This document shows positions 1 through 32,000 of a stretch of 32,000 nt of DNA, one piece after another (the first letter of the stretch is position 1; each line of letters begins with the position of its first letter). The position numbers and the translations under genes are program-made. The stretch comes from Candidatus Methylomirabilis limnetica. Its GTDB lineage: Bacteria > Methylomirabilota > Methylomirabilia > Methylomirabilales > Methylomirabilaceae. Location: positions 30,001-62,000 of the forward strand of contig NZ_NVQC01000016.1 of NCBI RefSeq assembly GCF_003044035.1. The letters run 5' to 3'. Below the pieces are notes generated by a model. The model made no database searches and was not told the DNA's origin. It worked only from the letters and a program-made list of their open reading frames with translations.

Positions 1-238
1 CAGCGGTCGGTCACACCTTCGAGCAATTCGTAGATCTCCTTCCACTTGGTCACCTCTAGAATCGGTTGCTCTCCTTCGAACAAGCCGGCGATCGCACGCC
101 GATACAGATCGTCCGCCTCGTTCTCCAACCGATTGATCTCCACGCAGATCTCCTCCACCCCGACGAATCTGGGCAGGTCCCCAATCGCCTTCACGACCTG
201 CTCGGCCGATGCTAGAATGAGGGCCACCATCTCGCGGG
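1..238 (-). pseudogene. 3' fragment of a DUF47 (PhoU_div)-type phosphate-transport regulator paralog. It runs off the left edge and is truncated upstream at about 238.
   Basis: nt 1-153 are identical to 5414-5566, the 3' part of the 5365..6714 gene. nt 154-238 align without gaps but are diverged. The minus-strand translation reads REMVALILASAEQVVKAIGDLPRFVGVEEICVEINRLENEADDLYRRAIAGLFEGEQPILEVTKWKEIYELLEGVTDR. Similarity stops abruptly where the IS91-like fragment starts. Confidence 0.7.
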
Positions 239-385
239 ATATTCTCCTGCAAACGCCGTCACTTCTGCCCATCGTGTCATCAGAAACGAGTGATCGAATT
301 CGGTGAATGGTTCCTGGATGATCTTGCTGTCACCATCCCTCAGCGTCACATTGTCTTCTCCGTCCCCAAGCTGATCCGCCAACGT
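239..385 (+). mobile_element. Fragment of an IS91-family (Y2) transposase, N-terminal zinc-binding region only
   Basis: The frame starting at 242 reads FSCKRRHFCPSCHQKRVIEFGEWFLDDLAVTIPQRHIVFSVPKLIRQ. This matches the SCK-R-FCPSC ... P-RH/Q-V/W-V-F/L-S/T-x-P-K-x-L/I-R signature of IS91/IS801 transposases. There is no start codon and no catalytic domain. DUF47 and IS3 fragments flank it. Confidence 0.6.
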
Positions 386-1268
386 GGGCGGAGATCGACC
401 AGATGAGGGCGCATGGCGCTCCGCTCAGCCTGGTGTGTCGGACGTTGGGCGTCTCGCGGGCGGGCTTCTACAAATGGCAGCACAGCTCGGCGCCCACTCC
501 ACCGCGGCAGGAGCCGCGTGATAAGCGCTTGGCCCAGCGGATCCGGAGCACCCTGGGCCGGGAGGAGACCTTCGGCTGCCGCCGGGTGTGGGCCTGGCTG
601 CGGTTGAAGGAGGGGGTCGTGGTCAATCGGAAGACGGTGCATCGGGATTATGCAACTGAAGGGCTGGCATCGCCCTGCCCGTCGGCCCAAGCCGACATGG
701 GTGAGAGCTCGACCGTGGACCAGCCGGACCGACTCTGGGCCACCGATACGACGAAGATCTGGTGCGTCCGGGATGGCTAGGCTTCCCTGGTGGGCGTCCT
801 TGATGCCGGGAGTCGCGAATGTGTGGGCGCTCGGCTCGCCCATCATGGCCGGGCGATCGAGGCCATCGATGCGCTGGAGCAAGGGATCGTCCAGCGCTAT
901 GGGGGTCTCCGCCAGGTGCCTGCGGGGCTGCGGCTCCGGCACAAGAACGGCTCCATCTTCCTGGCCCAGCTCTTTGTCGGCACCGCGCAGCAGCTCGCGA
1001 TCACCCGGGAGTTCATCCTCCGCGACTCGCCGGAGTACAACGGGGTCATCGAGCGATTCTTCCGGACCCTGAAGCAGGAATGTGTCTGGCTGCATCACTT
1101 CGAGTCCTTCGAGGAGGCCGAACGCATCATCATGGACTGGATTGCGCGCTACAACACGGAACGGCAACACTCGGCCCTGGGGTATCTCACCCCTCGTGCT
1201 TGGCGTGAACAGTTCTACCAACTCTCCCAGGCGGCATAAGACTTGTTGACTTTCGAGGGGGCACTACA
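386..1268 (+). mobile_element. 5'-truncated IS3-family insertion sequence. OrfA and the left inverted repeat are missing; the right inverted repeat is present.
   Basis: OrfB-type coding region at 403..1239. The right end GTTGACTTTCGAGGGGGCACTACA (ending about 1268) has the reverse complement TGTAGTGCCCCC..., the TGTAGTG-type terminus typical of IS3/IS150-group inverted repeats. No matching left repeat or OrfA lies upstream. Confidence 0.65.
403..1239 (+). pseudogene. IS3-family transposase OrfB (HTH + rve/DDE integrase core) interrupted by an in-frame TAG at 778-780
   Basis: ORFs 403..780 and 790..1239 share one frame. The sequence reads LWATDTTKIWCVRDG*ASLVGVLDAGSRECVG, so the stop sits where IS3 OrfB proteins carry a conserved Trp (TGG to TAG). 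The DDE context is otherwise intact (TDTT, VLDAGSR, NGVIERFFRTLKQE). Confidence 0.8.
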
Positions 1269-1962
1269 CTGACTACCATGATTGTTTCTGGTTCTCCCGC
1301 CTCGACCGCGCATCCAAGGATGATCAGACCTTCAAGTCTGGAGTCGCCGTAAGGAAAGGGAGAGGCACGATCTATAGATGGGGCGAGAAGCGTCCTGAAA
1401 AGGAGCCGGCTCATCTTCGGACCCACCGCGGAGGCAGGCTAGGTCTGCACTAACCGCAAGACTCGTTGCGATGCGGTAGTGAAATCACTGCTGCGTGGGC
1501 AGCAGTGGGCAATTAGAATATCCCACACGAGGTGTTGCACAAGTTAGCACAAGGAACCGGGGAGCATATGCGCAGACATGTTTTAACCGTTTTCGCCATG
1601 CTTCTCGCCTGGATACTTGATTGTAGTGCCGCCCCTTTCATGACGTGCAGCAGCAGTTACCTATCGAACGGATGGTTCTAATATGATGTCAAACTGTGGG
1701 ATGATCCTTTTTTCAAGCAAGTAGATTTATTTGGACTGGTTTTACCGTCCGTCACAAATCCAGTGGCAATTGGACAAACAGATGTTATATCCTTGGTAAT
1801 TCACCTTCAACGACGTGGACGTCATCCATCCCCTTGGATACTATGGGGAGCTACTTTCAGTTGCTCCTTTTCTTTACCGAACAGCATCCTGAGCTTATTG
1901 AATAGCGACAACGTTACGGAGAACGACGGGGCCTCGTGAGCCAAGTCTTAAGGACCGCGGGC

Positions 1963-2199
1963 ATGAAACACGAGATCGACGGCGCTATCATCAAGGCGGC
2001 GACCAAGCGCACAAGGAACATCGCCTGCCTGAAAAGCGCGGGGCACATATACTGCTCCGTGAATCAATGCCTCATGCATAGGATTTGTCTTATCGAATGC
2101 CGCGGAGACAAGCCCTGCGCCTATAAGAGCACGATGGATAACTTCCCCATCTGCACATGCCCTGTCAGGAAAGAGATCGTTAAACGTTACGGCAAATGA
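1963..2199 (+). CDS. Hypothetical small Cys-rich protein (78 aa, 8 Cys)
   Basis: The ORF MKHEIDGAIIKAATKRTRNIACLKSAGHIYCSVNQCLMHRICLIECRGDKPCAYKSTMDNFPICTCPV... has G/C-rich third codon positions like neighbouring genes, whereas the overlapping minus-strand ORF 1948..2334 does not. I recognise no family. Confidence 0.3.
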   Translation: MKHEIDGAIIKAATKRTRNIACLKSAGHIYCSVNQCLMHRICLIECRGDKPCAYKSTMDNFPICTCPVRKEIVKRYGK

Positions 2200-2235
2200 C
2201 CGAGACGGCCTCACTCGATACGGAGCGACGCTGCC

Positions 2236-2868
2236 ATGAAAAAACTTCTGCACGTTATCGCCAGCCCGCGGGGCGAAAAATCGCGAACCCTGCAGGTGGC
2301 ATCCGCCTTTCTTGAACGCTTTCGCGAGCTGCATCCGGAATGGATGATCGATGAGATCAACCTGTTTACCGACCCGCTGCCCGTGCTGGCGGCGCGCCAG
2401 GTGGATGGCAAGTACATGCTGCTTGGCGGCAAGGAGCTTTATGGCGAGCTACGCGAAACATGGGAGGACATTGAGCAGCACATCGCCCGCTTCAAGGGGG
2501 CGGATGCCTACCTGATCAGCACGCCCATGTGGAATTTCAATGTCCCGTACGTATTGAAGCAGTATATCGATATCCTCGTGCAGCCCCGGTATCTGTTTCA
2601 GTATGTCCACGGTCATACGGAGGGACTGCTGAAAGGGCGGCCCATGGTGGTGATTTCCTCACGGGGAGGGGACTATACCACGCCGGAAACCCAGTCGTTC
2701 GATCATGTGGAATCCTATCTGCGGGTCGTCTTCGGATTTGTCGGGATTACGGCGATTGAGTTTATTAAGGTTGAACCACTGGATGGGGTGTCCGCAGAGG
2801 CGGTACGACACACCGTGGAAGCCGCCCGCGGAGCGGCGCGCGAGGCGGCGGCGCGGATCCCTGCTTGA
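2236..2868 (+). CDS. azoR: FMN-dependent NADH-azoreductase / flavodoxin-like-fold NAD(P)H:quinone oxidoreductase
   Basis: 210 aa. N-terminus MKKLLHVIASPRGEKSRT, core LISTPMWNFNVPYVLKQYIDILV, and VVISSRGGDY...FVGI are colinear with AzoR-family proteins. Confidence 0.75.
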   Translation: MKKLLHVIASPRGEKSRTLQVASAFLERFRELHPEWMIDEINLFTDPLPVLAARQVDGKYMLLGGKELYGELRETWEDIEQHIARFKGADAYLISTPMWNFNVPYVLKQYIDILVQPRYLFQYVHGHTEGLLKGRPMVVISSRGGDYTTPETQSFDHVESYLRVVFGFVGITAIEFIKVEPLDGVSAEAVRHTVEAARGAAREAAARIPA

Positions 2869-2877
2869 GGAGCAGTC

Positions 2878-4836
2878 ATGGCACGTGACATTCCAATCGG
2901 CAACGGACAAATCCTGGTGGCCTATGACACGGACGGCTTAGTGCGGGATATCTATTATCCGCATGTCGGTCAGGAAAACCATGTCGGTGGGGCGGTGTTT
3001 CGTGTGGGCCTGTGGGAAGACAGCGCTTTTGAATGGCTGCCGAACGGCTGGGAACGAAGCGTCCAGTATCTGGACGACACGCTGGTCACCAGGGTGCTCT
3101 GGACGCATCCCGGAAAGGCCCTGAAGATGTGTTTCAACGACCTGGTCGACTTCCATGACAGCCTTTACCTGCGTCGCATCACGGTGACCAATCTCAGCAA
3201 TCGAGCCCGCCGCCTTCGCCTGTTCTTCGGGTTTGATTTCAGCATCAGCGGTAACGACATCGGCGATACCGCCGCACTGAGGCTGGAGGCGGGCGGGCTC
3301 TTGCATTATAAGAACGACCGCTATTTCCTGATCAATGCCTTACTTTGCGGGCGGCACGGGTTCGATCAATTCGCCACCGGGAACAAGCGGCGCCAGGCAT
3401 TTGAAGGCACGTGGAAGGATGCGGAGGACGGGAACCTCGGCGGAAACGCCATCGCCCAGGGCTCCGTGGACTCGGTGGCTGCGCTGCATATCAACGTGGA
3501 ACCGGAAGGTGCGGAAATTGCCTGGTTATGGATCAGCATTGGAAAAGACTGGAACGCGGTGCAGGGGCTGAACCGGACGGTCATCCGCCGCGGGCCAGCC
3601 CGCTTCTTCCAGCGGACCCATGACTACTGGCGTCTGTGGTCGCGCAAGGAACCTTTTTCTGTGGAAGGCTTGCCGGATGCCGTGATGCGGCTCTATCGGC
3701 GCAGCCTGCTGATCATGCGCACGCAGATTGATCGGAACGGAGCCATTGTTGCCGCCAATGATTCGGACAATATCCAGTTCAATCGCGACACCTACAGCTA
3801 TGTGTGGCCGCGAGATGGCGCGCTGGTGGCCCACGCCCTTGACTTGGCGGAGTACCCTGAGACCAGCAGAATGTTTTTCCGATTTTGTGCAGGGGTGGTG
3901 GAGCGCGAGGGCTACTTCCTGCATAAATACACGCCTGCCGGGATGCCCGCCAGTTCCTGGCATCCCTGGGTCAAGGATGCGCGCGGCCAGTTGCCGATCC
4001 AGGAGGATGAAACTGCTTTGGTGATATGGGCGCTGTGGGAACACTATCGCCGGTTCCGGGACATCGAATTCATTTCCCCGCTTTACCGTCCGCTCATCAA
4101 GAACGGCGCCAACTTCCTGATGAACTACCGTGATCTCAAGACGGGGCTTCCGCTGGCGAGCTATGACCTCTGGGAGGAACGGCAGGAAGTCCTGACATTT
4201 ACAGTGGCGGCGGTTTACGGCGGTCTGATGGCGGCGGCTCATTTTGTGGAAGCTTTTGGAGAGCATGAACTTGCCGGGGATTACCGGGCGGGCGCCGCAA
4301 CCCTGCGCGAGGCGGCGATACGTCACCTGTTCCTGCCGGAGACCCAGTGCTTTGCCCGCGGCGCGATGTTCCCGCCGGATGGCGGTGCGCCGGTGCTGGA
4401 TCGTACGGTGGATGCAAGCGCATGTGGCGTGTTTGCCTTCGGCATGCTGCCGGCCGATGATTCCAGGGTGCAGAGTACGCTGAAACACCTGCATGCGAAG
4501 CTATGGTGCCGGACGGAGGTTGGGGGACTTGCGCGGTACGAGAACGATCCCTATTTCCGGGAGAACACACAGGTGCCGGGCAATCCCTGGTTCGTGACGA
4601 CGCTCTGGTATGCCCAATATCTGATCGCATCGGCCCGGAGGCGGGCGGATCTGATCCCCGCTTTGGCGATCCTGGAATGGACCGCGGCCCATGCGCTACC
4701 AAGCGGGGTGTTGGCGGAGCAGCTAGATCCACAGTCCGGTCGGCCGCTATCGGTATCTCCGCTCACCTGGAGCCACGCCGCATTTGTCACCGCCGTCCGT
4801 GAGTACCAGCAGCAAGCTGACCGTCTGCCCTTGTGA
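2878..4836 (+). CDS. Glycoside hydrolase family 15 protein (glucoamylase/trehalase-like)
   Basis: 652 aa. It has the WPRDGALVAHAL and LWEER catalytic-region motifs and an (alpha/alpha)6-type C-terminal half. A GAGGAG Shine-Dalgarno sequence precedes the ATG, which lies 9 nt after the azoR-like stop. Confidence 0.8.
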   Translation: MARDIPIGNGQILVAYDTDGLVRDIYYPHVGQENHVGGAVFRVGLWEDSAFEWLPNGWERSVQYLDDTLVTRVLWTHPGKALKMCFNDLVDFHDSLYLRRITVTNLSNRARRLRLFFGFDFSISGNDIGDTAALRLEAGGLLHYKNDRYFLINALLCGRHGFDQFATGNKRRQAFEGTWKDAEDGNLGGNAIAQGSVDSVAALHINVEPEGAEIAWLWISIGKDWNAVQGLNRTVIRRGPARFFQRTHDYWRLWSRKEPFSVEGLPDAVMRLYRRSLLIMRTQIDRNGAIVAANDSDNIQFNRDTYSYVWPRDGALVAHALDLAEYPETSRMFFRFCAGVVEREGYFLHKYTPAGMPASSWHPWVKDARGQLPIQEDETALVIWALWEHYRRFRDIEFISPLYRPLIKNGANFLMNYRDLKTGLPLASYDLWEERQEVLTFTVAAVYGGLMAAAHFVEAFGEHELAGDYRAGAATLREAAIRHLFLPETQCFARGAMFPPDGGAPVLDRTVDASACGVFAFGMLPADDSRVQSTLKHLHAKLWCRTEVGGLARYENDPYFRENTQVPGNPWFVTTLWYAQYLIASARRRADLIPALAILEWTAAHALPSGVLAEQLDPQSGRPLSVSPLTWSHAAFVTAVREYQQQADRLPL

Positions 4837-4921
4837 TCGTTGAAAAGCCATTACGATTCTCCCGTTTCCGCCGGCCCTGGGTTTCTGCATCACATTCGAC
4901 TCAACAGAACAGGCAGCACGG

Positions 4922-5326
4922 ATGACCGAACACAACGGCAACGATACAACCTGGATGGCGGAGTTGAATCCGCAGCAGCAGCAGGCGGTGACCCATGGTC
5001 TAAAGCCGATGATCTCCATCGGTAACTACATGGACTTTACCACAAAAGTCCTGTTGGGTTTCGGAGTAGTCTTTGAGCTCCCGTTAGTCATTGGACTTGC
5101 GGCCAAGATAGGGCTGGTCACGCCCCAGGTTCTTGCCAAGAATCGGAAGTACGCGATCCTGGCTGTCTTCACGATTGCAGCCATTCTGACCCCCACCCCG
5201 GACGTCTTCAACCAGACGCTGATGGCTGTGCCGATGTATCTACTCTATGAGGTCGGGATTCTCGGGGCACGCATTCTGGTCAAGAAACCGGCAGTCACCT
5301 CGCAGGAGGCGACGGAAGGAGTCTAA
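4922..5326 (+). pseudogene. Chimeric ORF joining a UvrD/Rep-helicase N-terminal stub to a TatC C-terminal fragment
   Basis: Residues 12-26 (MAELNPQQQQAVTHG) match the LNP-x-Q-x-x-AV start of UvrD/Rep/PcrA helicases, but no Walker A motif follows. From about nt 5012, ISIGNYMDFTTKVLLGFGVVFELPLVIGLAAKIGLVTPQVLAKNRKYAILAVFTIAAILTPTPDVFNQTLMAVPMYLLYEVGIL matches the last two to three TM helices of TatC. The first ~150 aa of TatC are absent. Confidence 0.65.
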
Positions 5327-5364
5327 GACGTTAGAGGTCCCAGGGTTAGATGAGTGGCTCAGGC

Positions 5365-6714
5365 TCACGCATGCTTGAGGACGATCGTTTCGACCACGTT
5401 CGCTACATCCTCACAGCGGTCGGTCACACCTTCGAGCAATTCGTAGATCTCCTTCCACTTGGTCACCTCTAGAATCGGTTGCTCTCCTTCGAACAAGCCG
5501 GCGATCGCACGCCGATACAGATCGTCCGCCTCGTTCTCCAACCGATTGATCTCCACGCAGATCTCCTGCACGGTGTCGAGCCTTGGCAGTTGGCTGACGG
5601 CCTTCGCGACCTGCTCAGCCGATGCCACAATGAGGGTGACCATCTCGCGAGATTCGGAGGTCGGCTGCTCGATCTTGTAGAGTACCATCCTGGAGGCGGC
5701 CGCCTCGATGAAGTCCACGACGTCATCGAGGGCTGACGTCAGGGCATGGAGGTTCTGCCGGTCGATGAACGGGATGAAGGTCTGGTTCAGCTTCTTCATG
5801 ATGTTGTGGGTGATAGCGTCCCCTTGGTGCTCAGCCTCCCTGATTTTTCTCCACTTCTCCGCGGAATCAGTGTAATCCTCGAACATGGCCTCCAGGGACC
5901 TGGCGGCATCGAGGAGATTATGCGCTGCGGATTCGATCAGACTGAGAAACTCACGCTCCTCCGGCATCAGCCTGTGGGCCGCAAGGGCTGCATCTCGATC
6001 AACTCCTGGAATTTCGGGTGAGATACCGGCCGGGCGTCTCAAGCCCTTTCGTATCTCCTTGTCGCCACGCTCCCGGATATCCTGTCCCCGAACGATATAG
6101 ACGACATCCTCTGCGATATTAGTCGCATGATCGGCGATCCGCTCGAGGTAGCGTGAGACTAGAATCAGGTCTAAGGCCCTGGGAATAGTGGTGGGATCAC
6201 TGATCATATAGCTGAGAAGCTCTCTGAAGATCTGGTCCCGCAGGAGATCGACGGAATCGTCCGATTCGATGACGATCCTTGCGAGCTCCGGGTCTTGTGC
6301 CACAAAAGCATCCAGGCTTTTCTTCACCATCTCCTGGCAGAGCTGGGCTATCCGCGGGATATCGATAAGGGGCTTCAGGATTGGCTGTCTGATGAGCGAC
6401 ATAGTCGCCTGCGCGATGTTGACCGCCAGGTCACCAATTCGCTCGATGTCGCTGTTGATCTTGATGGCTGCCGCGATGAAGCGGAGGTCTCTAGCCATTG
6501 GCTGCTGAAGGGCCAGAAGGGTGAAGCATCGATCATCGGTTTCGATGCACCGCTGATCCATCTCTTCCTCGTGGGTGAACACCTCCTGCACCAGAGCCTC
6601 GCTCCGATCCATCAACGCCTTGACGCTCTTTACGATCATCGTCTCGGCCAGACTCCCCATCGCCAACAGGTGTTCTCTCAGTTCCTGCAATTGCTCATCA
6701 AAGTGACGCTGCAT
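5365..6714 (-). CDS. phoU: Fusion protein: complete PhoU (two PhoU repeats, about aa 1-215) plus a complete DUF47/PhoU_div domain (about aa 240-449)
   Basis: N-terminal half: MQRHFDEQLQELREHLLAMG..., DIERIGDLAVNIA and LERIADHATNIAEDVVYIV, the two PhoU repeat signatures. C-terminal half: REAEHQGDAITHNIMKKLNQTFIPFIDRQNLHALTSALDDVVDFIE and RLENEADDLYRRAIAGLFE...KWKEIYELLEGVTDRCEDVANVVETIVLK, the DUF47 signatures. It is the last gene of the pst operon, 17 nt after pstB. Confidence 0.8.
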   Translation of the reverse strand: MQRHFDEQLQELREHLLAMGSLAETMIVKSVKALMDRSEALVQEVFTHEEEMDQRCIETDDRCFTLLALQQPMARDLRFIAAAIKINSDIERIGDLAVNIAQATMSLIRQPILKPLIDIPRIAQLCQEMVKKSLDAFVAQDPELARIVIESDDSVDLLRDQIFRELLSYMISDPTTIPRALDLILVSRYLERIADHATNIAEDVVYIVRGQDIRERGDKEIRKGLRRPAGISPEIPGVDRDAALAAHRLMPEEREFLSLIESAAHNLLDAARSLEAMFEDYTDSAEKWRKIREAEHQGDAITHNIMKKLNQTFIPFIDRQNLHALTSALDDVVDFIEAAASRMVLYKIEQPTSESREMVTLIVASAEQVAKAVSQLPRLDTVQEICVEINRLENEADDLYRRAIAGLFEGEQPILEVTKWKEIYELLEGVTDRCEDVANVVETIVLKHA

Positions 6715-6731
6715 GGCTCCGCCCTCGTGTC

Positions 6732-7493
6732 CTAGCCGAATCGGCCCGTGATGTAGTCCTCAGTCTGTTTCTTGGAGGGTTTCACAAAAAGTTGCTTGGT
6801 CAGATCGTACTCCACTAATTGGCCAAGGTAAAGGAAAGCCGTGTAATCCGAGACCCGGGCCGCCTGCTGCATATTGTGGGTGACGATCACGATCGTGTAC
6901 TGTTGTTTCAGGTCGGCCATCAGCTCTTCGATCTTTCCCGTTGCAATCGGATCCAGCGCGGAGCACGGTTCGTCCATTAAGAGGACCTCCGGTTCGACAG
7001 CAATGGCCCTGGCGATGCACAGTCGCTGCTGTTGTCCCCCTGACAGGCCGAGAGCGCTGCTGCGCAGGCGATCCTGGACCTCGTTCCAGAGGGCGGCTGC
7101 CCGCAGACTCCTTTCCACGATCTCGTTCAGCGTCGACTGTCCGCGTACACCGAGGATCCTTGGCCCATAGGCGACGTTGTCATATATCGTCTTCGGAAAG
7201 GGATTCGATTTCTGGAACACCATGCCTACCCGCTTGCGGAGTTCCGTGATTTCCATGGCCGGGTCATGGATGTCGAGTCCGCCGATCCGGATAGTCCCGC
7301 TGACTGTTACCCCGTCGATGAGGTCGTTCATGCGGTTCAGGCATCGCAGGAGCGTCGTCTTCCCGCACCCCGATGGCCCGATGAAGGCCGTGACCTGATG
7401 CTTGGGGATATCGAGGCTGATATCCTGGAGGGCGAGCTTCTCGCCGTACTTGAGGCTCAACTTCCTGATTTCGATCATCGGTTCCATTGTCAT
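6732..7493 (-). CDS. pstB: Phosphate ABC transporter ATP-binding protein PstB
   Basis: 253 aa. Walker [10 protein letters not shown], signature [14 protein letters not shown], Walker [12 protein letters not shown], and the PstB-typical C-terminal tail YITGRFG. Confidence 0.93.
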
Positions 7494-7560
7494 CGTCGGT
7501 TTTTACAGTCCACTTTAAATCTCATGGTTCTGCACCATAAAGTCCGTCATTGCTTCGAAA

Positions 7561-7640
7561 GTCCCCCCCATCCTCTTCGGCGTAGGGGCGACCCTAGTGG
7601 TCGCCCGATCTGGGCAGGCACAAGGCCTGCCCCTACAAAG
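7561..7640. repeat. REP-like double-hairpin element in the pstA-pstB intergenic gap
   Basis: Hairpin 1: GGGCGACC (7586-7593) / GGTCGCCC (7599-7606). Hairpin 2: GGGCAGGC (7612-7619) / GCCTGCCC (7625-7632). The element lies in a 195-nt gap inside an otherwise tightly packed operon. Confidence 0.6.
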
Positions 7641-7688
7641 GGAGGGAGTAATAGGTCCAAACTTTATCATAAGGCACTTTCTCTATCT

Positions 7689-9311
7689 CTAGAACGCCGA
7701 AGATGCGTATTTTTTTCGGAGACGGTTCCTGATCAGGATCGTTGCCAGGTTCAAGGCCAGAACGACCAGGAGAAGGAGGAGTATAGTAGTGTAGACCATC
7801 GGCCTGGCGGCGTCCACATTGGGTGATTGAAACCCGACGTCGTAGATGTGGAATCCAAGGTGCATAAACTTGCGCTCTAGATGCACGAACGGCCAGACGC
7901 CATCGATCGGAAGGGACGGGGCGAGCTTGACCACCCCGGTGATCATGAGTGGCGCAACCTCCCCGGCCGCCCGGGCCATGGCCAGGATGAGTCCCGTAAG
8001 GATTGAGGGCATGACCGTCGGCAGGACGACCCGCCAGGTCGTCTCGAACTTTGTGGCGCCCAGCGCCAGCGAGGCCTCACGCATCCCGGGCGGGATAGCC
8101 GCAAGTCCCTCCTCCGTGGCTACGATGACGACCGGGACGGTCAGGAGAGCAAGGGTCAACGAGGCCCACAAGATCCCTCCTGTCCCGAAGGTCGGGGTCG
8201 GGAGCGCTTCGGGATAGAAGAGCCGGTCGATACCTCCCCCGACGAGGTAAATGAAAAAGCCGAGACCAAAGACCCCAAAGACGATAGACGGGACGCCGGC
8301 CAGGTTATTCACGGCGATCCTGACCGTACTGACCAATATCCCCTGTTTCGCGTACTCCCGAAGGTAGAATGCGGCCAGCACACCCAGCGGTGCGACGAGG
8401 AGGCTCATGATCATCACCATCATCACCGTGCCGAATATGGCGGGGAAGACGCCACCCTCAGTGTTCGACTCCCTGGGATCGCCGGAGATGAACTCCCAGA
8501 GCCTGGACAGATACACGCCGCTCTTGGACCACACCCCCATCGAGTTCGGTCGGACGATTCGGACGATCTGCTGAAGCGGCAGATCCACCTCCTTGGAGTC
8601 GATGACCGAGACGATGAGGGTATGTTGGGAGAGCCGGCGGAACGTGGCGAGTCTTGCCTCCTGTTCGCGGTATTTGGCCGCCCAACCTTCCATCTCCTGG
8701 TTGAGCCGTGCTGCTTCTGAACCTCCCTCTTGCCCCGAGAGTGCCAGCTTCTTGAGCTTGAGGCGGATCTTCTCCTGAGCGAAGTTGATCGCCCCGATCT
8801 CTTTTTTCTCGATCCGCCTGATCTCCTTGAGCGTCGATGTCGCGTCCGGAAGGAGGGCCTGAAGAGCGCTCCAGGCCGGCTCAGGACCCTTAGCTGCGGC
8901 GCGCTCGTTGTCCCCCCGAATCTCCTTGAGAAAGCCGTAGAGATGACCCCACTCCCGTCGCTCGATGAGGACAGCCTCCGCAGGGGAGTCGCGGCGAGCG
9001 ATCATGGCCTCCTCGACCCAGACGAAGTCGGCGCCGTACAGGTCACGATTGCCGACCTTGACCTGAATCCGGTAGCGCGTGGCGGTCCCTGGGGGTGCGT
9101 CCGGTTGCGGGATCACCTCCCGTTGCATCACCTGGCCTAATAGCTCCTTGCCGTCCGACAGCGTGAGAAGCGCAATCGGCGACGGCCAAAAGAAGCCCAG
9201 CCCGTTGAGCAGCACCAGGAGGACGAGCCCGGCCACCATAAGGAGGCTGAGGGCTAATGCCCCTCCAGTGAGCCAGATGAATGGATCGCCGCTCTTCCAG
9301 AATCGCTTCAT
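7689..9311 (-). CDS. pstA: Phosphate ABC transporter permease PstA, long form with a large N-terminal periplasmic/coiled segment
   Basis: 540 aa. The C-terminal permease core has MARAAGEVAPLMITG. It overlaps the pstC stop by 4 nt (ATGA). Its position is canonical in the pstSCAB order. Confidence 0.85.
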   Translation of the reverse strand: MKRFWKSGDPFIWLTGGALALSLLMVAGLVLLVLLNGLGFFWPSPIALLTLSDGKELLGQVMQREVIPQPDAPPGTATRYRIQVKVGNRDLYGADFVWVEEAMIARRDSPAEAVLIERREWGHLYGFLKEIRGDNERAAAKGPEPAWSALQALLPDATSTLKEIRRIEKKEIGAINFAQEKIRLKLKKLALSGQEGGSEAARLNQEMEGWAAKYREQEARLATFRRLSQHTLIVSVIDSKEVDLPLQQIVRIVRPNSMGVWSKSGVYLSRLWEFISGDPRESNTEGGVFPAIFGTVMMVMIMSLLVAPLGVLAAFYLREYAKQGILVSTVRIAVNNLAGVPSIVFGVFGLGFFIYLVGGGIDRLFYPEALPTPTFGTGGILWASLTLALLTVPVVIVATEEGLAAIPPGMREASLALGATKFETTWRVVLPTVMPSILTGLILAMARAAGEVAPLMITGVVKLAPSLPIDGVWPFVHLERKFMHLGFHIYDVGFQSPNVDAARPMVYTTILLLLLVVLALNLATILIRNRLRKKYASSAF

Positions 9312-11578
9312 AGGGCGCGATACCTCTGCCGAAGCTTCAGGCGAACCAGTTCGGCCACGGTGTTCACGATGAAGGTCATCACGAAGAGCAGGAGGGCTGC
9401 CAGGAAGAGGATCCGAAAGAGCGTCCCGCCCTCAGGCGCCTCCGGGAGCTCCACGGCGATGTTGGCCGAGAGGGCCCGAAAGCCGTTGAAGATGCTCCAG
9501 TCCATCACCGGCGTATTCCCCGTGGCCATCAGGACGATCATAGTTTCGCCCACCGCCCGTCCGAAGCCGATCATGATGGCGGAGAAGATCCCCGGGCTTG
9601 CCGTCGGCAGGACTACCCTCAGCGCGGTCTGCCACCGGGTGGCGCCAAGCGCGAGCGAACCGGCCACAAGGTGTTGAGGCACGTTGGAGAGCGAATCCTC
9701 GGCAATGGTAAAAATGATCGGGATGACGGCGAAGCCCATGGCGATGCCCACAACCAGGCAGTTTCGTTGATCATAGGTGAGCCCAAGGACATTCAAGAGC
9801 CAGCCCCGATAGTCGCCTGACAGCAACAGGCGCTCGATTGTCCCACCGAGTTGGAAGGAGATCCAACCTCCGAGGATCACGATCGGGATGAGCAAGGCGA
9901 CCTCGGTGCCAGCCTTGACTCGACTGCGGACGCTAGTGGGAACGAATTGCCAGCAAAAGACGACGATCAGGATAAGGAGCGTGGTCACGATCGGCATGAG
10001 GAAGAGGCCGGGAACGACCTGTTCGACGAGGGGTGCAAGCCAAAGGCCTGCCAGGAAGCCCAGGACGACGCTCGGAAGCGCAGCCATAATCTCCACGGTC
10101 GGCTTCACGATCCCCCTGAGCGTCGGGTGCATGAACTGGGAGGTGTAAAGGGCGCCCAGGAGCGCCAGCGGAATCGCGAAGAGCAGGGCGTAGAATGTTC
10201 CTTTGATCGTCCCGAAGATGAGCGGGGCGAGGCTGAACTTCGCCTCAAAGTCGTCGGTCCCTCCAGTGGACTGCCAGACATAGGCCGGCGCAGAGTACCC
10301 TTCGTACCAGATCTTCCCGAACAGGCTCCCCCAACTGATCTCGGGGTGGGGGTTCTCCACGCTCCAGTGCGAGAAGCCCCCTTTCGCATCAACTGTCAGG
10401 ACACCGTCGACTTTGGGGGCGAAGGTGACCGCGCTGAGTCCCATATCTGCAGCCTTGAGCGTCAGCAAGGTCTTGCCCGTGGTTCCATAGTGGATGTGGA
10501 TGATGCCGGAGGCGTCCGCCGTCACAAACCCCTTATCGCGACGGGACGGGGCGAAGGCGACGACGGGCCCCGTGTGGGCCAGAAAGTCATGGACCTTCGC
10601 CAGGCGCTGCTCTTCGCCATCCGCCCGCACGAGCTGCCAGGAGCTGACGCCGCCCATCGTATCACCCACTACCAGGGTGCGGTCCCCGATCAGGAACCCC
10701 ATCGTGCTTACGCCGATCCCCGGTCGGATCGTGGCAGGGACAACGCCGGCAACCTTCGGGTCGTTCGGATTTTGCAGATCGACCCTAATGACCTGGCCGG
10801 ACGAGGTACCGGCGAACAGGTTCTCGCCGCGACCATCGAGGAGGATCTGGGTGATCTCCCCCTCGACCGGCAGAGTGAGGCGCTCACGTGACTCCTCCTT
10901 CGTGGATGGACCGATCAGGGCCGTCGTCTCCTTGACGGTGACGAGGATGAGAGCTTTTGGACCGACGGCAGCCGCTGTCATGGGCCCGTTGGGGGTGGAG
11001 GCGTAGGCGAGCCTGGCGAGCGGATGCCGATCCGGATCGACTGCGATCGGGTCGCCGGTTACTAATTCAGCTTCGACGCGGCGCCTTCCTTCCGGGAAGG
11101 TGACCGAGAATCCGACCTCAGCGGGGATCGCACGCCCATCCGAGAGTCCCAGTGCGAACTGTCCTCGTCCCAAGGCTGATGTTCCGACGACCGTGGCGCC
11201 GTGCAGTCCCTGCAGCCGGTTGGATGCCGGCACGCTGCCGTCCTTGACGGAAACGAAGTGTACGCCGGAGGCTGTCACCACGTACACGATCTCCCGGTAT
11301 TCATCCACCCCAACTGCCAGCGGGGCCGAATCGAGGCTTGTGGTGAGCGCTCCCAGCAGCACCGCTGTGGGCTTCCTGAAGAGGGGATAGACCCCATAGG
11401 CAATGATGAACAGGATTGCGAGAATGGAGACGATGATTGCCGCCCCCCCGAGCGTGACGACCCAACGGGCGAGGCGATCCAGCAGGAGGCGCCGCCTAAT
11501 CTTTTCGCGGGGGATAATAAACGGGCGAGCCGTCTGTAGCGGCTCGCCCGGTACGTCTACGTTGGTGCTGTCCTTCAT
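9308..11578 (-). CDS. pstC: Phosphate ABC transporter permease PstC, long form with a ~400-aa periplasmic domain between TM1 and the permease core
   Basis: 756 aa. The C-terminal permease core has GFGRAVGETMIVLMATGN. Position follows pstS. The N-terminal domain shows repeated beta-propeller-like blades (see findings). Confidence 0.85.
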   Translation of the reverse strand: MKDSTNVDVPGEPLQTARPFIIPREKIRRRLLLDRLARWVVTLGGAAIIVSILAILFIIAYGVYPLFRKPTAVLLGALTTSLDSAPLAVGVDEYREIVYVVTASGVHFVSVKDGSVPASNRLQGLHGATVVGTSALGRGQFALGLSDGRAIPAEVGFSVTFPEGRRRVEAELVTGDPIAVDPDRHPLARLAYASTPNGPMTAAAVGPKALILVTVKETTALIGPSTKEESRERLTLPVEGEITQILLDGRGENLFAGTSSGQVIRVDLQNPNDPKVAGVVPATIRPGIGVSTMGFLIGDRTLVVGDTMGGVSSWQLVRADGEEQRLAKVHDFLAHTGPVVAFAPSRRDKGFVTADASGIIHIHYGTTGKTLLTLKAADMGLSAVTFAPKVDGVLTVDAKGGFSHWSVENPHPEISWGSLFGKIWYEGYSAPAYVWQSTGGTDDFEAKFSLAPLIFGTIKGTFYALLFAIPLALLGALYTSQFMHPTLRGIVKPTVEIMAALPSVVLGFLAGLWLAPLVEQVVPGLFLMPIVTTLLILIVVFCWQFVPTSVRSRVKAGTEVALLIPIVILGGWISFQLGGTIERLLLSGDYRGWLLNVLGLTYDQRNCLVVGIAMGFAVIPIIFTIAEDSLSNVPQHLVAGSLALGATRWQTALRVVLPTASPGIFSAIMIGFGRAVGETMIVLMATGNTPVMDWSIFNGFRALSANIAVELPEAPEGGTLFRILFLAALLLFVMTFIVNTVAELVRLKLRQRYRAL

Positions 11579-11597
11579 AGAGATGCTCGGTGAGTCA

Positions 11598-12602
11598 TTA
11601 GAGCGCTTTGCTCAGCTCTTCCTTAGCAACGGAGCTAGGGATCGGAAAGAATCCGTCCTTGATCACGACCTCCTGCCCCTCCTTCGAGAGCACAAGCCTA
11701 ATGAACTCACTAGTGAGGGGGTCAAGGCGCTTGCTTGGCGCCCGATTGACGTAGATGAACAGAAACCGTGACAGTGGGTACTTCCCGGAATAGGCGTTGG
11801 CCGCAGTGGCCTCGCCGCACGTGCCGCCTTCTTTCTCTGCCAGTGGAACGGCCCGTACGCCGGCGGTGGTGTAGCCGATGCCACTATAGCCGATGGCGTA
11901 GCGGTCGACGGCCACCCCCTGGACCACCGAGGCCGATCCGGGCTGCTCCTTTAGCTCATCCTTGTAGTCGCCGTTCTTCAGCGCGTGATCCTTGAAGAAC
12001 CCGTACGTCCCGGAGGCCGAGTTTCGACCGAACAGACTAAGCGGGCGATTGGCCCAGTCGCCGGTTAAGCCAAGCTGACCCCAGGTCTTGATGTCTTCCT
12101 TGTGTCCGTAGCGCCTGGACTTGGAAAAGATGGCGTCTACTTGGGCAATGGTCAGACACTTTATCGGGTTGTCCTTATTCACAAATACGGCCAGGGCGTC
12201 CACGGCACTGCGGAGCTCGGTCGGCTTGTAGCCGAACTTCTTTTCAAAGGCATCGATTTCGGTCCCTTTCATGGGACGAGACATGGGACCGAGCTGAGCG
12301 GTACCGGAGATCAGCGATGGCGGAGCCGTGGAGGAGCCTTTCCCCTCAATCTGGATCTTCACATTGGGGTAAAACTTGTTGAACGTTTCGGCCCAGAACG
12401 TCATAAGATTGTTCAAGGTGTCCGATCCGACACTCGAAAGGTTGCCCGATACCCCGCTGACCGCCTTGTAGGCTGGCAGCGCCTGGTCCACCTTGAGAAC
12501 TTCGGCCACGCCAAGCACCGGCCAAAGCGAGATAGTGCCGACGATCAGCGCGAGAAGTATCGATAAACTTGGCCTGCTCATTTGCGGTTCGCTGTTTTTC
12601 AT
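11598..12602 (-). CDS. pstS: Phosphate-binding protein PstS (periplasmic, PBP type 2)
   Basis: Signal peptide, GKGSSTAPP and [10 protein letters not shown] motifs. I place the start at ATG 12602 (MKNSEPQ...) because AAGGAGA lies 7 nt upstream and the predicted -10 element and transcription start fall downstream of the longer ORF's ATG at 12626. Confidence 0.88.
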
Positions 12603-12628
12603 GACGGTTGGTCTCCTTTTCTCCATGA

Positions 12629-12683
12629 ATTCTACAAAAGGTGCTGTGACGGTGACGTTACGCGCATGTTACAGATATGTTAC
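12629..12683 (-). promoter_or_regulatory. Pho-box promoter of pstS: four direct hexamer repeats at exact 11-bp phasing plus a -10 element
   Basis: Plus-strand hexamers are TGTGAC (12645), CGTTAC (12656), TGTTAC (12667) and TGTTAC (12678). Read in the transcription direction: acGTAACAtat ctGTAACAtgc gcGTAACGtca ccGTCACAgca. Ten nt follow, then TAGAAT (12634-12629), then AAGGAGA and the ATG. This is the architecture of PhoB/PhoP boxes, which replace a -35 element. Confidence 0.75.
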
Positions 12684-12700
12684 GTTCCATAATCGGTCGA

Positions 12701-14200
12701 TTAGAACTGAAATTGCAGCTCGGCGATCCCTTGATGCGCGAGCTCGCCGTGCGTGCTATTGCTCATCCCGACGGCATTCCGGCCTGGCCTGAGATCGATC
12801 AGGATGTAGTTCCCCCGCAGCCGGACGCTAGGGTTGACATACCAGGTCAGTCCGAGAGTGCCGGAGCGCAACTCCATCGGCACCTCATTGGCCACGGCAG
12901 ACGTAAATGCGCCTTTGTTATCATCGACCCGTACGTGCTCGTAGCGGAGGTTGGTCAGCAGGCCATTGCGCTTGGTGCCGAAGAGCCAGTAGCCGATCGT
13001 CCCATAGCCACCCTGCATGATGAGGTGATCGAGATTGCTACCGCTCGCGCCCAAGTTGTCACGCTCCTGGGAGGCGTAGGCGTACTCCCCCTTGAGCACA
13101 AACGGGTAGAAGTCGAAGACGAGGTCGCCGCCACCAGTGACTCGGTCGCCGTTGATCCGGAAGCCGTCCTGGGTCCCGCCGACGCCGTTACCGGCCAGCC
13201 TGACGCCAGTCGGACTACCCGGGTTGAAGTTCTCAAAGCCGCCGACGACTCTCGTCACCGTATTGGCATCGGTCGCGCCGTTCCCCCTTACAATCCGGAA
13301 GGTGCGGTGGTCGGCGTTCAGCCCGATGGTGAGAGTCCCGAAGGGCATCGGGGGGGACACGGCCACTCGCCCGGTGAACTCTTTCTTCCCGTCGTTGTCG
13401 ATGGCGCACTGATCGACCCGACCGCAGCCGTTATAGATCCCCACCCCATAGTAGACAGGCATGGTGGCGAGTTTCAGCGTGCCCTCGACGGTGGCACCAA
13501 GCTGCTGCTCCGGGGACAGCGCCCTGGAGATGACTGCCCGCTCGGCGAAGTCCAGGTCCCGTGCGGAGGTGAGCATCTCGAGGCCGAATCGGGGCTTGTA
13601 CTGCCCGACGGTCACCTTGGCCCACGGCGCATACGTGTAGCTGCCCCAGCCCTCTTCGAGCCGTGTACCGATGGCACCTCCCGAGATCTCTGACTCGATG
13701 AAGAAGCCGAAGTTGTTGAAGACTTGGCCGCTCACGATGATCCGAGTACGGCGCAGCCGAAATGTGCTCGGGTCGTGCCGTGCCAGCCCTGCTGCCGTCA
13801 AATCCTGACCACCAACCACACCGGGGAACTCCTCTTCATTTCGCGCCCCTTCGATTTGCATCCAAGTCTGGACGTACCCGCGCAGGCTCAGGTTGAACTG
13901 GCCATCGGCTGACTTCAGGAAGAAGCCCTTCCCGGGCTCATACCCGGTGAGCAGTGACGAGGCCGCGGCATCTGCGGCCTTCTTCTCCACCTCCATCACG
14001 CGCCTGTCGATCTCGGTCTGTTGCGCGGTCCGGTCTTGCCGTAGCCGGTGCATCTCTTGCTGCAACTGCTGCAGTGACTGCTGCTGCGTCTCAAATACCT
14101 GCTCGAGCTCTGTGAGCTTATCGGCCCACGCGGGAGCAGGGGCGAGCAGCAAGGCGCTGCCCAAGACGACACCGCGAACCCACCACTTTCTTTGATCCAT
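12701..14200 (-). CDS. Phosphate-selective porin O/P family outer-membrane channel with an N-terminal coiled coil (paralog 1, pst-linked)
   Basis: 499 aa. It has a signal peptide (ALLLAPAPAWA), a heptad-rich segment (LTELEQVFETQQQSLQQLQQEMHRLRQDRTAQQTEIDRRVMEVEKK), then alternating beta-strand sequence ending in the aromatic ...AELQFQF. Segments such as FRLRRTRIIVSG, KVTVGQYKPRFGLE and LGLTWYVNPSVRLRGNY fit Porin_O_P. It lies immediately upstream of pstS. Confidence 0.8.
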   Translation of the reverse strand: MDQRKWWVRGVVLGSALLLAPAPAWADKLTELEQVFETQQQSLQQLQQEMHRLRQDRTAQQTEIDRRVMEVEKKAADAAASSLLTGYEPGKGFFLKSADGQFNLSLRGYVQTWMQIEGARNEEEFPGVVGGQDLTAAGLARHDPSTFRLRRTRIIVSGQVFNNFGFFIESEISGGAIGTRLEEGWGSYTYAPWAKVTVGQYKPRFGLEMLTSARDLDFAERAVISRALSPEQQLGATVEGTLKLATMPVYYGVGIYNGCGRVDQCAIDNDGKKEFTGRVAVSPPMPFGTLTIGLNADHRTFRIVRGNGATDANTVTRVVGGFENFNPGSPTGVRLAGNGVGGTQDGFRINGDRVTGGGDLVFDFYPFVLKGEYAYASQERDNLGASGSNLDHLIMQGGYGTIGYWLFGTKRNGLLTNLRYEHVRVDDNKGAFTSAVANEVPMELRSGTLGLTWYVNPSVRLRGNYILIDLRPGRNAVGMSNSTHGELAHQGIAELQFQF

Positions 14201-14363
14201 GATTCTCCTCTCTGCGTGTTGTTCGGTTGACCACCGCGCTCCCGAAGAGCGGAGCGCTTTGCTTTTGCGGGGCGCTGTACTGACCCCGCCACGGTACCCT
14301 ATATGGGGGGTACTGGCCGTTGTGGCCCGTGGACGTACTACACACTTGTGGCGCTCGCTGAGT

Positions 14364-14723
14364 TCAGGCTGACCGCTTCATGGGCAGGTCCGGCATCTGT
14401 GAGAAGCTACTTTCAAGGTCGTGGTACAATGCGTAGACCTGAAGGAAGGGATTCCAATCGAATTGCGCCCGAAGGTCGTCTTGAAGAGCGTACAGCCGGA
14501 GGGTGCCGGCCTGCGCCTTGACCTCCTGGCGGATAACGCCCAGGACGCCCAGCTCCGGGATGCCGAGCTCGTCAAGCCCGGTCAGGTTGATGACGACTTT
14601 CACGCCGTGGCGCCGCAGCAACGGCAAGAGGACTCGGTGTAACCTTGCCTCCTCGTTGTCCAGCGCCTTCCCATCAAGCCTGATGATCAGACTGCCTTTG
14701 CACTCTTTGATCCGGTATCGCAT
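14364..14723 (-). CDS. STAS-domain protein (SpoIIAA-like anti-sigma-antagonist fold)
   Basis: MRYRIKECKGSLIIRLDGKALDNEEA...VKVVINLTGLDELGIPELGVLGVIRQEVKAQAGTLRLYALQDDL follows the STAS pattern. The start is placed at 14723 (GAGGAGGAG lies 6 nt upstream) rather than at the ORF-track start 14837. Confidence 0.65.
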   Translation of the reverse strand: MRYRIKECKGSLIIRLDGKALDNEEARLHRVLLPLLRRHGVKVVINLTGLDELGIPELGVLGVIRQEVKAQAGTLRLYALQDDLRAQFDWNPFLQVYALYHDLESSFSQMPDLPMKRSA

Positions 14724-14745
14724 ACTCCGCTCCTCCTCGTTATGG

Positions 14746-14964
14746 TTACGCCGCCCGTCGTTGCCCGCCCACTGGTCGAATGCTGATGCGCAGCGTCTGC
14801 TCTTCCCTGTTGTACGAGATTCGTTCGATGGTTCCATCGATGGGGCTCAGCACAAATTGATCATCGAAATATGGAGAGAGGCCCAACAGGTAGCCCCTCT
14901 TTACCTCGCTCTTTGCGACCAGCCGGTTGTAGGAACTCGCATCCACCTTCAACGTAATCAGCAT
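14746..14964 (-). CDS. Hypothetical 72-aa protein, first gene behind a Pho-box promoter
   Basis: MLITLKVDASSYNRLVAKSEVKRGYLLGLSPYFDDQFVLSPIDGTIERISYNREEQTLRISIRPVGGQRRAA. The start is placed at 14964 because GGAGG lies 5 nt upstream and the predicted promoter overlaps the longer ORF's start at 15000. I recognise no family. Confidence 0.5.
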   Translation of the reverse strand: MLITLKVDASSYNRLVAKSEVKRGYLLGLSPYFDDQFVLSPIDGTIERISYNREEQTLRISIRPVGGQRRAA

Positions 14965-14986
14965 GTCATCCTCCTTTTTGACCGAC

Positions 14987-15029
14987 ATCCTAACCGTCAT
15001 GTGTTACGACCGTATGAAGGATCGGTGAC
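14987..15029 (-). promoter_or_regulatory. Second Pho-box-type promoter, upstream of the 72-aa/STAS/porin genes
   Basis: In the transcription direction: gcGTCACCgat ccTTCATAcgg tcGTAACAc, with plus-strand hexamers at 15024, 15013 and 15002 (11-bp phasing). Nine nt follow, then TAGGAT (14992-14987), then AAAAAGGAGG-N5-ATG. The geometry matches the pstS promoter. Confidence 0.6.
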
Positions 15030-15196
15030 GCCAGAGTAAATTCGACTATCCGGATTGACTTGCTGGAAACACGTGGTGTACTCTCTGTGCTCGTTTCGGA
15101 TTGATCTGTATCACCTCTGGCACCTGCGTTGCCCACCCCCCACGGCGGAGGTGAGTAGTTCAGTAGGCTCCAGCACCGTGCAGAAGGAGAGATCGC

Positions 15197-15589
15197 ATGG
15201 GAAAGTCGATGACGTCGATGATGACGGGATTAGCGGTGATGTTCGTCGCGGGGCTCTCTGTCGGCTGGGCGCAGCAGGCCACGGTCACGCTCGTGTCGCC
15301 GAAGGATGGGGACGTCATAGGTTCCCGCATGGTGATCCAGTGGGAGTTCAAGCCGGCGGGGGAGGTCAACCACATCCATCTCTACCTGGACGGGGCCAAC
15401 CCGGGGCCACCGTTTGGGACCTCAATGGAACTCACGGGCCTCTCGAACGGGCCGCACATCGTCAGGATCGTCGCGGCGAATCCGCGCCACCAAGAGATCG
15501 GCCCTGAGGCCAGCGCGAAAGTGACTGTGCAGGGCGCGGCGGCGCCGACCACGCCACTGCCAGCCCCCAGGCGGAGCCGAGCGTACTAG
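15197..15589 (+). CDS. Secreted small beta-sandwich protein, DUF4399-like (family assignment tentative)
   Basis: 130 aa. Signal peptide MGKSMTSMMTGLAVMFVAGLSVGWA, then TLVSPKDGDVIGSRMVIQWEF...VNHIHLYLDG...LSNGPHIVRIVAANPRHQ, resembling the SP-x-DG ... H-x-H-L-x-x-D ... G-x-H pattern. AGGAGAG lies upstream of the ATG. Confidence 0.6.
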   Translation: MGKSMTSMMTGLAVMFVAGLSVGWAQQATVTLVSPKDGDVIGSRMVIQWEFKPAGEVNHIHLYLDGANPGPPFGTSMELTGLSNGPHIVRIVAANPRHQEIGPEASAKVTVQGAAAPTTPLPAPRRSRAY

Positions 15590-15776
15590 CTGCTGGGCTC
15601 CGAGGGACGCGGGGACCGGCTGAGCCCTCCGAATCCTGGGCGCCTCGTGACCCTCCTGTTCCTCGGCTCGCCTATCCTATGTTAAGCTGCCGTCCTCTGC
15701 TACGCCCGGCCTCTTCGGTCACACCCCCTCCTGTGGACTCCCCGGATGGCGGATTCGTGGTTGAAATCTACACCGC
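15261..15776 (+). repeat. Segmental direct repeat, copy 1 (most of the 15197 gene plus its 3' flank)
   Basis: 15261-15589 aligns without gaps to 17095-17423 (constant offset 1834). The first ~175 nt are identical, and the few substitutions cluster in the last third. The 3' flanks continue to match (ccggctgagccctccgaa..., cctcttcggtcacaccccctcctgtggactccccggatgg...) up to 15776 / 17708. Confidence 0.9.
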
Positions 15777-15851
15777 GATGTCAAGGAGGGCATCCCCGCT
15801 GTGACCTTGTCCGTCCTTTCCCACGCTGTCGAGCTACCCGGTTGCCGGATT

Positions 15852-16020
15852 CCAGAGTATCAGGAGACCGGAAAACGGATCGTAGAGATTGTGACGGCTG
15901 CGGCGCAGAAGGATCTGCTGGGACCGGGCGTCCTCTCGATTGTCAGCCCGATCCTGGTCGCGTTCGCCTTCGGAGCGCCGACGCTGGGCGGCTTCCTTCC
16001 AGGAGCGATCCTCACCACCT
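15852..16020 (+). pseudogene. Internal fragment of a membrane H+-translocating pyrophosphatase (V-PPase, hppA-like)
   Basis: PEYQETGKRIVEIVTAAAQKDLLGPGVLSIVSPILVAFAFGAPTLGGFLPGAILTT matches the PDY..CV.I.T.AAL.EMI.PG.L....PI.VGF..G...LGG.L.G region of V-PPases. Nothing on either side continues the homology. Confidence 0.55.
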
Positions 16021-16226
16021 CCAGCGCACGGAATCAGTCCTGCGGGCGAATGATCCGCCATCTGCCGGCCGGCTCCACCTACCGGGTGACGATCGACTAC
16101 GGCGTCCTGATCGCGGCGACAGTCACCCGGTAGTCGTGGGAGCAGCTTGGCCTGCAGGACGGGGCCGAAGTTGTTGCCGCATTCAAGGCCACCGCTCCCC
16201 ATGTCATTCGCTAGGACCTTCCTACC

Positions 16227-16286
16227 TTGACGCTCATCTTTATTGGTATTACTATATACGTAATGCCGTAGTACGTAGATTGTATA
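16227..16286 (+). promoter_or_regulatory. Candidate sigma70 promoter and palindromic operator of the toxin-antitoxin operon
   Basis: TTGACG (16227-16232), 17-nt spacer, TACTAT (16250-16255). An imperfect palindrome follows immediately: TATACGTA-atgccgtag-TACGTA-gatt-GTATA, with TACGTA at 16257 and 16272. GAAGGAG lies before the ATG at 16314. Confidence 0.5.
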
Positions 16287-16313
16287 CCTTATGAAATCGA
16301 GAAGGAGCCTCCC

Positions 16314-16550
16314 ATGGACACAAGCCGGATGACCGTAAAAGGACAGGTCACGATCCCTAAGCCCATCCGTAACCGCCTTGGACTCCATCCGGGCGATGCG
16401 GTGGAGTTTGAAGAAGAGCCTGGCGGGATTCGCCTCAAGAAGTTCGTGAGCCGATCCCCCTTCGCGCGTTACCGAGGGTATCTGACCCACCTCGCAGGCC
16501 AGGACCCCGATAGTCTGCTTGAGGCGCTCCGGGGGAAGGCAGAGGCGTGA
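16314..16550 (+). CDS. AbrB/MazE/SpoVT-family antitoxin
   Basis: 78 aa. MTVKGQVTIPKPIRNRLGLHPGDAVEFEEEPGGIRLKK is the swapped-hairpin AbrB-type DNA-binding signature. Its stop overlaps the toxin start (GTGA). Confidence 0.85.
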   Translation: MDTSRMTVKGQVTIPKPIRNRLGLHPGDAVEFEEEPGGIRLKKFVSRSPFARYRGYLTHLAGQDPDSLLEALRGKAEA

Positions 16551-17035
16551 TCACAGCGATCGATACCAACATCTTGCTCGATCTCCTCATTCCAGATACG
16601 CGGTTTGGCGAGGTCTCGCAGCGGGCGCTCGATAGTAGTCTTCAAGCCGGACGTCTAGTGATCAGTGACATGGTCTACGCCGAACTGGCGGTCCACTTCT
16701 CATCCCATCACGAGCTCGATAGGTTTCTCGCGGACACAGGGATTGATGTTGTTCCCTACTCACCGGCGGCGCTGGTGCTGGCGGGCCAAACATGGGCACA
16801 GTATCGCCGTCAGCGAGACGATACCCTGTGTTGTCCGCAGTGCGGGCATATCCAACAAGTGAACTGCGGGTCATGTGGAGCATCGCTCCGGGGGCGGCAA
16901 CGTCTCCTCAGCGATTTTCTTATTGGGGCGCACGCGCTCAGTCACGCCGATCGTCTCATGACCCGTGATCGGGGCTATTACAGGACCTACTTTCCTGAAC
17001 TATCTCTCCTGGATCCTGCGAAGGAGGGTACCTAA
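16547..17035 (+). CDS. vapC: PIN-domain toxin (VapC family) with an inserted CxxC...CxxC zinc-ribbon-like segment
   Basis: 162 aa. ITAIDTNILLDLL (first acidic residue), VYAEL, and a C-terminal DFLIGAHAL...LMTRD are PIN signatures. TLCCPQCGHIQQVNCGSCGASL is inserted before the last conserved block. GTG start. Confidence 0.8.
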   Translation: MITAIDTNILLDLLIPDTRFGEVSQRALDSSLQAGRLVISDMVYAELAVHFSSHHELDRFLADTGIDVVPYSPAALVLAGQTWAQYRRQRDDTLCCPQCGHIQQVNCGSCGASLRGRQRLLSDFLIGAHALSHADRLMTRDRGYYRTYFPELSLLDPAKEGT

Positions 17036-17094
17036 AAACGCAGATGAGCCGTTTGCAGTCCCGGACTTTCCGACCCGCGAGGGGCTAGAGGAGA

Positions 17095-17423
17095 TCGGCT
17101 GGGCGCAGCAGGCCACGGTCACGCTCGTGTCGCCGAAGGATGGGGACGTCATAGGTTCCCGCATGGTGATCCAGTGGGAGTTCAAGCCGGCGGGGGAGGT
17201 CAACCACATCCATCTCTACCTGGACGGGGCCAACCCGGGGCCACCGTTTGGGACCTCAATGGAACTCACGGGTCTCTCGAACGGGCCGCACACCGTCAGG
17301 ATCATCGCGGCGAATACGCGCCACCAAGAGGTCGGACCTGAGGCCAGCGCGACGGTGACGGTGCAGGGCGCGGCGGCGCCGACCACGCCACTGCCAGCCC
17401 CCAGGCGGAGCCGAGCGTACTAG
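17095..17423 (+). pseudogene. 5'-truncated duplicate of the 15197..15589 gene, lacking the start codon, Shine-Dalgarno sequence and signal peptide
   Basis: Identity to copy 1 begins at the codons for GWAQQATVTL. The only upstream open frame (ORF 16965..17423) starts inside vapC in another frame and encodes no signal peptide. Confidence 0.7.
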
Positions 17424-17708
17424 CGGCGGGGCTCCGAGGGAAGCGGGGACCGGCTGAGCCCTCCGAAGCATGGGCGCCTCGCGACCCTCCTGTTCCTCGG
17501 CTACGCATCTCCTATTGTGCGCTGCCGTCCCCCGCGACACATCGTCGGGACAGGGGGACGCCGCGCGATGCTCGATCCTGCAGGGACGCGCGAACCGGCG
17601 AGTCTGCTGAGCGAGGTCGTATGGCCCACACACTGTACCGACCTCTTCGGTCACACCCCCTCCTGTGGACTCCCCGGATGGCAGATTTGTGGTTGTAATC
17701 TGCACCGC
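17095..17708 (+). repeat. Segmental direct repeat, copy 2 (with ~100 nt extra in the 3' flank)
   Basis: See copy 1. The extra material lies between gctgccgtcc... and ...cctcttcggtcac. Confidence 0.9.
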
Positions 17709-17924
17709 CAATCCCGCCAGTACGGCTCTCAATATGGCTCATTTTTTCCATTGACACCTATACAAGCTGAATGCTACAAGTCGGCTACTCAGTTCTATCC
17801 TTTTTGTCAAGGGAGAGGATGCAGACATGGCGAGTAGCGGGAACCTGCTTCTAGCCGGATCCGGCATCACGCCGAAGGCGAATACCGATATGGCCCTTTG
17901 GGGTATCATGAGCCCTGAAGGGCC

Positions 17925-18119
17925 GTGCTGCTTTCAGGAGACCTCCGCTCTCTGCTTCCCGATCGCATGGCGACAATGAAGACGGTCCGTGAAGATGGCT
18001 ATGACATCCGGACCGTCCAGGAGTTGCGTGGCCACAACGAGGTGAAGACAGCCATGATCTACACCCATGTGCTGAATCGAGGTGGAAAAGTGGTGAGAAG
18101 CCCGATGGACGGATTGTGA
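17925..18119 (+). pseudogene. intI: C-terminal remnant of an integron-type tyrosine recombinase (IntI-like)
   Basis: [41 protein letters not shown] matches the [13 protein letters not shown]-x-DV-x-TTMIYTHVL-x-x-GG-x-GV-x-SPLD C-terminus of integron integrases and retains the catalytic Tyr. Everything N-terminal of it, including the box I Arg and the H-x-x-R motif, is missing or degenerate. Confidence 0.65.
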
Positions 18120-18136
18120 ATAGGGTTGATGATTAT

Positions 18137-18308
18137 TTGGTGTGTTAGGCTGGCAGATCTTGCAGTTTAACCTCCCTTGAGGCACACGGACAGGACGACG
18201 GAAGTACAGGTGATAAAAGGGATTGCGAAAAAGCTGCATCACTGGAGTTGGCGTGTTAGGCTGACCCAACTGGCGTGTTAGGCCGGTCGGCCTAATCAAT
18301 AGTTGGGC
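18137..18308 (+). other. attI-like site: three direct TGG-Y-GTGTTAGGC-Y-G repeats, then an inverted pair and a GTTRRRY core
   Basis: GTTAGGC occurs at 18144-18150, 18255-18261 and 18277-18283. TTAGGCC-ggtc-GGCCTAA forms a perfect hairpin at 18278-18295. GCCTAAT-caata-GTTGGGC (core at 18302-18308) resembles the L/R simple site of attI. ACCCAAC (18264-18270) is complementary to the GTTGGG core, and the outer arms CTGACCC / GGGTCAG (18261-18267 / 18312-18318) also pair. Confidence 0.45.
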
Positions 18309-18426
18309 GTCGGGTCAGGGCGCCGTACGCTTTGGACCCTGTTCTAACCGTCAGTCAAGGATGAGATCCTGCGATGTGGAAGCTCATAGGTGTCGAGGAC
18401 CAGGCGCAACGCGGAGCTGGCTTAGT

Positions 18427-19050
18427 ATGCTGCCCATGAGCCGGGACCCCGCCGCCCCGCTGCCGCCCGAAAGCGCTCAACGGATTTCGCGAGAGGAGAT
18501 GAGCGAGCTGCCCATCCGGAGCTACGAGGGTTCGGTGCGCCTCGTTGCGGCGCCCGCAGACCTCCAGCGCGCGATGCATGACATCTGCCAGGAAAGCGTA
18601 GTCGGCTTTGACATCGAGACACGGCCCGCCTTCAGGCCCGGCGAGAGTTATCTCCCCTCCCTTGTGCAGTTCGCCACGGCAGGCGCGGTGTATCTCATGC
18701 AGGTCCAGCAGCAGGACTATTCCGCCGTGATGCAGGAGATCTTTTCGTCGGAGAAGATCACTAAGGCGGGCGTATCGGTGGCCGACGATCTGCGTAACCT
18801 GAAGAAGTTGTTTGAGTTCGAGGAAAGAGCGGTGGTGGATCTCGGCAAGGTTGCGAAGCGTCACGGCCTGAAGCAGACGGGCGTGCGCAATCTCGCAGGG
18901 ATTTTTCTCGGCACGCGAATCCCCAAGGGCGCGAAGACGACGAACTGGGCTGCGCACCGCCTGACGCCGCAGCAGATCGCCTACGCTGCGACCGATGCCT
19001 GGGCGTGCCGCGAGCTGTATCTCCGCTTCAAGCAGCTGAATTTGGTCTGA
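18427..19050 (+). CDS. DEDDy-type 3'-5' exonuclease domain protein (RNase D / WRN-exo-like); putative cassette 1
   Basis: VVGFDIETRP (ExoI), KAGVSVADDLRNL (ExoII) and YAATDAWACRELY (ExoIII with Tyr). The start is placed at 18427 (MLPMSRD...), giving ~207 aa. The ORF-track start 18361 is possible but gives an Arg/Cys-rich leader. Confidence 0.75.
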   Translation: MLPMSRDPAAPLPPESAQRISREEMSELPIRSYEGSVRLVAAPADLQRAMHDICQESVVGFDIETRPAFRPGESYLPSLVQFATAGAVYLMQVQQQDYSAVMQEIFSSEKITKAGVSVADDLRNLKKLFEFEERAVVDLGKVAKRHGLKQTGVRNLAGIFLGTRIPKGAKTTNWAAHRLTPQQIAYAATDAWACRELYLRFKQLNLV

Positions 19051-19082
19051 CGACCCGAGAACTCGGCGTCAGAGAAGGCGCC

Positions 19083-19161
19083 GCCCAACCATCAGTTACA
19101 CCGGAGCCAGGAAAGCGGCGCTTCGCTTGCTTTCCTGGCCCGGTGAACTGGGTCGTTAGAC
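19083..19161 (+). other. attC-like recombination site (79 bp)
   Basis: R'' is GCCCAAC (19083-19089, fits RYYYAAC). The left arm CAGTTACACCGG pairs with CCGGTGAACTG, leaving one unpaired A. The inner stem CCAGGAAAGC / GCTTTCCTGG is a perfect 10 bp. R' is GTTAGAC (19155-19161, fits GTTRRRY). The site lies exactly between two ORFs. Confidence 0.55.
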
Positions 19162-19188
19162 CGCGGAACGAAACACCGAAACCAAATC

Positions 19189-19911
19189 ATGAATACGGGC
19201 GCTTTCCTTGCCGATCAGCGGCGCTATTTCGTCGGCGCGTACGAGCAATTCTGTGCCTTTGGCGGACCCTGTGTGTACTTCCATCGCGAGTGCATTCGCG
19301 CGGGTGAAGTCGACTTCTTGTCTGACAGACACATCGAGATGCTTTACGCAACGCTCACCGCGTGGGGGATGCACCGGATGGGCGACACCGACACAACCAA
19401 GACGAAGTTGACGAACTGGGGCCCATTCCGGGACTCGCTGCGTGGATGCAGTGAAGAGCTGAGACCGCTGCAGGGGGTCGATCTGCTCAACCTCACAGCG
19501 CACGAGTACTCCGATGCCGTGTCGGCTCTCACGCCCTGCTATCGGAAGCTCAAGCTGTCGGTCTCCGATGCAACTATCGTCGTTAACTCGAAGGCGCTGT
19601 ACCACCTGTTGCCGCGCATGATACCGCCCATCGACCGCCAGTACACGGTCCGGTTCTTCAAGCAGTCGCCCGACACGTGGCGTGATGCCAAAGGCAAGTT
19701 CAGGGCGGTCATGCTGCCCGCTGGCATCGAGGCTCAGTTCCAGATGTTCCACTCGATTTGTCTCGGCGTGAAGGGCTTGGTCGACCACGTAGATCTCGCG
19801 CTGCTCGAGCACGAACTTCGCTCGAACAACGTGACACCACCCAAAGCGATCGACAATGCCATCGTCAACTTCGTCAGAATTACCTCGGGTGGCCGGCTGC
19901 CGGCGGTCTAA
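19189..19911 (+). CDS. Hypothetical protein, 240 aa, no family recognised; putative cassette 2
   Basis: Uninterrupted ORF with host-like G/C-rich third positions; the overlapping minus ORF 19156..19992 looks like a shadow. Its stop codon is embedded in GTCTAAC (19906-19912), the exact complement of the preceding R' box. Confidence 0.55.
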   Translation: MNTGAFLADQRRYFVGAYEQFCAFGGPCVYFHRECIRAGEVDFLSDRHIEMLYATLTAWGMHRMGDTDTTKTKLTNWGPFRDSLRGCSEELRPLQGVDLLNLTAHEYSDAVSALTPCYRKLKLSVSDATIVVNSKALYHLLPRMIPPIDRQYTVRFFKQSPDTWRDAKGKFRAVMLPAGIEAQFQMFHSICLGVKGLVDHVDLALLEHELRSNNVTPPKAIDNAIVNFVRITSGGRLPAV

Positions 19912-19990
19912 CATTGCATGCACCATAGGTAAAATAGGGACAGACACTATTATCGTGACAATTCGTGGTGTTCGGCGGTCATGATCGTGC

Positions 19991-20089
19991 ATGCCACGGA
20001 TTACCCGAATCGTTGCACCCGGCCACCCGTATCATGTGACGCAACGAGGGAATTATCGCCAGACGGTCTTTCGGAACGACAGAGATTCG
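19991..20089 (+). pseudogene. N-terminal stub of a REP-associated/IS200-like Y1 transposase (RayT-like)
   Basis: MPRITRIVAPGHPYHVTQRGNYRQTVFRNDRD matches the P-R-x-P-R-I-x-x-PG-x-P-x-HV-x-QRGN-x-RQ-x-VF start of this family. The rest of the ORF is Arg-rich nonsense lacking the HUH and Tyr motifs. Confidence 0.6.
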
Positions 20090-20229
20090 AATGCGCACGA
20101 TGACAGAGCGGCCACTGCGAAGAGACGGGTTGATCTGGTAGGTGCACAGGAAACTGGTGTTTGGAGGGGCGTGCAGTCTTTGCGGACTAGACGCGGGGAG
20201 AGCGGCGAATCGAGGCGATCTAACTCAGG

Positions 20230-20667
20230 TCAGGCGTCGGAAGACGAGCGTCTCTCGCCGGCAAGCCATTGGCGGAGCCGTGTGAGAATCTCATCGCGGA
20301 TTCGGCGGAACGTCTCCAAGCGGTCCGCATCCGTGCCGGTGGCCTGAGAGGGGTCGCCGAAGCTCCAGTGGATGCGGGTCGTTCCCCCTGGGAACATCGG
20401 GCATCGTTCGTTGGCGCTGTCGCAGACCGTGATCACATAGTCCCATGGCTGGCTGAAGAATACGTCGATGGTTTTGGAGGTATGCCCACTCAAATCGATC
20501 CCGACCTCCTCCATAGCCCGAATCGCCAGGGGGTGGACGCGCGTCGCCTCGGTTCCGGCGCTGGCCACGTCGAAACGCTCTCCGGCCAGGGCCCGGAGGA
20601 AGCCCTCGGCCATCTGGCTCCGCGCTGAGTTGTGCGTGCAAAGAAAAAGCACTCGCGGTCTAGTCAT
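20230..20667 (-). CDS. arsC: Arsenate reductase, thioredoxin-coupled LMW-phosphatase type
   Basis: VLFLCTHNSARSQMAEG (CX5R P-loop) plus the downstream Cys pair in VITVCDSANERCP. The start is placed at 20667 (GAGAGGG lies 5 nt upstream). Confidence 0.88.
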   Translation of the reverse strand: MTRPRVLFLCTHNSARSQMAEGFLRALAGERFDVASAGTEATRVHPLAIRAMEEVGIDLSGHTSKTIDVFFSQPWDYVITVCDSANERCPMFPGGTTRIHWSFGDPSQATGTDADRLETFRRIRDEILTRLRQWLAGERRSSSDA

Positions 20668-20763
20668 GTAGGCCCTCTCAGTGTGGGACACTGACCGCAG
20701 ATCGCTGGAAAGCATCCGGAAGAGATCTAAAGCATAACGAAGCAGAGATCTTGCTGAACATGG

Positions 20764-21873
20764 TCAGGCCCGTCCGCCGATTGGCCGCCGGGGCGGTTCG
20801 ACGACCGGGACCGCTACGGGCTCGGCAAACCAGTGGCGTGTGCGATTGCAAAATGAGCACACCGAGAGCATGACCGGCACCTCGACGAGAACCCCAACCA
20901 CAGTGGCTAATGTCGCGCCAGAGGTGAGGCCAAAGAGCGAGATGGCGGTGGCGACGGCCAGTTCGAAGAAGTTGCTGGCACCGATCAGCGCCCCTGGCGC
21001 GGCGATCGAGTGAGGAACGCGGAGCCACCACGCCAACCCGTACGCCAACCCCGAGTTAAAGTAGACCTGGAGGAGCAGCGGGACCGCAATGAGCACGATG
21101 TGCGATGGCTTGCCCAGGATCACCTCCCCCTGGAATGCGAAGATGATGACGAGGGTAGCCAGGAGAGCCACAATAGTGACCGGCTTGAGCTGCGCGAGAA
21201 AGACTCCCTCTAACCACGCGGGGCCATTGATCCGGAGGAGCGCCGCGCGGGAGGCAGCCCCGGCAGCGAGCGGAATGACAATGTACAGGACCACCGAGTA
21301 CAGCAGCACGTCGTACGGCACCGCGATGTTCGAGACGCCCAGGAGAAAGATCACGATGGGCGCAAAGGCGAAGAGCATGATGAGGTCGTTCAACGCCACC
21401 TGGACCAGTGTGTAGGCTGGGTCGCCGTCAGTCAGATAGCTCCAGACAAAGACCATGGCCGTGCACGGGGCAGCCGCCAGGATGATGGTTCCAGCGAGGT
21501 ACTGATCTCCGAGGGAGGAGCCGATGATCCCGGCAAAGAGGTGTTTGAAGAAGAGCCAGCCGAGGAAGGCCATACTAAAAGGCTTTACCAACCAGTTCAC
21601 GAACAGGACGATCAGGATTCCCTTCGGTCTCCGCCCGACGTCCCTGATGGCAGAGAAGTCGATCCGCAGCATCATCGGGTAGATCATCAGCCAGATCAGG
21701 ACTGCGACAGGAAGGTTGACGTGACTCACCTCCATCCGGCTTAGGGTACCCACCAGTCCGGGGCTGACCTTGCCGATGGCGACGCCCGTCACGATACAGA
21801 GCGCCACCCAGACAGAGAGGTAGCGCTCAAAGACGTTCAGCCGCGTTGCAACTTTGACGTCCTGCTCGCTCAT
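20764..21873 (-). CDS. acr3: Arsenite efflux permease, ACR3 family
   Basis: 369 aa and about 10 TM helices. The N-terminus LNVFERYLSVWVALCIVTGVAIG...VNLPVAVLIWLMIYPMMLRIDF is typical of Acr3/ArsB(ACR3). Confidence 0.88.
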   Translation of the reverse strand: MSEQDVKVATRLNVFERYLSVWVALCIVTGVAIGKVSPGLVGTLSRMEVSHVNLPVAVLIWLMIYPMMLRIDFSAIRDVGRRPKGILIVLFVNWLVKPFSMAFLGWLFFKHLFAGIIGSSLGDQYLAGTIILAAAPCTAMVFVWSYLTDGDPAYTLVQVALNDLIMLFAFAPIVIFLLGVSNIAVPYDVLLYSVVLYIVIPLAAGAASRAALLRINGPAWLEGVFLAQLKPVTIVALLATLVIIFAFQGEVILGKPSHIVLIAVPLLLQVYFNSGLAYGLAWWLRVPHSIAAPGALIGASNFFELAVATAISLFGLTSGATLATVVGVLVEVPVMLSVCSFCNRTRHWFAEPVAVPVVEPPRRPIGGRA

Positions 21874-21928
21874 GCTGTCCTCCCGCTATCCAAATCAAGA
21901 TTCATTGATGAATGGCGCCAAAAAAAAG

Positions 21929-22255
21929 TCAATCACATCGTTTCGATGAAACGCGGAGCCCACGTCCCCTTGGCTTTAGCGAGCCAATAAACCGCTGCAG
22001 ATCCTCGATCGCCTCCAGGCTCAACGAGTAGTACACCCATCGACCCTCCCGCCTGTCCGTCAGAATTCCAGCCTCCTTGAGCGTCTTGAGATGGAAGGAG
22101 AGCAACGACTGGGTTGTCGCCAGCATGTCGGTCAAGTCGCAGACGCACTGCTCGCCGTCACTCAGACGTTCGATGATCTGCAAGCGCGTTTCATCGGAGA
22201 GAGCGTGAAACCAGCGTGCGGCGCGCGTGAGATCTTTCGGCATCAGAGATAGCAT
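21929..22255 (-). CDS. arsR: ArsR/SmtB-family metalloregulator
   Basis: FHALSDETRLQIIERLSDGEQCVCDLTDML...SFHLKTLKEAGIL. This is the winged HTH with the CVC As(III)-binding motif. Confidence 0.88.
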   Translation of the reverse strand: MLSLMPKDLTRAARWFHALSDETRLQIIERLSDGEQCVCDLTDMLATTQSLLSFHLKTLKEAGILTDRREGRWVYYSLSLEAIEDLQRFIGSLKPRGRGLRVSSKRCD

Positions 22256-22261
22256 GGAGCG

Positions 22262-22289
22262 AATATATCAATTTGTATTGATTTGTAAA
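22262..22289 (-). promoter_or_regulatory. Candidate ars promoter with an embedded palindromic operator; arsR possibly leaderless
   Basis: The minus strand reads TTTACA (22289-22284), 16-nt spacer, TATATT (22267-22262), cgctcc, then the ATG at 22255. The spacer contains the perfect palindrome ATCAAT-ttgt-ATTGAT (22267-22282). No Shine-Dalgarno sequence is present. Confidence 0.5.
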
Positions 22290-22374
22290 ACGACTATTTA
22301 CTTCTTGGACGCTCCAGTTGCCAATGCCCTTGGAGATCTGGTCAGCAGCGGGACAATCAGCGGCGTCGCCTGTG

Positions 22375-23865
22375 TCAGGTGGCCTCGGAATCGGGAGGGG
22401 CGATTGGGAGCGTGAAGCGGACTGTGGTCCCTTGGTTTAATTGGCTTTCGATGGCTAGCTCACCGCCGTGCGCCTTGACCAGGTGCTTCACGATGGCTAG
22501 TCCGAGTCCGGTCCCGCCCAGATCCCTGGAGCGAGCCCTGTCCACCCGGTAGAACCGCTCTGTGATTCTGGGCAGGTCCTGCGACGGTATTCCGACCCCA
22601 GTGTCTTCCACCGCGATCTCCACAAGCTCACTCACGCTCGCTGTTTCGAGTTTCGAGTTTCGAGTTTTGGGTTCTGAACTCGGGACTCGAAACTCGAAAC
22701 TCGAAACCAGTCTGGCGGTGACCGTCACGGTGCCGCCACTCGGTGTGAACTTGAGGCCATTGTCCAGCAGGTTGATTAGGATTTGCACCAGACGGTCACG
22801 GTCGGCCAGCACAAGCGGCAGGTTGTTTGGCAACACCACCCGCAGGTCGATTCCCAGCTTGTTTGCCTGTAGTCCGTAGATGGCCATACTACTCTCTATC
22901 ACCTCCGCGAGGCTGGTTGGGCACCAGTGGAGCGTGGCCTTCCCTAACTCCAGGTTGGAGAGGTCCAGCAGGTCGTCCAGGAGCCGGCCCAACCGCTCGG
23001 TATGCTTGTGGATTACTTCGAGGAACGGACGGGCATGCTCCCGATCCTCAAGCCCTCCTTCCAAGAGTGTCTCCAGGTACCCCTTGATCGAGGTCAGGGG
23101 GGTTCGCAGTTCATGGGAGACATTGGCCACGAACTCAGTACGAACCATCTCCAGGCGGCGCAACTCGGTCACATCATGCAGCACCAGCATTGCGCCTGAT
23201 GTCCGTTCCCGACCCTTGAGGGCAGAGGCATGCACTTGAAGAACCCGCTGCACTGGGGTAAAGATCTGAAGCTCCTGCTGGGCGAAGGCCCCCTCCTTGA
23301 GCGTGTGATTCAAGAGATCTAGCATCTCCTTGTTACGGATCACTTCGAGAAAGGGCCTGCCGTCCGCCGCTACGGATGGAGCGTTGAGGAGTCGACAGGC
23401 GCTGGCATTGATGAACAGGATGCGGTTCGCTCCATCAACCGCCACCACCCCTTCCACCATGCTATCAAGGATGGCCGCCCCCTTGGCCCGCTCTCCCTCC
23501 AGCTCCGCGAGCCGATCCTCTAACCGTTTAGCCATGAGATTCAGGGCACGTCCCAACTGGCCGATTTCATCGGAGGAGGGCGCGGACATCTTGCAGGAGA
23601 AGTCGCCTTCGGCCATGCGGTAAGCGGCGGTTGTCATCTCCAGGATGGGTTGTGTTACCTGACGGGCGAAGAGGAAGCCCAGAACCGCCGCCGCAGCCAG
23701 AGCAAGCAGGCCCCAGATGACCAGCGTCAGCCAGCTCTCCTTCAGGCGCTCAACTAGGGCGGTATCCGGTGATGTAAGGACGGTGAGACCGACAGCGACG
23801 GCGATGCCTGCCACCAAGAGCAGGTACGTGGCGATAAGCTTTTGTTCAAGCTTGCCTGGGATCAC
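22375..23865 (-). CDS. phoR: Sensor histidine kinase, PhoR-like (2 TM with a very short outer loop, HAMP, PAS, HisKA, HATPase_c)
   Basis: 496 aa. H-box FVANVSHELRTPLTSIKGY, N-box LINLLDNGLKFT, G-boxes EDTGVGIP and GGTGLGLAIVK. It lies directly downstream of an OmpR-family regulator and in the same window as the pst operon and Pho boxes. Confidence 0.75.
   Translation of the reverse strand: MIPGKLEQKLIATYLLLVAGIAVAVGLTVLTSPDTALVERLKESWLTLVIWGLLALAAAAVLGFLFARQVTQPILEMTTAAYRMAEGDFSCKMSAPSSDEIGQLGRALNLMAKRLEDRLAELEGERAKGAAILDSMVEGVVAVDGANRILFINASACRLLNAPSVAADGRPFLEVIRNKEMLDLLNHTLKEGAFAQQELQIFTPVQRVLQVHASALKGRERTSGAMLVLHDVTELRRLEMVRTEFVANVSHELRTPLTSIKGYLETLLEGGLEDREHARPFLEVIHKHTERLGRLLDDLLDLSNLELGKATLHWCPTSLAEVIESSMAIYGLQANKLGIDLRVVLPNNLPLVLADRDRLVQILINLLDNGLKFTPSGGTVTVTARLVSSFEFRVPSSEPKTRNSKLETASVSELVEIAVEDTGVGIPSQDLPRITERFYRVDRARSRDLGGTGLGLAIVKHLVKAHGGELAIESQLNQGTTVRFTLPIAPPDSEAT
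22643..22707. repeat. Palindromic heptamer-repeat element inside the phoR coding sequence
   Basis: gTTTCGAGTTTCGAGTTTCGAGTT (22643-22666), an 18-nt centre, then ACTCGAAACTCGAAACTCGAAAC (22685-22707). That is (TTTCGAG)x3 facing (CTCGAAA)x3. It is translated in frame as SSFEFRVPSSEPKTRNSKLETAS between the N-box and G1-box. Confidence 0.85.
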
Positions 23866-23888
23866 GGGTGCCCTTGCTGCCGCGCCAA

Positions 23889-24572
23889 TCAGGTATCCTG
23901 ATCGAACCGATAGCCGACGTTCTTCACGGTGACGATGCGCGTGGCCTCTGGACCCAGCTTTTCACGGAGGCGCCGGACATGGACATCGACGGTGCGGGAT
24001 TCTATCTCGGAGGCTCGCTCGTATCCCCAGACCCGGGCCAGAAGAAACTCTCGCGTCAGAGCGCGTCCCTTGGCGAGGACCAGGGCTTTTAACAGGTCGA
24101 ACTCCTTGCTTGTTAGCTCCACCGCTCGCTTCCGGATAGAGACAGTGTACCGGCCGAGATCAATCTCCAGGCTACCCACCTTGAAGACCTCCTCCTCCTG
24201 AGTCTCCTCGCTTCTGCGAATCAGGGCCTTGACCCTCGCCACCAGTTCTCTCGGTCCGAACGGCTTGGTGAGATAGTCGTCGCCGCCCAGTTCAAGGCCT
24301 AGAACCTTGTCGGTCTCCTCCGCCTTGGCGGTAAGCATCAGGATCGGTAGACGTGCGGTGTCGGGTTCTTTGCGAAGCCGACGGCAGACATCCAACCCGC
24401 TCAGATGCGGCAGCATCAGATCCAGGACCAGCAGGTGTGGCCGCTCACGCTTGACCAGCTCTAATGCCTGGAGGCCATCATGCGCCTGAAGGACACGAAA
24501 TCCCTCGCGCTCCAGATGGTACGCGACCAGGGCGGTAATGTCTTTTTCATCGTCCACGACCAGGACTTTCAT
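23889..24572 (-). CDS. phoB: OmpR-family response regulator, PhoB-like
   Basis: 227 aa. Receiver domain MKVLVVDDEKDI...LVLDLMLP...LTAK, and a winged-helix output domain ending VGYRF. It is paired with the PhoR-like kinase. Confidence 0.75.
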   Translation of the reverse strand: MKVLVVDDEKDITALVAYHLEREGFRVLQAHDGLQALELVKRERPHLLVLDLMLPHLSGLDVCRRLRKEPDTARLPILMLTAKAEETDKVLGLELGGDDYLTKPFGPRELVARVKALIRRSEETQEEEVFKVGSLEIDLGRYTVSIRKRAVELTSKEFDLLKALVLAKGRALTREFLLARVWGYERASEIESRTVDVHVRRLREKLGPEATRIVTVKNVGYRFDQDT

Positions 24573-24661
24573 GACAGCGTCTCCTGCTGGTCAGGCCGGT
24601 GCAGGCCAATATCCTACGTATAGTGCATCCAATGCTTCTTTACACATTCCGTTCGCCCTGA

Positions 24662-24753
24662 GCTTGTCGAAGGGTGAAGTAGTTCAATGGGTTCCGTCCA
24701 TGGGTTCGACAAGCCTGTGGTGAGCCTGTCGAACTGCTCACCACGAACGGATT
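24662..24753. repeat. REP-like element family C, full copy
   Basis: GCTTGTCGAA (24662-24671) pairs with TTCGACAAGC (24705-24714). GGTGAGC (24719-24725) pairs with GCTCACC (24736-24742). The 3' part cctgtcgaactgctcaccacgaacggatt recurs at 26600-26628. Confidence 0.6.
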
Positions 24754-24892
24754 TAAAGGTGTTTGTGAGACACTGCACTAGCTTGTCTACCTTGGGCAGA
24801 TGATAGCCACCTTCCCGTGGAGCCGCAAGCGCTTTCGTTCGGCTGGGGCAGGGATTGCGCTTGACCTGATGGACGAACCGTAGTAAATATAC

Positions 24893-24916
24893 CGATATGT
24901 TTATACATGCATATCG
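24893..24916. promoter_or_regulatory. Candidate ModE-type operator overlapping the modE-like gene's promoter region
   Basis: Inverted repeat CGATATG (24893-24899), 10-nt spacer, CATATCG (24910-24916), embedded in AT-rich ATATAC/TTATAC repeats 10 nt before the ATG. E. coli ModE operators are TAT-containing inverted repeats of similar span. Confidence 0.4.
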
Positions 24917-24926
24917 AGGCTGACCG

Positions 24927-25265
24927 ATGCAGCTTGAGCTGAAATCGAAGACTTGGCTGGAGGTTGATGGCAAGTTCATCATCGGGGAGCACGGCATCGC
25001 GCTCCTGGAGGCGATCGATGAACTTGGGTCGATCCAGCAGGCGGCGAGACAGCTCGGGTGGGCCTATCGGCACACTTGGGGGTATCTCAAGAATATGGAG
25101 CGGAACGCCGGCATGCCAATCCTGCTTGTCCGCCGAGGAGGGAAGTCAGGCGGTGGGACACAGCTCACGCCGCAAGGGCGCAAGCTGCTGCGGGACTACA
25201 AGCGATTACAGAAGACGTTGCGGGCAACCATACAACAGAAATCGCGGTTGCTATTCTCGTACTAA
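24927..25265 (+). CDS. modE: ModE N-terminal-domain-only regulator (winged HTH), lacking Mop/TOBE domains
   Basis: 112 aa. GIALLEAIDELGSIQQAARQLGWAYRHTWGYLKNMERNAG.PILLVRRGGKSGGGTQLTPQGRKLL matches the ModE N-terminal HTH module. Confidence 0.75.
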   Translation: MQLELKSKTWLEVDGKFIIGEHGIALLEAIDELGSIQQAARQLGWAYRHTWGYLKNMERNAGMPILLVRRGGKSGGGTQLTPQGRKLLRDYKRLQKTLRATIQQKSRLLFSY

Positions 25266-25271
25266 CACTTT

Positions 25272-25288
25272 ATGCGGCATTGCCGCAT
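25272..25288 (+). terminator. Short hairpin just after the modE-like stop codon (weak terminator candidate)
   Basis: ATGCGGC-att-GCCGCAT. No U-tract follows. Confidence 0.25.
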
Positions 25289-25312
25289 CACGGCCCATAA
25301 AAATACATCTTG

Positions 25313-25428
25313 ACCCCCCATCCTTACCTTCCCCCCCGGATCGAGTCCGAGGCAGGTTCTCATGGGGGGAAGGGACACCTCACGTAGACTCCTCCCCCCT
25401 CGGAGGGGGAGGATACAGGTGGGGGGGA
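25313..25428. repeat. REP-like element family B, copy 1 (G/C-run nested hairpins)
   Basis: CCTTCCCCCC (25328-25337) pairs with GGGGGGAAGG (25364-25373), and TCCTCCCCC-ctcgga-GGGGGAGGA forms a second hairpin. It shares the 3' motif GGGGGA(GA)GGATACAGGTG-R-GGGGG with 31095-31120. Confidence 0.65.
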
Positions 25429-25503
25429 TTTCCAGGGAAGCTACAGGCGCAAAAGTGACAGATATCACCAAGGTGATGTCCGGAGAGGGAGGAGGTGGGG
25501 AGG

Positions 25504-25710
25504 ATGGAAATGAGCGCACGGAATCAATTGCCTGGGACTATTAAGAAGGTCACAGTCGGAGCCGTGATGGCTGAGGTGATCATGCAAGTGGGGGATCAAG
25601 AGCTGGCCGCAGCTATCACCAGCGGCTCGGTCAAGCGAATGAAATTGAAAGTGGGTGATAGGGTCTTCGCCGTCATCAAAGCCACCGAAGTCATGATCGC
25701 CAAGGAGTAG
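25504..25710 (+). CDS. mop: Stand-alone molbindin (Mop/TOBE domain, molybdate/tungstate-binding)
   Basis: MEMSARNQLPGTIKKVTVGAVMAEVIMQVGDQELAAAITSGSVKRMKLKVGDRVFAVIKATEVMIAKE is a canonical single TOBE/Mop domain. A strong GGAGGAGG Shine-Dalgarno sequence lies upstream. Confidence 0.85.
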   Translation: MEMSARNQLPGTIKKVTVGAVMAEVIMQVGDQELAAAITSGSVKRMKLKVGDRVFAVIKATEVMIAKE

Positions 25711-25716
25711 CCGGAG

Positions 25717-26598
25717 ATGATGGGAGTCATGGGTGAGAGATGGCTGAAAAACGCTCGTAAGCGCTTTGTCGTAGGTCTGGCGGCGCTTGGCATTCTGCAG
25801 ATCGCGTTGATCTGTAGCGTCCAGGCCGCAGGCCAGATTGTCATCCTGGCCACCACGACCAGCACGCAGGATTCGGGCCTGCTTGACGTTGTGGTCCCAC
25901 TGTTTGAGAAGCGAACCGGCTATGTGGTAAAAACGATTTCTGTCGGAACCGGTCAGGCGCTTGCCTTGGGCGGTCGGGGTGAAGCCGATGTCGTCCTGGT
26001 TCATGCGCCTGAGGCTGAGAAGAAATACTTAGCCGAGGGGACGCTCGTCAACCGTCGGCTGGTCATGCACAACGATTTCATCGTCGTCGGCCCGAAGGAA
26101 GATCCTGCCCAGATCGGTGGCCTAAAGAAGGCGAGTGATGCGCTCCGTAGGATCGGCGAGACAAAGGCGGCGTTCGTTTCGCGCGGCGACAACTCTGGAA
26201 CGCATCAACTCGAAAGACGCCTCTGGAAGGAGACGGGGTTAGACCCCAATGGCGACTGGTATCTACAATCGGGCCAGGGGATGGGACAGACCCTCGCAAT
26301 CGCGTCAGAGAAGCGGGCCTATACCCTCACCGATCGCGGGACCTACGTGGCCTTGAAAAAGCGGGTCCAGCTTGAGGTTCTGGTGGAGCGGGACAAATCT
26401 CTCCTGAATATCTACTCGGTCATGGAGGTCAATCCTGCCAGGTTTCCCAAGGTGAATGCTGCGGGTGGGAAGGCGTTCGCGGACTTCATGATCTCGGCCG
26501 AGACCCAGGCTGTCATCAAGACGTTCGGCATCGAGAAGTTTGGTGAGCCGCTGTTCTTCCCGGATGCCGGCAAACGCGAGGAAGAACTTGGATCCTGA
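25717..26598 (+). CDS. tupA: Tungstate ABC transporter substrate-binding protein TupA
   Basis: Signal peptide, then IVILATTTSTQDSGLLDVVVPLFEK (the TTTS motif characteristic of TupA), FVSRGDNSGTH and YTLTDRGTY. Confidence 0.8.
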   Translation: MMGVMGERWLKNARKRFVVGLAALGILQIALICSVQAAGQIVILATTTSTQDSGLLDVVVPLFEKRTGYVVKTISVGTGQALALGGRGEADVVLVHAPEAEKKYLAEGTLVNRRLVMHNDFIVVGPKEDPAQIGGLKKASDALRRIGETKAAFVSRGDNSGTHQLERRLWKETGLDPNGDWYLQSGQGMGQTLAIASEKRAYTLTDRGTYVALKKRVQLEVLVERDKSLLNIYSVMEVNPARFPKVNAAGGKAFADFMISAETQAVIKTFGIEKFGEPLFFPDAGKREEELGS

Positions 26599-26599
26599 A

Positions 26600-26628
26600 C
26601 CTGTCTAACTGCTCACCACGAACGGATT
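26600..26628. repeat. REP-like element family C, partial copy (3' half only)
   Basis: cctgtctaactgctcaccacgaacggatt versus cctgtcgaactgctcaccacgaacggatt at 24725-24753. It sits in the tupA-porin gap. Confidence 0.7.
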
Positions 26629-26678
26629 GTAAAGACATTTAAGAGACGCCACACTAACGACACAGAGGGATGAGAAGG

Positions 26679-28193
26679 ATGGTTCAAAAAAGAAGTTGGT
26701 GGATTCGTACAATCGTCGTAGGCAGCGCCTTGCTGCTCGCCCCTGTGGGGGCGTGGGCCGACAAGCTCATGGAGCTCGAGCAGGTATTTGAGACGCAGCA
26801 GAAGTCGCTGCAGCAGTTGCAGCAGGAGATGCACCGCCTGCGGCAAGACCGGACCGCGCAACAGACAGAGATCGACAGGCGCGTGATGGAGGTGGAGAAG
26901 AAGGCCGCAGATGCCGCAGCCTCGTCACTGCTCACCGGGTATGAGCCCGGAAAAGGGTTCTTCCTGAAGTCAGCCGATGGCCAGTTCAATCTGAGCCTGC
27001 GCGGGTACGTCCAGAGTTGGATGCAAGTTGAAGGGGCGCGAGGGGAAGAAGGTTTCCCTGGTGTCGTTGATGGTCAGGATGTGACGGCAGCAGGGCTGGC
27101 ACGGCACGAACCGAGTACATTTCGGATGCGTCGCGCCCGGATCATCGTGAGCGGCAAGATCTTCAACGACTTCAGCTTCTACATCGAGCCGGAGCTTACG
27201 AGCGGCTCCATCGGCACACGCCTCGAAGCTGGCTGGGTCAGCTACACGTACGCCCCGTGGGCAAAGGCTACCTTTGGGCAGTACAAGGCCAGGTTCGGCC
27301 TCGAAATGCTCACCGCCTCTACCGACCTGGACTTCGCCGAGCGGGCAGTCGTTGCCAGGTCGCTCTCCCCGGACTGGCAACTTGGCGCCACCGTCGAGGG
27401 CAATCTGAAACTCGCCACCCTACCTGTCTACTATGGGGTGGGGATCTATAACGGCTGCGGTCGAGTCGATCAGATTGGTTGCGCCATCGACAACGACGGG
27501 AATAAGGAGTTCACCGGTCGAGTGGCCGTGTCCCCCCCGATGCCCTTCGGGACTCTCACCATCGGGCTGAATGCCGATCACCGCACCTTCCGGATCGTGA
27601 GGGGTAACGGCGCGACCGATGCCAACACGGTGACGAGGGTCGTTGGCGGCTTTGAGAACTTCAACCCGGTTGGTCCGACCGGGGTCAGGCTGGCCGGCAA
27701 CGGCGTCGGCGGGACCCAGAACGGCTTCCGGATCAACGGCAACCGAGTCACTGGCGGCGGCGATATCGTGTTCGACTTCTATCCGTTTGTAATCAAGGGG
27801 GAGTACGCCTACGCCTCCCAGGAGCGTGACGAATTGGATGTTGGCGGCACGAATCTCGATAACCTCATCATGCATGGTGGGTATGGGTCGATCGGCTACT
27901 GGATCTTCGGCAATAAGCGCAATGGCCTGTTAGCCAACGGCCGCTACGAGCACCTGCGCGTCGATGATAACGAGGGCGCATTTACTGCGCCTGACTCGGC
28001 CACAAACGAGAGGCCGATGGAGCTGCGCTCTGGAACCCTTGGTCTGACCTGGTACGTCAACCCCAGCGTCAAGCTGCGGGGGAACTACATCATGACCGAC
28101 CTCAGGCCAGGCCGTAATGCCGTCGGCATGAGCAACAGCACACACGGCGAACTCGCGCATCAAGGGATCGCCGAGCTGCTGATCCAATTCTAA
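26679..28193 (+). CDS. Phosphate-selective porin O/P family channel, paralog 2 (mod/tup-linked)
   Basis: Colinear with 12701..14200 over its whole length: same signal peptide type, coiled coil, beta-barrel and C-terminal aromatic LLIQF. The start is ATG 26679 (GAGGGA ~8 nt upstream) or 26670. Confidence 0.8.
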   Translation: MVQKRSWWIRTIVVGSALLLAPVGAWADKLMELEQVFETQQKSLQQLQQEMHRLRQDRTAQQTEIDRRVMEVEKKAADAAASSLLTGYEPGKGFFLKSADGQFNLSLRGYVQSWMQVEGARGEEGFPGVVDGQDVTAAGLARHEPSTFRMRRARIIVSGKIFNDFSFYIEPELTSGSIGTRLEAGWVSYTYAPWAKATFGQYKARFGLEMLTASTDLDFAERAVVARSLSPDWQLGATVEGNLKLATLPVYYGVGIYNGCGRVDQIGCAIDNDGNKEFTGRVAVSPPMPFGTLTIGLNADHRTFRIVRGNGATDANTVTRVVGGFENFNPVGPTGVRLAGNGVGGTQNGFRINGNRVTGGGDIVFDFYPFVIKGEYAYASQERDELDVGGTNLDNLIMHGGYGSIGYWIFGNKRNGLLANGRYEHLRVDDNEGAFTAPDSATNERPMELRSGTLGLTWYVNPSVKLRGNYIMTDLRPGRNAVGMSNSTHGELAHQGIAELLIQF

Positions 28194-28359
28194 TATGCAA
28201 ATTAATGGCAGGCTTCAACCTAAGCTCACCATGGTGCAGTAGCGGGGTCTGTCGCTTCTCATGCGAACCATACATCTGGTGGGCTTCGGCATTCTAAGGC
28301 AAGCGTCGACCTAGGTCTGGATTGCGTTTTGAGGCGTAATCAGCATATACTGAACCAGA

Positions 28360-29196
28360 ATGCTGCGGGGGGATCGAGAGACAATCCGACTGGGGTGGCG
28401 CTTGCGTGATTATGCCACGAAGGGTTGGCTGTTAGGTCTCCTGGTGCTCGGTGCGTGGTTCACCATCGCATCTGCGGCGTCGAAGCGTGAGTTGTTGGTG
28501 TCCGCCGCGATCAGCCTGAAGGAGCCGCTGCAAGAAATTGGCGTACTGTTTGAACAACGCCACCCAGAGGTGAAGGTGGTTTTCAACTGGGGCGCGTCCG
28601 GCGCGTTGCAGCAGCAGATCGAGTATGGCGCGCCAGTCGACGTCTATGCCTCCGCCGCGGCGAAACAGATGGACGAACTCGAGGCCAAGGGCCTTCTCCT
28701 CAATGAAACCCGACGTACACTTGCTGCCAACCTGGTAGTCCTGATCAGATCTTCTGCTCTTCGATCCGATCTTACCTCCTTCAAAGATTTGACCAAACCT
28801 GAAGTCAAGCTGATCGCTATCGGCAATCCGCGGACCGTTCCCGCTGGAGAGTACGCGCAGAGGATCCTGATGAGTCTTGGGTTGTGGGATTCGCTGCAGC
28901 CGAAGCTAATCCTCACCGGGAGTGTTCGCCAGGCCCTGGCCTACGTCGTGAGAGGCGAGGTGGATGCCGCCGTGGTCTATGCCACCGACGCGCAGAGCGC
29001 TGATCGAGCGGTCCAGGTGATCTCCGCCGCGCCCGAGGGGAGTCATCCGCCTGCGCTGTATCCGATCGCCGTGGTCAAGACCTCGAAGCAAAGCCAAGAG
29101 GCCCGGGCCTTCGTCGATCTGGCGCTGAGCGAGGCGGGCCAGCAGATCCTGAGGGCCCATGCGTTCCTGCCACCACCCAAGGCTCTGGCCCGCTGA
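28360..29196 (+). CDS. modA: Molybdate ABC transporter substrate-binding protein ModA
   Basis: LLVSAAISLKEPLQEIGVLFE...VVFNWGASGALQQQIEYGAPVDVYASAA...IAIGNPRTVPAGEYA...YATDA matches ModA signatures. Confidence 0.85.
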   Translation: MLRGDRETIRLGWRLRDYATKGWLLGLLVLGAWFTIASAASKRELLVSAAISLKEPLQEIGVLFEQRHPEVKVVFNWGASGALQQQIEYGAPVDVYASAAAKQMDELEAKGLLLNETRRTLAANLVVLIRSSALRSDLTSFKDLTKPEVKLIAIGNPRTVPAGEYAQRILMSLGLWDSLQPKLILTGSVRQALAYVVRGEVDAAVVYATDAQSADRAVQVISAAPEGSHPPALYPIAVVKTSKQSQEARAFVDLALSEAGQQILRAHAFLPPPKALAR

Positions 29197-29244
29197 AGCG
29201 GACGGTCAGGATGCGAGACCGCCTATCATCGTAAGAGGACAGCC

Positions 29245-29907
29245 ATGACTCTTATCCCACTGTCTCCCCTGCTCCTGTCGTTGAAGATCGCGAGCCTCGC
29301 GACAGTGGCCGCGCTGCTCCTTGGCACCCCGATTGCGTGGATACTGGCGCGAGGCCGTTTTCCAGGCAGGGCAGTCCTGGAAGCGATCGTGGTGGTTCCG
29401 CTGATCTTGCCGCCTACCGTGACCGGCTACTACTTGCTACTGCTGATCGGCCGACGCGGGCTCCTGGGACGTATTCTGGAGGAGGGCCTGAACATCGGCC
29501 TCGTCTTTACGTGGAAGGCCGCCGTCCTCGCCTCGACCATCGCGGCGTTACCGCTGTTCATTAAAGCCGCTCAGGGTGCGTTTGAAGGGATCGACCGCCG
29601 AATCGAAGATGCGGGTCGAACATTCAAGCCTGCCTTGGTCGTGCTGTGCACCATCACTTTTCCCCTGGCGTGGCGGGGCATCTTGGCAGGGGCGATCCTG
29701 GCTTTTGCCAGGGCCATGGGAGAGTTCGGGATTACACTGATGATTGCCGGAAGTATCCCGGGGCGGACCCAGACGCTTGCCCTCGCGATTTACGACTCAG
29801 TCCAGGCAAATCAGCCGCAGGAGGCGAATGCCATGTCGATCCTGGCGACGGCCACCGTGCTGCTGATCCTCGTGCTGGTCGGACGGATGACGAAGGTCAA
29901 ATACTGA
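29245..29907 (+). CDS. modB: Molybdate ABC transporter permease ModB
   Basis: 220 aa and 5-6 TM helices. It has the EAA-type loop AGRTF...ITFPLAWRGILAGAILAFARAMGEFGITLMIAGSIPG. Its stop overlaps the modC start (TGATG). Confidence 0.85.
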   Translation: MTLIPLSPLLLSLKIASLATVAALLLGTPIAWILARGRFPGRAVLEAIVVVPLILPPTVTGYYLLLLIGRRGLLGRILEEGLNIGLVFTWKAAVLASTIAALPLFIKAAQGAFEGIDRRIEDAGRTFKPALVVLCTITFPLAWRGILAGAILAFARAMGEFGITLMIAGSIPGRTQTLALAIYDSVQANQPQEANAMSILATATVLLILVLVGRMTKVKY

Positions 29908-31001
29908 TGCTTGAACTCGCGCTTGACAGACGATTTAAGGGATTCCATCTCCAGACGCATCTTCAGATCGGCGATGAAATCGCCGCTCTGTATGGCCCAT
30001 CCGGTTCGGGCAAGAGTCTCACGCTCCTGGCCATTGCCGGCCTGATCAGACCGACTTCCGGAACGATTCGCATCAACGGTCGGACTGTCTTTGACGCGAA
30101 GGCCGGCATCAATCTTGCGCCGCATCAGCGGCGGGTTGGCCTCGTGTTCCAGGAGTATGCTCTCTTCCCGCATAAGACAGTGTCAGGGAATCTCTCATTT
30201 GGGCTGGCTCGAGGGGTTCCCACACATGAAGCAGCCTCCAGGGTTGACGAGATGCTTCAACTGCTGCGGCTCCAGTCATTCGCACAGCATTATCCGCATC
30301 AGATCTCAGGCGGACAGCGGCAACGCGTGGCCTTGGGGCGTGCCCTGATCGGTCACCCTGAGATCCTACTGCTGGACGAGCCGTTCTCCGCCCTTGATCT
30401 GGCTATCCGAGAGACCCTCCGACAGGAGTTGCTCCAGATGCTGGCTGACTACAAGGGCACGATCCTGCTTGTGACCCATAATCTTCAAGAGGCGTATCTC
30501 ATGGCCTCCACCATCGCCATCATTGACGGCGGCAAGATTCTCCAGATGGGAACTCGAGAAGAGGTACTCCATCAACCACGGACCCGGCGCGTGGCCGAGC
30601 ATACCGGCGCGAAGAACATCTTGCGAGGTGTTGCCTGCCGCGACCCAGACGGCGCCTTGGACATCGTCTGGCGAGGGCATCATCTGCGGGCCGATGGCCC
30701 GGCGCCGTCGGCCCCTGGGGAGGTGGAATGCTGCATCCGACCGGAGGATGTCAGACTGGTATGGCCGGAAAGGCCGGGGCGGCGTGAGAACCTCCTGCGC
30801 GGCCGAATCGTCCACGAACTTGGGCGCGGTCTTGACTTTCTGCTCTTTGTCAGCCTCACCGATGAGAGCGATCGCGGGAAGTATGACCTGGAAATCCAGG
30901 TCCGAAGCCGCCTCCACCACTTGATGGCGCTGCATGTGGGAAAAGAGGTGTGGCTGTCGTTGCCACCAGACCGCTTACACCTGCTCCAGCCTGACGAGTG
31001 A
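29907..31001 (+). CDS. modC: Molybdate ABC transporter ATP-binding protein ModC with a C-terminal TOBE domain
   Basis: MLELALDRRF..., Walker A GPSGSGKS, signature ISGGQRQRVALGRA, Walker B LLLDEPFSALD, and a C-terminal TOBE-like beta domain. The ORF-track start 29646 is an out-of-context extension overlapping modB. Confidence 0.85.
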   Translation: MLELALDRRFKGFHLQTHLQIGDEIAALYGPSGSGKSLTLLAIAGLIRPTSGTIRINGRTVFDAKAGINLAPHQRRVGLVFQEYALFPHKTVSGNLSFGLARGVPTHEAASRVDEMLQLLRLQSFAQHYPHQISGGQRQRVALGRALIGHPEILLLDEPFSALDLAIRETLRQELLQMLADYKGTILLVTHNLQEAYLMASTIAIIDGGKILQMGTREEVLHQPRTRRVAEHTGAKNILRGVACRDPDGALDIVWRGHHLRADGPAPSAPGEVECCIRPEDVRLVWPERPGRRENLLRGRIVHELGRGLDFLLFVSLTDESDRGKYDLEIQVRSRLHHLMALHVGKEVWLSLPPDRLHLLQPDE

Positions 31002-31025
31002 TGGTCGCCAATCATTGGTCCGAAA

Positions 31026-31120
31026 GCTCCCCCTCACCCACGCCCTCTCCCCCAAAGGGGCGAGGGAACTCAAAAAATATCCTCTCCCCCAGGTGGGGGA
31101 GAGGATACAGGTGAGGGGGT
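31026..31120. repeat. REP-like element family B, copy 2
   Basis: Perfect hairpin CCTCTCCCCC (31081-31090) - aggt - GGGGGAGAGG (31095-31104). The outer arms CCCCCTCAC (31029-31037) and GTGAGGGGG (31111-31119) also pair. It lies in the modC-tupB gap. Confidence 0.7.
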
Positions 31121-31187
31121 ATGGGGTGCCGACTTTCATGCTCATGGGCAAGCCTCCGGCGCATGCGGGAATGGTAAAGGAGCAAGG

Positions 31188-31886
31188 ATGGAGCTGATCT
31201 GGCAAGGCACCAAGCAGGCCGTCCTGCTGCTTGTTCACGGCGACCCGGAGGTCCTGCAGATTATGCTGCTTTCGCTGCAGGTCTCGGGGACCGCGACCCT
31301 GCTCAGCCTGCTGATAGGCGTCCCGCTTGGCACCGTCTTGGCCCTAGGCCGCTTTCCTGGACGGGGCATCGCCATCAGTCTGGTCAACACCGGGATGGGC
31401 TTGCCGCCGGTAGTGGTCGGCTTATTCGTGAGCATCTTCCTCTGGCGGAGCGGCCCGCTTGGCTTTCTGGAGTTGCTCTACACGCCAACTGCCATGGTCC
31501 TAGCTCAACTCGCCCTCGCCGCCCCGGTCGTCACTGGTCTCACGGTCGCCGCAGTTCAGCAGTTGAACCCGCGACTGCGCATGCAGCTTGTGGGACTCGG
31601 TGCATCGAGACTTCAGGTCGTGTACCTCCTCCTCAAAGAGGCGCGCCTGCCGCTCTTAGCTGCGCTGATGGCCGGCTTCGGTGCGGTCATCTCCGAGATC
31701 GGCGCCTCCATGATGGTGGGCGGCAACATCTACCGGCAGACGCGGGTGCTCACCACTGCCACTGTCTTAGAAACCAGCAGGGGAAATTTCGACATGGCGA
31801 TCGCGCTTTCTCTCCTGCTGATGCTCCTGACCTTTAGCGTGAACGTGACTCTTACCTGGATCCAGCAACGTGGGCGGACACCGTGA
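31188..31886 (+). CDS. tupB: Tungstate ABC transporter permease TupB
   Basis: 232 aa and ~6 TM helices. It is a small ABC permease followed by an overlapping ATPase gene, with the matching TupA encoded upstream in the same locus. Confidence 0.7.
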   Translation: MELIWQGTKQAVLLLVHGDPEVLQIMLLSLQVSGTATLLSLLIGVPLGTVLALGRFPGRGIAISLVNTGMGLPPVVVGLFVSIFLWRSGPLGFLELLYTPTAMVLAQLALAAPVVTGLTVAAVQQLNPRLRMQLVGLGASRLQVVYLLLKEARLPLLAALMAGFGAVISEIGASMMVGGNIYRQTRVLTTATVLETSRGNFDMAIALSLLLMLLTFSVNVTLTWIQQRGRTP

Positions 31887-32000
31887 GCGGGCCGATACTC
31901 TGCATCGAGAGGGTCAAGGTCACATACGACGGCAGGCTCATCCTTGACGCGCCGTCATTTGAGGTCCAGGAGGGACAGACTCTGGCCGTCATCGGCCCAA
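31883..32000 (+). CDS. tupC: ABC transporter ATP-binding protein, probable TupC (5' part only; runs off the window)
   Basis: The GTG start overlaps the tupB stop (GTGA). VSGPILCIERVKVTYDGRLILDAPSFEVQEGQTLAVIGP leads into a Walker A motif at the window edge. Confidence 0.65.
   Translation, partial: MSGPILCIERVKVTYDGRLILDAPSFEVQEGQTLAVIGP

Follow-up and report, generated by a model that had tools for sequence, protein, structure and literature searches.

Sedentary chromosomal integrons in which the integrase gene (intI) is co-oriented with the cassettes occur in Treponema and others (Cury et al. 2016, PMC4889954), and the name "inverted integron-integrase" has been given to this group (PMC3575428). 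Arrays that lack intI but have two or more attC sites within 4 kb are classed as CALIN, and for 15 of 279 CALIN an intI pseudogene lay no more than 10 kb away (Cury et al. 2016, PMC4889954). The insertion site used here for comparison is attI1 of class 1 integrons (DR2-DR1-L-R), the sequence of which was verified in at least 4897 plasmids. [quoted passage not shown] The preliminary description had read the region as a fossil chromosomal integron in this orientation; each element of that reading came through tests that it could have failed, and the four sequence observations behind it are all present where they had been placed, with minor corrections. The identity of each part and the crossover point are established, and the locus in this methane-oxidising bacterium is a well-documented case of a known integron type; its mechanism is not new. 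The flanks of the locus contain repeats, a toxin–antitoxin pair and an arsenic-resistance operon. An Rfam search of the window gave no matches, and in the full-text literature the sole match for Methylomirabilis together with integron was a table entry for a group IIC-attC intron.

The integrase is represented by the 3′ end of intI (17991–18119, plus strand), which comprises the last 43 codons and the stop codon and lies inside a 64-aa ORF (17925–18119). This ORF had been described as carrying the C-terminal end of an integron integrase, which is correct for residues 22–64; the rest of the ORF is not derived from intI. The best-matching family is TIGR02249, integron integrase (61.1 bits; cut-off 265), and the match is confined to profile positions 273–315 of 315. 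Roughly 270 N-terminal codons are missing, in agreement with the earlier claim that a large N-terminal part had been lost, and the region between patches II and III, which in intact IntI includes the IntI-specific extra domain, is deleted from the remnant. With the same cut-off, the intact intI genes of congeners reach about 470 bits. The XerC, XerD and XerA models give 28–31 bits on the remnant, and this difference, together with nucleotide homology to the congeners' intact genes, assigns it to the IntI type rather than to XerC/D, as had been proposed. The remnant is 74–75% identical at the nucleotide level to the intI 3′ ends in G011:C75 (intact, 470 bits) and G039:C171, and the homology to intact congener genes extends past the stop codon and across a 185-bp spacer. 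The intI-derived DNA begins at about 17985–17991, and the DNA upstream of ∼17985 is a small-gene segment with a paralogue at C11:292552-292815. The junction at ∼17985 is common to two congeners (G006:C29 and G007:C85), both of which contain syntenic remnants.

The shared junction bears on a ready-made import of stub, attI and cassettes by horizontal transfer, for example within an island, with no decay in place. Such an import would fit the 75–80% identity of IntI of this clade across phyla, the presence of a 75%-identical stub and attI in another family of the same order (G039), and the location of the locus beside repeats, a toxin–antitoxin pair and an arsenic-resistance operon. However, two other species of the genus have the same junction together with the neighboring Big_7 gene, which points to vertical inheritance of the truncated platform since at least their common ancestor and makes wholesale import very improbable. 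At least eight loci in Methylomirabilales have lost the 5′ part of intI and kept the last 45–150 codons and attI. The genus has several intI copies per genome. Intact intI genes, for which a search in relatives had been recommended, were found, e.g. in G011:C75 and G018:C37 (∼470 bits), and the latter gene is followed by four co-oriented attC matches. The intact intI gene of a functional platform is absent from the locus, and none was found in the rest of the genome: the copy on C37 is interrupted by an IS21-like element and also contains a frameshift and a TAA codon, and the copy on C4 is a fragment. Because the genome contains no intact intI, the array is probably immobile at present, barring an integrase that acts in trans.

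Downstream of the intI stop codon is the putative attI region (18120–18308, plus strand). It comprises three direct repeats (TGGYGTGTTAGGCYG; DR1, 18138–18152; DR2, 18249–18263; DR3, 18271–18285), an L-like box GGCCTAA (18289–18295), and an R box GTTGGGC (18302–18308), in a layout common to relatives. The pattern TGG[CT]GTGTTAGGC[CT]G occurs in three copies that start at 18138, 18249 and 18271. The three repeats had been noted before, and the positions then given (18144, 18255 and 18277) are those of their GTTAGGC cores. The suggested search for further repeats returned no other copy of the pattern in the 2.55-Mb genome. Compared with G039 and G011, the sequence is conserved as far as the GTT at 18302–18304 and unrelated afterwards. 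More than 10 relatives have the same layout past the intI stop codon, with direct repeats, then ..TCAATAGTTRRRY, and then unrelated DNA. Since the intI-linked homology stops at GTT and the relatives keep the repeat layout, the repeat region is identified by sequence comparison as the attI site of an integron with intI co-oriented with the cassettes, i.e. a cassette insertion site that adjoins intI and has a GTTRRRY crossover. The crossover is predicted between G18302 and T18303 (G|TT), and homology with a foreign copy of the first cassette starts at this same point, 18302. A consensus scan of 18120–18360 found no sigma-70-like Pc promoter; sites resembling TTGACA-N17-TAgAaT are present in the corresponding spacer of some relatives. 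An IS21 terminal-repeat origin was considered for GTGTTAGG, a motif that is also present in the end of the IS21-like element cutting the C37 intI gene, and was rejected because the repeated motif of the element is GTGGGYYCCTTTTRCTC and the 8-mer match is coincidental. To our knowledge, few attI sites have been described for integrons with intI co-oriented with the cassettes, and the locus and its relatives define, by comparison, an attI family for them.

Cassette 1 (18303–19155, plus strand) consists of an ORF for a DEDDy-type 3′–5′ exonuclease (18427–19050, or from the ATG at 18361; PF01612, E 8.8e-20) and an attC site. It is 91.8% identical at the nucleotide level to a copy in a proteobacterial MAG (L058) over exactly 18302–19159, and the flanks of the two copies share 17% and 28% identity. 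In L058, the cassette is placed between other attC sites, and the orthologous attC is present. L110 and L059 also carry it. The cassette is common, at ∼92% nucleotide identity, to Methylomirabilis, Proteobacteria and a Chloroflexota MAG. By these comparisons cassette 1 is a true mobile cassette, with attC sites at matching boundaries in its homologs elsewhere. The DEDDy exonuclease proposed earlier as its product agrees with the PF01612 match.

The attC site of cassette 1 (19083–19161, plus strand) is a 79-nt imperfect palindrome that runs from GCCCAAC to GTTAGAC. It is composed of R″ (GCCCAAC), a 4-nt spacer, L″ (AGTT[A]CACCGG[A]GCC...), L′ (...CCGGTG AACT), a 5-nt spacer and R′ (GTTAGAC), so the R″/R′ and L″/L′ pairing, extrahelical bases, spacer and terminal structure of an attC site are all present, in register with 12 sites from relatives. 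The palindrome and its RYYYAAC/GTTRRRY bounds had been recognized; the single unpaired base then described is in fact two, A19098 and A19105 on the 5′ arm (T and T on the bottom strand). Folded as recommended, the bottom-strand DNA reaches −28 kcal/mol and shows two bulges in the 3′ arm. A point against the integron reading is the identity of the extrahelical bases: in class 1 attC sites, G is the extrahelical base on the bottom strand, and the first bulged base in most of the relatives' sites is G on the top strand, and so C on the bottom strand.

A check of 19083–19161 with an attC covariance model had been recommended, and the model used here, R1, was built from nine attC sites of relatives, is lineage-specific and differs from the IntegronFinder model. 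It aligned to the site over its full length on the plus strand with 45.6 bits (E 3.5e-9), a score that is not fully independent because the geometric scanner that picked the training sites also finds 19083–19161. This scanner returns about 0.3 such attC-like sites per Markov-shuffled genome. No further R1 matches were found in the 32-kb window. The palindrome at 18264–18308 in the attI region was tried as a mini-attC and rejected (R1 12.3 bits, E 0.69, minus strand). The whole-genome R1 search gave about 20 further attC matches, a list that is incomplete because 150 of 848 candidates were scored and the site in the window itself was missed. Five picks of the geometric scanner (C2:42682, C5:42970, C11:139056, C11:187943 and C33:100541) were discarded as GTTCAAC-based tandem palindromes of a different repeat family. 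Simple pattern counts were also set aside as evidence, as GTTAGGC, GCCCAAC and similar motifs are common in the genome and uninformative alone.

A GC-rich hairpin in the intergenic space of two co-oriented genes might also be a REP element or a transcription terminator, and a stub of just 43 residues from the most conserved part of tyrosine recombinases might be of XerC/D type, which would make the likeness to an integron coincidental. However, blastn found no second copy of the hairpin in the genome, which places it outside any REP family, and no T-run follows it. The R1 match is strand-specific (45.6 bits on the plus strand versus 9.3 bits on the minus strand), and the homology with foreign cassette arrays begins and ends at R boxes. 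With the IntI model the stub reaches twice the score that it has with Xer models, and a conserved attI continues from it. At the level of sequence, these observations refute the coincidental reading, to which we give next to no credence.

Cassette 2 (19156–19924, plus strand) belongs to the same integron and is truncated at its 3′ end. Its ORF (19189–19911) codes for a 240-aa all-alpha protein with more than 1000 homologs, which had no matches in Pfam, NCBIfam, PADLOC, PHROGs or PDB sequences and none with Foldseek against PDB or BFVD. The ORF had been proposed as a cassette gene, and its homolog in L139/L140 bears this out: it is preceded by GTTAGAC and followed by an attC of its own (44.4 bits with R1), and attC sites delimit it at the same points. 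Cassette 1 and the cassette 2 homolog both combine an ORF and an attC with the same G|TT boundaries in different contexts, which establishes the mobility of both cassettes. The R″-type box GTCTAAC (19906–19912), earlier noted as a lone box in which the stop codon of the 240-aa ORF is embedded, is the left end of the cassette 2 attC. Of this site, R″, the spacer and the start of L″ remain (19906–19924, plus strand). The sequence GTCTAACATTGCATGCACC aligns with GTCTAACATGGCATGCAGC, the start of the intact attC in L139/L140, and the blastn match reaches 19922; an intact homolog of the cassette 2 attC was found in groundwater contigs.

The attC of cassette 2 is cut by a MITE (19925–20157, plus strand; TIR ATAGGGACAGACACTATT) that lacks its 3′ end, and the array ends here. 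This segment had been taken for a transposase stub, a designation that has to be dropped. The MITE family has a length of roughly 305 bp and at least 42 copies in the genome with 82–92% identity, and in full copies the inverted TIR lies about 70 bp past the point at which the copy at 19925–20157 stops. A preference of the MITE for attC was considered and not adopted: RYYYAAC was found 20–50 nt upstream of 3 of 97 TIR ends (1.7 expected; not significant), and two MITE insertions into attC arms in total were confirmed by homology.

The following history would account for the locus. In the active stage, IntI would have occupied attI, at its direct repeats and simple site, right after the intI stop codon and joined the folded bottom strand of an incoming attC to attI at G|TT (18302/18303). 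The exonuclease cassette would have been inserted first in line, with the 240-aa cassette displaced to second place. Later, unrelated DNA probably replaced the 5′ 85% of intI, in an event shared with two congeners, and a MITE would have inserted into the cassette 2 attC, with loss of everything beyond. We infer this order of decay events from the present arrangement.

Alternatively, the locus may be an orphan attI–cassette array on which an integrase from another integron or an incoming mobile element continues to act in trans, in which case cassettes were exchanged after the local truncation of intI. Neither the repeats nor the simple site of attI is damaged, and both are conserved. The genus has several intI copies per genome, although this genome has no intact one. 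The junction is common to three species, yet what follows attI differs, with the exonuclease and 240-aa genes here and a gene for DUF1330 in G007. This difference is equally well explained if an older, longer array lost different parts in different species, and the attI-like region of G007 is degenerate. Cassette 1 is ∼92% identical to proteobacterial copies, and neighboring genes of congeners are no closer (89% for the Big_7 gene), but the identity of a selected coding cassette is not directly comparable to that of a pseudogene. On balance, we consider use in trans unlikely. Slightly more doubtful is the broader proposal that the stubs and attI sites of Methylomirabilales persist as landing pads in trans, or as promoter or leader of the first cassettes, and that the array kept gaining cassettes after the death of its integrase. 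If it were true, the exonuclease cassette (92% nucleotide identity with Proteobacteria) would be an example gained after the local integrase had died.

As a degenerate integron, the locus documents integron activity in the NC10 phylum and makes the decay of an integron into an orphan cassette array readable base by base. It can serve annotation and evolutionary studies of CALIN origin, and it is a source of the conserved 240-aa cassette protein.

When the locus is compared with integrons of the inverted integron-integrase type, the common features are the co-orientation of intI with the cassettes, an attI that adjoins the intI end, cassettes made of an ORF and an attC with RYYYAAC/GTTRRRY boxes and extrahelical bases, and cassette contents with non-resistance functions and unknowns. 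It differs from them in its 43-codon intI, its two cassettes and its NC10 (Methylomirabilota) host. The putative attI resembles attI1 in that core-like direct repeats lie upstream of a simple site with a G|TT crossover, and the simple sites (GCCCTAAAACAAAGTTAGGC versus GGCCTAATCAATAGTTGGGC) agree at 14 of 20 positions with the same L...R spacing. Unlike attI1, the putative site has three repeats, one at a distance of about 110 bp, and is located past the 3′ end of intI, whereas attI1 is upstream of a divergent intI. With CALIN beside intI pseudogenes, the locus shares a cassette array that outlived its integrase and the disruption by IS/MITE elements. It falls outside the formal CALIN definition because it has one complete attC (19083–19161) and one 19-nt remnant (19906–19924). 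In contrast to most CALIN, it retains both the attI and the integrase stub, which makes its origin by decay directly visible.

The ORF at 17925-18119 (64 aa) matches positions 273-315 of the 315-position TIGR02249 'integron integrase' profile with 61.1 bits, and scores 47.6 bits with the E. coli-type IntI equivalog and 28-31 bits with the XerA/XerC/XerD models. The match is confined to residues 22-64, and DNA similarity to intI genes starts at ~17991. Upstream lies a small gene (17683 to ~17985; ~50-75 aa, MASSGNLLLAGSGITPKA...) with a TTGACA-type promoter-like site of its own and a paralogue on another contig (C11:292552-292815); here, the intI stub is joined to the 3' portion of this gene. 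The same junction occurs in two other species of the genus, in G006:C29, which is 90% identical to the window across 17683-18136, and in G007:C85, where the stub lies directly 3' of the same Big_7 gene. Given this shared junction, the truncation of intI is old and inherited. A Big_7-domain gene and its downstream region are spanned by a direct duplication of ~0.5 kb (15261-15776 and 17095-17708; 97% and 93% identity) that flanks a MazE/PIN toxin-antitoxin pair on both sides, and a 71-nt downstream piece is found again at C36:5353-5416.

A search of the 40 contigs of the source genome (2.55 Mb, 99% complete; the window is C35:30001-62000), whose RecA is 89-91% identical to those of named Candidatus Methylomirabilis species, found no intact intI. 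At C37:648-1516, an IS21-like element interrupts the gene at ~position 676 and a frameshift and a TAA are also present, and C4:7875-8231 is an intI fragment. Full-length matches on C2 and C22 were rejected as Xer-like. The IS21-like element, whose end reads ...CTAGCGAAATCA, is present at least eight times, mainly at contig termini (C37:1-1520 and the beginning or end of C6, C8, C9, C14, C15, C24 and C26), and one copy severs the N-terminus of the C37 pseudogene. Excision or reshuffling of cassettes thus now requires an integrase in trans, and it is improbable that the array is still used in this way. An intI above the profile cut-off of 265 bits was found in a minority of genomes (6 of 41), and relatives from the genus and the order have intact genes in G011:C75 (470 bits), G018:C37 (469.5 bits), and G011:C32 and G029:C206 (~475 bits). 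In many genomes of the order, intI survives as a 5'-truncated stub with its 3' end and, where examined, attI retained (G039:C171, G039:C162, G036:C23, G020:C116, G016:C6 and G040:C121, and C4:7875-8231 and C35:47988-48116 in the source genome).

Downstream of the stub, TGGYGTGTTAGGCYG occurs three times (18138, 18249 and 18271), with no further copy in the genome in a pattern search, followed by GGCCTAA (18289-18295), TCAATA and GTTGGGC (18302-18308). The same architecture is found 3' of the stop codon in the intact intI genes of relatives and in several other stubs: a core-like repeat ~30 bp past the stop, a ~110-bp spacer, one or two repeats, and ...(T)CAATAGTTRRRY, beyond which the sequences are unrelated. 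The window is 74-75% identical to G039:C171 and G011:C75 from 17991 to 18304, with no similarity beyond (the G011 contig stops there). Its simple site, GGCCTAATCAATAGTTGGGC, resembles that of attI1, GCCCTAAAACAAAGTTAGGC: 14 of 20 positions agree and the spacing is identical; the attI1 reference was confirmed at ≥99% identity in at least 4897 plasmids. This attI (18120-18308) sits 3' of intI, in the 'inverted integron-integrase' arrangement, which Cury et al. 2016 (PMC4889954) describe as paraphyletic, occurring in scattered lineages of IntI. A consensus scan detected no Pc-like promoter in the attI of the window.

In integrons, IntI joins double-stranded attI to an attC whose bottom strand has folded, with the crossover at G|TT. 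The preliminary description had proposed an attC with one unpaired base in an imperfect palindrome at 19083-19161, and both a covariance model and folding bore out the attC, although with two extra bases. The 79-nt sequence is GCCCAAC-CATC-AGTT[A]CACCGG[A]GCCAGGA...TCCTGGC-CCGGTG-AACT-GGGTC-GTTAGAC on the + strand, with the extra bases at positions 16 and 23. The site is in exact register with attC sites of cassette arrays 3' of intI in four relatives (G008, G009, G011 and G016). R1, a lineage-specific model trained on nine attC sites, all from other genomes, matches it over its full length on the + strand with 45.6 bits (E 3.5e-9; 9.3 bits on the minus strand), a test that is not fully independent because the geometric scanner that picked the training sites also detects this one. 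R1 gave no other significant match across the 32-kb window. In its alignment, 78.6% of cells pair (31.6-36.1% with slid partners), with double changes in 19 of 26 pairs, and the model also recovers non-training sites, always on the intI strand, for instance four sites 3' of the intact G018:C37 integrase gene and nine sites on G009:C27. The bottom strand folds with -28 kcal/mol (DNA parameters) and has two single-base bulges on the 3' arm, as expected for attC. Both bulged bases are T; in most relatives' sites, the first is a bottom-strand C (top-strand G), and the top strand likewise has G there in the orthologous attC of L058 (CAVTZJ010000002.1), a foreign entry carrying the cassette. Class 1 attC sites have an extrahelical G on the bottom strand.

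In blastn, L058 is 91.8% identical to the window across exactly 18302-19159; the matches in two other entries extend over 18302-19103 (L110) and 18299-19077 (L059, Chloroflexota MAG JBLMXV010000038.1). In L058 and L110, GTTGG of another attC directly precedes the match, and in L058 a further cassette comes after it. Past the two boundaries, the adjoining 60 nt show 17% and 28% identity between the window and L058, which is the chance level. The segment 18303-19155 is therefore a mobile cassette, with an exonuclease gene, inserted at attI, and this comparative evidence is both independent and decisive. New cassettes enter integrons at attI, so the exonuclease cassette would have been the last inserted. 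At 92-94% nucleotide identity, it is common to Methylomirabilis, proteobacterial MAGs and a Chloroflexota MAG. The closest relatives of its gene are from Burkholderiales/Betaproteobacteria MAGs plus one Chloroflexota MAG, and the gene is present in many Burkholderiales (60-90% aa identity).

The second cassette encodes a 240-aa protein (19189-19911) with >1000 homologues (57-79% identity) of ~240 aa, 35 of which share 58 invariant columns when aligned; searches of Pfam, NCBIfam, PADLOC, PHROGs, PDB and BFVD gave neither a sequence nor a fold relative. Its AlphaFold (AF2) model is confident (pLDDT 91.4, pTM 0.89) and all-alpha, and Foldseek found no match to it in PDB or BFVD; for this reason the protein, not the platform, is the least understood item here. 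In two unrelated contigs, a gene of this family lies directly 3' of an Mrr_cat restriction-endonuclease gene. The R''-type box at 19906 that embeds the stop codon stands as first described, and its apparent lack of a partner is explained by the groundwater contigs L139/L140. There, a 73%-identical homologue begins just past a GTTAGAC and its stop lies within a GTCTAAC that opens an intact attC (R1: 44.4 bits), with whose first 19 nt the window's GTCTAACATTGCATGCACC (19906-19924) aligns. From this alignment and the start of a MITE at 19925, the lone box is an attC severed by the MITE. The latter (19925-20157), previously taken for a transposase stub, lacks the last ~70 bp of the full ~305-bp copies (TIR ATAGGGACAGACACTATT/AATAGTGTCTGTCCCTAT; at least 42 copies in the genome), and an arsenic-resistance operon follows on the other strand. 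In its interior, the MITE mimics a RAYT/IS200-like transposase N-terminus (PGHPYHVTQRGN). One copy in the window and another at C22:~98500-98850 (GCCCAACACCGCGTCCAGCC|...) each lie ~19-20 nt into an attC left arm. There are hints of a preference for attC or cassette arrays; a heptamer-based test of preference for attC was not significant.

Elsewhere in the genome, R1 has at least ~20 further matches of 25-59 bits, from 150 of 848 candidates scored (including C33:130651, C24:11629, C35:20191, C35:24876, C37:134055, C37:134779, C37:2590, C38:60267, C38:61559, C38:62173, C3:1898, C26:5018, C29:592 and C29:3276). They are scattered, and because some form clusters of two or three, these are CALIN-like. 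Palindromic or tandem GTTCAAC/GTTGAAC arrays with a 14-nt period (C2:42682-42796, C5:42970-43095, C11:139056-139172, C11:187943-188012 and C33:100541-100683) look like attC boxes to a naive scan and were rejected as a separate repeat family.

In summary, the locus is a degenerate integron, a cassette remnant beside an intI pseudogene. In a full-text search, the literature joining Methylomirabilis and integrons yielded only a table entry listing a group IIC-attC intron for M. oxyfera, so the host lineage is new for such elements; the kind of element is not. The class has already been described: an intI pseudogene accompanied 15 of 279 CALIN elements, and the decay was linked to IS elements (Cury et al. 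2016, PMC4889954).

Follow-up and report, generated by a model that had tools for sequence, protein, structure and literature searches.

The window, a 32,000-nucleotide stretch of Candidatus Methylomirabilis limnetica, a methane-oxidizing NC10 bacterium, carries on its plus strand a tungstate/molybdate (W/Mo) uptake locus in the order modE(N)-mop-tupA-porin-modABC-tupB-tupC (Table 1). The gene order and identities proposed in the original prediction are borne out by profile matches and by translation. ModABC is a molybdate transporter at the equivalog level for ModA and ModB, while ModC scores below its cut-off and retains a TOBE_2 tail. The Tup proteins are best described as TupABC-like, judging from subfamily scores and the TTTS motif, with TupA matching NF041772 at 228 bits, under the equivalog cut-off of 400. 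In contig L026, which is identical to the window, TupC is 363 aa long and TOBE-tailed, and is followed by a conserved 82-aa ORF and moaC. The porin gene of the locus (porin2) lies on the same strand as tupA and modA, with short spacers of 80 nt and 166 nt, respectively, neither of which contains a terminator-like site on the plus strand. Its start was placed by homology to the ATG of a second porin gene of the window (porin1) and by the gene call in L026. A PhoB/PhoR-like pair diverges from modE, an adjacency that is kept in most relatives and missing in locus L114.

Table 1. Features of the W/Mo uptake locus, its neighbors, and the pst-linked porin, with positions counted from the first nucleotide of the window.
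Feature	Position	Strand	Evidence or remarks
porin1, pst-linked T1 paralog	12701..14200	-	PF07396 59.7 bits; directly upstream of pstS-pstC-pstA-pstB-phoU
PhoR/PnpS-like histidine kinase	22375..23865	-	PnpS 396 bits (cut-off 400)
PhoB-like response regulator	23889..24572	-	TIGR02154 247 bits (cut-off 296)
Promoter-like element	24861..24889	+	TTGACC 24861-24866 and TAAATA 24884-24889; upstream of modE
Predicted ModE-type operator	24893..24916	+	CGATATGTTTATACATGCATATCG; ends 10 nt ahead of modE start
modE-like regulator, DNA-binding domain only, 112 aa	24927..25265	+	TIGR00637 ModE_repress 85.5 bits (below cut-off 98.5); Pfam HTH_1
Mop/TOBE molybdate-binding protein, stand-alone	25495..25710	+	PF03459 68.5 bits; TIGR00638 Mop 70.7 bits (cut-off 55)
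TupA-like periplasmic tungstate/molybdate-binding protein	25717..26598	+	PBP_like_2 158.7 bits; TTTS motif in translation
61-nt genome-specific repeat	26596..26656	+	Fills most of tupA-porin2 spacer; second copy 24721-24780, in response regulator/modE spacer
porin2, Porin_O_P	26679..28193 (alternative start 26670)	+	PF07396
Promoter-like element	28322..28351	+	TTGCGT-N18-TATACT; ends 8 nt ahead of modA ATG
modA	28360..29196	+	TIGR01256 200.3 bits (cut-off 62.5)
modB	29245..29907	+	TIGR02141 215.6 bits (cut-off 182.6)
modC with TOBE_2 tail	29907..31001	+	TIGR02142 213.9 bits (below 285); TOBE_2 32 bits
TupB-like permease	31188..31886	+	NF038017 subfamily model 265 bits (cut-off 100); NF041773 TupB 163.5 bits (below 320)
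TupC-like ABC ATPase, start only in window	31883..32000	+	Full gene in identical contig L026

The element before modE is a predicted ModE-type operator, conserved in position and sequence. Its form CGATATG-N10-CATATCG is the sole match in the whole window when up to three mismatches are allowed, and the same layout of promoter and operator (cTTGAC, ~17 nt, tgGTA.., CGATATGTTTA-N5-6-ACATA[AT]CG) precedes modE in all of the 16 related loci. At this tolerance no further match precedes porin2 or modA in the window, and a second ModE operator serving either gene was rejected. Because modA has its own promoter-like element, conserved and without a ModE operator match, porin and modABC may be transcribed separately. 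This element was missed by a stricter consensus scan and is kept in the window, L002, L009, L030, and L115, whatever sequence precedes it. In L114, 19 nt separate the porin stop from the modA start. The two copies of the 61-nt repeat, 82% identical, are the only ones in the window; we rejected the element as a conserved regulatory site because the corresponding spacers of L002 lack it, its other copy lying only between the response regulator gene and modE. Other short G-rich repeats swell the spacers of this genome and are likewise missing from the L002 spacers. Neither a Moco riboswitch nor any other known RNA was found across the window, even at E ≤ 1.

Porin2 matches Porin_O_P (PF07396) with 61.9 bits (gathering cut-off, 20.9) and comprises a signal peptide (cleavage after AWA), a coiled coil (model residues 33-84), and a 16-strand barrel. 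The AF2 model (pLDDT 82, pTM 0.74) shows 16 long strands following the coiled coil, and its top Foldseek match is OprP (2o4v; E 7e-22), followed by OprO (4rjw) and by 4rjx (to E 4e-20; TM 0.67-0.68 on target), with general porins at E 3.5e-12 or weaker. Together with a profile match to OprO of 2e-13, the predicted structure identifies porin2 as an OprO/OprP-fold barrel porin. Like OprP and OprO of Pseudomonas aeruginosa, it displays long L3 and L5 loops, and its gene adjoins a high-affinity oxyanion ABC importer. The two differ in that identity is only 18%, in an extra N-terminal coiled coil of ~50 residues, and in linkage, porin2 being tied to tupA/modABC behind a ModE-type operator and OprP/OprO to pst/Pho. 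DcaP of Acinetobacter baumannii (6eus) and OmpM-type porins (8bys) are also among the fold matches, at E 1e-9 versus 7e-22 for OprP. In DcaP, a periplasmic coiled coil at the N-terminus is joined to a 16-strand barrel with a preference for anions, much like the stalk-plus-barrel layout of porin2. Neither DcaP nor OmpM, however, is a member of the same family as porin2, and OmpM carries an SLH domain in addition.

A profile alignment to OprO, in which loops align unreliably at 18% identity, places R59/R60 at R154/R155, R133 at R225, and D94 at E186, whereas K121 falls on M213 and the arginines of the L5 ladder on non-basic residues. In OprP, R59, R60, D94, K121, and R133 belong to the arginine ladder, the lysine cluster, and the phosphate site at the center of the pore, and K121 is essential. 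The retained R154/R155, R225, and E186 are consistent with an anion pore. All residue placements in porin2 draw solely on secondary structure and strand register of the predicted model.

Porin1 is 100% identical to P0004 (Ca. M. limnetica CLG94_04665). As originally proposed, porin2 is its close paralog: the proteins are 84% identical and 92% similar and the DNA 86.7% identical, and homology reaches from 23 nt ahead of the ATG at 26679 to the stop codon. Four short patches in which the differences were said to concentrate are all present verbatim, but the differences are not confined to them, and the most divergent stretch, residues 150-240 (60-80% identity; strands b2-b5, L2, and L3), was not listed. 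Porin2 is a mosaic in which 69 sites join it to porin1 and 36 to the L002 ortholog, clustered at 164-245 and 351-448 (29 runs versus 48.3 ± 4.6 expected; p ≤ 5e-5), a pattern that points to partial homogenization with porin1 through gene conversion. The tract spared from conversion, 164-245, includes L3.

A porin is found inside approximately 20 W/Mo loci of the Methylomirabilales type (tupA identities, 71-90%), usually directly after tupA, compared to 0 of 59 more distant tupA loci, where tupB follows tupA wherever downstream sequence suffices. The gene order of the window is repeated in L002, L009, L115, and L110. An accidental insertion had been envisaged should the linkage be missing from every related genome; judged by gene neighborhoods, it is instead conserved and no accident. 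The composition of the slot varies. Loci L042 and L043 read tupA-porin-MOT1-like-tupBC without modABC, L114 reads modE-porin-modABC with neither tup genes nor phoBR nearby, and L030, L031, and L115 have fwdDB in the same slot. Because L035 to L037 (tupA-MOT1-like-tupB) contain no porin, the gene appears dispensable in some lineages. In more distant relatives, modE/modABC lie between tupB and tupC without any porin. The proposal that porin and modABC were inserted as one block into a tup operon does not hold generally, since each occurs without the other, in L042/L043 and in these distant relatives. In addition, sister W/Mo loci include genes for FwdD and for a formylmethanofuran dehydrogenase B subunit that contains selenocysteine.

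Two porin lineages, T1 and T2, only 25-31% identical, occupy the slot, T2 porins scoring 145-162 bits against Porin_O_P. T1 is found in the W/Mo loci of the window, L002, L009, L031, L033/34, L114, and L115, and T2 in those of L030, L032, L040, L042/43, L045, L046, L048-50, and L110. T2 is likely the ancestral occupant, because in the tupA tree it spans both clades and T1 the clade of the window only. Since this older lineage fills the slot in most relatives, the porin gene of the window appears to have replaced it. Beyond NC10, none of three distant T2 homologs (50%, 41%, and 35% identity; a small sample) is linked to tup/mod; they adjoin molybdopterin oxidoreductase, ppx, or LPS genes, and on this small sample we rejected T2 as part of a wider W/Mo porin family. 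The T1 family is multi-copy in NC10, with further conserved copies at nod/pmo and metH loci besides pst and tup/mod, the metH-linked copy adjoining a TonB receptor. Of the suggestion that a duplicated phosphate porin was recruited, the common origin survives, porin2 and the pst-linked porin deriving from one pool of paralogs; the source, however, is a multi-copy NC10 family and no proven phosphate porin.

The explanation that we favor, and regard as probable, is that porin2 is a ModE-controlled outer-membrane anion channel feeding TupA and ModA, with a specialization that would be mainly positional and regulatory. This channel of OprO/OprP fold, probably a trimer by analogy with OprP, would be produced alongside the W/Mo uptake machinery and offer WO4/MoO4 a path to both binding proteins. 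The modE-mop-tupA-porin array would be co-transcribed behind a single promoter that bears a ModE-type operator; under W/Mo scarcity, ModE/Mop would leave the operator and the porin would be made along with TupA. Downstream on the same strand, modABC-tupBC would use their own conserved promoter-like element. Methylomirabilis would attach copies of a lineage-specific porin to pst, nod/pmo, metH, and tup/mod loci, and the barrel in the W/Mo slot would have been exchanged, from an older dedicated T2 to a T1 copy that gene conversion then partially homogenized with its pst counterpart. Because porin2 is 84% identical to the pst copy, a selectivity of its own is not apparent. Counting against this explanation are the alignment of K121 to M213, the probably outward register of W236, the promoter-like element of modA, the porin-less loci L035 to L037, and the PhoB/PhoR-like pair next door. 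The W/Mo entry porin of the original prediction persists as an OprO/OprP-fold porin that is integral to the locus and conserved in it, shorn of its patches, the obligatory modABC block, and the phosphate-porin source.

A more far-reaching version, which we put forward tentatively and with some doubt, holds that Methylomirabilales own a dedicated ModE-regulated outer-membrane tungstate/molybdate channel, passing from ancestral T2 to T1/W236, with L3-region residues (A187, T/S218, and W236) adapting an OprP-type pore to larger oxyanions. The residues that track the Mo/W class, Y171, A187, T/S218 (loop L3), and W236, all lie in the unconverted tract, and the candidate class markers of Mo/W-linked T1 porins are limited to W236, T/S218, and A187. 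W236 is present in 6 of 7 such porins and in 0 of 16 others, and it correctly predicted the context of P0012 and P0028, two homologs not seen beforehand. A187 takes the place of E, and T/S218, in the constriction loop, that of the R of most pst and metH copies and of the Q of nod copies.

The same residues, which track the Mo/W class across genomes despite conversion elsewhere, and the presence of L3 in the tract that resists conversion speak for the reading first proposed, in which the pore of porin2 was re-tuned for MoO4/WO4 and the residues differing from the pst paralog form the selectivity filter. We nevertheless consider this unlikely. All four patches proposed as selectivity determinants sit in predicted external loops (L4-L7) of the AF2 model, and none is common to Mo/W-linked orthologs: the L5-L7 versions turn up again, in other genomes, in paralogs tied to pst, metH, or nod, and the L4 version is confined to porin2 of the window, so that no patch marks the Mo/W class. 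The tupA-linked porin of L033 carries the pst-type residues Q236 and R218. W236 probably points outward on strand b6, as indicated by polar/apolar alternation, and because of this register may not line the pore. Finally, the unrelated T2 fills the same slot, and this interchangeability suggests that any anion-selective Porin_O_P barrel suffices.

It is very unlikely that porin2 is a second phosphate porin of the Pho regulon, placed by the adjacent phoB/phoR-like genes and only incidentally linked to tup/mod. Its PF07396 membership, its closeness to the pst-linked copy, and the divergent PhoB/PhoR-like pair beside modE, here and in most relatives, would fit, but porin2 lies ~2 kb from phoB on the other strand, with modE, mop, and tupA ahead of it; W/Mo loci keep a porin from one or the other of two unrelated lineages; and L114 retains a porin with no phoBR close by. 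An E. coli-type Pho box, a consensus that may not apply to NC10 and is uninformative there, has one match in the window, within chance expectation and far from both porins, and was rejected. We find it similarly hard to credit that the slot is merely recombination-prone and has received a mobile T1 cassette with its own leader, whose product would serve as a housekeeping porin of general function or as a tether of the outer membrane and have nothing to do with W/Mo: the content of the slot varies widely (T1, T2, fwdDB, MOT1-like, modABC, or no porin), the 35-75 nt ahead of the T1 copies of L115 and L031 are homologous to the sequence upstream of porin1, short repeats flank the copy in the window, and T1 copies occur at unrelated loci, yet T1 or T2 is independently retained in the ~20 loci and in none of the 59 outside the group, the non-porin cargo is all W/Mo-related (Fwd, MOT1, and ModABC), and porin2 evolves under purifying selection (dN/dS 0.24).

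Porins inside uptake operons are known from OprB, with a glucose ABC system, and LamB, in the mal regulon. As in the W/Mo locus, the gene for an outer-membrane channel lies there together with those for a binding protein of the periplasm and an ABC importer, and presumably shares their regulation; porin2 differs in substrate class, a trace-metal oxyanion. To our knowledge, textbook mod and tup systems begin in the periplasm, and in the searchable literature we found no description of a porin in mod/tup operons or as an outer-membrane route for molybdate. The only outer-membrane molybdate step that we found described, as far as the summary in PMC8602904 goes, is that of P. aeruginosa, where T6SS-secreted ModA and the outer-membrane protein IcmP take part in molybdate acquisition (Wang et al. 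2021). That system, as summarized, pairs a secreted binding protein with a metalloprotease-type receptor and involves no diffusion channel, being unrelated to porin2 in sequence and mechanism. A possible Geobacter lead is Gmet_1042, with conflicting annotations in two papers, a phosphate-selective porin in PMC2996986 and moeB in the text of PMC2700814, where the locus tags disagree.

The crossing of the outer membrane by molybdate and tungstate at nanomolar supply is essentially undescribed, and the porin2 locus represents a concrete, testable candidate. Natural controls exist in the pst-linked copy of the same genome, in the unrelated porin in the same slot of sister genomes, and in porin-less relatives. 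The locus likely feeds W/Mo enzymes in NC10, because nitrate reductase needs Mo and sister loci encode the selenocysteine-containing FwdB with FwdD. If the more far-reaching version is true, no porin would have been assigned to the entry of W/Mo oxyanions before this one. The locus also exemplifies a wider pattern, in which a porin family diversifies as its copies are tied to different operons, with gene conversion holding the barrels similar.

Open reading frames (ORFs) and HMM scans of the window bear out the gene order originally predicted (table): one porin (porin2) lies within a tungstate/molybdate (W/Mo) uptake locus, and its paralog (porin1) adjoins the pst genes. From 15717 to 32000 the window is 100% identical to ENA ERZ4201065 NODE_42 (contig L026), which continues with the full tupC, a conserved 82-aa ORF, and moaC, with selA further downstream of the W/Mo locus; 2701-24200 is 99.96% identical to contig L023, and porin1 is identical to a porin annotated in Ca. 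Methylomirabilis limnetica (P0004), which identifies the host as an NC10 methanotroph. The pst-linked PhoU is a 449-aa fusion of PhoU and PhoU_div (DUF47), PstC (756 aa) and PstA (540 aa) are of unusual length, and the window's left edge, 91% identical to part of phoU, may hold a second phoU-like copy. In addition, approximately 0.5 kb is duplicated at 93 to 94% identity in two Big_7-domain ORF regions on either side of a PIN-domain gene.

Features of the window and gene arrangements in related contigs (L handles)
Feature or arrangement	Position or contig	Strand	Basis
phoU fusion, pstB, pstA, pstC, pstS, porin1	porin1, 12701-14200	-	ORFs, HMM
ACR3, ArsR, PhoR/PnpS-like kinase, PhoB-like regulator	kinase and regulator, 22375-24572	-	ORFs, HMM
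modE N-domain, mop, tupA-like (TTTS motif), porin2, modA, modB, modC (TOBE_2 tail), tupB-like, tupC start	porin2, 26679-28193	+	ORFs, HMM
Left-edge phoU match	1-240, to 5414-5653		
PhoU fusion	5365-6714		
PstC, PstA	7689-11578		
Duplicated Big_7 regions	15261-15776, 17095-17708		
porin1 leader	14201-14290	-	
61-nt repeat pair	24721-24780, 26596-26656		
modE-mop spacer	25265-25495		
modA promoter-like element and spacer to the ATG	28322-28359		
modC-tupB spacer	31001-31188		
tupA-T2-MOT1-like-tupBC-moaC, modABC absent	L042/43		
tupA-T2-fwdD-fwdB-modABC-tupBC-moaC	L030		
tupA-T2-modABC-aldehyde dehydrogenase-tupBC-moaC	L110		
tupA-fwdDB-T1	L031		
tupA-fwdDB-T1-modABC-tupBC	L115		
modE-T1-modABC-moaC, tup genes absent, porin-modA gap only 19 nt	L114		
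MOT1-type gene (example)	L043:5310-6470		
fwdD + fwdB	L031:9517-11167, L030:12642-14310, L115:3648-5349		
porin1-type leader of T1 porins	L115:5890-6000, L031:11085-11193		
pst-slot porin of another Methylomirabilis MAG	L013:2274-3617		
T1 class 1, STAS-porin-pstSCAB-phoU			
T1 class 2, modE-mop-tupA-porin-modABC-tupBC			
T1 class 3, two NorB-like (nod, NO dismutase type) genes and PAS/GerE regulator on one side, porin-ftsH...pmoCAB on the other	L021, L024, L004, L005, L007, L008, L011		
T1 class 4, porin adjoining metH and TonB-dependent receptor	L001, L003, L020		

The predicted linkage of the porin to W/Mo genes recurs in relatives. Contig L002 carries the full arrangement, with a porin 75 to 77% identical, and L009, which starts inside its porin (74 to 77%), continues as porin-modABC-tupBC. 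A TupA metagenome scan recovered 80 loci, 21 of which share the modE-mop-tupA synteny with a divergent PhoB/PhoR-like pair, while 59 are more distant (tupA 60 to 70% identity). Among the 21, scored where downstream sequence sufficed, a porin follows tupA in L030-L034, L040, L042/43, L045, L046, and L048-50; L035-L037 have no porin, a MOT1-like gene following tupA and then tupB where the contig reaches it (L036). The 59 more distant loci lack a porin without exception, and tupB follows tupA wherever downstream sequence suffices.

Two porin lineages occupy this slot. T2 is only 25 to 31% identical to T1, the lineage of the window's copies, and is the stronger Porin_O_P match (145 to 162 bits). 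Since the TupA tree places T2 in each of its two major clades and T1 in the window's clade alone, T2 is likely the ancestral occupant, which T1 would have replaced at least once. Such in situ nonorthologous displacement is hard to explain otherwise, and so gene content strongly supports a functional coupling of the porin with the W/Mo locus. None of three more distant T2 homologs (35 to 50% identity) is W/Mo linked. The suggestion that porin and modABC were inserted as a block was not upheld: the constant feature is a porin in a W/Mo locus, with no obligatory modABC (L042/43). Interleaving of mod and tup genes appears widespread and independent of the porin, because the more distant loci often carry modE/modABC between tupB and tupC (modE/modA/mop/modB/modC in L051, L062, L079, L081, L090, L098, and similar contigs).

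Other genes also enter these loci. In one clade (L035-L037, L042, L043) an MFS_MOT1-type molybdate transporter (PF16983, 191 bits) replaces modABC, lying before tupB and after either tupA or the porin. In sister W/Mo loci the porin slot contains fwdD along with fwdB, for formylmethanofuran dehydrogenase B (TIGR03129, 403 bits), an insert absent from the window's genome; the L031 fwdB is interrupted by an in-frame TGA within the motif SSV-TGA-HGP, consistent with selenocysteine.

T1 homologs at 54 to 88% identity all belong to Methylomirabilis/NC10 and fall into four conserved positional classes, so that the name "phosphate porin" has its basis in the Pfam name only; databases name these proteins just "porin" or "phosphate-selective porin." In the nod-linked clade L3 begins GQFRD.. 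rather than GQYK.RFG, a hint of another substrate, e.g., nitrite. The L013 porin, in the STAS-porin-pstSCAB-phoU slot, is 44 to 46% identical to T1 and 30 to 32% to T2; the pst slot may thus have changed occupant too, in parallel to the W/Mo slot. In L115 and L031 the T1 porin has in common with porin1 a 35- to 75-nt leader including a GC hairpin (GCGCTCC...GGAGCGC), of which leader porin2 retains just 23 nt; the T1 gene was apparently copied along with its 5' region, as a cassette.

In an AF2 model of porin2 (pLDDT 82, pTM 0.74) the signal peptide is followed by a helix (33-84) and then by 16 long strands, and Foldseek places OprP (E 7e-22) and OprO (7e-21) on top, general porins trailing by about ten orders of magnitude. 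The porin family profile matches OprO at 2e-13, and the protein is a distant member of the Pfam OprO/OprP family. In the profile alignment R59/R60, R133, and D94 of OprO/OprP correspond to R154/R155, R225, and E186, all conserved in the family; K121 aligns with M213, and the L5 ladder arginines are left unmatched. A basic pore is plausible; phosphate-type selectivity is hypothetical.

Porin2 and porin1 share 84% protein and 86.7% DNA identity. Downstream, the DNA homology goes no further than the stop codon; upstream, it extends 23 nt beyond the ATG at 26679. This ATG, also picked by the gene caller, is the likely porin2 start, since it aligns with that of porin1. The four short patches originally named as the site of difference do exist, in loops L4 (264-274), L5 (332-339), L6 (385-398), and L7 (438-452) of the model, but 80-odd substitutions are scattered across the gene, and divergence is highest at residues 150-240. 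Overall dN/dS is 0.24, and dS varies from 0.18 (residues 241-360) to 0.6 (451-507). Porin2 is a mosaic, porin1-like at 21-140, 241-360, and 441-507 (90 to 100% identity) and grouping with the orthologs from Mo/W loci at roughly 141-220 and 361-420. Sites shared with porin1 (69) or with the Mo/W ortholog (36) form 29 runs, where 48.3 ± 4.6 are expected (p ≤ 5e-5); mosaicism and the deficit of runs therefore indicate gene conversion between the two porin copies of this genome.

As candidate determinants of Mo/W selectivity the patches find no support: none of the four marks the Mo/W class. Those of L5-L7 are common to differently linked paralogs (NPVGPTGV also in metH- and nod-linked copies, FTAP..ERPME also in a pst-linked copy), and the L4 patch, DQIGCAID, occurs in this gene only. 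The residues that do track the class all lie within the unconverted tract: Y171, A187 in place of E, T/S218 (L3) in place of R or Q, and W236, present in 6/7 Mo/W-linked T1 porins and 0/16 others; at this position pst copies have Q, metH copies Y, and nod copies L. W236 correctly called two unseen homologs as Mo/W linked; a tupA-linked T1 copy in L033 has pst-type residues. Polar/apolar alternation along the modeled strand b6 suggests that residue 236 probably faces outward, and position 218 is the better candidate for lining the pore. A modest selectivity shift in porin2 is possible from these sequences. Regulatory subfunctionalization is favored, because T1 and T2 seem interchangeable, porin2 has been homogenized with the pst copy, and class markers are few.

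Upstream of modE, a promoter-like TTGACC/TAAATA precedes the inverted repeat CGATATGTTTATACATGCATATCG, which is similar to the consensus that PMC545781 quotes for E. coli ModE. This architecture is kept in 16/16 loci, and the ModE-type site occurs once in the window. No terminator-like site was found in the tupA-porin2 or porin2-modA spacers, and modA is preceded by a promoter-like element of its own, which is conserved. Porin2 is thus most probably transcribed together with modE, mop, and tupA; for modABC-tupBC a second promoter may also contribute. Since 8 nt separate the modA promoter-like element from the annotated ATG, the modA mRNA may be leaderless or very short-leadered, or the start codon mis-set. 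The window contains neither a Moco riboswitch nor a meaningful Pho-box match. Short repeats lengthen this genome's spacers, including a 61-nt pair (82% identity) and G-rich palindromes of type GGGGGAGGATACAGGTG.GGGG, which resemble small mobile or REP-like elements; the modE-mop and modC-tupB spacers measure 230 and 187 nt, versus 67 and 35 nt in L002/L009.

Literature searches for a mod- or tup-operon porin yielded no report, and the only outer-membrane molybdate route found is T6SS ModA-IcmP. In Geobacter metallireducens, Gmet_1042 is given as a phosphate-selective porin ortholog (PMC2996986) and as moeB in the text of PMC2700814, whose table assigns moeB to Gmet_1043. Should the porin assignment hold, Geobacter would have a Porin_O_P gene next to molybdopterin-synthesis genes. 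In Methylomirabilis, porin2 is an operon-embedded OprP-family porin associated with a different oxyanion system, its part in each functional step being inferred.
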